Positions 1 to 64,000 of a stretch of DNA of 64,000 bases are shown piece after piece. The first letter of the stretch is position 1. Each line of letters opens with the position of its first letter. The translations under genes were made by a program, and so were the position numbers. The notes beneath the pieces are model-generated. The model had not been told where the DNA came from. It made no database searches and saw only the letters and a program-made list of their open reading frames with translations. The DNA comes from Squalus acanthias (taxonomy: Eukaryota), in assembly GCA_030390025.1 (NCBI GenBank), contig CM059431.1, positions 129,582,001 through 129,646,000 on the forward strand, in the 5' to 3' direction.

Positions 1-549
1 TTTTTTGTTTGTTTTTCTGTGCCTCTGACCCATAGTTACTTAGACTATTTTCATGCCCTTTTGCTCTTTTAATGGCTTGTTATTGCCTCACAGATGAGCT
101 CTGTATATCATCCTCTTTACAGCTTTTCAAAAAACCCAAACACATTAAAAAAAAACTGTAGCTACTTAAAATCTTAAATAAACTCAAAAAATGCTGCCAA
201 CACTCATCAGGGCAGTCAGCACCTGTGGACAGAACAGATATGTTTCCAGCAAACAAAAAACTGCTGGACATTTGACCCAATAACACCTCTCTGTGACAAG
301 AGTCTGCATTCCTAATACTTATTTCCAACGTCCACCACCTACCCCCCCCCCCCACTCCCCCCCCCACCCCGCACCCCCACAGAGTTTGCTCAGCTCTATT
401 TAGATTCTCCTTTATGTTTGAGTTTCCAGTCATGAGGAAAGGACTACATCTTAAATGTTAGCATCTGTAAAGAAAAAACATAGGTAATGGGCCAACATTT
501 TTAGTTTTTATTCCATGTTACTCTACTCCAGGAGTGCCCAGACTGTTTA

Positions 550-706
550 GGGTCAATTTTAACCAAACCTAGCCGCCTGTTTTACACCCCGCCCAAATTT
601 GCTCTCCATTGACTTCAATGGAATGTAAAATAGGACGAGGTGTATAACGGACATCCAACGCAAACCCGTTCGGTTCCTGCGCAGTAGGTTAGATTAAAAT
701 CAGGGC
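550..706. mobile_element. Small Harbinger-type MITE
   Basis: Imperfect TIRs GGGTCAATTTTAACCAAACCTA / TAGGTTAGATTAAAATCAGGGC, same GG-N-ATTTT terminal pattern as the other Harbinger elements here; flanks TTA/TTT. Confidence 0.55.
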
Positions 707-1042
707 TTTTGTCTTCATGGGGTGCTTAGGTGCAAACCACGGACCCTCACAAGCCACAAACAGGGGGTGAATTTCACAGGGGTTCTCTTGTTTGTTGCCC
801 ACCCATCTGTAGGGCAGCTGGCATTGAGCAGGACAAGAGGATAATGACAGGGAGGTCAGAGGGAGTGGGTTGGGGCAGAATGACAGGGGAGATCAGACTG
901 GAGGAAGAAACTGAGTCTGGCAGTAGCATATTGCAAGGTGACACAATCAATTCTCTACCAGACCCCAGGACTGCCCTCTCAGTACTGCCAGATCCCGGGA
1001 CCGCTGTGCAGAGCTGCAAAACTCCAGGACCTTTGCAAGTTC

Positions 1043-2737
1043 TTTTTTTTTATTCATTCACAGAATGTGGACGTCGCTGGCAAGGCCAGCATTTATTGCC
1101 CATCCCTAATTGCCCTTGAGAAGGGGGTGGTGAGCCGCCTTCTTGAACCGCTGCAGTCCTTGTGGTGAAGGTACTCCCACAGTGCTGTTAGGGAGGGAGT
1201 TCCAGGATTTTGACCCAGGGATGATGAAGGAACGGCGATATACTTCCAAGTCAGGATGGTGTGTGACTTGGAGGGGAACTTGCAGGTGATAGTGGTCCCA
1301 TGCGCCTGCTGCCCTTGTCCTTCGAGGTGGTAGAGGTTGCGGGTTTGGGAGGTGCTGTCGAAGAAGCCTTGGCAAGTTGCTGCAGTGCATCTTGTAGATG
1401 GTACACACTGCAGCCACGGTGCACTGGTGATGCAGGGAGTGAATGTTTAAGGTGGTGGATGGGGTGCCAAATAATCAGGCTGCTTCGTCCTGGATGGTGT
1501 CAAGCTTCTTGAGTGTTGTTAGAACTGTACCAATCCAGGCAAGTGGAGTGTATTGTATCACACTCCTGACTTGAGCTTTGTAGATGGTGGAAAAAATTTG
1601 GGGAGTCAGGAGGTGAGACACTCGCCACAGAATACCAAGCCTCTGACCTGCTCTTGTTGCCACAGTATTTATGTGGCTGGTCCAGTTAAGTTTTTGGTCA
1701 ATTGTGGCCCCCCAGAATGCTGATGGTGGGGGATTTGCCGATGGTAATGCCATTGAATGTCAAGGGGCGGTGGTTAGACTCTCTCTTGTTGGAGATAGTC
1801 ATTGCCTGGCACTTGTGTGGCACGAATGTTACTTGCCACTTATCAGCCCAAGCCTGAATGTTATCCAGGTCTTGCTGCATTCAGGCATGGACTGCTTCAT
1901 TATCTGAGGAGTTGTGAATGGAACTGAACACTGTGCACTCATCACCGAACATCTCCACTTCTGACCTTATAATGGAGGGAATGTCATTGATGAAGCTGCT
2001 GAAGATGGTTGGGCCTAGGATACTGCCCTGAGGAACTCCTGCAGCGATGTCCTGGGGCTGAGATGATTGGCCTCCAACAACTACAACCATCTTCCTTTAT
2101 GCTAGGTATGACTCCAGCCAGTGGAGTGTTTTCCCCCTGATTCCCATTGACTTCAATTTTACTAGGGCTCCTTGATGCTACACTCAGTCAAATGCTGCCT
2201 TGATGTTAAGGGCAGTCACTCTCACCTCACCTCTGGAATTCAGCTCTTTTTTCCATGTTTGGACCAAGGCTGTAATGAGGTCTGGAGCCGAGTGGTCCTG
2301 GCAGAACCCACAATGAGCATCGGTCAGCAGGTTATTGGTGAGTAAGTGACGCTTGATAGCACTATCGATGACACCTTCCATCACTTTGCTGATGATTGAG
2401 AGTAGGCTGATGGGACGGTAATTGTCCGGATTGGATTTGTCCTGCTTTTTGTGGACAGGACATACCTGGGCCGTTTTCCACATTGTCGGGTAGATGCAAA
2501 TATTGTAGCTGTAGTGGAACAGCTTGGCTAGAGGCACGGCTAGTTCTGGAGCACAAGTCTTCAGCACGGTAGCCGGAATGTTGTCAGGGCCCATAGCCTT
2601 TGCTGTATCTAGTGTACTCAGCCATTTCTTGATATCACATGGAGTAAATTGAACTGGCTTCTGTGATGGTGGGGACCTCAGGAGGAGGCCGATATGAATC
2701 ATCCACTCGGCACTTCTTGCTGAAGATAGTTGCAAAC
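1043..2737 (-). mobile_element. 5'-truncated CR1-group LINE (degraded RT ORF2) with poly(A) tail
   Basis: Minus-strand ORF fragments with [28 protein letters not shown] and a decayed FADD motif; T-run at 1043-1051 is the A tail. Confidence 0.9.
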
Positions 2738-3450
2738 TGGCAGAACCCAAATGAGGGTCAGAGCTTCAGGGACACGGCAGCATGAGGTAACCAGGCAGAG
2801 AATCACTACCCTGCCAGTCACATGTAACCACCCACCCCTGTATCTCCTCACAACCTGACACTGCCAGATCTCAGATCCTTCCTCAAATCACAGAACCTGT
2901 GGCCGGAATTTTCTGGGGTCCATGCGGGCGCGATTGGAGGCGGGTCGGATGGGAAATTTGAAATACGTTGGAGTAGGTCGGGAACCTGCCGTCATCCCGC
3001 CCCCCTTGCACCTTTCCCTCGGGTGCGTTTGCTGGTGCAGCAGCGACCCGAATGGCAGAGGCGGGCGACCTAATTTAAATCATTAACAGGTACTTGTCAG
3101 ACCCTTAAGCGCCTTTTTAACCCTACCATTCAAATTTCACTGGATGGCCACGGGAATCTCGCAGCTCGGGAACCACGTCTGTCAACCTGAGGCAGGAGTT
3201 GAGTGGCCATTGATCTAGCTGATTAGTTGACAGCATGAAATATACTATAAAACTCTCCCCTGACAGCTGATCACTTTCCTCAGGCAGAAGCTATTGCTGA
3301 CTGTATTGCCAGCATAGATTTAGTTTTTTTGAGGCTGCAAGTGTTTCCAGCAAAGTTGCCATCCAGTCTCACCCCATTGGTAGAACCTATCGCACCATTG
3401 ACAAATTGCTTCTCTCATCTCTTACTTGACCTGCCATCAATTTCATCAGC

Positions 3451-4331
3451 ATGGGTGCCATTTATACTGTCTCACCTTGGTCCTCCGAATCGGACCACTA
3501 TGAGCCAGCAGCACCAGGCACACCAGCAGCACCAACAACACAACACCACCAACCTTCTCCTCAACCACCTGATGCTGCACAAGACAGAGGGCATCAGCAC
3601 AGGGCTGCACCATGCCAGAGGTGATACCCCCAACACTGGGTATACAGGCAGAGGATGAGCTTCCTCAACATGACTGAGCAGCAGTGCCATCGCAGACATT
3701 TGCACATTGCTGGAGCAAGATCTGCAGCCCAGAGGAGCAGGTGGACACGCCTTAGGAAATGGCTGTCAAAGTCACCAGCGCCCTCAACTTCTTCGCCTCA
3801 GGCTCCTTCCAGGGATCTGCAGCAGGCATTTGCAGCATCTCGCAGTTGGCCGCCCACAGATGTATCACACAAATCACCGATGCCCTGTTTGACAAGTCAG
3901 CCAATTATATCAACTTTGCCACTGATCAAGCCACTGTTACTGAGCAGGCATTCAGCTTTGCCACTCTGGCTGGCTTCCCATGGGTGCAGGGCATCATCGA
4001 CAGCACACATGTGGCCATCAGGGCACCCCATCATCACCCAGGAGTCTTTGTCAACCGCAAGGGCTTCCACTCCCTCAATGTGCAGCTAGTCTGCAACCAT
4101 AGGAAGATCATCATGGATGTGTGTGCCAAAATCCCTGGCAGCTGCCATGACTCTTTCATGCTGCGCCAGTCCACCCTCCCTCAGCTCTTCGCTCATCCAA
4201 ACAGACTTTCCAGCTGGCTGCTTAGAGACAAGGGCTATCCACTGAAGACGTGGCTCATGACACCCTTGAGGAGGCCAAGTACTGAGGCCGAGGAGAGATA
4301 TAATGAAAGCCACATTTCCACCAGATGTGTC
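3451..4331 (+). pseudogene. Harbinger DDE transposase, 5' part
   Basis: [56 protein letters not shown]; frameshifted N-terminus. Confidence 0.92.
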
Positions 4332-4905
4332 TGTAGAATTCGCAATATAATCGCGATTTTATAAATAAGGAGGAGACACATAGTTTCGTACAAACAGCTT
4401 TATTTCAGCAGAATGCTGTCAGGTTTTCAAAGTGGACACAAGCAGCCTGTAAAATGGCCGCCACGCCTCGTGGCAGAACATTCTAGACTTTTCGATAAGC
4501 AGACAAGATGGCGTTCCAATAAACATTTGTGCGAGATCGATCAAGACTCAGCACATTTGAGATAATACACAAGACATTATGGGTTTGCAGTATACACATA
4601 AATACTGGAATCGGTCTCCCAGGTGCGAATAAAGGGCTATTGTACCAAGCGATCAAGAACCCATCCAAAGACATTAATATGCAAAATCCCCATGACTCTA
4701 CGATGAGAGAGCCGTTTGCGGGTAGTTACAGAAAACATTTGGAAGCCCCAAAACCCCTCCAGGGAGAATACTGACCGGTTACACATTGGGAAAAGTATTA
4801 ACAGGTACTCAGGCAGTTACGAGTATCCCCGAAACCCATTAAACGGAGATCACCCTATACAAGAAGTTTGAGCGCCAAAACTCTGACAAAAGAAAAGACA
4901 TTAAG

Positions 4906-4940
4906 ATTGGGCGGGAAAAAGAGGAGTTTCAGCACTATAA
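4906..4940 (+). promoter_or_regulatory. Putative LTR promoter (inverted CCAAT, GC box, TATAA)
   Basis: ATTGG-GCGGG then CTATAA at 4935-4940; GC box and TATAA also kept in the diverged inverted LTR (14536-14563). Confidence 0.6.
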
Positions 4941-5774
4941 CTGTAAACTACAACCGTCCATCTTTCTCTTATCCTCTTGACTCCTTGCCGCTTGCCTCGT
5001 GTCTCTGCCTCTTGCAGCTCTTGCTGTTTGACTTGCTGAAAGACTATTGAACTTTCTGATCCGCCAGGATCTGCCTCGTGGCTTGCCGCAAAGATCTGTG
5101 TGGAACTGGGCTGTGAAGCCTTGAAGCGGGCACACCATCCCGAGAAGTCGGTAAATGGTGTTGGAACCGAAGGCCCGAGATGAGATGAGATGAGATGAGA
5201 AGAGAAGAAGACGACCATACGTATCGCCACGGTCAGTAAGCCCCGACCGCGCCTGTAGGTCGAATAGACACTTTCTTTGCCCAGGAAGACTATCTTTTGA
5301 GTTCTACAGAACTGGCATCGGAAGACCATTCTTCGAATTTTATCGCATCGGGGCGAGGGCACAGGAAGACTATTTTTTGAGTCGTGTCGGAACTCCGAGG
5401 ACAACACAGATCTTCATGACAACAGACGGTCCAGCCTGCTAGCCGGAGCAGAAACGAGTAAACAAGTGGGGTACAGAGACCCCTGATCAACACGTGGGTG
5501 ATCAGGTGCTGCGGTAAAAACATCCGAGCAGAGTTTTCGGAATTCTCCGAGTTATCACGAGTGGTGAGCATGAGTCTCGATCCTACAAATCTAGTTTAGG
5601 TCAGGTATTGATAGGGGAGGGTTTAAGTTTTAAGGATAATTGTAATGTGTGCCCCCATTTACGATGTGTCGTTCGTTCCTCGTTTCCCAAAAATTAGTTA
5701 CATAACTGCGTGTAAGATTGTACTGTCATTAATCTGTGCTTATGACATGTATTTCGTAATCTTGAATAATATGC

Positions 5775-5780
5775 AATAAA
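5775..5780 (+). terminator. LTR poly(A) signal (3' LTR copy at 17729-17734)
   Basis: AATAAA present in all three LTR copies, ~235 bp before the LTR end. Confidence 0.6.
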
Positions 5781-6019
5781 GATTTTCCATTTCACACTAA
5801 TCAACCGGGTCTACCTGAGTTTTCTCTGCATTATTGCTCTCGCACCTAAGTCCAGTGTCAGAACCGTAAGGGCGAGTGGGTCGAACCACTCACAGGGGTC
5901 TAGTGTTACCAGGCTGGCTGGAGACCAGAACAGGCAACAAGGCCTAACCTCACACTAGCGCCCAGGCTGAGCACAGAGCCACAGGCGGTGTCACACACGT
6001 GTCAAAACCCTCACAGAAA

Positions 6020-7816
6020 ATGGCGACCGCGGCAGGACACTGGCAGCAAGAGGGTAATGTGTTAGACTTTGGTATGATTGGGCGAAATGTCATGGAAGAG
6101 AGAATAGCAGATTATGTGTTCGGAAAAGTGAATTTGACCAAGAAATGGATAAGTGACCTGCTGGTGGATAAGCATCCACTAGAGGCGGCCGAGAGGTGGA
6201 CAGATAGCAAGGAACATAAAAAGGCAGTGGAGAAAGCGGTCTGGCTGATGTGCTATAAAAGACAAGTCCAAATTTCGGACCAGGTCATCACAGCGCAAGC
6301 AGCTCGGATCAGGCGTTTAGAGGTGGAAATGGACGAGAAGGTCGCGGGGGGGCAGCAGCTCATCACGACTTTAAATGCGTTGCATCAAGAACGCCAGGTA
6401 GTCACCAACCACCATAAAACAAAAATAGATTACCTCGAGTGCCAGGTCACTGAGGCAAAGTTAAGTGAGGGTAGATTAAAGGAACGATGTGCCTGCCTAG
6501 CTGCCCAAATAAAAGCCCAGGAAGAGAGCTTAACGGGGGTTAGGGCGGCATATAAGATGGCCCTCGAGGATAAATTTCAGGGGGCCGATCACAGCGTCTG
6601 CCAAAAGGAGATAGAGCACCTTAAAAGGGCCGTGAACAAAGCGCACGGCATGGTGTGCCTTATCAGTCCGTCAGCACACCAGCCGCTAGTGGATGAGGGA
6701 TTTCAGAAATCCCCACCGAACAAAGCAGAGGAAGTATTAGCCACTATGCCCTCCGCGCTACCCAGCTATTCGGAAACCTGGGTAAGGGAGGAAGTGGTGG
6801 AAGTAACGAAAGAGCCCACTGAGGTAGAAGTGAAGCCGGGACCGTTGTGTCCGGTCACGGGTATCAAAAGGGGCCCGAACAGAGACAGTGGGGAAGAAGG
6901 GGATCTCCTCAACCAGCTTGTGTTGCCTCACAGCTCACACCAGCTGAGGATTATGATCAGTCACGTACGGAAGCTGGCCGAGTCAGACGACCCTTCCGTA
7001 CATTTTAGGGAAATAGAGCAAACCGCAGCCATTAACGGCTGCGACGATGGGGAAACAGCAAAGATGCTGTTATTCTCATTAGATAGCTCGATCCTTCAGT
7101 GTCTCTCAGACGAGAGCAAGAGGGGAACTAATACCTATGGGGCACTAAGAAATGAGGTCCTAGAAGTGTTGGGAGCAGACGATGAAGGTCCGTTTGTTAG
7201 ACTGGGACAGATGGAGGGAGAACCCCCGAAGGTTTTCGCCGACAGGCTGTGGCCAGTATACCAGCGTAGCTGCCCAGGTGCGCCAGAGCGCGCCGATGTG
7301 GAAGGCGTCGGTTTAACTCATTGGCTCAGGTGTATAGTAACCAACAGTTTGCCAGCCGTCAGGGAGCAGGCAAAAGCGTGGTTTGATCCCACTAACCCCG
7401 CCACTACAGAGGAGTCGGTCCGAAATCGACTCACGGTAGGGTACCGTAATACCAGGAGTACGGGAGCACGTCCCCTTAAGGGAAAGGTGCGTGAGGCACG
7501 ACCCGCAGCCCCGGCTCAAAAGGAGTGGCATCAGGAGGGTAACCGCGCCCCGCAGGCCAGCAATGCTTGTTACGGGTGTGGGAAGACAGGGCACTGGCGC
7601 AAGAACTGCAGGAACCCTTGGAAGGATTCCAGGGATAAAAATCCCGCAGCCCGAGCCCAGGCGCCTGTCTCTGATAGGGAAGCTAGTGCACCCATCCATC
7701 CCGACGCGATCGAAACAGTGTTGGGAGCCATGCGTAACCTCATGAGTGCGCATGGAAGGGTGGCGGTTGCTACCGGCCCCGCAGGTGCCACAGCCCCGTC
7801 CAATAGTACCCAATGA
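6020..7816 (+). CDS. gag: Gag, 598 aa, intact: N-terminal coiled coil, capsid with MHR-like QMEGEPPKVFADRL, one CCHC knuckle
   Basis: Open ORF; CYGCGKTGHWRKNC at 7568-7609; AAAATGG start context. Confidence 0.9.
   Translation: MATAAGHWQQEGNVLDFGMIGRNVMEERIADYVFGKVNLTKKWISDLLVDKHPLEAAERWTDSKEHKKAVEKAVWLMCYKRQVQISDQVITAQAARIRRLEVEMDEKVAGGQQLITTLNALHQERQVVTNHHKTKIDYLECQVTEAKLSEGRLKERCACLAAQIKAQEESLTGVRAAYKMALEDKFQGADHSVCQKEIEHLKRAVNKAHGMVCLISPSAHQPLVDEGFQKSPPNKAEEVLATMPSALPSYSETWVREEVVEVTKEPTEVEVKPGPLCPVTGIKRGPNRDSGEEGDLLNQLVLPHSSHQLRIMISHVRKLAESDDPSVHFREIEQTAAINGCDDGETAKMLLFSLDSSILQCLSDESKRGTNTYGALRNEVLEVLGADDEGPFVRLGQMEGEPPKVFADRLWPVYQRSCPGAPERADVEGVGLTHWLRCIVTNSLPAVREQAKAWFDPTNPATTEESVRNRLTVGYRNTRSTGARPLKGKVREARPAAPAQKEWHQEGNRAPQASNACYGCGKTGHWRKNCRNPWKDSRDKNPAARAQAPVSDREASAPIHPDAIETVLGAMRNLMSAHGRVAVATGPAGATAPSNSTQ
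6021..6038 (+). other. Primer-binding site, tRNA-Arg(UCG)
   Basis: TGGCGACCGCGGCAGGAC is complementary to the 3' 18 nt (GUCCUGCCGCGGUCGCCA) of vertebrate tRNA-Arg-UCG as I recall it; lies 5 nt after the LTR end. Confidence 0.85.
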
Positions 7817-10800
7817 CTAGAGCCCGCACAGCCCGTCTACCTGTGTCCGCTCAGCTATGATGCGTGGAAGCGACCCCTGGTGGAGATGGAGGTATAGAAA
7901 CAGAAGGGTAGTTATTTGTTGGACACGGGAGCTTCTTGCACCGTGATTCATACAGATAGCCCTTTTGACTCACCGCTATCTACCAAGGTCCCATTCACAT
8001 TAGCGGGGTTCACGTTAAAGAACAGGCTGGCGCGTTCTCCCTTCCGCTATCCATTCATTTAGGAGCACTCCACACCACGTGGAAGTGCATACTGATGAAA
8101 TGGCAAGAGGGAGGTGGGAGAGGCATCCTCGGGTCCGATCTCCTATCGGGGCACGGGATCCTCGTGGACCTCAGGAATCACTGTCTCTGGGGGGCTAAGG
8201 GTGGAGAAGGCGAGGTAGTGGTAATTCCGGGGGAGGAAGAAACAGGGGCCCTGTGTACCATGAAGCCATCCGGAGGCTACGACCTCGGGCTTATGGTCGC
8301 GGATGTCCCAACGGACATGCAAACGTACGTGTCAGATAATATGCATGCGTTTGCAACCCACAAGCACGATTGTGGGAGGGTTACCGGGTTTGAGGTCAGC
8401 GTAGATGGGGACCCCATGACCCGGCCCCAAAAGCAGTATAACTTCCCCAAAGAAGCAGAACCCGACATGGAGACAGCAATGTCCTCCTTGGTGCAGCAGG
8501 GCATGTTGAGGCCGATAGCCACACACGTGAACTCCCCATTATGGCCGGTTAGGAAGCCGGGTAATTCGTGGAGGGCCACGGTGGACTACAGAGTCCTTAA
8601 CAGTAACATTCCCGCCTGCGCGCCCACGGTAGCAGCAGTCGCTGACCTAATAGGGAGTATCCCAGCGTCCGCGACCACGTTCACGGTGCTGGATATCTCG
8701 AACGGTTTTTGGTCCATCCCGCTGCGGTGAGAGGACCAGTACAAGTTTGCCTTTACTTTCAAAGGACAACAGTACACATGGAACTGTCTGCCACAGGGTT
8801 TCCACAACAGCCCCAGTATTTTCCATCAGTGTATGGCAGGAAGTTTAAAGGAGTTTAGTCAGCCCAATCAGATAGTACAGTACGTGGATGATTTGCTCCT
8901 ATTTACGGATCAAAGGGAGGAGCATGGACCACTGCTGGCCGAGTTATTGGAGCTGCTAGCGAGAAAGGGTTTTAAAGTGAACCCTAAGAAAGCACGTATC
9001 GGTCAGCAGGAAGTAAAATTCCTGGGGCTGACCATTCGCGCTGGGGAAAGAGCCATAGATATGGCTAGGAGGGAGTCGGTGCAAGAGTTACCGATTCCCA
9101 ACACCATAAGGGGTGTGAGGTCCTTTTTGGGACTGACCGGTTATTGCAGGGATTTTATCGAAGACTATGCGGCCACAGCGGCGCTGCTGCTCCGACTCCT
9201 CCATAAGGGAGTGGAGTGGTCTTGGGACGAGGGCTGCCAGGCAGCCTTCGAGAAGTTAAAAAGGGATTTGCAGACCGCGCCAGCTTTAGGGGCCATAGAT
9301 GGGGGGAAGGAGTTTTTCCTGGAGGTAGCTGCCAGCGGGGACAGCTTGAGCGCTGTGCTGCTCCAAGAGCGTCACGGCAAGCTGAGGCCGGTTGTCTATT
9401 CGTCCAGGGTGTTAACGGATGTGGAGAGGAGTTTCTCCAACTGCGAAAGGCACCTTTTAGCCACGCATTGGGCTGTGAAAAGATCAGCGATCTTCACAGG
9501 GCTCTCTCCCATCACTCTCCTCACCCATCACACACCAACTAAGATGCTTCTAGATGGGAGGATTAAAGATGGGACCGTAAGCAGCGCGCGTATTGCGCAC
9601 TGGACCCTTCTTCTTTCCCAGATGGATCTTAGAGTTAAAGGTCTTTGCGAGCCCAGGCTTGCGGCCAATTTGGTATACCCCGGTACAGCCCAGCAGTGTT
9701 CGGTGGAAGGGGTGTGGGAAGTCAACATAGGTTTGCGGGCCGGGATACATCCCACTGGGCGCGAGATTTATGTTGATGGTTCCAGCACAGTGTCCGCTGG
9801 CGAACGACTCACAGGGTGTGGAGTTTATGACCCTGCGGCAAACCTTGCCCTGGCGATTAAGCTCCCCAGCACCATGAGCGCGCAGCAGGCTGAGCTGTCT
9901 GCAGTGGTGTACGTCGTTACCCACCCAGAAATTTTCCCAACCCCATACACGATTTGCTCGGACAGTATGTTCACATGCAATTCGTGTACGGAATACCTGG
10001 CCATTTGGTCCCGCCGTGGATACAACTCCGCGGACGGGCGACCTTTAACGGTGAAGCCCTTGCTGGAAAAGATCCTAGCAGCAGTAGGGGAGGAAGGGGA
10101 GATTTTCATCCATAAGGTGAAGGCTCACTCCTCCACAGAGCCCCGTGGGGAGGGCAACCAGCAGGCGGATGCGCTAGCCAGGGAGGGTGCCCGCAACGGC
10201 ATTTTCTGGGACCCCTATGGGCCCAGACCCATGGCAGCGATCCAAGGCAGGGACGGGAATCCCGGGAACACCAGGGTAGCATTGCCCCTAGACCTTAAGA
10301 CCGTCCAGAACCAGGATCCCGCCCTAAAAGCAGTCCTCAGAACCCTTGCTGAGGGGAAGCAGGTAGAGGGTCCGTACAGTACGGCAACCCTCTCAGTCAA
10401 GGAAGGCATGCTGTTCCGCGAAGAGCAGTGGGTTGTGCCGCAGCAGCACAGGAGGGAATTCCTCCAGTTGGCTCACGAGGGACCGGGGGCAGGGCACCCC
10501 GGGCCCGAGGTTACCTGGCAACGGGTAGAGCAAGCGGGATGGTGGCCGGGGCTCAGGGAACAGGTCCGCGAGTTCTGTGCAAGCTGTCTCGTGTGCGCTG
10601 CAAATAACCCAGACCCCCAGAAAAGGAAAGTGCCCATGAGGCACGTCAGGAGGGTAGAGGGACCATGGCAGTCTATACAGATCGACTATATAGGGCCCCT
10701 GCCCACCACCCAGGGAGGCTATAAATACTGCCTCGTCTTGGTGGATGAGTTTTCCAAATGGGTGGAAGCCTTCCCCTGTAGAACAGCTACGGCACTGGGT

Positions 10801-12314
10801 ACTGCAAAAATCTTGGTCCGGGAAGTGTTCTCGCGGTGGGGACTTCCCCGTTTTGTGGAGTCAGACCAAGGGAGTCATTTCACCGGCCAGGTGATGCAGA
10901 ACACCCTCATGCTTTTGGGCATTGAAGGGAAATGGCACGTAGTGCACAATCCCCAGTCATCCGGGATTGTTGAACGCATGAACCGGACCCTGAAGGAAAA
11001 ATTGAGGAAAGAGACTACGAACTCGCCCCAAAAATGGGCGGAGGTTCTGCCTTTAGTCCTCATGGGGGTCCGGGCCAGTCAGTCGAAAAGTACGGGGTAT
11101 TCCCCGCACGAGGTGATGACTGGGAGGATCATGCGAACCCCCACCCATGTGCTAGCGCCGGTGCTCACGGAGGGTCAGCTCCAAGAGATAAGCAGGGACA
11201 AGTTCGCCCAGACCCTCTTGGAGCGCCTGAAGCAGGTTTATGAGCAGGCAGCTGGGAACATGGGAAGGCAGCATCAGGCAATCGCCTGTTGCTGGAACCC
11301 CGCAAAACGCGGGAGTGGGAAGTAGGAGACCAGGTCATGGTCAGAAACTACGCCAGAGTAGGGAGTCTGGAACCACTGTATATGGGACCCTACAACATTG
11401 TAGATAAGGCGAGTCCCATGGTATACGCCGTAAAGGTACCTCGGCGCACTAAGTGGTTCCACGTAAACCAGTGCAAACTGTACAAGCCAGGTGCACAAGG
11501 GCCAACCACAGGGGCCAAACCTGCGAGTGGGGAATCGCAGCCAGAGGTAGGGCCACAGGGCACACAGGCAGGCAAAGCAGCTTGCATCAGGGGAGGGGAC
11601 ATCCTGGAAAATTGTGAGACATTTTTGTGGGGTTGGGAGTCAGATGAGGATAGTGAAGATAGTGAAAGTGAGGATAGTGAAGATAGTGACACAAGCGAGG
11701 AGGAGCGGGAATCGGAGGACGAAAGGGTCGCCCCCGATTCAGGTATAGGAGGGACAGGGGCTGCAGATAGAGATCCACAAAGGGTGGAGGCCGAAGCTGC
11801 AGGTCCTGAACGCAGGGGGGAGGAGCTAGGGGAGGCGGAGCCAGCCGCTGTGGTGGGACCACAGGGCGTGGCGATGGAAGCCTCAGAGCCCGAGCCGCCC
11901 GCCTTGAACGTCTTGCCCTCGAGGGAGGTAGGGACTGCGAGTGAAGGGCCGCCTACTGGGCCAAGTAGGGCGGTGCCACAAGTTGCAGATCCCGAGTTCA
12001 GGGAGGCGGAGCCAGGGGAGGCGGAGCCAGCGACTGTGGCGGGACCACAGGTCGCCACGGTGGAAGTCTCGGAACCCGGTCCGTCGGTCCTGGAGTTCCT
12101 GCCCCCGGTAGCTCTCCGTAGGTCGGGTCGGATACCCCAGCCCAGGAAGGTATGGTCAAGTCCCCAGACTGTCCCAAGGCGTAGGCGCAAGGCTCAGGCA
12201 GCCCAGGGAGAGCCCAGTCCCAGCGCAGCAGCAACAGGCTGCGGCAGATCAAAGGGAGGGGTCAATGCCCTCCCACCGTCGGGAAAGGCTCGGGGCAGCC
12301 TTTTCAGAATTTAA
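7817..12314 (+). pseudogene. pol: Pro-Pol (PR, RT, tether, RNase H, IN, long C-terminal tail) with 4 lesions: TAG 7895, 1-bp deletion ~8015, TGA 8728, 1-bp deletion ~11280
   Basis: LLDTGA (DTG 7922-7930), LPQGFHNSP, YVDD 8881-8892, IYVDGS...AELSA...SDS...GNQQADALA, HHCC zinc finger, D10684-D10864-E10972 (D-35-E), GPY motif. Confidence 0.93.
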
Positions 12315-12614
12315 ATAGGCCGCCCTGGGAACGGGCGGCGCTGTACAGTCATAAGGTTAAGGATAAGGTTATAGTTTTCAATATAAGGTTATAAGGTTAT
12401 AGTTTTAAATCGGTTTAAGTCGGTAGTTTAATTTTGTTTAATAGAAAGAGGTAAAATGATGACAGTTTTAGAGATAGGATTAGTTAAAGTTTATCCAGCG
12501 CACATGTCTTCTTACGTGAGGCGAGGTCAGGGGACCCGCTCACCCTTCACAAAAGCCAGAGACTCTTGCGAGGCTGGCTACCTCATTCTATCTGATCACA
12601 GGAACCAAGGAAGG

Positions 12615-13667
12615 ATGGAACGAATTCTAGTATTGCTCGCGGCAATCGGATGTGGATTGGCCTATCGAGGCCACACCAAGGATGTCGTGGTGTTTGGATG
12701 CTCCGGGGACACGGCCCCCATCGCGGTGGATGGGACCGGAAGACGAGAGGCTGAGGAGACCACCACCTATTTCCACAAGGGAAGGTGGCCAGGATGGCTG
12801 GGAACTAACTCAACGGAGTATTCCAGCACATCGGGTTTTGCCTACCAAGAGACTTCTTTACTGTGCCCCAAAGTAAGGATCATCGCACCCAGGATCAGCA
12901 TCAGCGTCAGCAAACGGATTTGTTTGACTTGTAATGGGAATGTCCCATTGAGCCGATGGTGGTGGCTACGAAAGCTGAGCAAAAACATGAGGAACTCTTC
13001 GGTCGAGTGGGAGCGACTGGGTAATAATACCCATCGGACAATTACGGGGACAAACGGACAAGTGAGAGTCTGTTGGGACAAATGGTGGGAACCGCATGAG
13101 GGAATTTATGTATGTATGTGGGGGTCAAAATACGTTTGCCCCAAAGGCATCTCCATATTTTTCATTAATCAATGGCAGGATAACGGACAGGGGATGAGGT
13201 GGGATGCGAGCACCAGGGGGTGCGGGGCCCCATACTCCCCGATCCCGGTAAATGCCACTGAACTCATTACGCGCCCACGCAAAGCCCCGCCCACGATTCC
13301 GGTGGTTCTAGCTAAGGAAGAAGGGTGCCCTAAAACCAGTAAGGGACCCGGGAATGGTTTGGTACTGGTCCCCACAGACCAGATACTATTTCAGGGGGTA
13401 CATTACGCGGTGGCCTCGGTGATTTTAAATCTCACCGAGGTGCGGTTACCAGAGTGGTGCCCCAAAAAGACGGAACAGTTATATCAGGTCCTGTTGACCA
13501 AGATGTTCAGACAATTCTATGAGTTCGATTTCGCGGAAATTGATAAAACAAGTTTGTACACCGCACCACATGAAGTTTTGGATCAGGTGGGGAGGCAAAG
13601 AAGGGGTGTTGTGAACGACGCGTTCACTGCTTTCAACACAGGTACATCTGTGGTCAACGCTCTAGAC
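12615..13667 (+). pseudogene. env: Env 5' part: signal peptide, Ig-like domain, F2-like region, furin site, fusion peptide
   Basis: MERILVLLAAIGCGLA signal; several N-x-S/T sites; RQRR 13593-13604 then GVVNDAFTAFNTGTSVVNALD; candidate splice acceptor TCACAG|G at 12601. Confidence 0.85.
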
Positions 13668-13669
13668 GA

Positions 13670-15142
13670 AATGTACGAAATGGAAAATCTTTATTGCATA
13701 ATATTTAAGATTACGAAACACATGTCATAAGCACAGATTAATGACAGTACAATCTTACACGCAGTTATGTAATTAATTTCAGGGAAACGAGGAACGAACG
13801 ACACATCGTAAATGGGGGCACACATTACAATTATCCTTAATACTTAAAACCCTCCTCTATCAATATCTGTCCTAAGCTAGATTCGTAGGATTCGAGACTC
13901 ATGCTCACCACTCGTGATAACTCGGAGAATTCCGAAAACTCTGATCGGATGTTTATCACCGCAGCGCCCACGTGTCGATCAGGGGGTCTCCTGGCCCCAC
14001 TTGTTTACTCGTTTCTGCTCCGGCTAGCAGGCTGGAACGTCTGCTGTCATGAAGATCTGTGTTGTCCTCGGAGTTCCGACTCTACTCAAAAAAAGAGTCT
14101 TCCTGTGCCCTCGCACTGATGCGATAAAATTCGAAGAATAGTCTTCCTGTCAGTTCTGTAAAACTCGAAGAAGTCTTCCTGGCAAGGAAAATGTCTATTC
14201 GACCTACAGGCGCGGTCGGAGCTTACTGACCGTGGCGATAAGTATGGTCTTCTTCTCTTCTCATCTCATCTCATCTCATCTCATCTCATCTCGGGCCTTC
14301 GGTTCCAACACCGTTTACCGACTTATCGGAATGGTGCGCCCGCTTCAAGGCTTCAGAGCCCAGTTCTACACAGGTCTTCGCGACACGACACGAGGTAGAT
14401 TCGAGCGGATCGTAAAGTTCAACAGTCTTTTTGAAAAGAGACACGAGGCAAGCAGGAACAAGACGGCGAGTCAAAAGCAGCCACGAGGATAAACACCAGC
14501 AAGATAAGAGAAAGATGGACGGTTGGAGCTTGTAATTATAGTGCAAAATCTTTCGTTTCCCGCCCAACCTTAATGTCTTCTCTTTTGTTAGGGTTTGGCG
14601 CTCAAAAGTCTTGTATAGGGTGATCTTCGTTTTAATGGGTTTCGGGGCTACTCGTAAACGTCTGAGTACCTGTTAATATTTCTCCCATTGTTTAATCGGT
14701 CGGCGTTCTCCCCGGAGGGGTTTTGGGGCTTCCAAGTGTTTTCTGTAACTACCCACTAACGGCTCTCTCATCGTAGAGTCGTTGGGATTTTACATATGAA
14801 TGTCTTTGGATGGGTTCTTGATTACTTGGTACAATAGCTTTTATTCGTACCTGGGAGACCGATTTCAGTATTTATGTGTATACTGTGAACCCATGATGTC
14901 TCGTGTATTATCTTCAATGTGCTGAGTCTTAATCGATCTTGCACAAATGTTTACTGGAACGCCATCTTGTCTGCCTGTCGAAAAGTCTAGAATGTTCTGC
15001 CACGAGGTGCGGCGGCCATTTTACAAGCTGCTTGTGTCCACTTTGAAAACCTGACAGCATTCCGCTGAAATAAAAGCTGTTTGAACGAAACTATGTGTTT
15101 TTCTCCTTATTAATAAAATCGCGATATATTGCGAATTCTACA
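13670..15142 (-). repeat. Inverted U3-R-only LTR of a sister subfamily inserted in env
   Basis: Reverse complement of LTR 4332-~5800; about 20 differences in the first 250 bp by eye; no TSD. Confidence 0.92.
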
Positions 15143-15843
15143 GTGGCCGGGGAGCACACATAATACTGTGTCCCCAGCACTTGAATGCCTTTTTAACACC
15201 ACAGTGCGGGTTCAGAACGGCTGGTGCCAAGTCCATGAATTGCACCATGGAGGCAATGGCACAAGATCATGTGCCTCCGCAGGTAGCATACATCGGGGGT
15301 GGAACATATTGTGTTACCACTGCAGCGCAACACTACCAGCATGGAAACCGTAGCCGGTGTCCGGTAAGTGACAGCAGTTTCTGTTTCAAACCCAGGGCGG
15401 AAGTTCAAGTAGCTCAACAGCGAATTGTCCCAATCCCTGAACCATCCACGGTTCATCTTACCGTCAAAGAGAACTTCACCGACCTGCAGCAATTCGTCGC
15501 ACACTTCGGATACCTCATTCCCCCTCTCCCTGAACACCTCACCAAGCTTTTGAAAGCCGTCGCGGTATCACAAAAACATTTTTACACACTAGAACAGAAA
15601 ACTGTCGAGATAGGGACAGAAATTCTGGACATAGTAATTCCACCGTGGTGGAATCTGTTCTCCAACATTGAAGTGCCTTCCTGGATTAGAATAGCCTCCC
15701 ACATTTTAGTTGTATGCCAAGTGTTTATTGTGGTATACTTATTGGTCGTGCATTGTAAGAGAGGCAAACGCCTCACCAAGAACGAAAACACGGGAGAGTG
15801 GCGAGAACGTTACGTGCGCGTGCACGATGAAAGCACCGTGTAA
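15143..15843 (+). pseudogene. env: Env 3' part: Cys-rich F1-like region, heptad, TM anchor, basic tail
   Basis: Open frame from 15145: ILCPQH..PQC..NCTM..YIGGGTYCV..RCP..FCFKP, then LTKLLKAV..LEQKTVEI, TM IASHILVVCQVFIVVYLLVV, KRGKR. Confidence 0.85.
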
Positions 15844-16279
15844 TCAGAAAATGGCGTCACTCCCGTTTGCCACGTGTGCCTCGGAAGTGTTGTAATCGAT
15901 CGTGATTTTTTTCAGAGACTGTAATTACGTTTGGAACTCGACATGTTTAAGAGTTGGTTTTGATTATTTTGGTGATGGTGTTGTTGTTGAATATGATTGT
16001 TTGGTTTTGTTTTGTTTTTCTTTTCCCTGAATAAAAAATATGAACATACAGGTGATACGAGAGGCATCGGCCTGGTTACGCCTGGAAGGAAAACAAGTGG
16101 TGTAAGTTTTAAAGGCAAATAATGCCTGCGGTGTTATAAGAATGTAATTTTCCTGGGAAATAAGGACGACACAAAGACCCTAGATAGTTTAAGTTATGGG
16201 GATTTTCTGGATCTGGAGAAATCGAGATAATATTGCTCACCACAATATTTTTGATACGATAAGCGGAGTTATTCGCATC

Positions 16280-16291
16280 AACAGGAGGGAC
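16280..16291 (+). other. Polypurine tract
   Basis: AACAGGAGGGAC immediately before the 3' LTR TG. Confidence 0.75.
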
Positions 16292-17969
16292 TGTAGAATT
16301 CGCAATATAATCGCGATTTTATAAATAAGGAGGAGACACATAGTTTCGTACAAACAGCTTTATTTCAGCAGAATGCTGTCAGGTTTTCAAAGTGGACACA
16401 AGCAGCCTGTAAAATGGCCGCCACGCCTCGTGGCAGAACATTCTAGACTTTTCGATAAGCAGACAAGATGGCGTTCCAATAAACATTTGTGCGAGATCGA
16501 TCAAGACTCAGCACATTTGAGATAATACACAAGACATTATGGGTTTGCAGTATACACATAAATACTGGAATCGGTCTCCCAGGTGCGAATAAAGGGCTAT
16601 TGTACCAAGCGATCAAGAACCCATCCAAAGACATTAATATGCAAAATCCCCACGACTCTACGATGAGAGAGCCGTTTGCGGGTAGTTACAGAAAACATTT
16701 GGAAGCCCCAAAACCCCTCCAGGGAGAATACTGACCGGTTACACATTGGGAAAAGTATTAACAGGTACTCAGGCAGTTACGAGTATCCCCGAAACCCATT
16801 AAACGGAGATCACCCTATACAAGAAGTTTGAGCGCCAAAACTCTGACAAAAGAAAAGACATTAAGATTGGGCGGGAAAAAGAGGAGTTTCAGCACTATAA
16901 CTGTAAACTACAACCGTCCATCTTTCTCTTATCCTCTTGACTCCTTGCCGCTTGCCTCGTGTCTCTGCCTCTTGCAGCTCTTGCTGTTTGACTTGCTGAA
17001 AGACTATTGAACTTTCTGATTCGCCAAGATCAGCCTCGTGGCTTGCCGCAAAGATCTGTGTGGAACTGGGCTGTGAAGCCTTGAAGCGGGCACACCATCC
17101 CGAGAAGTCGGTAAACGGTGTTGGAACCGAAGGCCCGAGATGAGATGAGATGAGAAGAGAAGAAGACGACCATACGTATCGCCACGGTCAGTAAGCCCCG
17201 ACCGCGCCTGTAGGTCGAATAGACACTTTCTTTGCCCAGGAAGACTATCTTTTGAGTTCTACAGAACTGGCATCGGAAGACCATTCTTCGAATTTTATCG
17301 CATCGGGGCGAGGGCACAGGAAGACTATTTTTTGAGTCGTGTCGGAACTCCGAGGACAACACAGATCTTCATGACAACAGACGGTCCAGCCTGCTAGCCG
17401 GAGCAGAAACGAGTAAACAAGTGGGGTACAGAGACCCCTGATCAACACGTGGGTGATCAGGTGCTGCGGTAAAAACATCGAGCAGAGTTTTCGGAATTCT
17501 CCGAGTTATCACGAGTGGTGAGCATGAGTCTCGATCCTACAAATCTAGTTTAGGTCAGGTATTGATAGGGGAGGGTTTAAGTTTTAAGGATAATTGTAAT
17601 GTGTGCCCCCATTTACGATGTGTCGTTCGTTCCTCGTTTCCCAAAAATTAGTTACATAACTGCGTGTAAGATTGTACTGTCATTAATCTGTGCTTATGAC
17701 ATGTATTTCGTAATCTTGAATAATATGCAATAAAGTTTTTCCATATCGCACTATTCAACCGGGTCTACCTGAGTTTTCTCTGCATTATTGCTCTCGCACC
17801 TAAGTCCAGTGTCAGAACCGTAAGGGCGAGTCGGTCGAACCACTCACAGGGGTCTAGTGTTACCAGGCTGGCTGGAGACCAGAACAGGCAACAAGGCCTA
17901 ACCTCGCACTAGCACCCAGGCTGAGCACAGAGCCACAGGCGGTGTCACACACGTGTCAAAACCCTTACA
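16292..17969 (+). repeat. 3' LTR (1678 bp)
   Basis: TGTAGAATTC...ACCCTTACA followed by TSD TGTC. Confidence 0.95.
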
Positions 17970-17973
17970 TGTC

Positions 17974-18242
17974 ATAGAGCAAACAATAGGCATGCTCAAG
18001 ATGTCCTTCAGATGCCTTGACAGATCTGGAGGAGCTCTTCAGTACGCACGAACCAGGGTCTCCAGAATCGACATGGTCTGCACAACACAGCACAGCAGCA
18101 AAGATTAGCGCTGCATGAGGAGCAAGGCAATGAGCACACAGCCTCTTCAGAGGAAGAGGAGCAGGAGGAGGAGGAGGAGCATCAGCTGGATGACGAGGAG
18201 GAGGAGGAGCTCAAGGAACTCATCATGGCCAGATTTACTTAA
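17974..18242 (+). pseudogene. Harbinger 1 transposase, 3' part
   Basis: Resumes (TRCV)[23 protein letters not shown], acidic tail, ARFT*. Confidence 0.9.
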
Positions 18243-18526
18243 CTTTACTCAGTACAGCCATATGGCTGCCACATGCTGCACCAGGTAGGCACCAGCCAAC
18301 AGCAACACCATAAAGCATCCCTACAATGACCAAGCCATTCCTTTCACACTGACCACCATTGTTGGAGGTATCGTTATGTCTCACCATTCACTGCAACTCA
18401 CTAAGCCACTTCCAAAGGTGCTCACAAATTTGTGCATGGCCAGAAAATGGTGAAAATATGACAGCACATTAACAGAAACTTTACATAAACATTGAATAAA
18501 ATGCCCAAGTGGCTACCCTTGTGAAT

Positions 18527-20378
18527 CTACTTGTGTGTCGTCATTCTCTTATGCGTGCTTCTACGAGGTGCTACCCCTGTGGCTTCAGCAGAGGTAGAGG
18601 CAGCCTGCTCACTTCCCTGCTGCGACTGCTTAAACACTCTTGGCAGATGTCCTCTGGGTTTTGGAGCCTCTGATGGTCCCGCCAAAGTCTGTTCCTCCTG
18701 CGACTGTGCAGGGGCAGACTCGGCCATTGCTGTCCGAGGAGGCATCTGGGGCTCTGACTGAAGGGGTGGCAATGGGGAAGAAGTGTGAACGCTTTGAGAT
18801 GAGCCCCCACTTCCATGTGCCCTCTCACCATCATCCCTCTCATGGGCCACCCGCACTTACCTGCTAGCAAGGAGCTGGAAAGCACCTTGCTGCACATCAG
18901 TGGGGCCATGAGGACCCATGTCTACGCTGACATCCCTGCTAAAGAGGAGGTCTATGAGCCTCTTCCATCTATTCGTCATAGATACCATGTGCTCCTGTGA
19001 GTGGCGCATTAGCTGCTCCATGTAGGTGGCCATCCTATCCATGGAAGAGCCTACAATCGCCATCGTCTGCGACACGGTGGTGCTTATGTTGGAGATGGAC
19101 TCTTCCATTCTCTGCATATTTGCAGACATCGTGCTTGCAAAACCTGTCAAAGCCTCCTGCATTTCTTACTGCACCTCCAGGAATGCCCTCTTTCTGGATG
19201 GCCCCCGAGCCTGCTTGCAGCTGAGCAGAGCTGGGAGCATCCTGTGCCCTCCGGCGAGGAGTCTCCACTGCTGTTCCTGTCTCCACCATCTGCTCTTGCT
19301 CACTTGTGAGTTGTGAGACACCAGGTAACAGCACTACTCCATCTCGTGTGGCACCCACCGAGGTGTGTGTATCTGCGCTGGTGCTGGGTGCACCCTCAGA
19401 GGCTGGAGGCTCCTCTGAGGAGTCATCCTCCTCTTTCTCCTGGACAGTGGTGGGGAGGGGGGTGGTGGGGACTCTTGATGGACCTGTGGGAGAGTAACGA
19501 GATGAGTTAAATCTGCCATATCAAGAATGGGTACAGATACCATTATGCACATGCTGACCATTCAATGGCTGCTGACATCAGTCCCCATATGAGTGACTGA
19601 TGTATGCCATGCAGCTGTATGATATGCAATTCTGTCACCAGGTTGCTGAGATGTCCCTCTCTCTCCATCTCCCACCTCCAGCTGCTTGGCAAGTCCAGAT
19701 GTTTTCAAGGCAGCCTCCTCTGCTGTTGCAAGGGTGACCAATGATGGAGGGTGACCTCCGGTTCTCTCCCTCTCCCTCTTATTGTGGGCTCTCTTTTCCT
19801 GCAAGGAGGGAAAGAAGCAAAGATTGAGTGAGAGTAATGGGATGAGTGTAAGTAATGGATGAGTTAGATCTTTAGAGGGAGACTATGATTGCATGGGATG
19901 CCAATGCCAAGTGGCCTCCTTGTGTGTTGTTAGTTGGTATGATTGCATTAGGATGAGGATGAGTGTGAGGAGTGGCTAGTCAGATGGGGATGTGATAATG
20001 TAGATAGAGAGGGACGGGTGGAGGTGCAAGGTAAGTTGGTGTGAGTAAGGATGTGCAGAAGTAAGGTTGGGAAGGCAGAGTGATGGGGATGTGATGAGAG
20101 GCACAGCAGGATGAAGTTGAATGTGGCTTTGTAGTCACCTTTCTTGACCTAATGAAATCATTGAAACGTTTCCGGCACTGCATCCAAGTCCTCCTGACAA
20201 CATCCCTGCTGTTAACCTCCTCTGCAATTTAGAGCTAGGCTCTTTTTGGCACCTGGGGAGGTCTCTTCCACCCATTCGAAGGGAAGAGGACCTCACTGCG
20301 TGCTCTAACTCCCTCCACAAGCATATGGAGGGAGTCATCGGAGAACCTGGGTGCAGCCCTCTGTCTATGTGCAGTCAT
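18527..20378 (-). pseudogene. Harbinger 1 Myb/SANT-like partner gene, 3 exons (20378-20139, 19798-19639, 19483-18527), frameshifted
   Basis: MTAHRQRAAPRFSDDSL..., QCRKRFND, EKRAHNKRERERTGG; GT-AG junctions. Confidence 0.8.
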
Positions 20379-20539
20379 GTTTGGCACTCTTTGCAGCAGT
20401 CGATTTGTCCAGTGTGCTGCCTGCACACTCCTAGATGAACCTTCAAATGCAATGTGGCCATGGCTCCTTTAAATATCCCAGCTGAAAACGCATCATGGAT
20501 GATGTCATCAGATCCGCACCATTATTAGGGCCGGGTAAC

Positions 20540-20750
20540 GTGCCTCTCATCACATCCCCATCACTCTGCCTTCCCAACCTTACTTCTGCACATCCTTACT
20601 CACACCAACTTACCTTCCATCTCCACCCGTCCCTCTCTCTCTATCTACATTATCACATCCCCATCTGACTAGCCACTCCTCACACTCACCCTCATCCTAA
20701 TGCAATCATACCAACTAACAACACACAAGCAGGCCACTTGGCATTGGCAT
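20540..20750 (-). repeat. Inverted duplication of 19898-20104
   Basis: Near-perfect reverse complement, ~210 bp. Confidence 0.9.
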
Positions 20751-21234
20751 TAATAAGCCCCTATTAAGTAATGGGGCTTAATAGGCCCCATTAATGCAAA
20801 GTCGATTTCTGGAGCGGGATGGAAGCAACAACGGGGTCGCGACCTGCCACAGCTACTGCCCGCACCCGACCCGCCCAGGTAAAGAAAATTCCAGCCATGA
20901 CTCCCCCTGCGCAACTCAAGAGTTTGGGATGCCTCTCTCAATGCTGCCATACCCTGGGATTTATTTACCTTCTATGATGAACAGGGAGTTTTGGTCACAT
21001 TTCTAATAATAACGTTTCAGCATTTCTGTACAGAAGACTGGCTGTCACTGTAAATGTTAGTTACTATTATGTGCTTTCATTGGCTGCAGAATACACATCA
21101 CAGCCTGATGTGCAAGGAAAGGGCTGTTTCTAAATCACTGATATGTAGATGTTTACCTGCTTGTTGAGTTGATTGTGATCAAAAGTGCTTTATTACTACT
21201 ATTACTACTGCAACTGGAACTGCTACCACAGCCA

Positions 21235-23105
21235 CAACATATTAGCATCTTTAACATAGAAAATTCTCCCAAGGTGCTTCACAGAAGCGTAAAGGGAAAA
21301 AAATAGATGTCAAGCCAAGGAAGCAGATATGTGAAAGGATGACCAAAAGTTTAGCCAGAGGTGGGTCTTAAGGAGGGTCTTAAAGGAAGAGAGGGAGGTA
21401 GAGATCTGGAATAGTTTGTGGAGGAAATTCCAGGACATGAGGCCTAAAAGGCTGAAAGTCCAGCCATCAATGGTGGGGCAAAGGAATGGGAGGATGCCCC
21501 AGACACCTGAATCAGAGGATCGGAGAGTTCCGGGTGAATTGTAGTGCTAGGGAGGGGTGAGATTATAAATACAAGGATGTAAATTTTATATTTGCAGCAT
21601 TGTGGGACAAAAAGCCAATTTAGGTCAGTACAGACAGGTAAAGGGCAACCAGGGACCTGATGCAGGATGGGATACAGGGAGAACAGTTATGAATGGGCTG
21701 AAGTTTGCTGAGGGCAGAGGATGGAAGGTAGGCCAGAAGAGCATTGGAATAACTGAGTCAGGAGGTGATAAAACATGGATGAGGGTTTCAGCAGCAGATG
21801 GGCCAAGGTAGGTGTGGAGGCAGATGATGTTACAGTGATGAAAATAGACAGTTTTTGTGATGAGAGAATATGGGATCGGAAGCTCAGCTCAGGATCAAAT
21901 AGGATGCAAGTAGTCTGGTTCAGCCTGAGAAAGTGGGCAGTAGGCAGGGAGTTATATGAAGTCAGTGGTGAGGATACAGGCCTGAATTTTAATGGGAAGG
22001 CAGGATGGGAGCAGGGGGACTCCGAAGCAGTCAGGAAACCCAAACTTAGCGACAGGGCCTGATTTGCGTGGGAAACCTCTGTTTCCCACCCACAGCCAGC
22101 CAGATTGAGAGGCTGGCTGGCTGCGGGGTGCGTTGTGGCACTAGTCCGCAGACATGAGGGAGGAAGGGATTGTGTGGGGACCGGGGACAGCCGGAGGAGC
22201 ACGGGGAAGGCTGGAGGAGTAGGGGGGCTTGTCGGGAATGATCAGAGGCTGGAGGAGCGGGGGGGGGGGCGGGGGGGAGGAGGACCGGGGGGAGGGGGGG
22301 CGGTGGGGGGAGGTGTTGGCAATGATCGTGGGCCAGAGCAACAGATCAGGGGCCGGAGGAGAAGGGTGGGGGTCTGGAGCATCATCGGAGGTCCAGGAGG
22401 AGCACGGGGTCCAGGAAGAGCCGGGGGGGTGGGGGTGGTGGGGGGAGCGGGAGAGGGGAGGAAGACAACATCGGAGGGCCAGAGGAGCATGGGGGGGGGG
22501 GGAACCTCATGGGCGGGAATCGGAAGCCTGGGAGGATTGGGAGGAGGATTAGAGGCCTCGTGGGGGGGTCTCTGATCGCAGGGGGGTGGTTTAGGCAGGG
22601 ATGCTGGATCCAGGAGGTAAGTGTAAAGGCAGTTACCTCCTGGATCCAGCAGTCCTCACCTTACTTTTGCTGGTGGGTTTCACGAGGCCTGTAAAACCTG
22701 ACCAGCTAAAGTTAAATTCAAAATGGAGGTTAAATCAGAGGCTTCCAACTTCATGATAATATTTAAATGGACAACCCGCCTCCCGGGAGCGGGTTGGCTG
22801 CCCGCTCCCCCGTCCCGCCTCCGTTAAAACTGGAAGTTGGCAGGTTGGAGGCGGGTTCTGGTCGGGCTTCAGATTTTTAACACTTTAACTTCCCACACGA
22901 CCCGAACCCATCCTTTTTTTTTTAGGTTAAAATTCCCCCCACAGTGTTTACGGCAGAGGCTGAAAATTAAGGCTTCAATCTTCCCAATGTTTAGCTGGAG
23001 GAAATTTCACCTCTTCCAAGATTGAATGCTGGACAAGCAGTCTGACAGCACAAAGTATATGAATCAAAAGTGGGGAGGTAGAGCTGGGTATCATCAGCGT
23101 ACGTG
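21235..23105 (-). mobile_element. L2 LINE 3' fragment, interrupted by a MITE
   Basis: Similar to the L2 at 29020-30167 (ILFDPELSFRSHI); L2-type 3' tail at the left end. Confidence 0.75.
21979..22940. mobile_element. Non-autonomous Harbinger-type element with G-rich core
   Basis: TIRs GGCCTGAATTTTAA / TTAAAATTCCCCCC; 3-bp TSD ACA on both sides; L2 sequence resumes across it. Confidence 0.8.
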
Positions 23106-23714
23106 TGAGATAGGATACAGGCAGCAGAGTACATGTGGAAACTGACCCCATATCTATATCTATGAACAAAAGGTGGTTTACTATGCTAATGTGTATCAAG
23201 TGCAGAGCTATTGGTGTTATTATGGACAGTAGCATTCCTGTTTGCTGTTGCTATTAGATAAGTGTGGATGCCCTGCAATTAAAATATGAACTTCAAAGAA
23301 TGCAAAAGACTACAGTAACCAGCAAATATCATTGAGAAAAGCAGCCATGTGGAAATTTTTAATAACAAATTCCATCTTTTTAGACCAGCTTGAAGCTGAC
23401 TTTTTTATGACCAGAGCAAACTAAAATTATTTTTGGATGTATATTTCACAGCAATCTCTCATGTAGCAAATGAAAAGGAAGTAACAATCGTCATAGTTCC
23501 TATGAATTACCTGGTTGTAAATGATAAGCAACATCTAAAAATTACTGCAGGATAGTAGACCACTCCTCATTTGAGAAAAATACAAAGACAAGTACCAATA
23601 ACAATCCACAGCGATGGTGATTTAAGTGACTCCCTTTCTATTTTCTCTGTTGCTCATTGATCTCCTGTGGCATTGCACATGGAGAGTCAAGACGAACAAT
23701 AATCTTCAGGTGAA

Positions 23715-23970
23715 GCAGTGTCATCTGCAAACTTGGGAATACAACTACCTATTCCTTCATCCAAGTCATTGATATATATGGTGAAAAGCTGAGGCCCCAG
23801 TGCAGATCACTGGAGAACACCACTTGTCACCAATCAGAAAACATTCTTTGCACCCTTACTCTCTGTCTCCTACCTCCCAACCAATTACCAATAGATGTCA
23901 CAAGGTTACCTCCAAGTCCATGCACTTTCATTTTTGCTAAATAAGCTCTTGTGCAGAACCTTATCAAATT
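23715..23970 (-). mobile_element. Old CR1 RT fragment
   Basis: Reverse strand reads VLGPQLFTIYINDLDEG..KFADD. Confidence 0.7.
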
Positions 23971-25767
23971 GAAAACAAACCTGTGCTACTTGCACTGGCT
24001 CTGAAAGATGAAAATTTTAACAGTATTAAGTCTATCAAACAGTTGATCCAGAGTTGGGAAATCCGCTAGCCAGACATCAAGACTGAAACTATTTAACATT
24101 GGTAAAAGAAAAATGTGACTTTTCTTCATTCCACGTGGCTGAGGATATCACAACAGAATGAATGTTACCAATGCAAATCAGACTTTTTAAATAGAACAGA
24201 GATGTAGCTGAATGGAAACAGAGGAGCAGCTTTGTTCTCTGTGCTTTTGAATTTTACGAGTTCTATGATGATGTGCTAGTCTTTGTACTTAGTTGAGAAG
24301 CACCATTGCAGCATCTTTGAAGATTATGCATGCTTCAAGGCATACTTAATTATGTTAATTAAGGCTGGTATATGGCTTGCAATGACTGGAGAAAAGAGGG
24401 GCCAGTTGTCAAAGTGACATCTGTAATAACTATAAATAACTATATTAGTATGCCTGCAAAACATGTGAATGATGGCTATACTCTAAACTAAAAATGACAT
24501 GTTTTCAGTTATAAAATAACACTGTACACTAGATATGTGATTGAGTATGCTACATAAACAAATATTTCATTTCTATGTATGCAAGTTATGTACTATTTTA
24601 TGTATAATGGACAAACTTGACTTTAGTCAGATATTTAAATGATCGGACATAGACTTTCCTTCTAGTCATTCCACACCTTTTTTTGGGTGACTGTATTATT
24701 TTTTGCCCAGTTTTACGCAAGGCTGTACAATCCTTGCAAAGTGTAGTTGCATGCTGTATGAAACTCAAAACATGCTTCATGCTATTTGAGGACTTCCTTC
24801 ATCAGAGCATCAACCTTTGCTTCAAAAGCAAAGCTTTCTGACTTGCACTTACCCTGCCATTTTTAGTCTTTACTGTTAGAATAATTTCCAAAAGGTAGTG
24901 GTACGTATCTGGGTCATTTCAATGTGCATTTGATTAGATGGTTGAATTCATCACTACACTGAAAAGTTTTTTAAAATGTTAGAAATTTGGCAATAAATTG
25001 ATATGTGATGTACTGTTGAAGTGCCTCTAAGAACCACCAAGAACAAAATTCAGACATATATTTTCTCCAAACTTACTGAGCTTCCCCAAAATAATTTTGG
25101 TTCTACCTGGCTATTAAAAGGGTTCATTTTTAGGTCACAATCACAGTTTGTGAGAAAATTTACATTTTATTTTATCGGATCAAAACAAACAGCAGGTAAA
25201 GAGTACACAGTTAAAAGAACCACCCCTAAAAAAAATTGGCGATGACAGGGACTGCATTTACACAGATGCATAGTATGTGAAAGCCAATATTCTATGATTC
25301 TATAATAATCAGGTCAGTGGCATTTCTTCAGAATCCTTGACGGCCAGGTTTTATTAAAGGATTTCTATACAAAGCAGATTGAACAAGAACCTCTTTACCT
25401 CAATGAGCAAGAATGTGATTGATCAAATAATAATTGATCAACCAATTAAAGCCAGTTAGGTTACCTGTGTGACCTGAATACAACTTTACCAGTGGCTGTC
25501 AAAGTCACCACCGCCCTCAACTTCTTTGCCTTTGGATCCCTCCAGGGCTCTGCTGGAGACATTTTCAGGATCTCGCAGTCAGCGACTCACAAATGTATAA
25601 GACAGGTGTCTGATGGCTTGTTTACCAGGGCCGCCAATTATGTCAACTTTGCCTGCGATGACGCCAGTCAGAAGTCGTAGGCACTTGGGTTTGCAGCTCT
25701 GGCCGGCTTCCCATAGGTGCAGGGCGTCATCGTTTGCACACATGTGGCAATTAAGGCACCTATAGAT

Positions 25768-26598
25768 AAGAACATAAGAACATAAGAAATAGGAGCAGGA
25801 ATAGGCCACTTGGCCCCTCGAGCCTGCTCCGCCATTCAATAAGTCATAGCTGATCTTGGGCTCAAAGCCACTTCCCAGCCCGCTCCCCATAACCCTTCAC
25901 TCCCTTATCTTGCAAAAACCTGTCTATCTCCAACTTAAATGTATTTAATGACCCAGCCTCCACAGCTCTCTGCGGCAGAGAATTCCACAGATTTACGACC
26001 CTCTGAGAGAAGAAATTCCTCCTCATCTCAGTTCTAAAAGGGCAACACGGTGGCATAGTGGTTAGCACTGCTGCCTCACAGCGCCAGGGACCCGGGTTCA
26101 AATCAGGCCACGGGTGACTGTCTGTGTGGAGTTTGCACATTCTCCCCGTGTCTGCATGGGTTTCCTCCGGGTGCTCCGGTTTCCTCCCACAGTCCAAAGA
26201 TGTGTGGGTTAGGTTGATTTGGCTATGATAAATTGACCCTTAGTGTTAAGGGGGATTAAATACGTGGGGTTACGGGGATAGGGTGGGATATGTGTGGCTC
26301 GATGGGCCGAAATGGCCTCTACCTGCACTGTGGGGATTCTGTGATTCTGTGAGCCTTTACTCTGAAACTATGCCCCCGAGTTCTAGATTTCCCCACGAGG
26401 GGAAACATCCTCTCTGCATCTACCCTGTCGAGCCCCCTCAGTATCTTATATGTTTCAATAAGATCACCTCTCATTCTTCTAAATTCCAATGAGTATAGGC
26501 CCAACCTGCTCAACCTTTCCTCATAAGTCAACCCCCTCATCTCTGGAATTAAGCTAGTGAATCGTCTCTAAACTGCCTCCAATGCAAGTATATCCTTG
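25768..26598 (-). mobile_element. CR1 3' fragment inserted in the Harbinger 2 transposase
   Basis: LYSLEFRRMRGDLIE, FFSQRVVNLWNSLP; (TTCTTATG)n tail; AGAT duplicated at both ends. Confidence 0.9.
26040..26352 (+). mobile_element. tRNA-derived V-SINE (HE1-type)
   Basis: A box TGGCATAGTGG, B box GGTTCAAATC, V-domain TGTGTGGAGTTTGCACATTCTCCCCGTGTCTGC..GGTTTCCTCCGGGTGCTCCGGTTTCCTCCCAC, CR1-like tail (GATTCTGT)n. Confidence 0.88.
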
Positions 26599-28884
26599 AG
26601 ATCAACCAGGAATGTTCATCAACCGCAAGGGCTTCCACTCCATCAATGTGCAGCTGGTGTGCAACCACAAAAAGATCTTTATGCAGGTGTGCGCAAGATT
26701 CCCGGGCAGCTGACATGATGGTTTCGTCCTGCAGCAGTCCACCCTCCCAGACGTCTTCACACCTAGAAGCAGAGTTACCAGCTGGGTGCTCAGAGACAAG
26801 GGATACACACTTAAAACGTGGTTGATGACACCGCTCAGAAACCCAAGGAATGAGTCCTAGGAGCGAAACAATGAATGCCGTATGGTCACCAGATGTATAA
26901 TCAAACAAGCCATCAGCATGCTGAAGATGCATTTCAGGTGCCTGGACCGATCTGGAGGTGCCCTTTAGCACGTACCAACCAGGGAATCCAGAATGGTCAT
27001 GATGTGCTGCGCTCAGCACAACATTGCCCAGCAGCGAAGTTTGGACCAGCAGGAGGAACAAAGCGCAGAGCACAGAGCCTCTTCAGAGGATTCCGAGGAG
27101 GAGGAGGAGGAAGCCGAAGGTGATACGGGCAGTGCACCACCAGCGGCGCACATTGCTGCTCGGGATGTCATAATTATTGCGAGGTTCACTTAGGTTCCAC
27201 CAGTGCACCCATCCAGGAACCACATGTTAAAGCCACTTTTGCACCCCCAATGCCACTAACACAAAGTAGTCCTGCAATCAGCCAAGCATCTCTTTCACAG
27301 ACCCCCATTGGTCACTGTAAATTCATGTCTTCCCATTCATCATCAAAAAACTGAAAAGCCCACTTGTTACCCAGCAACCAAGAATGGGCAAAACGGAAAA
27401 GTGGTGCAAAAGAACAATATTTATGTGCTTTAAATACACAACAGAAACTTAACAATTTAACAATGTCTAACACATCCATGTGCATACCCTTGTACAACTA
27501 AATATCTTTACTCTTCCTTTTCCTCGTGCTTCTGCGTAGTGGAACCCTTGTAGCTTCAGCAGAGGTAGAGGCAGGCTGCTCAGATCTCTGCTCCGACTGT
27601 TGAGTTGCTCTTGGCCGACGTCTTCTGGGTTTTGGAGCCCATGAGGGCCCCGCCAAAGACTGCACCACCTGCACCTGTGCAGGGGCAGACTCGGCCATCG
27701 AGACACAAGGCAGCATTGTCAGGTACTGGCCTGTGGGGGTGGGTGGGGGGGGGGGGAGGGGGCGGGGTGATGGTGGAGACAACGGGTGAGAAGAGGAAGC
27801 AATTGAGAAGAGGAAGCACTTCTGTGTAAGGCCCCCTCCGGTTACCTGCCTCTCCCTGCTGTTCTCTGCTCTCTTCTCCTGCAAGGAGTGAAAGAAGAGA
27901 CCAGTAATGAGTAAGAATAATGGCACGTGTTAATGCAATGGATGGAGAGCATTTGTTGAGGGTGACGATAAGGAATAGGCATGACATTGCATAGGGATGA
28001 CGGTGAGTGTCAGTGCTGGATAGATAGATGGCGATGTGGGGAAGTGCGTAGAGAGAGAGAAAGATGGGTACAGCTGCAAGGTAAGTTGGTGTGAGGAGTG
28101 ATGTGCTGGAATAGACTTGAGAAGGCAGAGTGAGGGGGTTGGGGTGATACGCACATCAGGATGTAGGGCAATGTACCCTTACTCTCACCTTTCCTGCCCT
28201 GCTTAGGGCATTGAAGCGCTTCATGCACTGGATCCAGGAGCATGGCACCATGCTCCTGCTGCTGACCTCTTCGGCAACCGCCAAACACACCTTCTTTGTC
28301 CCACCAGCAGGCTTCTACCTCCCGTTGCTAGGGAACTGTATCTCCCTCCGGGTCCTCACAGTCCCAAGCAGCACATCCACGGAGGCGTCGGTGAAGCTGA
28401 GCAGAGCCTTTGCCCATCTTGACTCCATTCCAACACTTCTTTCTCTCTCCATGACAACTCCGAATGCTTCAACTGGTATGTTTGGAGTGTCATTTTAAAT
28501 AATGGAGTTGAGATTGCATCATATGGGTCGTCATTACGGCCACTGACATTAACTGGACGGGAAACCTTGAAATCAGATGTTAATGAACAGACTGCGTTAA
28601 AAAGCCATTGACAGACGCGCTGTACATATTTCTGGATTTCCCACGTACTATCGGGCCCCCCCTCCCATCCCCACCCCACTCCCAGCACGTCTCCGCATTA
28701 AATTAGAGTCAGTATGAGGACAAATATTGCCCAATGTGTGTATGTCTATGGATTACAACAAATTGGGTGACAACGTAAAGAATTAGCAAAATGTGACCAA
28801 TAGCTTCAGAAAAACAGCTGGCACTGTCCCCAAAAAGCTCACAAACCAAAATCTGCTCTAATGATAAGCATATGACAAGTAGTA

Positions 28885-29015
28885 ACAAGAACTTGCATTT
28901 CTATAATGCCCTTAACATAGAAAGACGTTGCAAGGTGCTTCACAGAGACGTATTCAGAAACAATTGATGCCGACGAAAAGATGACCAAAAGCTTGGTCAA
29001 AGAGGTCCATTTTAA
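28885..29015 (-). mobile_element. Short L2 3' end
   Basis: Reverse complement of the L2 tail seen at 30040-30167 and 34372-34409. Confidence 0.65.
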
Positions 29016-30678
29016 GTCCTCCAACGTCTCTCCACCATCGTCCAGCTGGGTGGGCCTGGTTCCATTCTTATCTATCTAATCGTAGCCAGAAAATCACCTG
29101 CAATGGCTTCTCTTCCCACTCCCACATCGTTACCTCTGGGGTCCCTCAAGGATCTATCCTTGGCCCCCTCCTATTTCTCATCTATATGCTTCCCCTTGGC
29201 GACATCATCCGAAAACACGGCGTCAATTTCCACATGTATGCTGACGACACCCAGCTCTACCTCACCACCATTTCTCTCGACACCTCCACTGTCTCTAAAT
29301 GGACACACTGCTTATCCAACATCCAGTACTGGATGAGCAGAAATTTTCTCCAATTAAATATTGGGAAGACCAAAGCCATTGTCTTTGGGCCCCACTACAA
29401 GCCCCGATTCCATCCCTCTCCCTAGCATCTGACTGAGGCTGAACCAGACCTTGGTGTCATATTTGACCCTGAAATGAGCTTCCGATCACATATCCATGGC
29501 ATAACTAAGACTGCCTATTTCCACCTCCGTAACATTGCCCGTCTCTGCCCCTGCTTCAGCTCATTTGTTGCTGAAACCCTCATCCATGCCTTTGCTACCT
29601 GTAGACTTGACTATTCCAACAAACTCCTGGCTGGCCTCCCACATTATACCCTACGTAAACGTGAGATGATACAAAACTTGGCTGCCCGTGTCCTAACTAG
29701 CACCAAGTCCCGTTCACCCATTACCCCTGTGCTCACTGACCTACATTGGCTCCCGGTTAAGCAACGCCTCGATTTCAAAATTCTCATCCTTGTTTTCAAA
29801 TTCCTCCATGGCCTTGCCTCTCCCCATCTCTGTAATCTCCTCCAGCCCCACAATGCCCCCCCACCCCCCACCCCCCGAGATATCTGCGCTCCTCAAATTC
29901 TGCCCTCTTGAGCATCCCTGATCATAATCGCTCAACCATCGGTGGCCGTGCCTTCAGCAGCCGAGGCCCTAAGCTCTGGAACTCCCTCCCTAAACCTCTC
30001 CATCTCTCTACCTATCTTTCTTCCTTTAAGATGCCCCTTAAAACCCACCTCTTTGACCAAGCTTTTGGTCATCCGCCCTAATTTCTTATGTGGCTCGGTG
30101 TCAATTTTTTGTCTTATAATACTCCTGTGAAGCGCCTTGGGACATTTTACTACGTTAAAGACACTATGGGGTAAAAATTCACTTGGTTGCGCCTCCCGTT
30201 AGCGCCTTAAGATGGCGCTAATGGGGCGTTAAGCCGCTAACGCCCGGGCGCAGCGATGTTTGCGCCGCTCGAGAACTTAACTTGAGATTGTGCGGCGGCG
30301 CTAAAACTTACCGCTGCGACCACCTGCGCGCGCAGATTATGACGTCATTCCATGGTGCAACGCCCTTGGGGCGCCCCGGAGCGGAAATTGAGTGGCGCCC
30401 CCTGCCTTACCGCCTGGCGCTTCCAACGACCGGAAGACTGGAACGCTATCAATCGGTGTGGGGCTGGGGGGGGCGCTATTTAAAGGGGGCCTCTTCCTGT
30501 CTTTTTCTGTGGTCGACATTTATGCACCACTCGTTCTGAGAGAGAGAGAGAGATTCGGAGAGAGAGAGAGAGAGACTTCTACATTGACTCAACGCTTTGT
30601 GAGGTAGTTTTGCCTATTCATCCTAACTTTGTTGCTACTTTAGTTGCTGTACCTCATTACTTTTCTGACAAAGAGAAT

Positions 30679-31839
30679 ATGGGGGCTGCAATGATTGGGG
30701 GCGTCGTCCTGCTCCAGCTGAATCGGAGGATACCGAGACGCAGACAGAGAGTGGCAATGATGGCCAGACGGAGGAGGGCCATCAGGCACATGTACAGGAG
30801 AGCTTACCCTCCCAGGGTATATCGTGAACAGCTCTCCTACATCCATATGTCCGAGGAGCTGTGTTTGCGGAGGCTGTGATTCAGCAAGGAGGTGGTCACT
30901 GAGCTCTGCCACCTGCTGCAGCCAGATCTGCAGCCTCAGCTGAGGTCCAGGACGTCTCTGTCGGTGGCAGTGAAGGTCACAGTGGCGTTGAACTTCTACG
31001 CCACTGGCTCATTCCAAGCTGCTGTTGGGGACCTCGCCAATATCTCCCAGTTTGCGGTGCATCGCTGCATCCGGCAGGTCACCAATGCCCTCTTCAGAAG
31101 GAGACGAGACTTCATCTCTTTCCCTATGACCCCAGACAAGCAGCGTGACCGTGCTCTGGGCTTTGCGAGGGTAGCGGGCTTCCCCATGGTGCAGGGCGCC
31201 ATTGACTGCACGCATGTGGCTTTGCGTGCTCCGCGAGAGAATGCAGAGGAATTCAGGAACAGAAAGGGGTTCCATTCCTTGAATGTGCAGTTGGTCTGTG
31301 ACCACAGACAGGTGATACTCGCTGTCAATGCCCACTATCCGGGCAGCTGCCACGATGCTTTCATCCTGCGCCAGACTACTGTGGCAGAAGTTTTCGAGGC
31401 ACCGCATCAGCCAGTTGGTTGGCTTCTGGGGGACAAGGGGTACGCATTGAGCACCTGGCTGATGACACCGCTCCGTACGCCAAACACCCCTGCTGAGCTG
31501 CGGTACAATGAAAGCCATCAAGCAACCAGGAACATTATTGAGCGCACAATCGGCGTGCTGAAACAACGGTTCCGCTGTCTGGACCATTCCGGAGGAGCCC
31601 TGCAGTACTCGCCTGAGCAAGTTTCGAACTTCGTAGTGGTGTGCTGCATGTTGCACAACATGGCAATCCTCAGGACCCAGCCAATGCCACCAGGCCTTGC
31701 AGCACCACCAGAGGAGGAGGAGGAAGAGGAGGAAGAGGACGAGGACGATGATCATCAGCAGCACCAAGGCAGGAGGGCGGCCCACAATGGTCAAACTGCA
31801 AGGGCCGTCCGTCAACGACTAATAGCAAGCCGCTTCTAG
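30679..31839 (+). pseudogene. Harbinger DDE transposase with one in-frame TGA (30877-30879)
   Basis: GAIDCTHV, PGSCHD, LLGDKGY, IERTIG; RRL*FSKE consistent with CGA>TGA. Confidence 0.92.
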
Positions 31840-32132
31840 GGCCCCTGCCATTGCTACAAACACTAATCAACCCAGCACGCAACCCCTAAGCCGGCCAAGG
31901 CACCAATAATTCCAACCACCAGCCATGTATATTTTGAATACAGAAACTTATTTATTTTACAAACTCTGTGTGTGTCAATTCCTCATGACAAACTCATAGA
32001 AATAAACACAAAAAAAAGTCAATAACATAACTGGTTCTCACAACCTGGAGATAATGTCCAAAACACTAAACAAAAGTTGGACCATGAACCTCGGCCTTTA
32101 ATAAAAAAATGACCAGCATTTTGTCACACCTC

Positions 32133-34013
32133 CTACTTTTTGCCCTTCGAGGGTGATCTCCTTCCCTTGCGCACTTCCCCCCTTCTAACCCTACTGCTCC
32201 TCCGTAATGGGACCTCAGTGGCTGCAGCAAGGCTGGTGGAAGGCTGCTGCTCGTCAGACCCTGACACTGCAGATGCCCCTGAAGGACGGCCTCGACCACT
32301 TCTGGGCCTGGAGGGCCCGGCTGCAGACTGCAACAACTCTGCATGGGCGGCAGCAGTCTGTCCTACAGGCGGTGGCAAGTGCAGTGGAGAAGTGACAGTG
32401 TTGGCAGCAGGAATGCTGTCATCGTGAGAGAGGCCAGCAACTCCCTGCTCGCCCGACACACTGGCACTCCCACGGGGCAGCACTTCAGCATCCGGAGCAA
32501 TCTGCCGGAGAACAGATTGCTGGCCTGCTGCGGCGCGGTGACAGCCCCGGGGACATGTGCACGAACCATCGAGGTTGGCAGCAGTCTGTGCTCGCGTGGC
32601 CTCCATCTGAGTCTGTATGAGAGCAGTCAGAGGTGGGATCACGGCAGCCAGTGACTGAATTGCAGCACTAAGCGTTAGTGTGGCATCCGCCTGTGCTACA
32701 GCGAAGTGCTCCACACTCCTTGCCAGTGACTCAATGCATTCGGGCACCCTTCCCACTGCACCCATGAGCTCAGTGTGCATGCACACCGCCTGGGTGTTCA
32801 TTTCTGCAATCAGCCGCTCCTCCTCTGCGTCCATTGCAGTAGGAGTGTCTGGCATACTCTCCCTCTGGGGAGAAGGCCCCCGTTCTTCCCTACCCCCCCC
32901 CCCCATGGCGTTGCTGCAGCCCGCTGGGTCCTGGAGCTTCACCCTCATCAGCCCCTTCCCCCCTGCTCCCCTCCGGGGAAGGCGTGTTCCCAGTGTGGGC
33001 ATGGGCTTCCTCGGGAGAGGGTGGCACTGATGCTCTGGCTTCCTCTTCCTCCTCAGCTGCAGCATCACTCCCAGTGGCAGCTTCAGGGCCCGTCTCCTCA
33101 GCTGGTGAATCACCATCTGAAAGCAGGGAGGTACAAGAGTGGCTTTAGCGTGAGGACAGGGTGGCAGTAAGGGAGGAATAAGTGCAGCGAGTTAGCAAGT
33201 TGGATTGAAAGTGTCAAAGGCTGGTGTTGTGAGGGACAAGTGGAAGGACAGAGGACAAAAAGGTGATGACCTTACCATTGCTGTCCAGAACGGGGTCGGC
33301 GTCTCCAGTGGCGACGGGACCGATCACCCGGCTTGCCACAATCCTGTGGACGCGCTCCTCCAGATCGCTGAGGGGTTGCAGCTGAAGCCGCCCTCCACCT
33401 GTCCGTTGCTGCTGTCTCCTATTATGAGCCAGCTTAGCCTGCAAGAAAAAGGACAGCATCTGAGTAAATATACAGCCATGGTGTTGCCTGATGTGCCTCC
33501 CATAGGTGAATAGCCCTTACTGTATACAGCCATGGTCTTGCCTGATGTGCCTCCCATAGGTGAATAGCCCTTACTGTATGCAGCCATGGTCTTGCCTGAT
33601 GTGCCTCCCATAGGTGAATATCCCTTACTGTATGCAAAGTGTGGAATGTGTGTGTGTGTTTGATGAAAGGGCCATAGGTGTTGGATGAGTGTTGTGCATT
33701 GGGGTTTTAAGACCCTCTGGCCATAGAGTGAGGTTGAGATGGAGGGATGGAGAGGTATTGAGAAAAAGCCACTCACCCTGACGACCCGAGTGAGGTCGTT
33801 GAACTTTTTGCGGCATTGAGTATGGGTCCTGGGCACCATGCTCCTGGAGGAGACGCTCTGAGCCACCTCCCTCCACACTCTTCTTAACTCGCGTGGCAAA
33901 GGCCTCCTGCCACTCTCAGGGAACAGCATACATCGTCTGCGCTCCACTGCGTCAACCAGAGCATCCAAGGCCCGCTCGGTGAAGCGATGAGCGCGTTCTC
34001 TCCCCCTCTCCAT
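32133..34013 (-). pseudogene. Myb/SANT-like partner, exons 34013-33777, 33438-33276, 33116-32133; one frameshift in a G12 run (32893-32904)
   Basis: RFTERALDALVDAV..WREVA..QCRKKFNDL; canonical GT-AG with matching phases; 11 G would restore the frame. Confidence 0.85.
33471..33634. repeat. Tandem repeat, 3 x 54 bp, in Myb intron 1
   Basis: Unit TACAGCCATGGT(G/C)TTGCCTGATGTGCCTCCCATAGGTGAATAGCCCTTACTGTA starting at 33471, 33525, 33579. Confidence 0.95.
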
Positions 34014-34409
34014 GCTTGGCAGCAAAATGGATTCACAGGTCTCTCCAGGCTGAGATTCAAGGCTGCAATGAGCAGGGTGTGGCTGGGGAGCAAGTGGCCC
34101 CCCCCGCTTTAAGAAGTGTCCGGCGCCAGTGTGTCTGTGTTCCCTCGCTAACTGGCAGCAGCTGCGCTGCGCTCACGCGCTGAGTTAGCGCCTCACTCCT
34201 TGGCCTTTGCGCCTTAAGACAGGTGTGCAGTGCCTGCTTTAGCGCTCCACTCACCTCCCGGGGCGGTAAAAGTGAAGTTTCCTGTCAGTGCCAATAATTA
34301 GCGCCAGGCGCTAATATTTGCGTCCGGACGATATTTGCGCCCCAAATGGGGCGCGACCTAATTTCTACCCCTATATAAATACAAGTTGTTGTTGTTGTTG
34401 TTGTTGTTG

Positions 34410-36200
34410 CTATCTCTTCCCTAGATTCTTTTAAAATGCGCGGATGTAATCCGTCCGGAACAGGTGTATTATCCTCTTTGAGCTTCATTAGTTTATTTAA
34501 TATATCTCCTCGTTTTATTTTAAATGCAGTCATCACATTACTAATCTCATCATCCAATGTCATCTCCACCTGTTCTATCTCCATGGTAAATACTGAAGCA
34601 AAGTAATTATTTAACATCTCTGCCATCTCTATCACTGCCTGTGGTATTATCCTGTCCATTCCTTAATGGCCCTATTCCCATCCTGACCTTCCTTTTTTTA
34701 TTTACGTGCCTGTAAAATATTTTACTATTTTGTTTTATGTTCCTTAATAATTTAATTTCATAGTTCCTCTTTGCCTTCCTAATTTTTTTTTTACTTTTCC
34801 CTGAATCTCTTTGTATTCTCCCTTATCATGCTCTCCCCTGCTGTCCATGTACTTAATGTATGCCTCTTTCCTTGCCGTCAATTTTTTCCTTATGGCTTTA
34901 TTCATCCACGGTGTCTCATTAGAGTTTAGTTTTTTCTTGTTTTTTAGCGGAATATATTTTTCCTGGACACTGTTGAACACCGTTTTAAATGTTTCCCATT
35001 GCTGTTCTACGTCACTGTTTGCCAATATTGTCTATTTTTTTTCCCAAGTTCTATTCTCAGTCCCTCAAAATCAGCTTTTCTCCAATCTATTACCCTGGTC
35101 TTTGTCATACTTATGTCTTTCTCAATTATTATCTTAAAGTGTATTATATTATGGTCACTATTGCCTAGATGTTCCCCTACTTTTATTTCTCTTATCTGTT
35201 CTGGTTCATTCCCTATTACTAGATCCAATAGCGAATCCTCCCTTGTTGGGCTTTTTACATATTGGGTTAGAAAGAAGTCCTGTACACATTGTAGGAACTC
35301 CATTTCCTTATCCCCTTTACCTACCTCTTCTGTCCAATTAATATCAGGGTAGTTGAAATCCCCCATGATTATTATTCAATGTTTTTTACTCATTTCCCTA
35401 ATTTGCATATTTCTTCCTTCACCTCCCTTCCACTATTAGGTGGTCTGTAGACTACCCCTAATTCCCACACCATCCCTTTAGCCACGTGTTAATTCTCCTG
35501 ACCTGACTGTTTCTGTACCAATTTGCACGTGGCTCAGGCAATAATCCAGAGATTATTACCCTCGAGGCCCTGCTTTTTAATTTAGCTCCTAACTCCTGAT
35601 ACTCCCTCAGCAGGACCTCCTCCCTGTTCCTACCTAAGTCGTTTGTTCCGACATGGACCACGACAACTGGATTTACCCCCACCCTTTCCAAATTCCTCTC
35701 CAGCAGCCACGAGTCATCCCTTACCCTGGCATCAAGTAGGCAACACACCCTTCAGGATTCTCGTTCTTGGCTGCAGAGGACACTATCTATCCCCCTAATT
35801 ATAGAATCCCCTATCACTACCACATTTCTATTCTGCTCTTCCCCCCTTGGACAGCCTTTTGAGTCATGGTGCCTTGGTTTGCACTATGGCTGTCCTCCCC
35901 GCAGTCTTTCTCCTTGTCCTCACAGGTAGCGAGTACATCGTACCTGTTGGACAGGACCAGTGTCTGTGGGGCCTCCTTCTCAACGTCTCCTAATTCCCTG
36001 CTACCCGGAGCCCTAACAGTCACACCCTCCCTTTCATGAACCTGTGCTTTCCTCTGGGGTGTGACTGTATTCTGGATAAAACTATCCAGAAATTCCTCCC
36101 TGTCCCTTATGTTGGAGTGCCTCTAACTTGTACTCCAGCCCAATGACTCTGAGCCGGAGTGACTGAAGGCAGAGACATTTCCTGCAGATGTGGGAATCCA
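34410..36200 (-). mobile_element. CR1 5' half: ORF1 with SGNH esterase, ORF2 APE endonuclease
   Basis: VVVHVGTND, IISGLLP; VYRPP, MGDFNYPDINW, LDLV, SDH. Confidence 0.85.
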
Positions 36201-37060
36201 GGACAGTCTCACAGTCAAACGATTATTTATAGTTATAGTTTAGAGAGGGAATTTCAGAGCATGGAACCTAAATGGCTGAAGGCACAGCGGCTGGTTTTGA
36301 ACAAAGGTAGATTAAGATGCACAAGAGGCCAGAGTCAGAGAAATAAAGAGATTTGGGGGGAGCCTGCAGGGCTGGAGGAGGTTACAGAGATAGGAAGGGA
36401 CGAGACCATGAGGGGATTTAAACATGAAGATAGGAACTTTACATTAGAGGTCTGTGCTGGTGCTTGGGAGGTATGGAGTGCTTTAACGGTGCATCCTCAA
36501 GAGAACTGTCCTCCTCTTAGGTGTCTTCTTCAGCAGGGTCCATGTACTGAGAAGGCCCTAGAGGGAAGAGAAAAGGAACAAGAATTAAGATGGTACTGAG
36601 AGGGTGGATATTAGCAGGTGATAGACTTGAGAATGCAGCTTGAAGTTATGAGGCTTGCTGAATATTTGCTGAGCTGTTTGCAGACACCTTGCCCAGATAA
36701 TACGCCAGCCTTGATTTCCCTGATGCTCATTGCTTTGCCCAGGCTGCTAATCTCCACTGCTTCATGCTCCATTTGGGTGAGGACCATGAGTTTGGGTACA
36801 TCTCACTAGGTCTTGGTCCTCTCCCTTGCATTATGTATTGTGTTACCCTGTAGAAAAGGTGGGCAAGAGTTAGTGAGTGGCTGTTGTAAAGGTAAGTGGA
36901 GATGTGTAGGGCTTGCGCTTATAGTGCATGTGCTGAGAGCTGGAGAAGAAGCAAGATGAAATGAGGATGGGTAGCTGATAAGTGTTGTTGTTGTTATGAA
37001 TGTCAAGCCAAATGTCTGGAATGTGGTGAGGAAGGAGTGCTGAAAGGAATTGGTAGTTGT
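36200..37060 (-). mobile_element. Degraded L2-like LINE pieces
   Basis: 36230-36450 resembles the L2 3' segments at 21400-21600 and 49790-49990; remainder unresolved. Confidence 0.45.
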
Positions 37061-37061
37061 G

Positions 37062-39800
37062 CATAGAAACATAGAAGATAGGAGCAGGAGTAGGCCATTC
37101 GGCCCCTCGAGCCTGCTCCGCCATTTGATGAGATCATGGCTGATCATCCAAACTCAGTACCCTGTACCTGCCTTCTCCCCATATCCCTTGATACCTTTAC
37201 CTTTATGAAATATATCTAACTCATTCTTGAATATATTTAATGACTTGGCCTCAACTAACTTCTGTGGTAGAGAATTCCACAGGTTCACCACTCTCTGGGT
37301 GAAGAAATACTTCCTCATTTCTGTCTTAAATGGCTTACCCCTTATCCTTAGATTATGACCCCTGGTTCTGGACTCTCCGACCATCGGGAACATTCTTCCT
37401 GCATCTAGTGTGTCCAGACCTGTCAGAATTTTATATGTTTCGATGAGATCCCCTCTCATTCTTCTATACTCCAGCGAGTATAAGCCTAATCGACCCAATC
37501 TCTCCTCCTTTGTCATTCCTGCCATCCCAGGTATCAGCCTTGTGAATCTTCGCTGAACTCCTTCCATGGCAAGAACATCCTTCCTCAGATAAGGCGACCA
37601 AAACTTCACACAGTACTCAAGGTGTGGTCTCACCAAGGCCCTGTACAACTGCAGCAGGATATCCCTGTTCCTATACTCAAACCCTTTCGCTATGAAGGCC
37701 AACATACCATTTGCCTTCTTCACCGCCTGCTGCACCTGCATGCTTACCTTCAGTGACTGGTGCACAAGGACACCAAGGTCTCGTTGCACTTCCCCTTCTC
37801 CCAATCTATTGCCATTCAGATAATAGTCTGCCTTTCTGTTTTTGACACCAAAGTGGATAACCTCGCATTTATCCATGTTATATTGCATCTGCCATGCTTC
37901 TGCCCAATCACCCAACCTGTCCAAATCATCCTGGAGTTTCTCGGTATCCTCCTCGCAGCACACACGCCCACCCAGCTTTGTGTCGTCTGCAAACTTGGAG
38001 ATATTACATTTAGTTCCCTTATCTAGATCATTAATGTATATTGTGAATAGCTGGGGTCCAAGGACCGATCCCTGTGGTACCCCACTAGTCACTGCCTGCC
38101 ACTTGGAAAAAGACCCATTAATTCCTACTCTCTGCTTTCTGTCCGCCAACCAGTTCTCTATCCAAGTCAATACCTTGCCCCCAATCCCATGTGCCTTAAC
38201 TTTACACGCTAATCTCTTATGCGGGACCTTATCGAAAGCCTTTTGAAAATCCAAATACACCACATCTACTGGTTCTCCCTTATCTATTTTCCCAGTTACA
38301 TCCTCAAAAAATTCCAGTAGTCAAGCACGATTTACCTTTTGTAAATCCATGTTGACTTTGTCCGATCCTGTCACTGTTTTTCAAGCGCTCAGCTATTACA
38401 TCCTTTATAATGGACTCTAGCATTTTCCCCACTACCGATGTCAGGCTTACCAGTCTGTAATTCCCCACTTTCTCTCTACCACCCTTTTTGAACAGTGGGG
38501 TAACATTAGCTACCCTTCAATCCATGGGTATAGTTCCAGATTCCATCGAATGTTGGAAGATGATCAGCAATGCATCTACTATTTCTAGGGCCACTTCCTT
38601 AAGTACCCTAGGATGTAGATTATCAGGCCCTGGGGATTTATTGGCCTTCAATCCCGTCAATTTCCCTAACACCATTTCCCTGCAAATACTGATTTCTTTC
38701 AGTTCCTCCCTTTCATCAGACCCTATGTTCTCCAACATCTCTGGGAGGTTATTTGTGTCCTTTGTGAAGACAGAACCAAAATATGCATTTAATTGGTCTG
38801 CCATTTCTTTGTTCCCCATTATAACTTCCCCCGCTTCTGACTGCAAGGGACCTACACTTGATTTCACTAATCTTTTTCTCTTCACATATCTATAAAAGCT
38901 CTTACAGTCCGTTTTTATGTTCCCTGCAAGCTTACTTTCATATTCTATTTTCCCCTTCTTAATTAATCCCTTTGTCCTCCTTTGTTGAATCCTAAACTGT
39001 TCCCAATCCTCAGGGTTACCGCTTTTTCTGGCCAATTTATATGCCCTCTCCTTGAATCTTATGCTATCCCTAATTTCCCTTGTTAGCCACGGTTGAGTCA
39101 CCCTTTTTGTTTTATTCTTATGCCACACTGGGATGAACAAATTCTGTAGTTCATCCATGCAGTCTTTGAATGTTTGCCATTGCCTATCCACCGTCAACCC
39201 TTTGAGTGACATTCCCCAATTAATCCTACCCAATTCGCGCCTCATACCATCGTAGTTTCCTTTATTTAAATTCAGGACCCTAGTCTCTGATTCAACTACT
39301 TCACTCTCCATCCTAATGAAGAATTCTATCATATTATGATCACTCTGACCCAAGGGGACTCGTACAACAAGATTGCTAATTAATCCTTTCTCGTTACATA
39401 ATACCCAGTCTAAGATGGCCTGATCTCTGGTTGGTTCCTCGACATATTGTTCCAGAAAACCATCCCGTAAACATTCTAGGAATTATTCCGCCACAGTATT
39501 TTTACTAATTTGGTTAGCCCAATCTATATGTAAATTAAAGTCACCCATGATGACTGCTGTGCCCTTACTGCATGCTTCTCTAATTTCCCTTTTAATGCCG
39601 TCCCCAACCTCCGTATTACTGTTTGGAGGTCTATATACCACTCCCACTAACGTTTTCTGCCCCTTGTTATTTTTCAGTTCCACCCATACAGATTCCGCAT
39701 CATCAGAGCTAATATCCTTCCTTTCAATTGTGTTAATCCCCTCTTTAACCAGCAATGCTACCCCACCTCCCTTTCTTTTTTGCCTATCTTTCCTAATCAT
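37062..39800 (-). mobile_element. Young CR1 LINE, 5'-truncated ORF2 (EN+RT) with few lesions
   Basis: GVVYRPP, MGDFN, SDHNMIEF, YLDFQKAFDKVPH, FADD; (TTCTATG)n tail. Confidence 0.95.
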
Positions 39801-40230
39801 TTACAATGTCAGCTAGCATGGATGCCAGGAAGAGAGATTGGTTGATCAGCAGTTTTATGGGAATGGGGACAAGAGGGCAGGAGATGGATGTCATGGACAA
39901 GATGGGCTTAGAGAGGCATGGGCCAAGATAAGAGAGAAACTAGATCAGGGCTAGGACAGGTCTGGGGCAGGGTGAGCCTGAGGGGTGGTTTGTCTTGGTG
40001 GACAAGGAGAAGGAACAAAAGCAGCAGAGGCAGCTGAATGGCTGATCTCAATCTTAGTGACAAAGAAGTCCAAACTCTTTGCGCTTGTGGTTGGAGGTGA
40101 GACAGGGGGAACGGGTTCAAGTAGATGTTTGACATTGAAGAAAATAAGCCAGGTTTTATCTTCGCTCTCCTGGAATAGTGGGCAATTTTGGCTGTGGAGA
40201 GTGAAGCCTGATAGTGCTTGATGTGGTCTA
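39801..40230 (-). mobile_element. Degraded L2 ORF2 fragment
   Basis: DFFVTKIEI-type segment of L2 ORF2. Confidence 0.55.
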
Positions 40231-42301
40231 ACCAAATCTGGTGATGGATGGCTAAACCAAGTGTACGCCAGATACGCTCAACTGTGCATCCCTTGGACTT
40301 GATTCAGATCTTGCTCATACAAATTCACTCAAAAACATAGCTAAAATGACAAGCAGATTGTTTCCACAGAAGAATGAATACTTAAGTGTATCGTTTAGCA
40401 CTGTTATAAATAGATGAGTTTCTATCCCGTTGTGACACATGAGATGCATTGCATGATACTACATGCATGCAATTAAACATACTTAAAAGAAAATTGCTAA
40501 TTGCCCACATCAAGCTGAAAATAATTTAATCAGTTTGATCAGAGGTGAGCTCATTTATTTTTGTGCTTCTGAAGTAACACTACCCATACTTTATTTCAAA
40601 TAGTACTGTGCGAAAGCTTTCATATTGCCGGCATGGGCTGGTTGGGCCGAATGGCCTGTTTCTGTGCCATTTATCCTAGGTAATATTAGAGTCACCAAGT
40701 GGTTAAATATTGCTTGGTCATTTAGTATCACTGTATTCACAGTGCTACAAATCCATCACATTCAACCCTGAGCTCAGAATAAATACTGCTGTATTCACCA
40801 GTAAGTATATGATTCACAGTAATTAATATTTAAAATGTCAGATGACTTTACCAATGAATCAGATTCGTCCTTGCCTCAAACTGAGTACAGCACTGTGAAA
40901 ACTATACTGTTACCACTGTCAGGTTAAGTTTCTAGTTGCCATTGTGATGCTTGGCAAGTCAAATATTTTTAAGACAAGCTGTATTTGATGCCAAACTACT
41001 GTGGGTTTTTTCATCATTTACTTAAATAAAAATCTAATTTCATCCTTCATCTATTTTAATAATGTTAAACCATATTTATTAATAATAATAATAAACCATA
41101 TTTATCTTCAGGTTCTAATTACTGCCATTTTAACAATATTTGCAAACAATTCTACCTTGTATTTTCTTATTACTTCAAGTTACCCCCACCTGAGTCATCC
41201 CAGATATACATTTGAATTACCTTTCACACTTTTAATTAAGATCATACTTAGGGAATCTGCTTCCTATTGATTGTTCTTTTACCTAATTTGGTAAATTTAA
41301 CATCCAGTTCTTGAGACATCGACCTTTGTGCAACAAAATGGAGCTGGACTCCAGGGACTAACTCCTGAAATGATATTCCACTGTTCCGTGCATGCACAGG
41401 ACCCTTCTGCTAGCACTGTGAGCTTTTGAGCACTGTGTATACATAGTAAACCTGCTGGAAATCTGATGCTGAGCTGGTTCCATGTGTCAGGGTGCTTATG
41501 TCATGATACCACTTTACATTATGACCTAAAGACGCTGGCATGCTGAACTGGATCAGCATGTTTACAAGATGAACAGGGAGCTCTAAATTTTGCTAGCCGA
41601 TCAGAAAACCAGAAAAAACTGGAGCCTCACTGGCATTGGTAATTTTATTTTTTGGTGGTGCCATCAACTGTGCATATGTGTCTGGAGTTGAAGACAATAC
41701 TGCAGAGTAAAATCACCTTTATAGTCAAGGTTCTTACTGACATGTACAACTACCAACACTATTAAAAATAATGTAGCTAATTTGAGAGTACCTGCTGTAT
41801 TTTAAATAAATATAAATCAGCTCAAGTTATATATAGACTAGTTAATATCCTGTGGCATTGCACAGGGTGTGGGGGGATTAAGACTAAGGTAAAGGGAGGT
41901 TAGCAGTTGGTGGATCTTGGAACCAGGGCATTTTAATAAAATATTTCTCTGCAGTACAGGCTGAGCAGCAGGGAGGCATCAAACTGAAATGCTACAGCAG
42001 CACCACTGTGGGAGGGTGTAATTTTAGTGCGACAAGTTTAGAATTGGCAGTTTCCGTTATAAATATGGACACAAAATTTTACAATGGGAAAAGTTGACAA
42101 AAGTGTGACAAAAACATGACAACAGGAAGGAAGGTAATGTAGACAGGAAGTGCACACAGATGTAAGATTTTTACTATATTATAGATGATATGGGATAAGT
42201 ACAAGGATGTATGCTGTCCTGAGTATTTAGCCAAAATGTCAAGTTATCTACACGTCGGTCATTTAGCACTTCTATTATTTTTGCTTTAAATAAATTATAT
42301 T

Positions 42302-43040
42302 GGGTCGTATTTTGCGACCCCTACGAGTGCGTACGAGGTGTGTACGCGCCCGTAGGGGCCGCGCAAGTTCCGGGTTTAGGCATGCGAAGCACATGCGCTA
42401 AAACCCGGCACTTGCGATCTGCCAAGAATTCTCTTGACAGATCCTCCGCATCCCCAGGAGATGGGCCTCTGGGGGTGGAGAGTTGCGTTATTTGCACAAC
42501 TTCCGCCTGCTGAATGCCTGTCAAATTCTTACATTTGGTAAAAGCTTTTACCAGCATAAGAGTTTTAAAAAATAGAAAAATAAAATTTTATCACTCATTT
42601 ATAAATTAAAAATAGTCTTCAATAAGGTAAGTTTATTTTTAGCCCCATAAAAACATATATCTTTTTCAAAAAATTAAATTTTTGTTTAAAATATTTAATT
42701 AAATGGCATATTAATTAATTTAAAATATGTAATTTAAAAAAAAATTATTTCATGTGTTGGTGTATTTTTTAAGTGATCCCCACTCATACTTATGGGGTTT
42801 CTGTACGTACGGAACTCCAAAAAGTATGAATGGGGATTCCCTTCTTTTATTGGTTGGGCCGGCCCACGTGATCCCAGGGGCGCCTGTGTCCCTGGGATAT
42901 GTGGGCCTCTGCCCGCGCGGACCCAGAGAGGCCCAGGATCTCAAGCCTCTGTATCTCCCGGGCCACCAGGTACATTCGTAGAATTTTTGCAGGTCGGAGG
43001 CATCTGTCCGCGGGAAGCCTCCGATCGCAAATGTTGGCCC
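42302..43040. mobile_element. Harbinger-type MITE with AT-rich core
   Basis: TIRs GGGTCGTATTTTGCGA / TCGCAAATGTTGGCCC; flanks ATT/AAT; CpG-rich ends. Confidence 0.75.
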
Positions 43041-43114
43041 AATAATTTTCTTAGCATTTTTGTGCTGTATTTCTAGCACAAGTTAGCATTGTCTGTTCAA
43101 AACAGCACTCATCT

Positions 43115-43460
43115 ACATAGAAACGCTGAATTTACAGCACAGAAGGAGGCCATTTGGCCGATTGCGCCTGTGCCGGTGTTAGCATTTAAACTGGAACTAT
43201 TTACTCTAATTCAATTTCCCTGCATTCTCCACATACCTTTTTATATTCCTTCTTCTAAAATACTTTTTCACTTTTGAATTTTTTTTGTCACTTCCTCAAC
43301 AGTCACCTCTGACACAACATTCCATGTATTAATAACCCTCTGTGTAAAAAATGTCTTCCAACTTCCCCCTTCATTGTTCTCGTGATAATCCTGAGTCAAT
43401 TTTCTCCAGTTACTGAATCACCAATCTATGGAAACAATCTGTTACTATTTAGCCTCTCAG
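43115..43460 (-). mobile_element. Old CR1 3' fragment
   Basis: CATAGAAAC..AGGCCATTTGGCC tail and FTQRVINTWN-type 3' ORF end. Confidence 0.65.
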
Positions 43461-44130
43461 AATTTTTCAGAATTTGGAAAACCTCTATTAGGTCCTACCA
43501 CAACTTTTCTGTTCCAATATTTTTGAAAAAGCTCCAATTTTTTGAGCCATTCCTGGTATAATTCTCGTGAATCACTGTACACTTCCCACATACAAAGTTT
43601 TACTCTCCACTTTTCCCCAACACGTCTAAAATTTTCCACCACAAGTGACATTGGCATATATTGGGCCAGAAATTGATCTGGCTCCGTTCCCGCGGGTGTA
43701 AGAAGCAGGCGCGGTAATACATACCGCGTCTGCCGTTTCTTCTTTTCCACGGAGAAAATTCATCTTCTGGCTGATTGAGTGCAGGGCAGCGTATGACGTC
43801 ACACTGCCCTGCAGCGCAGCGCGCGCGTTGCATCGCGTGCGATGTGGAGTGAAGACACGCCCATTAAGGTCTCTTTTCCATAGGCCACGCCCCCGATTTT
43901 TTTCTCCACTGAAACCATTGTACAGCTGCTGAAGACAGTTTTCTCACTGTTTTAGGTGGAATTTGCAGTAAGTAGGATTTAAATGCATGGTTTTGTAAAC
44001 TTTTAAAGATTTTTAGTATAATTTGAGTAATGTTAAACATTTGCAAAGAGATTTAAAGTAATTTAAATAGTTTTAAAAGCACAGAAATCATTTTTTCAGA
44101 GATTTAACTGTTTATAATCAGCAAACGAAA

Positions 44131-44382
44131 ATGGCTGCTATCAGCACTATCCAATTTATCAAAAGAACACAGAATTTCAGTGATGATGATCTCCGTACAC
44201 TTCTTGACGAGGTAGAATCGAAACGTTCACGGATAATTGGAACTCAGAAGTCCAAGCCGCCGCGAAAAGGCCAAATGGCAGCGTGGAAAGAGGTTGCTCA
44301 AAGTGTGAGCGCAACCTCGACCATTCCACGTACAGCTGAGCAATGTCGCAAAAAATTCAGCGATTTATATCGAACGCTGAAG
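44131..44382 (+). pseudogene. Myb/SANT-like exon 1 of Harbinger 4
   Basis: NFSDDDLRTLLDEV..AWKEVA..RTAEQCRKKFSDL; donor AAG|GTTTGT. Confidence 0.85.
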
Positions 44383-45288
44383 GTTTGTATAGTTATAACA
44401 AAAGTCAATGTTAAAATGTCTTAACATTTAAAATGAAAAGCCTTGAAAAAGTGTTTGTTTGCTAAGCTGAGTTAACTGAAGTCACAAGATGCTCCCATAA
44501 ATTTTTATGGCTTTTGTAGCCAGGCAAGTCTCATAAAATGCTAATGTCATCTTGATTGAAATGCTTTGAGTTGCTTACTGAGTCCTCTTGAAGGACTGTT
44601 GCAGAAACCCAATGTGGAAGTGCAGCTTAGTAAAATGAGTCTCTTGAAGGACTCATGCGAATAATTTCTGCTGCAATTACTGTGACTCCATCAGAACCAA
44701 CCTTACCTGCTCCCAGCGCAGAATCAGTGCAGGTCCAAGAGCCACCAACGATGATGCAATCAAGAAAGCGCAAGAGACGTTAGGGTGTTGCATGTTCCAC
44801 AATGCACATCCATTGACCCTCAGGAATAGTTTATTTGTGGTTAAATTTTTCAAGTGTTTAATTTTTAGTTTTATTTAAAACTTACATGTTTACATTTTTC
44901 TTTATTTATATATATATTTGACACTGAAACTGAAAGTTAGCTTTTCATTGAAAAAGTACAGCCTTTAGTCACTTTATAAAAATTCAAATTGTTTATTTTC
45001 ACAAAAAAATTGAACATTTAAACTTGTTTACATTTAGGAAAGAGTTATTTCCCATCTTGAATGTCTTTACTGCATTAACGAAGCAAAAAAGTTACTGAGA
45101 ACTGTTAACAAATTTTTAAAAAACCTATTTCTGTTTACGATTGTTTACAAAGTTGAAAAGTAGCTAGTTAACATTGAAAAGTTATAAACTATGTAAAGCA
45201 ACAATGAACCTCAGAAGTCTGTAATGCTGCAATAAAAGAGCACTGTTTCACTTTAAATTGTGTCTGTACCTTTATTTGCCTTGCTGGT

Positions 45289-45538
45289 GGAGAGGGAGGG
45301 GGAGGGGGAGAGGGAGGGGGAGAGGGAGGGGGAGAGGGGAGGGGGAGAGGGAGGGGGAGAGGGAGGGGGAGGGGGAGGGGGAGAGGGAGGGGGAGAGGGA
45401 GAGGGAGGGGGAGAGGGAGAGGGAGGGGGAGAGGGAGGGGGAGAGGGAGAGGGAGGGGGAGAGGGAGAGGGAGGGGAGAGGGAGGGGAGGGGGAGAGGGA
45501 GAGGGAGGGGGAGGGGGAGGGGGGAGGGGGAGAGGGAG
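45289..45538. repeat. Pure-purine (GAGGGG/GAGGGA)n microsatellite
   Basis: ~250 bp of G/A hexamers. Confidence 0.97.
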
Positions 45539-45551
45539 GTACAAGGCGACA

Positions 45552-46025
45552 CTACCTCGTGAAGGTGTTGGCTACCAGCTGCTCCCGAGCAGCCTTACTT
45601 TGAGCAGCAGTTGGCTCTTCCCCATCATGCCTTCCCACAGGCACATTGGCATTGTCCACGTCCTCCATTTCTGCAGGTAGTTCATCTGCAGCGTTAAGGG
45701 TCAGTCCTTCCTGCAGGGCAAAGTTATGCAAAGCACAACAGGCCACCACAATCTTTGCCACTTTCTGAGGAGAATACTGCAAGGTCCCCCCTGACCTGTC
45801 CAGGCACCGGAAGCGTGATTTCAGAACTCCAATTGTCCTCTCCACCACTTGCCGTGTGGACACGTGTGCCTGGTTGTATCTCTCCTGAGCCTCATTATTG
45901 GTCTTGCGGTAGGGAGTCATCAGCCATGGTCTTAGCGGGTAGCCCTTGTCGCCCAATATCCATGCGGATCCTGGAGGCAATGCGTTGAGGACGCCATATA
46001 AGTCAGAGTTACGGAGGACGATTGC
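45552..46025 (-). pseudogene. Harbinger 4 transposase C-terminal half
   Basis: [45 protein letters not shown]; first catalytic Asp region missing. Confidence 0.9.
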
Positions 46026-47269
46026 AAAAGGGCATCTTTCTCTCACACAGGCTTCCTCCTCAAAATGAAAGTTGTAATGAAAAAATGGAAATAGTTGTTA
46101 AAGTAACTTTAGTTAAGTGAGTGGCTATAAAATCAGGTCAGGCTATGGTGGGACACGTGCGCTATCAGCTTGGGAACACATCTACCCGCCACACGGCCCT
46201 AGCTGATTTTCCAAAACTGTAACATTTTCATAAATTCATACATACATACATACATACTTACTTACTTACTCATTTTCATCTTTAAAACTTTTTGAAACGT
46301 AAACAGTTCATTTTTAAACTTTCATTTTCACAGATAGATACCTAAATATGCCTTGTACACACCCACAGTTGCTATACTACTCCAAATGGTCAAAACCCGT
46401 TATAAATTTTTTTTTAAAAAACTCTTAACTTATATAAGACTTCATTTAAAACTTTTGTGTCTTTCAGATTTAAAAAACTCACCTCAGTAGCCACACTCCA
46501 AAAGGATTTCTTCCTCCTACTATCTCGGTAAATGTATAAATGGCTGCTGCTCCTGGTTTTAAAATGTGTAACTGCTAGGAGCTTACACACACTACTCTCA
46601 TTCACAAAATACATCAATTTTCCGACGCACGCGCAGAATCACCAGCCCACGCGATTACTCGCATATCCATGAAACTGACCAGACATGAAGTGCCGGTTTT
46701 CAGCGCATGCGCAGTGCATGCAGAAAACCGGCAATTGCAGAGGGAATACGCGAGTGTCCGCAGTGCGTACTCTCGCGCACCAGGATGAATTTTTGGGCCA
46801 ATGCGTACACCTAAATATGGGTGTATGTTCTATAATTACACACAAATGACTGGAATATGACATATGTCCTGTTATTTGCATTTTGCAACACTGGCCACAA
46901 AGGATTTATTGTGTCCCTGGTATTCAGCATTGCTACAAGCAAAGAGAATTAAGTTGATTCTGCGATATCAATTCAATTCCCCACCCTGTGATTTGATTTT
47001 TATTTAATTTCCCACCTCTTCGGCTGCCCCATAGGCCACCAGCCGCATTACATTGTGACAGACTCCCTAGGTCTTCCACAGCTAATCTCCACTCTCCCCA
47101 CCTCTCCCCCCTACCTTCCTGGTGAACTGAACAGTGGAAGTCAATCACTTCAATTACGCAAAATAGCCTGACCCTAGAAAATCAACCGTAGTCAGAGCAA
47201 GCGGAACTTCCACCCTATCAAAGCTAAGATTCCGCAATTTACCCATTACTGAGCTAAGACTAATTTCTA

Positions 47270-48650
47270 ATTTCCTAGCTTACCCTTTTCCCATTTCTTG
47301 AACAGGGGTGTAACATTTTCCACTCACCAGTCCTTTGGTATAATTCCTGTTTGCAAAGAAAATTATGGTTAGTGCCGCGTGACTCCAATATCTCAACCCC
47401 AACCTCCTTCATTATTCTGGAATGCATACAATCTAGACCTGGTGACTCTTCTAATTTTAGTTCCTATAAGTGGCCCCATCGCTGCCTTAATATTTTAAAT
47501 ATTAAAACAGTGCTCTATTTACCCTCTCATTAACAACATTGGTACCAGTTTGGTTTAGGTGAAGCCCATACTCGTGGAGAGTTTCCCCCTGCCCCATAAC
47601 TCATCCCATTGCCTAGAAACATGAAGCTCTCCCTTCTACACCTTCTACCTAGCCATACATTAACATCCATAATCTGTCTCTCCCAAAATTTGTCTAACAC
47701 GTGCCTAAAACAGCAATCCTGAGGTTACTACTCTGGATGTCCTGCTTTTTAATCTAACACCTAACTCCTTAAACTTCCATCTTGTTCTTAACTATATTCC
47801 AATGTGAACAACGACTTCAAGGCTACTCACCTTCTCTTTCCGGCGTCTTCACCACCAGTTCAGTTATGTCTAGGGTTGCCAATTATGGTTGGGTGTATTT
47901 CTGGAGGTTTCATCACATGACCTCCCACCTCCAAATGCGCCGCCCCCATCCCCATTGATTGCCGGACACATCCATCTTCGTGACACACCACTTTTCCGTT
48001 CGAATTGGAAAGCACACAAACTCTTCCTTACCTGATGTGAATGGTTTTTGACTGTCAGTCAAGTAGCCTTTTTTCCCATCTCCAATATTTTTATAACTAA
48101 TAAACAGAAGTATTCAAAGAAAATGGGAAAAATCACACCATTTTTTTTTAAATGCCCCGATGATTTTTTTCCACGTTGCTCGCAGCTGTGTCCTGGAGAT
48201 AATCTTTAATTCCTGGCGACTTCAGGACAATTATGGAGGGTTGGCAATCATAGTTATGTCACTTATGCTAGAACTTTGGAAATCATACACCTTTCCAGAC
48301 CCCTAGTTTAAGCTGCAGAAAAGATTATCTATCCTTCTAACGTTAGAATCCTCTATTTCTCGGGGCTATCACTTCTCCCCAGATAAATATTTGCTCCACG
48401 GCATTGTTTGTGATTTTCCTCCCAAGTTACTACCTTCACCTGAGTCACAGGTATTCCGTAACAAACAGACAACTGCAGATCCTCATGAGTTTCCTGCACT
48501 GCCTCTACCTAAGCACTTCTTGCACTACTCCCCCTCCCTGCCAGGACAAATGGTCAGCCAATTCCCTTTCTCTTCATCACTATTCCTCTCTAAATGTTAC
48601 CACCTCTTGCAATAGTTTATTTACTTCAGTAACCTTGTGGTCAAGCAAGT
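47270..48650 (-). mobile_element. Very old CR1 remnants
   Basis: Patchy similarity to 38480-38650 (SPGPD region) and to CR1 ORF1 segments. Confidence 0.45.
47871..48252. mobile_element. hAT-type MITE
   Basis: TIRs TAGGGTTGCCAA / TTGGCAATCATA; perfect 8-bp TSD GTTATGTC (47863-47870, 48253-48260). Confidence 0.9.
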
Positions 48651-49593
48651 CCAATCCGAAGACACTTCTTACACCTGTGGTTGTCCTGGACATTCATGGT
48701 TTTCAGAAACTCCCACATCACCAAAAAATAAAATTATAATATGGCAACGACATAAAAACTTCATCATTCACAAACAAATATTTAAATCTACCCATAGGTT
48801 TCCCCATGTCATGTTGGAAATTCACCCAATAAGCACTTGAGTTTCGCTCCTTTCCCAAAGCTTATTTTTTCTGCTGGGTCGTCCCTCCAAGTACTTGGAG
48901 CATCACTGCAGGCCATTCAGCAAGCTGTTGTAGCTCATTTAAGTTTTTTAAGACAAATTGATTAAAGATGGATTGAAGTATTCAACATTTCTAGAGAAGG
49001 AGCCATAGGAGATGTAGTTTTTATGCCTTAAATCAGAGCGATTAAAAAATTAGTATCCAGCAACTCAGGCAGAACTTTCAATCCATCTAAATGAGAGAGG
49101 TCCATTTATGAGTTTCTATTTGTTTCAACAGAGAAAGGGACAATCTGTACGGCTTCAATACTGAGAGCCTTGTGTGTGTGAATGCCATTATGTGATTTCA
49201 GTTTCTTGTAACTGTAGATGTCTTATATCCACCCTTTCCCGTAGATCTGTTTTATAAAAGGTCTTCCTTGTCAGTTGTAAATATATGCATGTCATGGCTA
49301 ATGTGTGTGTATTGCAAAATCAGAACAAGGAAATATTTCTTCTACAATAACATATTAACAAAGCTTGACTTCTAAAGGCTGGGTATTACAAATGAGTCTT
49401 ATAATGAAAATGGGTAGCCACATTGAAATATTTAGCAAAGTATACAGCTTGAGGTGAAGGTGATTAACTTCTGCTGTTTTATTCTACTGTATTTTGCTGC
49501 CATCTGCCTGCAAAAGTGAAACTTCTAAATAACCAGCAGCTGCTCAATCTATAGGCTAGGGTCTTGATCCACAGACCATTTAATATTCACTTC

Positions 49594-52500
49594 AACAACA
49601 ACTTGCATTTATATAGTGCCTCTGACATAGTAAAACATCCCAAGGTGCTTCAGAGGAGCGTAATCAGACAAAAATAGACACTGAGCCAAAGAAGGAGGCA
49701 TTAGGACAGATGACCAAAAGCTTAGTCAAAAGAGGAGGCTTTAAGTAACGTCCTAAAGGAGGAGAGAGGTGGAGAGACAGAGAGGTTTAGGGAGTGAATT
49801 CCAGAGCTTAAGGCCTAGATGGCTACAGGCACGGCCACCAGTGGTGGGGCAAAGAATGCACAAGAATCCAGAGTTGGAGGAACGCAGAGTTCACGGATGA
49901 TTGTAGGGTGGAGAAGGTTACAGAGATAGGGAGGAGCGAGGCCATGGAGGGATTTGAACATAAGATGAGAACTTTAAAATCGAGGCATTGGTGGACTAGG
50001 AGCCAATATAACGAGCACAGGTGTGATGGGTGAACCGATCTTGGTGCGAGTTAGGATACGAGCAGCAGTTTTGGGTGAGGTAAAGTTTATGGAGGGTGGA
50101 AGATGGGAGGCTGGCCAGGAGAGCATTGGAATAGGAAGTAAAAAAAGCATGGATGAAGTTTAGTAGTAGATGGCTGAGGCGGGGTGGAGATGGACAATAT
50201 TACAGAGGTGGAAGTAGGTGGTCTTTGTGATGGACAGAATTTGGGGTCAGAAGCTTAGCTTAGGGTCAAATAGGATGCAGAGGTTGTGTATAGTCTGGTT
50301 CAGCATAAGACAGTGGCCAGGGAGGGGGATGGAATTGGTGGTAAGGGAGCAGAGTTTGTGGCCGGGGCCAAAGACAATGGCTTTGGTCTTCCCAATGTTT
50401 AATTGCTGGAGATTTCGGCTCATCCAGGACTGGATGTCGGACAAGCAGTCTGACAACACAGGCACAGTGGATGGGTCGAGTGAGTTGGTTGTGGGGTAAA
50501 GCTGTGACACTGGCCACGATTTTACGAACCTCGGCGGATCCGTGGCAGGCGATGTCGGTGGCGGGTCCCGACCCCACTGCTGGCTCCATCCCGGCCTCTG
50601 AAATTAATTTCTCCTTTTTGAGCCCGCCCAGCGCATTTCCAGGCCAATTAGAGGAAGCCGGTCTGGTGATGTCATTTGATGACGCGTCATCAGCCGGTTT
50701 CTTTAAAGAGACCATGTCCAAATTTATTTTGACATTTGTGCTGTCAGTGTTCTACAGCATTGAGGTGCTGCAAACACTGACAAGCACTGCAAAAAGGCAC
50801 AGGGCTGCACCCAGACTCTTATGCTTATGGAGAGAGTCACAGCATGCAGAGAGGTCCTCTTCCCTTCCTATGGGCAGAAGAGACCTCCCCAGAAGATCAA
50901 CACAGCCTGATTGCACATTGCAGAGGAGGGCACAAGCAGGGATGTGGTCAGGAGAACCTGGGTGCAATGCCGCAAACATTTCAATGATCTCAGTAGATCA
51001 CGAAACGTTAGTACAAAGCCACACTCAACCTCATCTTGCTGTGCTTCTCATCACATCCCCATCACTCTGCCTTCCCTACCCTACTCCTGCACATCCTTAC
51101 TCACACCAACTTACCTTGTACCTCCACTCATCCCTATCTACATTATCACATCCCCATCTTACTAGCCACCCCTCACACTCACCCTCATCCTAATGTAATC
51201 ATTCCAACTAACAACACACTAAGGTAGGCACTTGGTTGTTTTATCCAATGTTCATGTCAAGTTTCTGTTAATGTGGTGTCAAACATTGAAACCTTTATTT
51301 TCAACACTTTGCGTTCTTGGACAGATTTCTGTGCACCTTTGGAAGCGGCTTAGTGAATTGCAGTGAATGGTGAGATATAACGGTACCCCCCGTAATGGTG
51401 AGGAGTGTGAAAGGAATGGCTTGGCCATTGTAGGGATGCTTTATGGTGTTGGTGTGGGGTGGTGCCAACCTTGTGCATCATGTGGCAGCCAGCATGTACA
51501 GCGTCAAGTGAAGTAAATCTGGCCATGGTGAGGCCATCCCTGGCCTCCCGGGAAGCAATGTGGTCGGGTGCTGATGCCCTGTGTCCTGTGCAGCATCAGT
51601 TGATTGCGGAGAAGGTTGGTGTTGTTGTTGGTGCTGCTGGTGTGCCTGGTGCTGCTGGTGTTGGGGCTGATCGTGGTGGGATTCTGAGGACCAAGGTGAG
51701 AGAGTTTCAAGGGCACCCATGCTGATGGAATAGATGGCAGGTGAAGTAGAGGAGACAGAAGCAATCTGTCAATGGTGGGAGAGTTAATGAGGTCAGACTG
51801 GATGGAGACTTGTGTAAAGACTTGCAGCATCCTGAATCTGTAGTGGAAATGCTTTTGGAGAAGCTAGTAGTTAAGGGAACATATCTCAATCAGCTGGGAG
51901 TTTTGACTTGACATTTGAAGCTGTCAACTCATCAGCTGATTCAATGGCCACTGACCTCCCACCTCAGCTTCATAGCGAGATCCCCGAGCAGTGAGGACCC
52001 CGTGGGTGAGCACATAAAATCGAAAGGTGAGCTTAAATGCTTTCTTAATCATTTCTAAACAAGGTCATAATGACCTGAATTGGATCCCCCACCGCTACAT
52101 GTCGGGTCTGCTCAGCGCTGACAGACCCGACATTTGGTAAAGGCGTATGGCGGTGGGGTCACAGCGGGGTCCCGACCCACTGATGAAAATAAACTTTCCC
52201 ACCTGACCCGCCACCTGACCCCCCCCCCCCCCGCAAAATACAGCCCATTGTGTCTTCGGATAACGTTGTCAAGGGGCAGCATGTAGATGAGAAATAGGTA
52301 GGGGCCAAGGATAAATCCTTGGGGGACTCCAGAGGCAATGGTACAGAGGCAGGGAAAAAAAAGCCATTGCAGGAGATTCTCTGGCTATGACTGGTTAGGT
52401 AATAGTGGAACCAGGTGAGGGTAGTCCCACTCAACTGGAAAATGGAGGAGAGGCATTGGAACAGGATGGTGTGGTTAACCATGTCAAAGGCTGTAGATAG

Positions 52501-52670
52501 GTCAAGGATGATGAGGAGGGATAGTTCACCATGGGTACAGTCACAGAGAATATAATTTGTGACTTTTATTAGGGCCGTTTGTGCTTTGGCATGGGTAAAA
52601 ACTTGATTTGAAAGGTTCAAATACGGAGTTGAGGGAAAGGTGGGTAAGGATTTGGGAGGCAACAACAAAT
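49594..52670 (-). mobile_element. L2 LINE split by Harbinger 5
   Basis: (CAA)n tail at left; CLSDIQSWMSRN; LDLSTAFDMVNH in 52247-52670. Confidence 0.88.
50512..52246 (-). mobile_element. Harbinger 5, deletion derivative related to Harbinger 1
   Basis: TIRs GGCCACGATTTTACG / CGCAAAATACAGCCC; flanks ACT/ATT; Myb exon 1 remnant (WVQCRKHFNDL, ~50780-51005, +) and Q/H-rich transposase start (~51720, -). Confidence 0.8.
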
Positions 52671-54226
52671 TCAACTTGTCCTCAAATGTAGCAGGGACTG
52701 TTCAGCTAATCATCATGTTACTGTAATAAGAACATTCACAAGGATTTTTATCTTTTATCAAATAGTCTGAAAATTCTAGCATTGGATTTTTGGTAATTTG
52801 GGACATTTAATAATTACTTTTGTTTATATGAAACCTTTTTGAGAGTTTATTATTCACAATCAGTTATGAAACCCAATTTCATTTATGAATCTCGGCTGCT
52901 GTAAAAATAAATAAAATGCCGCACAAACTGGCTTCATTTATTTCAGTAACGCTCCAGCACAACCAGCACACCAAAGAATGAGGGCAGGAGGAACACAAGC
53001 TCCATCCACCTGACCCATTTCAAATGCTGCCAGATTTCAGCCTGAGTCCCAGACCCCTTGATTTCTTACAGACCCAGTCCCCTTCCCAGTCAGTGCTCCC
53101 AGGCTCCAAGTCTGCTCCCCAAGAGTGCTGTCAGATTCCAGACCCCTTTCCTTTAGTACCCTGAGGTCCTAGGCCCCATTTCCAGGCTGTTCTCAAACAA
53201 AGGCTTTTCCATCCTGCCAGGCCCAATTGCTACCAATCCCCAGTCCCCAAGAATGGTACTATAGGGAGCTCTGCTGCAGATCCCCAGAAGTCTGGATCCT
53301 TATCGTCATCAGCTGAGGACAGACCTAAGCTTATCTCTGGACAACAAGTTCTCGCTCCTCCTGACAACACCATTAGCTGCTTCTTCTAACTAGAGTCTAC
53401 TGTCAACATCACAAGCAGGAGATGTACTTTTGCTGCTGCTGGGCATGGTTAGGTTGAAGTAAGCTGTGTGCTGTGAGATTCAAGGTTTCTCTGGGTCCCT
53501 GATTCAGTTTCCTGTGGCACATCTATAGAAAGAGAAGAAAAAGTGATACCTTGATGACAAATTGACAAGATGCAAGAGTAGATTTTCTACTTCACCATGC
53601 CTGGGAAATTAGCATTTACCAGCTACAGTGGAATGGAGACCCATTATGTCAGCACTCCGCACGTTTTGCATTCCGCCAGGATTTTTTGGGGGCTTTCCCA
53701 GTTGGCATCAGTAGGCCTGCAGCTAAAGTAGACGCAAGCCCAGCATTGCTGTTTTATTGAGGCAGGAGGTGATGTTCCTGGCCTCGCATTCCATTTTTCT
53801 CAGTATGGCCATTGGGCAGCCCAGCAGAGGTGAAATATGGTGCAAGGGCCTGCCCAAGGATCCCCATAGACCAAAAGGCCTGTGGGGATGCCTAGGGCAA
53901 GCCAAAGACTTAACAAATGTGAGATAATTTTATAACTCTCCCCAGGAAACTGAAGATCTTGAGGATGAGCAGCTGCTACTCTCCAGCAATGGTCAAATGA
54001 CCACAATGGTGCCAGCCAGAAACACAGTTGCAGTCCATCAAAATAGCTTTGCTGAAGAAAATAACAGGATCCTCTTGAATATCAGGTGTAGTACTGTTGG
54101 GCATTCAACGGACACAAATAAAAGAAAATTTATGCTGCATGCCACTAAATTAGTGACATGGGATTATTCTTCATCGTGTGAGTGAATAAATAAGATGGGG
54201 AGAATATAAGTGTTACACAACCCTAG

Positions 54227-57200
54227 AGGGGCGATTTTGGCTAAATACTTTAGGTGCTAAGGAGGTAAAGAGGTGGCCAAGGTGGGGTCTTCAGCCACAG
54301 CCGCAGAGGCCACCTTGGTAAAGGGGTTGAAGCCACCGCTAGGAACGGCCACTTGGAGGATCGTTAAGGGGCTGATTGACAATTAACTTGCCTGCTAGCG
54401 CTCATTAAAGAGGCTTTACACTATTTTGGTGGAAAATGCTTAATTTAACGACCTCGCCTAACAGCGGCCAGCTGAACAGGAGTAAACAAGTCCTTGCTGA
54501 GTATTTTGAGTGCTGCTTAAAGCTATGCTCAGCTTTCAATGTTCACTTGCTGATTGAGATCGACTGACTACATTGCGTTTCAAGAGGACTATTGAGACAC
54601 ATCGGGAGACTTTCTGGAACATTGTCAAGACTTCACCAACACTGTATCAACATTTTTCCTGGAAATTCTCTCAGGACTTCACCTAAAAAGAGTGAGTGTT
54701 GTGCTGCTCTACCTTATTGAATGCCTTATAAGAGTCACCAGAAGAAAGGAAGTGCTTGGTCAGGGGCATCTTGATAGGGTCCCCCTTGCTCTGCATGAGG
54801 AATGGGAGGAGGAAATGAGGCTAGGCAGAGCAGCACTAGCTGCTGCAGGAGAGACGGACAGGAGGGACAGGAAGGCGAGGAGGACTCTCAGCAGGAGGGC
54901 CTATCCACCCAGGGTATTCAGAGAGCAATACACCTGCATTCACATGACCCAAGACCAGTGCATGACGAGGCTACGCTTTTAGAGATCTATGGCCTCGTGG
55001 AAGGAAGACTCAAACGTCACAGCACAGCCAAGACTGCATTGCTTGTGGCAGTCAAGGTCACAGTAGCACTTAACTTTTATGCTACTGGAACCTTTCAGGC
55101 TGCCACAGGCGATATAAATATCACATCTCACAATCCTCTGTGCATGTCTGCCTAAAGGAGGTCTCTGCAGCTCTATATGCTCTGAGGAATGACTATATAT
55201 CATTGCTTATTGCCATAGAAGACCAGAGGCAGAGAGCAGTAGGATTGGACAGGACTGCGGGATTCCCCATGGTCCAGGAAGCCACTGACTGCACACATGA
55301 GGCCATGCGAGCCCCTCATTTAAATTCGGAGGTGTTCAGAGCAGGAAGGGATTCCATTCCCTAAATGTACAGCTTGTCTGCAACCACCGGCAGTGTATCA
55401 TGCAGGTGAATGCCTGCTATCCAGGGAGCTGCCATGATGCATTTATAATGAGACAATCATCCGTCCCACAAAACTTTGAGCCCCAACGCAATGTGCATGG
55501 CTGGCTACTAGGTGACAAGGGATACCCTCTGATGCCATGGCCCATGACTCCCCTGAGAAATCCCCAGACACCAGCTGAGCACTCATACAATGAGAGCCAC
55601 CAGAATATCATTGAGCAGACCATTGGGGTCCTCAAGCAGAGGCTTAAATGCCTTGACCGGTCAGGAGGTGCTCTGCAGTACTCGGCCGAGAGGATGTCTA
55701 CATTCGTGTGGTTTGCTGCATGCTCCACAATCTGGCGATCATGAGAGACCAGCCATTACCACCAGCAATTGTGCCAGGGGGGCAAGCTCAGGAGCCATAG
55801 AGGAGGAAGAGGAGGTGGAGGAGGAGGGGAACCAGGGGGAGCACCAGAGGCGTTCAGGTAGATAGGCCACACCTGGGAGGGGTGCTCGCCGCCATCTAAT
55901 TGAACAGCGCTTTTGAGAGACGTGCTCCACCATCAGACTCTGGAGCACTGCTGCGACCTGATGTACCTTCCATGGCTTAGGATCCATCAGGCAGTCCATC
56001 ATCTGCACTCAATCCTTTCAACCCCTTCCCCATGAAGATCACAATAAAAAAGACCACCGATTCCACCCCTACCCAATTACCATAATCACTGTTTATATAC
56101 ATCAAAAAACAAAATATGCAAACATGACAGAACCAACATCACTTAAAAATATTAAACTATTCAGCCTGGTGCTTACCCTTAGTGGCTATCTATAAGTGCT
56201 CTTGTATAATCTAGAGCTTCTACAAAGTGCAACCCCAGTGGCAGCAGCAGGCGAAGTGGATGGCTGCTGAGAATCTGAAGAGGGCAGTTCAGATGTCCTC
56301 CTGGGATGCCCCGAGAGGCTGTGGGCCGTGATGGCCCCGCCTCAGACTGCACCATCTCAGCATGGGCTTCAGCAGTCTGGACCGTCCGGCTAACAGGCAA
56401 CGGCAAGGGCAATGGTGGAGTGGTGGGGGAGGGAGCAGGAATGCTGGCATCGAGAGAGAGGGCAGTAAGTTCCTGCTCCGTGATTCCCACGCCACTACCT
56501 CGGGGCCTCTGTTCAGCCCGCCCAGTGATCTGGTGGAGGACAAATCTGTGGGCATTGGAGAGACTCTGCAAGCCCCTTTCAACCGAGGAGCCCAGAGCCA
56601 CCATGGCAGCTGCCTGAGCTTCCGTTGCAGCAGTTTGCCATTCCATGCAAGCTGCAATAACTGCAGTGGAAGCTGCGACCTCATTCTTCAGACGGTGCAT
56701 GATGACGGGCTCCATAGATCGCTGGCTGGAAGTCATCAGACTCTCCACGCTGGTGAGGATGGGTTCCAGGCTCTGCGTCCAGCCATGGACCAAGGTGGAG
56801 GCGGACTCCTCCATCCCCCTAGTCACAACCCGTAGGCTTTCAGGCAGGCTCTCCGTTGCACCAAGCATTTGGTTTGTCACACCTATCAGCCTTCTTCTGA
56901 AGCTTGGCCCTGCGAGGTCCTCATCTGACGCCGCTGAAGCAGAACTAGTATACGACCTTGCCTCCCCCACCCCGGAAAGATGGCACCTGTGGTGTCCCTT
57001 CCACCCTGCATGGCTGCTGCCCAATAGTGTCCGGTGCATCCCGGTGACGATCCCTCTTCTAAGCTAGCCTCTAAGTTGTGCATGGTGTCAGTCTCTGAGT
57101 TGGTGCCTGTGACAGTGGTAGCCATTGACACAGTGCATTCGTCCTCGCTCTCCTCCTCCTCATCCAGGGCAAGGTGGCTGTTGCTCTTCCTGAAACTGCT

Positions 57201-58292
57201 CCACGAGGTGAGGTGCATCTTGCTCCTGGAAGCCTGCAATGATAAAGCTAGAAGGGTTAGGGTGCAGTGCGTGTGGCCACTATAGGAGGATGTGTGTGAG
57301 GAGACCATATGGAGCTTGGGAGTGAGGATAGCTTTGGGTGATTAGGAATCAGGAATAGTTGAGCATCAGCAAGGAAGCTGCAGTGGCCACTTACCTCTAG
57401 GCGAGATGCCTCCTGTTCTGCCTCTGGCTACAGCGACTGCCACTCACCTCCCGATCACAGCCAACACTGCCTCCTCAAGGGAAGTGATATCATGAAGTTG
57501 TGTTCCCCCTCCCCCAGACAGGTCCTGCTGTCACCTGTTATATGCTAATTTTTCCTGGAAAAGAAAGAGTGGTGATTGTGAATGAGTGTATTAGCAGGTG
57601 TATTTGTGTGTATGTGATGCCTCACATGGTTGAAGAGCTGTGAGATGTGTCAGACGTGTGAGTAGTGCCTGTGAAGGATGCAATATCGTGGGGTGTGTGA
57701 ATCTCAGTGTATAGTTAGACGGTGGATGATGTGTGTTGAGATTGTGATGCTGGTGGTGGTGCAGTTATTGAAAAGTGTGTTTGTGAGATGGGATCTTACC
57801 TTGGCCACTCGTGTCAAGTCATTAAATTTCTTGCGGCACTGGGGCCATCTCCTGGGGCCAGGGCTCCTAGCTGTGACCTCCCAGGCAATCTTGTCCCACA
57901 TGCAGTGAATCAGCGCTTCCCCCTGCAGGTAGAGGACATCGCTCCTCCTCTCTGCCTCCTCCACCAGGACCTCAATGCCGCATTGGAGAACCTGGCCACC
58001 CTCTCTCTTGCTCCTTGAGGCATCATTTCACTCCCAGCCAGCGCACTCCACACCTTCAGTGGAAGTGGGTGAGTTTAGGCTACATATACAGCTCCAGGAA
58101 AACTGTATCTAATCAGCTCTTGAGTGCTAAACATGCAGTTGTCGATTTCAGCACCTGCAGGCAAGATCAAATCCTGATAATCGTCAATTAGCCCAAAAAT
58201 TGCGCGCTAAATCCAGACTGTCAAACAGGTGTCTCTTATTAACACAGCACCCATTTAGCGCCTCTTTTCCTCCTTTGGACAAAATAACTCCC
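54227..58292 (+). mobile_element. Harbinger 6, full length but degraded: transposase ~54760-55915 (+), Myb gene ~58023-56180 (-)
   Basis: TIRs AGGGGCGATTTT / AAAATAACTCCC; flanks TAG/TAA; VAVKVTVALNFYATG, PGSCHD, GDKGYP, QCRKKFNDL. Confidence 0.85.
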
Positions 58293-59759
58293 TAATTCTT
58301 GTGCGGGTAATAAAGCAACAACTGGTTCAATTTATATACATCACTCCAAACTGCCACACACCCCGATCAACTATTCTGGACAGCCAGAGGAAATAGAAGC
58401 TCCTTCCTATTGCATTTGATCCAGTAACATTTCTGCTGCCCCATCTGAAAACCAGGTTGTTCTGCTGCTCTCCATGACTACTCATTGACATTAAAGGTGG
58501 CTCACAAGAGCATTTTATTTTTCCTTTGGTCAATATTACAACAAAACCCTTAAAGGTCTGGGGCATCCCAAGGTTTCCCACCCACCAATGGGCGAGCTAC
58601 CATTCAGGGGTGTTCATCATGGCTGGTGCTCACCCACATGATGCATAATTGTCTGAACCCAATAATATAGATGGGCTCAGGGCTACAGTAGTTGAGTCAA
58701 TGCAAACATCAACTAGGCCAACATGCACCCAAATGGAGCGTCGGTAGGAAAGTCAGACCGCCCAAGAGTTTTATAGGAACTGGAATTGGATGGTCAGAAG
58801 CAAATTTAACTGATTTCAGAAACAGAACGCGCTGATCTAATGGGTTCAGCTACTTGCATCCCTTCAAGTGTTGTGCGGTGAACACAAATTCTAATTTCTG
58901 ATTATTTTCTGGTGTCAAAACAAGTAGGTTGTTATGCAGGGAAGCCAGTTGTTATCATTTACTGAGGTGTTAGAGAACATTAACATCTTGGTACCAGGAT
59001 TTCTTCCAAGAAATTACTTGAGCTTCGAAAGGGAAAATATATTTTCAGTGCTCATCAGTTTCTATTCATTAAAGATGGTAACTGATAGAACTCTGTTAGT
59101 AATGATTATGTACCAGAGACAGTGGGGTGATTTTTTTCTGCCATCCACGCATTCACGCTGGGAAATGGGGTAGAGGCAGGCACATAATTTTTTTAAATTC
59201 TACCGCCCACGAACAGCCCAACTAAATTTTTCAAACAGGCCTTGGAATAGTCAGGCAGAACTCCCACTCACAGCAGTATTCCTTATTTACATTTTTAAAA
59301 TTGGGTCCTATGCCAGTCATAGGACCCCAGCGGAATTTTCAGATACACTCCACCCAGTGATACCAGACATACAGTGGCTTTACTAGCTGTCCTCAAAGGG
59401 ATCACTGCAGGCCACTTTGAAATGGGTCAAAACCTCAGTGACGTTGATTTTTGTGGGGTTCTTCCCACCTACTGATTTATAAAGGTTTAGCATCAGAAAT
59501 GTGGGTGCAAGGGATAGTCAGCCTCACAGAATGTTATGCTCATTTAAATTAAAACTGTTTATTTAGACTTTCATGTAGAACTTTGTGAAAAAACTTCTAA
59601 TTCAACTAAAAGCAATAGGAATCCATTGTAGAACTGAAGACAAAATAACGTATTGGTTAAAAAGTATCAAACAATGTGTGCGAAAGATACAATGTCAAAT
59701 GGGGTTGGGGGGGTGGGGGGTGGTATAGAAATTGATGAATTAAGTCCCGCAAACCTCAG

Positions 59760-61070
59760 TGCTTGGACCCCTAAAGTTTCTGATCTACTTAAATGATGTA
59801 GATACTGAAACCAGCTGCAAGCAAATCAAATTTGATAGTGACACAAAAATAGGTAGAGCGTCATAGTCAGAGGATATAGCAAAGCGATATAGATTGGCAA
59901 TGCAATTGAGCAAATATCTTAAAAATAAAATTTCACACTTAAAGTATTACAGCAAAGTGGATCATACGAGTACAATAAATGGAATTGAACTGCCACAGGG
60001 AAACTTCGAAGATGACCTGGGAGTAATAGTAGACTTTCAATATATAATGTGGCAAAGCAAGGATGTACTTACCATAGAGGAAGTGCAACGAAGGTTCACC
60101 AGACTGATTCCTGGTATGGGGGGATTGTCCTATGGGGAGAGATTGAGTAGACTAGCCTATATTCTCTAGAGTTTAGAAGAATGAGAGGTGATCTCATTGA
60201 AACATACAAAATTCTTACAGGGCTTGATAGGGTAGATGCAGGGAGGATGTTTCCCTGGCTGGGGAGTCTAGAACTAGGGGTCACAGTCTCAGAATAAGGG
60301 GTCAGCCATTTAGGACTGAGATGAGGAGAAATTTCTTCACTCAGAGGGTGGTGAATCTTTGGAATTCTCTACCCCAGAGGGCTGTGGAGGCTCAGTCGTT
60401 GCGTATATTCAGGACAGAGATCGATAGATTTTTGAATATTAAGGGAATCAATGGATATGGGGATAGTGCAGGAAAGTGGAGATGAGGTAGAAGATCAGCC
60501 AAGATCTTATTGAATGGCGGAGCAGGCTCGAAGGGCCAAATGGCCTACTCCTGCTCCTATTTCTTATGTTCTTATGTTCTTATGCAAAATAGAATCTAAG
60601 GTATTTAGCCAGAACATTAAAATATAAATCTACAGAAGTTATATTGAGACTTTACATACACTGATCAAATCAGACCTGAAAGGGAACAGAAAAAGGCAAA
60701 ATACACTGACCACCCAGATGGATGCCAATTCTTTCTTTTACTTCTGTAAATGTCTGTACCTTTGCTTAATAGAATTATGAGGGAATGATCCAGGAGGAAT
60801 TAGAGAAGCTTAAACCTTACAGTACAGAAAGAAGGCAGTTTGGCGGGGGTGGGGGGGGGGGGGGGAGGAAGAGGAGGAATATCATTGAAGTATATAAAAT
60901 ATTACATGGCAGAGATAAAGCACACCCTAACTATTACTTCAAAATAAACCAAATAAAGTAATACTGAAAGGAGATTTCTGGAAAAAAAACTTTTAACTCA
61001 GGGGCTCAGCAAAAAATAGTGTGGGAACCTCAGAACTTGAGGAATGGGCCAAATGGCCTTTTCTCATTCC
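59760..61070 (+). mobile_element. Old CR1 remnant holding a younger CR1 3' fragment (~60058-60583)
   Basis: VQRRFTRLIPG, RMRGDLIE, (TTCTTATG)n tail ending 60583; flanks show decayed LNDVD..KFDSDTK and a GGGCCAAATGGCC tail. Confidence 0.8.
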
Positions 61071-62047
61071 TGGCTTTTCTTATTACTCCATAACAGCTAA
61101 TCAAGTGTTAAGATTCTCACTTACTTAGGAGCTGACAACAACTGCTGCCAGAATCTAATTTTTATGCGAATAACAATTCATGCCAATATGATGTCATGTC
61201 ACCTGTTGTTGGAAATGTGGCTGGCTTATAAAATGGCAGCTTTAGACAACTGCTGCAATGTAAAATCTTAGAAACAAATTTCCTATTGAGATAAATTCTG
61301 TTATGTTCTGATCCTCAGTGGCATAAATCTGTGCTCAGAATTACTTAGCAATATTGAATTGAAAGCACCATAGTCTTTTATCAGTATGGAAATCATTCTG
61401 CAACTGTACTCAGCTTGAAAGTTCTGTACATTTTCACTTGATTAATTGAAAAATTTGATAAAGCTGCTACTGAAATCATTGTAGCATTTTCTCCTTAACT
61501 GAAAACTATTCCTGACCATGACCAATGGTTGATGATTTTGCCAAGTGTATCAAACACTAATTGCATCACAATCTGAACAGCTACAGAATTAAACTCAGTA
61601 ATATGTAACTACAGAAGGGGGTATCAAAAATGTATCCCCATTGACAATGTGAATTTGTCAATGCATCTACTTATTAGAGTGCACACATCACAAAAAGAGA
61701 TCGGACGTCTAGTTATCAGCATGTAACCATGGAAACTGGATTTTGTTGGCAACTTCCAAGGTTCTTATTCTGCTGCAATACTACAATAAATAAATTTTAG
61801 TAATCAAGTGGTAGGGGGGATCAAAATGTATTACATATATTCACTGTTCTCAGTGCATTGGATTATTTTAAGTGAAGCAGATTTATTTAAAAAGAGGAAG
61901 TGGAGTTCCTTTGACTTGTGGCTTATTGATTACCTGCTGTGGCAGAAATTAAAGAAGTGTTATCCTCAAATGTTTAAAAGCTAGTGAAATAACTAGGAGA
62001 GCTCTTGGACCATCATTTCCAAGGTTATATTCAAGAAAAATAACATT

Positions 62048-62796
62048 GGCTCCAATATTAATGGGGAGGCAGGAAGGGTGCGGGGGAGCCCGGTACCGGG
62101 CGAAGAACCCAGCAAGGCCAGGGATTTGGAGGCCTTATCGATCTGAATGTCAGTGCCTCATTTAAATAATTTTGTGCAGACTCCCGCCCAACAGCCAGAC
62201 AGATTGACTGATTGGCCAGCGGGTGGGAGCGGACATTTAGCAATAGGAGGCTGCAGTCGGCGACCCGTGGGAACCTGTGGATCTCGGCAGTAGGTGGGGG
62301 TGGAGGGGGAGCCTCAGGCTGTGATCAGGATGGGGGTGGAGGAAGGCTGAGGCCATGATTGGAAAAGGGCGAGGAAGGCTGAGGCCACGATTGGGAGTGG
62401 GGAAGTGGGGAGGTCAAAGCTGGGGAGGTTGAAGGCTTCCTTGTGAGGCCTGGTGGGGAGCAGTCCTGCTACTCTGGCCCACAAGGATCTTCAAACCAGG
62501 TCTGGTCCTCTTCTGGCCAAACAGCTCCTCCCATGTGTTGCTGCTGCCTGGCAGCATATACTTCCTGTGTTGATGTTAAAAATAAGTGGCCGCGCCAATG
62601 ACATCATCGACCCGTGACTTTTGCATATGAAGTAGACCTCCGCCTGCTTTTAGCGGGAGTCTTGTCCTGAATCTGTAAATATTTTGGCGGCCAGGAATGA
62701 GGTCAGGTTGCTCGATTCCGATATTTTAACGCCTCTCCCCCCACCCCCACGACCCTCTTCTGCCCGTTTGGGGGGAGCAGGGTTAAAATAGAGGCC
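62048..62796. mobile_element. Harbinger-type MITE
   Basis: TIRs GGCTCCAATATTAA / TTAAAATAGAGGCC; TSD ATT. Confidence 0.75.
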
Positions 62797-63362
62797 ATTG
62801 TTTCTATTGACACATCTCATTTTGTCTATTGTATATTAAAGTGCTCTCTTTATTTTGGGGATTATTTAGAATTGATAATATAAATTTACGAGACTATGTA
62901 CAGAAATTTATACAGAAAATGCTCCTCTAGAGAATACATTTATAACTTTGGGTGCCTTTTAGGATTCAATTCTAAACAGATTAGCAAACCATAAGGTTAT
63001 TAATTTTATATTTCTCTGTAGCTATTCACAAAAGGACAATGCTTCCTTTAAGAAACAAAGTAATCGAACAGATCATCAAACTACAAAACAAGACAAAACT
63101 AACTTGTTGTTGATAATATTTAATTTGTCCCCCATTTATCAGTTAATATTCTTCTCTTTAACTTCTCCACTTGGGTAACTATTTTGTGCCTTTTTGCATT
63201 ACTATTTCCTTGTAACTGATGAAAAATGCTTCCCAGCCAATCAACACATCACCTCTACACCTTTCACTGAAGGCCCACCAGAGGTAACAATCTCATCATC
63301 TGCTGAATCGTGGATGCAAACCTCTTTTTTTACATGACATGGCAGATTACACTGCTAAACCA

Positions 63363-63714
63363 TTTTTTAATTCATTCATGGGATGTGGCCATCGCTGGCA
63401 AGGCCGTCATTTATTGCCCATCCCTAATTGCCTTTGAAAAGGTAGTGGTGAGCTGCCTTCTTAAACCGCTGCAGTCCATGTGGTGAAGGTACTCCCACAG
63501 TGACTTTGTCGTAGTGTTTGGTACAACTGAGTGGCTAGGCCATTTCAGAGGGCATTTAGAGTCAACCACATTGCTGTGGGTCTGGAGTCACATGTAGGCC
63601 AGACCAGGTAAGGACGGCAGATCTCCTTCCCTAAAGGACATTAGTGAACCAGATGGGTTTTTATGACATTACTGACACTAGCTTCAGTAACATAACCACT
63701 ATGCTACCGTTCCC
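63363..63714 (-). mobile_element. tRNA-headed SINE sharing its 3' tail with the LINE at 1043
   Basis: 5' GGGAACGGTAGCATAGTGGTTA (A box); 63363-63503 matches 1043-1184. Confidence 0.8.
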
Positions 63715-64000
63715 GTATATGCATTATCAGTATGCCTCATGACTGAATTAAAATGTAAATCTATCAATCTAACATATATATATATAATATATGTGTGTAT
63801 GGGTGTGGTCTAATGGTACTTCACCTGAAGGTGGCGCTGTAAACAATGTGACCAATTGATAGAAATGGGGTTGGATCTCGTGTTACATGAGGGCTACCAA
63901 ACCAACAGACAAGAATCACAACCATTAGCCTCAGTTAAAACTTTCCCCACCCCACCACCAAATGAGCAAATATTTGGAGATCAATCCACCCTTCACCGCT

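Follow-up and report, generated by a model that had tools for sequence, protein, structure and literature searches.

Among jawed vertebrates, cartilaginous fish are, to our knowledge, those least sampled for retroviruses, and a provirus-like element in the genome of the shark Squalus acanthias raises the question of which retroviral lineage has been active there. The element occupies positions 4332-17969 of the window, that is, the 64,000-nt stretch of contig CM059431.1 (GCA_030390025.1) that was analysed. An initial annotation of the letters had described it as a young, lokiretrovirus-like provirus of complete architecture, lokiretroviruses being the clade described by Wang and Han (Mol Biol Evol 2021, PMC7947760; cited throughout from its accessible part).

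Organization of the Provirus

The order of elements is LTR, primer binding site (PBS) for tRNA-Arg, gag, TGA, pro-pol (protease, reverse transcriptase (RT), tether, RNase H, integrase), env, purine tract, and LTR, which together with the target site duplication (TSD) is the layout of a retrovirus-type provirus (Table 1). The complete architecture claimed initially thus stands for LTRs, TSD, PBS, purine tract, open gag, and pol domains; env is interrupted. The LTRs, put at about 99% identity in the initial annotation, are 99.2% identical, with 13 mismatches and two indels in 1,679 aligned columns. Within the 5' LTR, AATAAA is found at 5775-5780, and the end of R likely lies about 20 nt beyond it. 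Removal of one TGTC lets a paralogous Harbinger-type copy (26860-26960) align ungapped to the insertion site, and retention of both calls for a 4-bp gap, which bears out the proposed TSD and means that integration occurred into a host DNA transposon with duplication of 4 bp. In all 18 of its nucleotides, the PBS is complementary to the 3' terminus of a host tRNA-Arg(TCG) gene with CCA added; the pattern occurs at 435 places, compared with 0 for the control, and ARAGORN called tRNA-Arg(tcg) in all three loci scanned. Within the 64-kb window itself, Rfam and ARAGORN gave no match. The expected polypurine tract is a short one, AGGAGGGA.

Table 1. Features of the provirus and its insertion site (positions in the window).
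Feature	Positions	Strand	Remarks
Host Harbinger/PIF-type transposase frame (DDE_Tnp_4)	3756..4331	+	split by the insertion, resumes past 17973
Left TSD, TGTC	4328..4331	.	repeat of right copy 17970-17973
5' LTR, 1,684 bp	4332..6015	+	TG...CA ends; alignment with 3' LTR
gag, open, 598 codons, TGA stop	6020..7816	+	N-terminal coiled-coil-like region
PBS	6021..6038	+	5 nt past LTR; complements 3' end + CCA of host tRNA-Arg(TCG)
pro-pol	7817..12314	+	same frame as gag, behind gag TGA
Protease region	7898..8250	+	DTGAS at 7922-7936; end approximate
RT	8494..9261	+	LPQGF 8788-8802, YVDD 8881-8892; Pfam RVT_1 3.6e-24
Tether (degenerate RNase H; RT_RNaseH_2 / RT_RNaseH)	9223..9621	+	Pfam RT_RNaseH_2 9e-22
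Second RNase H (PF00075)	9763..10191	+	Pfam RNase_H 2.1e-20
Integrase: H2C2 zinc finger, rve core, SH3-like C-terminal part	10435..11483	+	GPY 11385-11393; Pfam Integrase_H2C2 7.5e-18, rve 1.9e-14
C-terminal pol extension, ~275 residues	11487..12314	+	
env N part: signal peptide, ~326-residue surface subunit, RQRR, first ~20 fusion-subunit residues	12615..13676	+	RQRR at 13593-13604
Inverted U3-R (LTR positions 1-1462), second LTR subfamily	13677..15142	-	replaces ~0.6 kb of env
env C part: beta-rich head end, second heptad region, membrane anchor, tail, TAA	15143..15843	+	anchor at 15691-15750
Purine tract AGGAGGGA	16283..16290	+	directly ahead of 3' LTR
3' LTR, 1,678 bp	16292..17969	+	TG...CA ends
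Right TSD, TGTC	17970..17973	.	

Gag and Pol

The gag frame is open throughout, as claimed initially, and contains an exact CX2CX4HX4C knuckle at 7568-7609, while its Pfam match stays under the cut-off (17.8 versus 20.8 bits). The gag start is an inferred position; the first ATG of the frame (6020) overlaps the PBS. Since pro-pol continues in the gag frame behind the TGA, read-through is suggested. Pol carries the four lesions announced in the initial annotation, namely, a TAG (7895-7897), a frameshift at about 7990-8011, a TGA (8728-8730), and a second frameshift at about 11262-11280. These two stops and two frameshifts, with an env that is interrupted and partly deleted, make the copy defective. 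The retrovirus-style RT motifs, the tether followed by a second RNase H, and the GPY-type integrase were all recovered by motif and Pfam (Table 1); the integrase additionally gives a weak Tf2-1 SH3 match. The extension at the end of pol includes an acidic stretch of Ser, Asp, and Glu (11643-11690) and a 141-nt direct repeat in two copies (11781-11921, 11967-12107).

Interruption of Env

Both an N and a C part of the claimed env were found, split by the inverted insert at 13677-15142, so that env is not whole; measured against the relative P0099, the fusion subunit has lost about 200 residues. The insert is 87.6% identical to the copy's own LTR, and the two LTR subfamilies postulated initially were borne out. 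Its right junction with env recurs at three other places in the host genome at 93-94% identity. At the loci L064/L065, whose flanks are unrelated to those of the window, env is colinear except for a complete inverted LTR that splits it at residue 221 of P0099. That three unrelated loci have an inverted LTR at this position of env points to descent of the window copy, probably, from an env-interrupted lineage; recombination between elements, not simple descent, could in principle also have produced the shared insertion.

Abundance and Activity in the Host Genome

A search of the host genome, as foreseen in the initial annotation for copy number and intact copies, returned thousands of first-look family candidates. 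Stop-free were 63 of the 73 scored gag copies, 36 of the 40 scored pol copies (open frames up to 1,509 aa), and 85 of the 94 scored copies of the env fusion part (up to 862 aa), shares that are biased upward because the scored copies are the best candidates. Seven other LTR pairs of the family diverge by 0.18-0.77%; along with the many open gag, pol, and env copies, this upholds the recent activity proposed for the lineage. The chondrichthyan host, deduced initially from an HE1-type SINE and the CR1 set, fits the closest named proteins, all of which are from shark or skate; for a sawshark SENP2-like protein, exon matches of 75-92% were obtained in the host genome. ORFs of the family in public genomes of shark, skate, and frog are annotated as host genes or are fused to them. 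The contigs of four small sequencing runs, which are RNA by guess only, contained no joint marking a spliced env mRNA. Depth there was uneven, with LTR and env exceeding gag-pol, and cannot be taken as expression.

Phylogenetic Position of the Reverse Transcriptase

The RT tree was calculated by careful search from 73 rows and 263 columns, including 22 Ty3/gypsy rows; its foamy rows are long-branched isolate viruses only, and published lokiretrovirus, Odin, and fish, shark, or frog foamy-like endogenous retrovirus (ERV) sequences are not part of it. Support for the split of the retrovirus-like clade from the Ty3/gypsy rows is 99/97. Foamy, beta, lenti, gamma, and epsilon rows form a clade with the isolate record L014, which may be a snakehead-retrovirus-like record; this clade received 80/91, and its inner clade without L014 received 94/92. 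Both exclude the window copy and P0001. Supports at the base of the retroviral clade (58/69, 69/79, and 24/0) are too low to fix the branching order there. Of the comparison proposed initially, the part that was covered places the element with retroviruses, outside Ty3/gypsy and, in the free tree, outside the epsilon and foamy rows, in a tree without loki and Odin rows. When a clade of shark plus foamy was enforced, it was not rejected by the AU test (lnL difference 10.75, p 0.062).

In BLASTP searches per domain, frog proteins came top in all four domains (RT 51%, tether 49%, RNase H 37%, integrase 47%); across frog elements, RT identity is 50-52%. For RT, they were followed by L014 (45%), epsilon and gamma (39%), foamy (35%), and Ty3/gypsy (35%). 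On RT alone, a clade of the shark, frog, and coelacanth elements lacks resolution. In the RT tree, the family falls within the retrovirus clade, and none of the gamma, epsilon, beta, lenti, and foamy crown groups takes it in; it would represent a deep branch with frog and coelacanth elements as its nearest relatives.

The Envelope as a Candidate F-Type Fusion Protein

The initial annotation had named a Mononegavirales-F-like Env as a feature of lokiretroviruses. In weak models, the fusion subunit of the present family does resemble the F protein of paramyxoviruses and pneumoviruses, and to that extent the family Env looks F-like; a Pfam match to F was not obtained. Foldseek with a model of the fusion subunit of P0099 gave 60 matches with E <= 0.001, and each of the first 10 is F of metapneumovirus, measles, RSV, or PIV5, or foamy-virus Env. 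In a language-model search, the nearest clusters were Baculo_F (0.94) and Fusion_gly (0.93). For the pieces of env and 10 Env relatives, Pfam returned neither Fusion_gly nor Foamy_virus_ENV nor any viral glycoprotein family, apart from one weak Baculo_F match (E 0.0011) in a chimeric gene model. Searched against PDB sequences, a profile built from the Env alignment retrieved coiled-coil noise only and no F protein; a third homolog search from that alignment yielded 8 proteins and no new groups, and a single-protein scan of viral contigs gave no match. Homologues of the shark fusion subunit are present in the frog Envs P0084 and P0100.

The structure model of the N-terminal subunit was unusable (mean pLDDT 35.8). 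Ig-like leads for this subunit (score 0.90, 162 shared features) are to be taken as leads only. By eye, pol of the frog gene model P0006 leads directly into a signal peptide and an Ig-like-looking stretch, which resembles the start of the frog Env P0084.

Assignment of the Family

The lokiretrovirus membership proposed initially could not be upheld. A lokiretrovirus would be new to cartilaginous fish, as 0/6 chondrichthyan genomes are loki-positive in the accessible text of Wang and Han (PMC7947760), and no printed report to the contrary was found in a search that left subscription journals and Repbase outside. The dual RNase H and the H2C2 plus rve integrase seen here speak for membership; the relatives are annotated as NYNRIN-like or GIN1-like, and loki integrase is tied to CGIN1 in that text. 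Integrase identity to the Loki-Lch consensus is about 42%, and the F-like fusion subunit follows the motif order of the published loki Envs. The comparison with lokiretroviruses consists of motifs and identities counted by eye, and on this basis RT speaks against membership. All 12 published loki RT contexts in the accessible text have PFG, PLSR(W)P-type (PLSRWPM-type), and LIYVDD-type motifs, whereas the window RT reads LPQGF, PACAPTV, and VQYVDDLLL, with P-Q-G invariant in 16/16 rows of alignment A2, among them the window, a shark relative, and frog proteins. Identity of RT to Loki-Lch is about 33%, lower than to the isolate retrovirus (45%) and to epsilon and gamma (39%). Env would be cleaved after 326 residues, not ~110-120, the fusion peptide differs, and Fusion_gly is unmatched in Pfam, all of which makes a lokiretrovirus improbable. 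Still far less credible is an env-carrying, errantivirus-like Ty3/gypsy element; the H2C2, GPY type of integrase with its weak Tf2-1 SH3 match and the arthropod Baculo_F as nearest language-model cluster of the fusion subunit speak for it, but RT stands apart from all Ty3/gypsy rows, there is a tether and a second RNase H instead of a single RNase H, and the best solved-structure matches are gammaretroviral RT (2.9e-52), ahead of Ty3 (6.4e-26).

The foamy-like ERVs demand closer attention, because shark pol sequences are in print under that name (PMC5512871, PMC10699275; both cited from their accessible parts). There, a frog FLERV clusters with shark FLERVs, with pol alone detectable in both (PMC5512871), and the catshark 'Spuma' ERV (ERV-Spuma.0-Sca) is without a detected Gag or Env domain (PMC10699275), findings that fit a shark-frog group with an unrecognised env. 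The family may be this printed shark-frog "foamy-like" pol lineage, against which it was set by description only, and hence may already be catalogued for its host group, a circumstance that the initial annotation had named as refuting its proposal. In the strict sense, the element would then branch at the base of the spumavirus lineage and be identical with CmiFLERV or ERV-Spuma.0-Sca and XtrFLERV. This reading, which the AU test does not reject (p 0.062), would also agree with foamy Env (8rm1) among the Foldseek matches and with the succession of a large surface subunit and an F-like fusion subunit in both; we nevertheless regard it as rather doubtful. The free tree joins the foamy isolates to the canonical genera at 94/92 with the shark family outside, and RT identity to foamy is only equal to that to Ty3/gypsy. 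Spuma_A9PTase (PF03539) is unmatched in the window and P0001 but found in 3/3 foamy isolates at E <= 1e-79, and Foamy_virus_ENV (PF03408) is unmatched in the window, P0001, and the Env relatives. Further points against it are the CCHC knuckle of Gag, a pol that follows a stop but shares the gag frame, a PBS for tRNA-Arg and not Lys or Asn, and the lack of space for accessory genes after env.

Our preferred reading, with a probability of roughly 0.7, is that positions 4332-17969 hold a defective provirus, 13.6 kb long, from an elasmobranch ERV family that is very abundant and belongs to a deep retrovirus branch and not to the published lokiretroviruses. More tentatively, and with less than even confidence, the shark-frog-coelacanth group could be a separate deep branch, neither loki nor spumavirus, defined by a canonical-type RT, read-through Gag-Pol, a CCHC Gag, and an F-type Env whose large receptor-binding subunit is possibly Ig-like.

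Proposed History and Significance

For this family, transcription would start from U3 and end about 20 nt past AATAAA, and minus-strand synthesis would be primed by tRNA-Arg. Gag-Pol would be made by read-through of the gag TGA. Cleavage of Env at RQRR would separate a large surface subunit from a class I fusion subunit, the latter built like paramyxovirus/pneumovirus F and foamy-virus Env. The progenitor of the window copy would already have carried the inverted solo LTR in env, which implies propagation without an Env of its own, either by intracellular retrotransposition or with proteins supplied by intact relatives. Eventually, the copy would have reached its present site, with an LTR divergence of 0.78%.

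Published deep-branching ERVs of cartilaginous fish are known mainly through pol, with gag and env called undetectable. The present family would provide a full genome plan for such a lineage, comprising primer tRNA, probable Gag-Pol expression, and an F/foamy-like Env. It bears on a question raised in the loki and Odin papers, that is, the origin of retroviral envelopes and the age of F-type Env. If the more tentative reading were true, the Envs of loki, foamy, and the shark family would all be F-like and an F-type Env would be ancestral at the base of retroviruses. On that reading, elasmobranchs may still harbour the lineage in circulation, given the many open frames of gag, pol, and env and LTR pairs that differ by as little as 0.2%. 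The family's abundance and open frames make this host genome a good hunting ground for a living elasmobranch retrovirus.

Comparison with Known Systems

The frog and coelacanth Pol proteins (P0003-P0008, P0010; 'NYNRIN-like'/'GIN1') have the same domain order as the shark family and are ~40-43% identical to it over pol. The top Foldseek matches to the family fusion-subunit model, F and foamy Env (PDB 7m0i, 5l1x, 8utf, 3rrr, 8rm1), extend over 360-400 columns. Spumaviruses have a Gag without a Cys-His knuckle, a separately made Pol, and a PBS for tRNA-Lys; unlike these, the window copy has a CCHC Gag, gag, stop, and pol in one frame, and a PBS for tRNA-Arg, and its family has neither the foamy protease nor the foamy Env domain. 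From what is accessible in print, CmiFLERV, XtrFLERV, and ERV-Spuma.0-Sca share with the family cartilaginous-fish or frog hosts, a near-basal retrovirus position, and gag and env without recognisable Pfam domains. Lokiretroviruses, as far as the accessible text of PMC7947760 describes them, share the LTR-gag-pol-env layout, the tether and second RNase H, the CGIN1/NYNRIN kind of H2C2/rve integrase, and, in Env, the order of fusion peptide, long helix, beta-rich head, second helix, and anchor. They differ in RT, where (C/T)PFG and LIYVDD(I/V)L take the place of LPQGF and VQYVDDLLL, and in Env, which is cleaved ~110-120 residues in, as opposed to an N-terminal subunit of 326 residues in the window copy.

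Provirus Architecture and Integration Site

The provirus is real, fairly young, and defective, and is a member of a very successful elasmobranch family of endogenous retroviruses. Of its initial annotation as young and of complete architecture, the first part stands, while the second has to be qualified by four lesions in pol and an interrupted env. The lesions, two stops and two frameshifts, agree in number with the earlier count and were located by alignment to the 84%-identical shark pol relative P0001 as well as to shark and frog proteins.

Features of the provirus and positions in the window
Feature	Position	Length	Strand	Description
5' LTR	4332-6015	1,684 bp	+	direct repeat in self-comparison, TG...CA ends
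Primer-binding site (PBS)	6021-6038	18 nt	+	5 bases past 5' LTR; exact complement of host tRNA-Arg(TCG) 3' end plus CCA
pol lesion 1	7895-7897			TAG stop
pol lesion 2	near 7990-8011			frameshift
pol lesion 3	8728-8730			TGA stop
pol lesion 4	near 11262-11280			frameshift
pol C-terminal tail	11487-12314	~275 residues		acidic Ser/Asp/Glu run; two 141-nt repeats; proline-rich 62-residue repeats
env N part	12615-13676		+	signal peptide, 326 residues, RQRR site, ~20 fusion-subunit residues
Inverted LTR piece	13677-15142	1,466 bp	-	positions 1-1462 of a related LTR; 87.6% identical to the provirus's own LTR
env C part	15143-15843		+	end of beta-rich region, helix, membrane anchor, tail
Purine tract				AGGAGGGA, immediately 5' of 3' LTR
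3' LTR	16292-17969	1,678 bp	+	direct repeat in self-comparison, TG...CA ends

In self-comparison, the 1,679 aligned columns of the LTRs contain 13 mismatches, and two indels measure 5 bp and 1 bp. The poly(A) site is predicted some 20 nt past the AATAAA of the LTR. TGTC is present on both sides of the provirus, the left flank of which belongs to a transposase frame of Harbinger/PIF type (DDE_Tnp_4, E 6.7e-22). Alignment of the joined flanks to a paralogous transposon copy at 26860-26960 is gapless when one TGTC is removed but requires a 4-bp gap with both in place; because it is gapless only with one TGTC, integration with a 4-bp duplication is demonstrated and not just plausible. A diagnostic 20-mer taken from the 3' end of tRNA-Arg has 435 matches in the host genome, compared with 0 for the reversed control, and tRNA-Arg(tcg) was identified by ARAGORN in all three loci scanned. 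Self-comparison, the transposon paralogue, the tRNA-Arg match, and the purine tract bear out the about 99% identical LTRs, target site duplication, PBS, and polypurine tract that had been read from the sequence.

Copies of the Harbinger/PIF type, one of which hosts the provirus, are found in the window at 3756-4364, 25493-27698, 30880-31839, 33324-34172 (-), and 45552-46097 (-), with DDE_Tnp_4 matches up to E 2e-39 and a Myb/SANT frame close by. Other RT fragments, probably of LINE type, lie at 2184-2765 (-; RVT_1, E 2e-06) and 37154-38320 (-; E 1.1e-22). On host contig C26 (loci L071-L075), tRNA-Arg(TCG) adjoining tRNA-Ser(GCT) is repeated in long tandem arrays, one unit measuring about 1,623 bp.

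The gag frame comprises 598 open codons and starts at an ATG that overlaps the PBS (6020-6022, the first in the frame), with almost no leader between PBS and gag; residue 1 is where the gag match begins in each of the 73 scored copies, which are the best candidates of 8,864. Gag contains an exact CX2CX4HX4C motif, the Pfam match being below cut-off. Directly behind the gag TGA and in the same frame follows pol, containing the Pfam domains RVT_1, RT_RNaseH_2/RT_RNaseH (tether), RNase_H, Integrase_H2C2, and rve, weak SH3-type matches beyond a frameshift, and the motifs LPQGF, YVDD, DTGAS, and GPY. The open gag, the LPQG/YVDD-bearing RT, the tether with a second RNase H, and the H2C2/rve integrase with GPY are confirmed. 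The pol tail is retained within the pol frame of intact copies (open frames of about 1,496 amino acids). Since a 1,496-amino acid open frame, found in 16 of the 40 scored pol rows, spans approximately from the gag TGA to the end of this tail, the gag TGA would be read through.

Origin of the Interrupted env

The env noticed initially is present in its N- and C-terminal parts, but is not whole, being interrupted by the 1,466-bp inverted LTR piece. In comparison with P0099, a natural 448-residue relative of the fusion subunit, residues 1-21 and 221-429 are kept. The retained LTR piece ends about 20 nt past its AATAAA (13677-13700; LTR position 1444-1462) and, therefore, would represent U3-R; as such, it is complementary to the sequence at the 3' end of the genomic RNA of the element itself. 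At this junction, a short GAAATG-type microhomology with env is seen. As far as the sequence goes, the junction could possibly have arisen from a template switch at a long RNA hairpin.

The right junction, where the LTR start meets env, recurs at three other places with 93-94% identity; the left one was found in the window only, among the best 40 scored of 2,576 candidates. The env at the host loci L064/L065 is colinear except for a full inverted LTR lying precisely at P0099 residue 221; this LTR and the env segment on either side are each 92-93% identical to the window. At locus L063, the right junction runs into a whole, pol-deleted element. Between the flanks of all these loci and those of the window copy, the only match is one 193-bp repeat. 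On the simplest reading, an element of the second LTR subfamily would have inserted into env once and collapsed to a solo LTR; the env-interrupted element would have kept being copied, and in the window's line U5 and some 0.6 kb of env would later have been deleted. Alternatively, the shared interruption could be due to recombination between elements. With a single insertion, the progenitor of the window copy would already have carried the interruption, and the copy, hence, would never have possessed a working env of its own.

Family Size, Activity, and Hosts

Copies of the provirus family in the 3.71-Gb host assembly (scored copies are the best candidates; stop-free shares are upper estimates)
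Query	First-look candidates	Scored copies
Own LTR	4,931	
Inverted LTR type	3,974	93-98% identical, full length
gag	8,864	63 of 73 without stop
pol	27,177 (other families may be included)	36 of 40 without stop; open frames up to 1,509 aa
env fusion part	11,056	85 of 94 without stop; open frames up to 862 aa

The LTR searches against the host assembly corroborate the two LTR subfamilies suggested before. Seven further LTR pairs from among the top matches diverge by 0.18-0.77% and the window pair by 0.78%, which corresponds to ages of about 0.4-4 million years at 1 to 2.2e-9 substitutions/site/year, rates that may not fit elasmobranchs and of which the upper is implied by a table of the lokiretrovirus paper (PMC7947760). 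The small divergence of the seven pairs and the predominance of stop-free copies among those scored for gag, pol, and env are in line with the recently active lineage proposed initially.

The named proteins nearest to those of the provirus belong to Heptranchias perlo (pol, 83%), Rhinoraja longicauda (env, 74%), Pristiophorus japonicus, Heterodontus francisci, and Chiloscyllium punctatum. Together with the exons of a P. japonicus SENP2-like protein, which match one host contig at 75-92%, they identify the host, previously taken for a cartilaginous fish, as an elasmobranch. Sequencing runs of six organisms contain 23-65% of sampled 31-mers from the internal region, so near-identical copies exist beyond one species label, which either close kinship or recent spread would explain.

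Tandem arrays of LTR-internal-LTR units occur at L064/L065 (contig C7) and on contig C229; one array is pol-deleted (window position 7848 joined to 11466) with a 9.2-kb period, and another has LTR matches every ~5 kb. Non-autonomous derivatives of the family have been amplified. In public shark, skate, and frog annotations, ORFs of the family (proteins P0002, P0068, P0073, P0077, P0087) are either called host genes ("NYNRIN-like") or fused to Niban 1-like, cadherin-related 5-like, SENP2, or FBXO15 genes.

Place among Retroviruses and Env Fold

The RT tree (73 rows, 263 columns; the window's in-frame stop as X; published loki sequences absent) includes natural isolate genomes from IMG/VR as references, labelled by Pfam as gamma/epsilon type (MLVIN_C), foamy (Spuma_A9PTase), beta-like (RVT_thumb and Integrase_Zn), or lenti (RVT_connect). 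Retrovirus-like rows are split from 22 Ty3/gypsy rows with 99/97 support. The isolate retrovirus record L014, foamy, beta/lenti, and gamma/epsilon rows form a clade (80/91; inner clade 94/92); the window pairs with P0001 (100/100) outside it, in a basal grade of unresolved order that also takes in proteins of frogs and coelacanth and NYNRIN-like ones of birds. The RT-bearing bird proteins P0025 and P0030 make up a long branch there. In this tree, the RT, therefore, nests neither within the epsilon or foamy crown groups nor within Ty3/gypsy, either of which had been named beforehand as refuting the initial reading. In the AU test (p 0.062), placing the shark family as sister to the foamy isolates is not rejected. 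By BLASTP, the RT is most similar to frog proteins (50-52%), followed by L014 (45%), epsilon and gamma (both 39%), and foamy and Ty3/gypsy (both 35%); among solved structures, a gammaretroviral RT ranks first (2.9e-52), followed by foamy (1.4e-35) and Ty3 (6.4e-26).

On the Env side, the P0099 model, built from a 20-row alignment and weak (pLDDT 55.8), has the expected order of long helix, beta-rich domain, second helix, and anchor. At E <= 0.001, Foldseek with this weak model matched 60 chains, of which metapneumovirus, measles, RSV, and PIV5 F as well as foamy-virus Env make up the top 10, and in a language-model search the nearest clusters were Baculo_F (0.94) and Fusion_gly (0.93). Neither these two families nor foamy Env were seen in Env by sequence-level methods (Pfam, PDB-sequence profile). 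From the modelled fold, the Env of the family looks F-like. In the frog pol gene model P0006, pol is followed by a signal peptide and then by residues that look Ig-like by eye; joining pol to that Env start, it ties the frog pol group to the Env family of the frog proteins P0084 and P0100. The provirus family is placed on a deep branch of the retroviruses, its Env appearing F-like.

Comparison with Lokiretroviruses and Foamy-Like Elements

The initial assignment to lokiretroviruses was examined by motifs and by identities counted by eye on published sequences (PMC7947760). In the available part of that supplement, all 12 YVDD contexts, representing about 11 consensus sequences including an early-branching eel element and a coelacanth one, carry (C/T)PFG, PLSR(W)P-type, and LIYVDD(I/V)L-type motifs, whereas P-Q-G is found in the window, the shark relative, and the frog proteins and is invariant across the 16-row RT alignment A2. 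By-eye identity of the window to the published loki consensus Loki-Lch is about 33% in RT (91/278 positions) and about 42% in IN (100/240). Published loki Envs, 8 of 12 of which were covered, are cleaved about 110-120 residues in, with the fusion subunit opening with an F(L/I)(G/A)G-type peptide, whereas the provirus Env is cleaved after 326 residues. Dual RNase H and integrase type are common to both, and the Env of the family also looks F-like. Since RT motifs, RT identities, and Env cleavage position all differ, the family would lie outside the published loki clade, and these sequence comparisons do not support the label. Six chondrichthyan genomes screened for loki in PMC7947760 gave no positive.

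The key point for the family is its relation to published shark-frog "foamy-like" pol sequences. Shark FLERVs are reported to cluster with a frog FLERV, only pol being found in both (PMC5512871), and a catshark "Spuma" element is described as having no detected Gag or Env domain (PMC10699275). Foamy protease and foamy Env domains were found by Pfam neither in the window nor in the Env relatives. The published shark elements may be of the same lineage as the provirus family, and to this extent the family may already be catalogued for its host group through their pol sequences. Features of the provirus that are not spumavirus-like are, besides the lack of matches to these foamy domains, the CCHC knuckle of Gag, a pol lying behind a stop in the gag frame, and a PBS for tRNA-Arg.

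What the first reader, a model, noticed from the sequence alone, without database searches (positions are those of the whole stretch)
13350..15843. Env resembles a paramyxo/pneumovirus F-type protein rather than classic retroviral SU/TM
Seen: G-L-V-L..beta-rich..LPEWC before the furin site RQRR; a fusion peptide GVVNDAFTAFNTGTSVVNALD; a distal cluster of 6 Cys in ~80 aa; then heptad, WW, TM. No CX6CC or ISD motif in the surviving part. Known: this layout is typical of F1 of Mononegavirales and related F-type fusogens. Inference: HR-A and the region after it have been deleted here.
Basis: partly seen in the sequence, partly recalled or inferred. Interest (0 to 1): 0.7.

Follow-up and report, generated by a model that had tools for sequence, protein, structure and literature searches.

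The report
F-type envelope on snakehead-like shark provirus
This is a dead endogenous retrovirus, probably of a shark or skate, whose broken envelope gene belongs to a family that folds like the fusion protein of measles- and RSV-type viruses, although its polymerase resembles snakehead retrovirus rather than the retrovirus groups already known to carry such envelopes.

Summary
Observation confirmed; interpretation supported. The env of a 13.6-kb provirus (4332-17969; LTRs 98.9% identical) is split by an inverted, 222-nt-short copy of a sister LTR (about 13672-15142), and about 200 residues, including HR-A, are missing against uninterrupted relatives. Neither half hits Pfam. A model of a natural uninterrupted relative (bamboo shark, 33% identical to the C-half) matches paramyxo/pneumovirus F (40 of 40 listed PDB Foldseek rows) and foamy Env. 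F-like retroviral Env is known (lokiretroviruses, foamy viruses). This element looks like neither. By hand count its RT is 59% identical to elephant-shark CmiERV lineage I (snakehead-retrovirus clade), 50% to SnRV and 38% to one lokiretrovirus; 0 of 6 chondrichthyan genomes had lokiretroviruses in the original screen. CmiERV-I itself has a gamma-type env (ISD, CX6CC), so envelope class differs between close pol relatives. About 215 extra N-terminal residues include a weakly supported Ig-like domain. No tree with named references was possible. The scan reported this family before at other loci of this genome (F-type plus Ig domain; SnRV clade). New variant of a known kind.

The parts
4328..4331 (+). 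left 4-bp target-site duplication, inside a Harbinger-type (DDE_Tnp_4) transposase gene
4332..6015 (+). 5' LTR, 1684 nt, TG...CA, AATAAA at LTR position 1444
6021..6037 (+). primer-binding-site-like motif, similar to that of CmiERV lineage I; tRNA-Ser type is recalled, not tested
6020..7816 (+). gag, open frame, CCHC zinc knuckle; ends in a UGA-CUAG context with pro in the same frame
   Evidence: (zf-CCHC E 0.0036, below cut-off)
7817..12314 (+). pro-pol: PR, RT, tether RNase H, RNase H, integrase, then an acidic/Pro-rich tail; broken by stops at 7895 and 8728 and by frame changes near 8000 and near 11250-11320
12615..13670 (+). env N-terminal half (352 aa): signal-peptide-like start, N-terminal extension, F2-like part, furin site, post-cleavage peptide
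12870..13172 (+). probable Ig-like domain (residues about 86-186); weak support
   Evidence: best Z 4.2 on a pLDDT 33.5 model; Ig_3 E 1.0
13326..13604 (+). F2-like segment (Cys, long beta-strand, LPEWC, helix) ending in furin site RQRR 13593-13604
13605..13667 (+). putative fusion peptide, weakly hydrophobic, assigned by position
13672..15142 (-). inverted copy of a sister-subfamily LTR (87.6% BLAST identity, K2P 0.095 to the flanking LTRs); intact LTR start at 15142, last 222 nt of the LTR absent, no target-site duplication; left edge uncertain by about 10 nt
15145..15843 (+). env C-terminal half (232 aa): six-Cys beta region 15169-15384, heptad 15526-15633, WW 15646-15651, TM 15691-15750, short tail
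16280..16291 (+). polypurine tract
16292..17969 (+). 3' LTR, 98.9% identical to the 5' LTR (13 substitutions in 1677 sites, K2P 0.0078)
17970..17973 (+). right target-site duplication; the transposase reading resumes

Best explanation
A defective provirus of the snakehead-retrovirus-like lineage (clade Huo) in a probable elasmobranch genome. Its ancestor entered cells with a paramyxo/pneumovirus-F-type class I fusogen: a signal peptide, an N-terminal extension with a probable Ig-like attachment domain (inferred), an F2-like strand and helix, furin cleavage exposing an N-terminal fusion peptide, HR-A refolding into a trimeric coiled coil, Cys-rich beta domains, and HR-B packing back next to the TM anchor (mechanism inferred from the fold). 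In this copy a sister-subfamily LTR lies in antisense inside env and about 600 nt of env plus 222 nt of that LTR are gone, most simply by antisense integration, collapse to a solo LTR and a deletion at a short shared sequence (inferred). This copy cannot make a fusogen. Because a close pol relative, CmiERV lineage I, carries a gamma-type env, envelope class was exchanged at least once within this lineage; the direction is unknown.
For: Shown: motifs and a 199-200 aa gap. Relatives in skate, sharks and frogs (of 10 looked up, 7 elasmobranch, 2 frog, 1 unnamed). Model of P0009 (C-half 33% identical over 184 aa): 40 of 40 listed PDB Foldseek rows are paramyxo/pneumovirus F, best E 3e-11; the top 16 VIA-align rows are 14 F proteins and 2 foamy Env chains, Z 10.3 to 5.7, foamy prefusion Z 7.7, rmsd 4.5 over 261 residues, first unrelated row Z 5.5; ESM Atlas top three clusters Fusion_gly, 0.92. 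RT falls with PQG-type retroviral RTs, 100/100, apart from Ty3/gypsy (49 of 57 rows kept). Hand count on 131 RT positions: CmiERV-I 77, SnRV 66, Loki-Lch 50. CmiERV-I clusters with SnRV (PMC4422223) and its env shows ISD and CX6CC when read by eye. Lokiretroviruses were found in 0 of 6 chondrichthyan genomes, one of which encodes P0009.
Against: No sequence-profile support: 0 Pfam families for both halves; profile A1 found no F protein in the PDB at E<=10. The fold evidence comes from a relative whose model is middling (mean pLDDT 56.9, pTM 0.42, residues 1-179 unresolved) with large rmsd to several F chains (19 A for the top row). The link of the N-half to P0009 is weak (26% over 62 aa, E 1e-5). 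The ESM hit for the window's own C-half has low recognition (1676). RT placement rests on by-eye counts; my tree held no named SnRV, CmiERV or loki sequence. In the RT thumb stretch Loki-Lch scored slightly higher than SnRV (22 versus 20 of about 63). The fusion peptide is weakly hydrophobic. The Ig-like call is below any threshold.
Confidence: 0.8

Rival explanations
1. It is the first cartilaginous-fish lokiretrovirus, so the F-like Env is simply the known loki Env with an N-terminal addition.
For: F-like Env, furin site and dual RNase H are loki features (PMC7947760). Loki-Xtr Env shows the same order of elements by eye. Closest pol hits are named NYNRIN-like, and loki IN is close to CGIN1. 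Two earlier scan reports named loki Env as closest.
Against: All 24 loki RTs in the published alignment have PFG where the window has PQG. Hand-counted identity 38% to Loki-Lch versus 59% to CmiERV-I and 50% to SnRV. 0 of 6 chondrichthyan genomes were loki-positive. Loki-Xtr Env reaches its furin site at about residue 113, the window at 327.
Confidence: 0.08
2. F-type Env is the native envelope of the whole SnRV lineage, perhaps of SnRV itself, and already implicit in databases; CmiERV-I is the recombinant. The finding is then an ordinary member of that lineage.
For: F-type relatives occur in frogs as well as sharks, where close pol relatives also occur (about 50% RT identity). BFVD rows include WEHV-1 and WDSV Env (E 2e-9 and 3e-8). 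A listed preprint on anamniote Env diversity (10.1101/2021.11.23.469661, listing only) may cover Env-Pol incongruence.
Against: SnRV Env is not among the 50 rows listed of 60 with E<=0.001 (inconclusive). Physical linkage of frog env and frog pol hits was not shown. Searches listed no paper whose title or abstract start states this.
Confidence: 0.35
3. The env is a divergent classic SU/TM (gamma-type) protein and the F match reflects generic helices.
For: One CXXC in the N-half; one relative has a weak GP41 hit, E 0.041; a probable Ig-like N-terminal domain recalls the IgV-like RBD of type-C viruses (10.1101/2024.03.17.585361).
Against: No CX6CC or ISD in 5 of 5 uninterrupted-middle relatives. 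The post-cleavage subunit is about 450 aa with a large beta region. Structural matches span model residues 189-600, including the beta domains.
Confidence: 0.02
4. The inverted LTR and the deletion arose before this copy integrated (for example by one-ended integration or template switching) and were copied in trans, rather than by later insertion and deletion at this locus.
For: The insert is 12 times more diverged from the flanking LTRs (K2P 0.095) than they are from each other (0.0078); it ends about 18 nt after the AATAAA, near the likely R/U5 border; antisense orientation would not end the genomic transcript (inference).
Against: A co-circulating sister subfamily explains the divergence equally well; the intact LTR start at 15142 fits ordinary integration.
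Confidence: 0.3

Closest known systems
CmiERV lineage I, elephant shark (Han 2015, PMC4422223), snakehead-retrovirus clade
   Same: RT 77 of 131 positions identical by hand count; similar PBS, PPT and LTR start; UGA at the end of gag; cartilaginous-fish host
   Different: Its env is gamma-type with ISD and CX6CC (by eye); LTR about 830 nt versus 1684 nt here
Lokiretrovirus Env (Wang and Han, PMC7947760)
   Same: F-like Env (PF00523 similarity in that paper), signal peptide, furin site, fusion peptide, coiled coil, TM; dual RNase H
   Different: Different RT signature and lower RT identity; none reported in Chondrichthyes (0 of 6); lacks about 215 N-terminal residues present here (Loki-Xtr)
Snakehead retrovirus (SnRV)
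   Same: RT 66 of 131 (111 of about 258 over the longer stretch); in-frame gag-pol with stop readthrough (PMC13517186)
   Different: SnRV uses UAG, has a 518-nt LTR, a 136-aa Env tail and accessory ORFs (PMC12193657); here UGA, about 30-aa tail, no ORF of 120 aa or more between env and 3' LTR. Fold of SnRV Env not tested
Foamy virus Env (PMC11468914; PDB 8RM0, 8RM1)
   Same: Shared F-type core (Z 7.7 and 7.3)
   Different: Foamy Env has an inserted RBD and two membrane spans; this element has a zinc-knuckle gag and in-frame gag-pro, unlike foamy viruses (recalled)
Paramyxo/pneumovirus F; baculovirus and errantivirus F-type proteins
   Same: Fold and domain order (10.1101/2023.10.26.564294)
   Different: Only 9-15% identity; long N-terminal extension; weakly hydrophobic fusion peptide

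Membership tests
F-type class I fusogen (paramyxo/pneumo F-like) | F core fold spanning both cleavage products | tested here: met
   on natural relative P0009; not on the window's own broken protein
F-type class I fusogen (paramyxo/pneumo F-like) | furin site, HR-B, TM in the right order | tested here: met
F-type class I fusogen (paramyxo/pneumo F-like) | HR-A after the fusion peptide | tested here: not met
   deleted in this copy; helices at this place in the relative's model
F-type class I fusogen (paramyxo/pneumo F-like) | hydrophobic fusion peptide | tested here: inconclusive
   mean KD 0.5
F-type class I fusogen (paramyxo/pneumo F-like) | Pfam Fusion_gly or Baculo_F match | tested here: not met
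   one sub-threshold Baculo_F hit in 25 proteins
F-type class I fusogen (paramyxo/pneumo F-like) | trimer and membrane-fusion activity | not testable with these tools
   no complex prediction run; activity needs the bench
Gamma-type retroviral Env | CX6CC and ISD in TM | tested here: not met
   absent in window and in 5 of 5 relatives; no TLV_coat hit
Lokiretrovirus | RT signature and similarity | tested here: not met
   PQG versus PFG in 24 of 24; 38% versus 50-59% by hand count against one loki RT
Lokiretrovirus | RT monophyly with named lokiretroviruses | tested here: inconclusive
   tree held no named loki row
Lokiretrovirus | dual RNase H and F-like Env | tested here: met
   dual RNase H is shared with all retroviruses
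SnRV clade (clade Huo) | RT closest to SnRV/CmiERV lineage I | tested here: met
   by-eye counts against three references only; grouping with PQG-type retroviral RTs
SnRV clade (clade Huo) | formal phylogenetic placement with named references | not testable with these tools
   no SnRV or CmiERV sequence came back as a usable record
SnRV clade (clade Huo) | Env of the same type as SnRV Env | tested here: inconclusive
   SnRV Env not among the 50 listed rows
Spumaretrovirinae | pol separate from gag, no zinc knuckle (recalled) | tested here: not met
   CCHC motif and in-frame gag-pro
Immunoglobulin-superfamily domain (N-terminal extension) | Ig fold | tested here: inconclusive
   about 36 of 50 rows Ig-type by title, but best Z 4.2 on a poor model; Ig_3 E 1.0

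The most novel reading that the evidence does not exclude
F-type Env is not confined to foamy and lokiretroviruses but occurs inside Orthoretrovirinae (this SnRV-like family, and possibly the walleye epsilonretroviruses WDSV and WEHV-1 seen). It would then be the ancestral retroviral envelope, repeatedly replaced by gamma-type Env, with both classes still found on close pol relatives in cartilaginous fishes, and with this family adding an Ig-like attachment module so that one protein both binds and fuses.
Probability: 0.3. Interest if true: 0.75.

Novelty: new variant of a known kind. Interest (0 to 1): 0.5.

Why it matters
Wang and Han left four scenarios open for the origin of retroviral env, and later preferred independent gains by lokiretroviruses and canonical retroviruses (PMC9040795). 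An F-type env on a canonical, SnRV-like pol, beside a close relative with gamma-type env, makes those scenarios testable with trees and shows that the two structural subclasses of class I fusogen can be swapped on one retroviral backbone. This particular copy is dead and is a poor representative; the interest lies in the family.

Tried and rejected
Pfam on both env halves and on 32 other entries gave no Fusion_gly or TLV_coat hit. A profile of 15 env sequences found no F protein in the PDB and only 11 close relatives in the protein database. A viral-contig scan with the RT found nothing; the env-profile scan could not run. No whole genome is held, so other copies of this genome could not be read. 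The window's own N-half folded poorly (pLDDT 33.5) and had 0 BFVD matches at E<=0.001. Four hits were left out of later work: P0015, P0023 and P0024 are unrelated repeat proteins and P0019 was not fetched. In the RT tree 8 of 56 hits were dropped for short coverage. Sequencing runs: 20 listed, no RNA holder listed. Contigs of 4 runs cover both env halves and the LTR as many divergent short pieces (10,683 laid in X1), but the rows shown neither bridge the junctions nor tell whether they recur. Assembly artefact was rejected for the insert because it differs by 9.5% from both local LTRs. No tRNA gene lies in the window to test the PBS. Calcraft 2024 was not held. No complex prediction was run.

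Full report
Observation. CX6CC and ISD patterns are absent from both halves and from 5 of 5 relatives that run through the missing middle. The post-cleavage peptide is weakly hydrophobic (mean KD 0.5), so 'fusion peptide' rests on position.

Context. The env belongs to a provirus at 4332-17969 with 1.68-kb LTRs (13 substitutions in 1677 sites, K2P 0.0078), a 4-bp target-site duplication, PBS-like and PPT motifs, inserted in a Harbinger-type transposase gene. With the rates used in PMC7947760 and PMC4422223 (2.2e-9 and 2.2e-10 per site per year) that is about 2 or 18 million years; both rates are borrowed. gag is open; pro-pol has PR, RT, tether, RNase H and integrase but is broken at several places.

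The lesion. Between about 13672 and 15142 lies an inverted copy of LTR positions 1-1462, 87.6% identical by BLAST (K2P 0.095). Its LTR start is intact, its last 222 nt are absent, and there is no duplication around it. Two uninterrupted relatives match the window on both sides with 199-200 residues between, and that middle matches nowhere in the window. In the model of P0009 the missing part corresponds roughly to residues 297-503: three long helices and the following strands. The left junction shows a short stretch shared by env and LTR and a 9-nt near-duplication, which fits a microhomology-guided deletion (inference). Whether the lesion is older than this integration is open; one search did not settle it.

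Fold. Sequence profiles failed. Searches found relatives in elasmobranchs and frogs. I folded a natural uninterrupted one, P0009 from Chiloscyllium punctatum (739 aa; 33% identical to the C-half over 184 aa, 26% over 62 aa of the N-half). The model is middling overall (pLDDT 56.9), but most blocks at 181-250 and 371-600 score 70-90. All 40 listed PDB Foldseek rows are paramyxo- or pneumovirus F (best E 3e-11). The independent aligner ranks 14 F chains and 2 foamy Env chains first (Z 10.3-5.7, ranges 189-600; rmsd 4.3 to 28). BFVD adds baculovirus F, arthropod negative-strand virus glycoproteins, a fish filovirus glycoprotein and walleye retrovirus Envs. ESM features give Fusion_gly at 0.92; for the window's own C-half they give clusters with some Baculo_F members, with low recognition. 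The F-type assignment for the family is solid; for the window it is transferred by homology.

N-terminal extension. Compared with Loki-Xtr Env (furin site near residue 113) the window has about 215 more residues. Residues 86-186 have Ig-like Cys/Trp spacing; about 36 of 50 structural rows are Ig-type by title, but at Z of 4.2 or less on a pLDDT 33.5 model, and Pfam Ig_3 scores E 1.0. An attachment role is inference.

Which retrovirus. F-like Env suggested a lokiretrovirus, but the RT disagrees. All 24 loki RTs in the supplement of PMC7947760 have PFG where the window has PQG, and the window groups with PQG-type retroviral RTs (100/100; no named SnRV or loki row). By-eye counts on the first 131 RT positions give 77 identities with CmiERV lineage I (translated by eye), 66 with SnRV and 50 with Loki-Lch; over about 258 positions SnRV 111 and Loki-Lch 86, although in the last stretch Loki-Lch is slightly ahead (22 versus 20). 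These counts are approximate and cover three references only. Han placed lineage I with SnRV, and Xu et al. call this clade Huo. The loki screen found 0 of 6 chondrichthyan genomes positive, including C. punctatum, which encodes P0009. CmiERV-I has similar termini and PBS, yet its env shows an ISD and CX6CC (by eye). So two close pol relatives in cartilaginous fishes carry different envelope classes.

What is known. F-like Env in lokiretroviruses (PMC7947760: parts 1-3 of 4 and supplement parts 8, 67, 68 plus searches) and in foamy viruses (PMC11468914: passages) is published; F-type env is widespread in Ty3/gypsy elements (10.1101/2023.10.26.564294: passages) and across viruses (PMC12583693: passages). 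I saw passages only of PMC9040795, PMC12440569, PMC6001957, PMC8922424, PMC10435555, PMC12193657, PMC13517186, PMC13709493, PMC11521997 and 10.1101/2024.03.17.585361, and part 1 of 2 plus supplement part 1 of 3 of PMC4422223. Searches listed no paper whose title or abstract start reports an F-type Env on an SnRV-like pol, but the library lacks most subscription papers. I saw only the listing of 10.1101/2021.11.23.469661 (from recall it reports frequent Env-Pol recombination among gamma-type Envs of fish and amphibians) and nothing of Calcraft 2024; either, or bioRxiv supplements that I could not see, could lower the novelty. The scan itself reported this family at three other places of the same genome; I had written the F-type, Ig-like and SnRV readings before seeing them, and they are not independent evidence.

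Verdict. Real feature, first reading supported, mechanism class known. The new element is the combination: F-type Env with an N-terminal extension on an SnRV-like backbone, and a class difference from CmiERV-I. New variant of a known kind; interest 0.5, limited by prior loki and foamy work, a dead copy and a placement that still needs a tree.

Noticed in passing
window 7814-7820: gag ends in UGA followed by CUAG with pro in the same frame; this is a well-known leaky stop context (recalled), and UGA readthrough is reported in other fish and frog retroviruses (PMC13517186).
   Followed up: partly
window 11480-12314: After the integrase SH3-like end the frame continues for 277 acidic, Pro/Ala/Gly-rich residues, with a 141-nt repeat at 186-nt spacing.
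   Followed up: no
window 6020-6037: The first ATG of the gag frame overlaps the primer-binding-site motif; the real start may be a later Met.
   Followed up: no
window 3756-4331 and 17970 onward; also 30880-31836 and 33324-34172: The provirus interrupts a Harbinger-type transposase; a second copy with a Myb/SANT partner gene lies nearby. Related repeats at 26601 and 55320.
   Followed up: partly
BFVD rows 1, 14, 28: Best structural match of the shark Env model is the glycoprotein of a fish filovirus (Wenling thamnaconus, E 2.4e-13); walleye epsilonretrovirus Envs also match, with low TM-scores (0.25, 0.12). Leads only.
   Followed up: no
P0003, P0005, P0006, P0016: Shark and skate gene models fuse pieces of this env to Niban-like, cadherin-related and fbxo15 genes or skip its middle; probably annotation chimeras, co-option not excluded.
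   Followed up: no
P0029 (Xenopus tropicalis), P0013 (Pelodytes): Frogs hold Env of this family; P0029 differs by eye from the published Loki-Xtr Env of the same species, so X. tropicalis seems to have two F-type env families.
   Followed up: partly
window 5178-5200, 14266-14293, 17140-17157: The LTR carries a 5-nt microsatellite of variable length.
   Followed up: no
window 2184-2765 and 37154-38320 (minus strand); 33469-33636: LINE-type RT fragments and a 54-nt tandem repeat inside the ORF region beside the Myb gene.
   Followed up: no

Follow-up and report, generated by a model that had tools for sequence, protein, structure and literature searches.

How does a provirus come to carry, in the middle of its env gene, a long piece of LTR in antisense orientation, and what could follow from such an arrangement? 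The question is raised by a 64,000-nt stretch of the Squalus acanthias genome (assembly GCA_030390025.1, contig CM059431.1, forward-strand positions 129,582,001 to 129,646,000), which we call the window. The rearrangement is most likely an ordinary insertion-and-repair accident of a known type in a dead provirus, and the fold-back that it creates is most likely without effect on the ERV family. Positions of the features are collected in Table 1.

Table 1. Features of the rearranged provirus, by position in the window
Feature	Position	Strand	Remarks
Left target-site duplication TGTC	4328..4331	+	same 4 nt recurs at 17970-17973
5' LTR, 1,684 nt	4332..6015	+	ATTGG 4906, GC box 4909, TATAA 4936, AATAAA 5775
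gag	6020..7816	+	598 codons open; weak zinc-knuckle match
pro-pol	7969..12314	+	RT, two RNase H domains, integrase
env 5' part	12615..13673	+	353 codons without stop
Left junction	13666..13682	+	two copies of ACGAAATG separated by one base; join of microhomology or templated-repeat type
Inverted LTR piece of apparent sister subfamily, putative U3-R	13674..15142	-	GC box 14565, TATAA 14540, AATAAA 13695
Two plus-strand AATAAA (15069, 15112), near right end of insert	15069..15117	+	
Right junction	15141..15144	+	exact LTR terminus CA
env 3' part	15143..15843	+	open to its own stop
Purine tract preceding 3' LTR	16283..16291	+	
3' LTR, 1,678 nt	16292..17969	+	AATAAA 17729; 16292-17750 could serve as second fold-back arm
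Right target-site duplication TGTC	17970..17973	+	

The host provirus spans 4332-17969 and has the target-site duplication TGTC at both ends. It interrupts a DDE_Tnp_4 transposase gene whose two halves, put together, are colinear with a paralogue at 26601-27698, so the placement of the whole element is sound. By self-BLAST, the window contains three LTR-like copies and no more: a direct pair (4331-6015 and 16291-17969, 98.9% identical) and an inverted copy (13673-15144), which is 87.0-87.6% identical to the flanking LTRs. We infer the limits of U3, R and U5, as well as the position of the poly(A) site, from motifs (ATTGG, GC box and TATAA near 4906-4940; AATAAA at 5775). To judge by its LTRs, which are 99% alike (13 substitutions and 2 gaps), the provirus is young. 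It is also dead, and pol is broken by an in-frame stop in the RT (8728-8730) and by a frame change near 11244-11325. The LTR-LTR differences are clustered: 1 of the 13 substitutions falls within the first 630 nt (p about 0.02), 3 are crowded into a 12-nt stretch (5061-5072) and 4 into a 19-nt stretch (5782-5800) adjoining the poly(A) signal. Such clusters may come from mixed templates or gene conversion, and LTR dating is thus unsafe for this provirus. By reading of the alignment, 5 of the 13 differences look like CpG decay.

The insert, 1,469 nt long, lies antisense in place of the middle of env. Its reverse complement opens with TGTAGAATT, as do both LTRs, and it extends from LTR position 1 to about position 1465 of the 1684, with the last ~220 nt missing. 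Similarity to the LTRs stops 16-18 nt past AATAAA (13695-13690, minus strand), at the putative R/U5 boundary indicated by the motifs. A preceding sequence-only reading had the insert start exactly at the LTR terminus and end about 20 nt past AATAAA, and both observations are borne out (CA at 15141-15142 is the end that both LTRs have). Its figure of about 8% divergence holds for substitutions, which amount to 8.6% (124/1,438 and 123/1,431 paired columns against the two flanking LTRs); when gaps are counted the difference is 12-13%, and it is uneven, identity falling to 71% in one 150-column block. Because of this divergence, the insert can be assigned on its sequence to a sister subfamily, and it is not a fold-back copy of its own locus. 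CpG o/e is 1.10 in the insert, 0.82 and 0.87 in the LTRs and 0.31 and 0.34 in the flanks; insert and LTRs are therefore both young, and their order is unreadable from CpG.

At the right junction, the two bases that follow CA match the pair that separates the purine tract from the 3' LTR. They may represent an unprocessed cDNA end, microhomology (shared letters) or chance (1 in 16). The left junction is of another kind. As had been claimed, the 8-nt sequence ACGAAATG occurs at both 13666 and 13675; the left end of the insert, previously put nearby, is corrected to 13674 plus or minus about 3, because env homology reaches 13673. Such a repeat arose in 46 of 200,000 random joins of env with antisense LTR, so it is not due to chance and indicates a polymerase- or homology-guided join. 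The closest env homologue (P0004) reads D-T-M-E at this place, where the window has D-E-M and then, inside the insert, Y-E-M-E; the homology between env and the antisense LTR may have been longer at this point. No target-site duplication of 4-6 nt surrounds the insert at any of 140 junction offset pairs (20 x 7), in agreement with the earlier observation. A canonical solo LTR would be a whole LTR flanked by such a duplication, whereas the insert has no duplication and would be whole only if the sister LTR were shorter.

Env itself allows the loss to be sized by alignment to homologues, as the sequence-only reading had proposed. Its 5' part carries a cleavage-like site, RQRR (13593-13604), with a fusion-peptide-like stretch behind it, and it is 74% identical to P0004 up to 13673. 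There the homology ends, to be picked up again at 15148. About 196 codons (~590 nt) are missing between 13673 and 15143, an estimate from two independent, diverged homologues, P0002 (residues 55 and 254) and P0018 (residues 260 and 465). Neither env part is interrupted by a stop. Sawshark and skate are the sources of the named env homologues, and the closest named pol is from another shark. An Ig-like stretch lies in the N-terminal part of env (12867-13115), with a faint Ig_3 match on the homologue P0005 (E 0.58). The 5,014-aa database protein P0011 contains many tandem repeats that resemble the N-terminal stretch 12678-12878.

Of 22 runs listed, none is recorded as RNA; read data were taken from four of them, all in the form of assembled contigs, which drop rare variants and carry no strand or locus information. 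The four runs contain 11,832, 7,498, 2,052 and 627 family contigs; all 30 bins are covered in each run, and short, variable contigs lie over both env parts and the insert. Thousands of variable contigs point to a many-copy family. Across the four runs, no junction-spanning contig occurs among the 32 pieces listed (22,038 further), no joint linking 13673 to 15143 among the 15 joints listed (3 further) and no loose end at either junction among the 24 listed (691 further). Higher depth over the insert in run X9, which we guess to be RNA, was set aside, as contig depth cannot rank parts. Dating of the insert by "private" letters was dropped as well: 40 of 332 places were visible, and the runs may represent another individual or species. 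A 21-nt LTR pattern has no match in viral contigs and three in metagenome contigs, all three without further similarity.

We consider it rather probable that the right junction was made by integrase and the left one by microhomology-guided repair, either in a one-ended integration or in a nested insertion followed by deletion. A member of the sister subfamily, with an LTR about 9% diverged, would have inserted antisense into env of the provirus. Its U3 end would have been joined exactly at the terminal CA, presumably by integrase. The other side would have been joined by a host polymerase or by end-joining, with the help of short homology between env and LTR near the poly(A) signal. This joining would have left the 8-nt repeat. 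It would also account for the loss of ~590 nt from env, of the final ~220 nt from the LTR and of the target duplication that integration should produce. The repeat, the deletion size and the absence of a duplication are observed; the pathway is a probable one. Two routes lead to this result and are indistinguishable here: a single aberrant one-ended integration, or two steps, first a nested antisense insertion and afterwards the deletion of ~0.8 kb. The sequence-only reading had named one-ended integration, which is supported in outline by the exact end, the microhomology end, the absent duplication and the deletion, and a template switch, which stays as a rival; it had overlooked the equally good two-step route.

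Three of the features expected of one-ended integration are present, namely an exact integrase-type end, a truncated opposite end with short homology and a target deletion in place of a duplication. In the available text of PMC5041404, aberrant HIV-1 and ASLV integrations have the same anatomy: one normal end, the other truncated with short homology, and flanking DNA deleted instead of briefly duplicated. Joins between two viral DNAs, in either orientation, are described there too. Those events were provoked in cultured cells by drugs or by mutant ends, and most of the provirus was kept; at our locus the remnant is about 1.47 kb long, it sits in another provirus, and it arose in the germ line. 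Our preferred origin draws further on the rarity of the junction repeat in random joins, on the loss of env codons measured with two homologues, on the missing duplication in a provirus that itself has a 4-nt one, and on pol being already broken. Nested and truncated solo LTRs, in which an LTR of the same family sits inside another element in either orientation, resemble the locus; they differ from it in that here the duplication and the last ~220 nt are missing and about 590 nt of target are lost. With so many family copies and variants, nesting is unsurprising. Still, insertion and repair leave some facts uneasy. The break 16-18 nt past AATAAA has to be a coincidence (a ~20-nt window in 1,684, or ~1% if random, judged post hoc). 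The one-step form requires loss of nearly the whole element, beyond the truncations in the excerpted PMC5041404 cases. Further, microhomology joining normally keeps one copy of the shared letters, and here there are two; the two bases past CA, if an unprocessed end, would equally fit a join without integrase; and neither junction is crossed by any contig piece among those listed.

The main rival, unlikely as we judge it, is a template switch during reverse transcription in a particle with RNA or DNA of both subfamilies. The growing strand would have left env, copied the sister U3-R in opposite polarity from the microhomology to the end of the template, and returned to env ~590 nt further on, so that the insert would be as old as the provirus. 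Both the short repeat and the missing duplication are thereby accounted for, and the exact U3 end with its two further matching bases would be run-off from the end of strong-stop DNA. The uneven spread of the differences between the two flanking LTRs (a single one of the 13 in the first 630 nt, 4 within 19 nt) could result from mixed templates, against which stands the CpG-decay appearance of 5 of the 13. Inversions of reverse-transcription origin usually copy the provirus's own sequence, however, and the sequence inserted here is 9% diverged and not the provirus's own; two polarity-changing switches and co-packaging of diverged subfamilies would be required. Asymmetric LTRs and rare inversions are known in HIV proviruses: inversions occur in 2 of the HIV-1 proviruses listed in the accessible part of PMC9278108, 1.3% for each class. 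As reported there, defective HIV-1 proviruses share with our locus a deletion, inverted viral sequence inside the provirus and unequal LTRs. The inverted piece of our locus differs in coming from a diverged sister subfamily and in being bounded by an exact LTR end. It is quite improbable, in our opinion, that the insert is instead a solo LTR preserved in full, from a subfamily whose LTR is shorter (1,471 nt) and would here have its TACA end at 13672, the mismatched flanks being produced by recombination between two separate insertions or by later deletion. From 13672 the insert does read TGTA...TACA, with the ending of the 3' LTR, but TACA occurs seven more times inside it, the TG is also explained by an env Met codon common to the closest homologue, and target-site duplication is missing in this case too.

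Could the arrangement be a product of assembly, with an LTR of another locus chimerically joined into env? The very high copy number of the family invites such an error, and the junction-spanning contigs lacking among the 32 pieces listed (22,038 further), together with a best run that contains 0.65 of the sampled words, speak for it; against this, Logan contigs lose rare variants. A fold-back read artefact was rejected, since it would be near 100% identical and not 87%. Junction overlaps are 8 nt or less, env continues in order and open beyond the insert, the whole provirus has its target-site duplication, and its flanks are colinear with the paralogous transposon in the window. We therefore hold misassembly to be highly improbable. 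The slightest chance of all is given to a LINE reverse transcriptase at work on a break in env, where it would have primed at the R end of a sister viral RNA, copied the 3' end of that RNA and halted at U3. This would explain the end near the poly(A) signal, the short tandem repeat on the priming side and the target deletion, and LINE-type RT sequence is present in the window (37154-38317). The left junction, however, is without a poly(A) tail, and that copying ended precisely on the first base of U3 would have to be a coincidence. No description of this exact insert layout was found among the titles and abstract openings listed by literature searches, most subscription papers lying outside the search.

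Whichever way the insert arrived, it forms an inverted repeat of family sequence within one putative transcription unit, as marked out by LTR motifs. RNA transcribed through 15142 could thus form a long imperfect duplex. That the insert can pair with the 3' LTR, as proposed earlier, was confirmed by computation: the 1,497 columns comprise 1,308 Watson-Crick pairs, 42 G-U pairs and 147 unpaired positions, around a loop of 1,149 nt. Perfect runs of 21 nt or more number 14 (502 nt in total, the longest 59), and the summed duplex energy is about -2,290 kcal/mol over five blocks. A second partner had been missed. The putative 5' R also pairs with the left 840 nt of the insert (747/860 columns), so some duplex would be possible even if the RNA ended early.

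The sequence-only reading went on to suggest that the locus could silence its own family. Transcription, folding back and release of small RNAs or edited dsRNA acting in trans on the family, in the manner of Mu killer, is a course to which we give very little credence. An "ERV killer", as improbable in our view, would be a transcribed provirus in which an accident of reverse transcription or integration had placed the whole U3-R of the family antisense; its RNA would pair with both the 3' LTR and its own 5' R, and two subfamilies would be targeted at once by the dsRNA or antisense small RNA of which the locus would be the dominant source. The extensive pairing with its long perfect runs, the second partner in the putative 5' R and promoter-like motifs intact in the 5' LTR and the insert would all suit such an activity. 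Two plus-strand AATAAA (15069 and 15112) may nevertheless end the RNA before the 3' arm; the stretch downstream of 15069 is U-rich (T fraction 0.42, versus 0.31-0.33 at the LTRs' own signal). The insert also retains its own AATAAA with ordinary downstream U content (0.31), and antisense read-through is not specially favoured; weak termination of the antisense transcript through the missing U5 was considered and finds no support in U content. Editing in the arms, which had been suggested as a check, left no ADAR signature: an A-to-G excess between the arms was not found (44 versus 38, p = 0.58). Finally, this is a single locus among very many family copies. With the internal AATAAA and no A-to-G excess, the suggestion of family silencing is left without support.

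Silencing by a single-locus hairpin that spreads to a whole family is, to our knowledge, known in maize and not for a vertebrate ERV. The maize precedent is Mu killer, which in the excerpted account (PMC8224964) is transcribed, processed to 21-22 nt RNAs and silences MuDR heritably, its hairpin being near-identical to the target. Like our locus, it is a mobile-element copy whose rearrangement produced an inverted repeat and a possible hairpin transcript against its own family (PMC8224964); our locus differs in being a retroviral element of a vertebrate, in having arms of 87% identity and in that any silencing by it is hypothetical. Antisense piRNAs offer a vertebrate model of silencing in the part of PMC11599104 available. 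The likeness of the locus to hairpin and piRNA silencers would be one of geometry only.

As one dead copy, the rearrangement itself carries little weight. It provides a clean germ-line case of one-ended or repair-completed LTR insertion, a process mostly known from cell culture, and it indicates that two LTR subfamilies were present close in time. If RNA is made, the locus would matter as a candidate for a hairpin that starts family-wide silencing, and the insert-specific variants and two unique junctions make this idea directly testable.

The host provirus is lokiretrovirus-like in layout. Like the lokiretroviruses of PMC7947760, it has gag-pol-env between LTRs, two RNase H domains (tether and second RNase H), an env with a basic cleavage site and a fusion-peptide-like stretch, and nearest pol relatives from frogs and coelacanth that are named NYNRIN-like or Gypsy-integrase-like. 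The cleavage site is RQRR in our provirus and RXKR in lokiretroviruses (excerpts of PMC7947760). PF17919/PF17917 and PF00075 occur in one pol frame, and the nearest full-length named pol relatives are frog proteins, 40-43% identical. In the RT tree (45 of 46 matches kept, no labelled lokiretrovirus reference), the nearest by path are P0020, P0023 and frog proteins, and our RT falls outside an 11-row fish/frog clade and a 23-row Ty3/Gypsy-like clade. PF00523 has no match in the two env parts or in 10 homologues, env being broken and the published similarity weak (PMC7947760, available part). Because of the lacking fusion-glycoprotein match and of the missing labelled reference, we do not file the provirus as a lokiretrovirus. 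An env profile search of PDB gave 0 matches, and the predicted fold of an env homologue is unusable (pLDDT 36.9). The main text of PMC7947760, in the part available, has 0 mentions of shark, cartilaginous or Chondrichthyes.

Several minor observations concern the provirus and its surroundings. The TGGCG after the 5' LTR, inside which gag starts, we take to be primer-binding-site-like. The gag ATG (6020) lies 5 nt past the LTR end, and the leader is almost wholly within the LTR. At the other end of the coding region, a long acidic, proline-rich low-complexity extension (11500-12314) follows the C-terminal domain of integrase and contains an internal repeat (11781-11921 and 11967-12107). DDE_Tnp_4 transposase pieces lie at 3756-4331, 17974-18727, 26601-27698 and 30880-34172, accompanied by a Myb/SANT protein on the opposite strand, a pairing that is presumably PIF/Harbinger-type. 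An RT-bearing frame at 37154-38320 (minus strand) is probably part of a LINE, and 25766-26598 and 60056-60583 contain sequence related to it. Downstream of the provirus, an inverted repeat (19898-20104 and 20540-20750) has arms of ~210 nt that are 96% identical and 435 nt apart.
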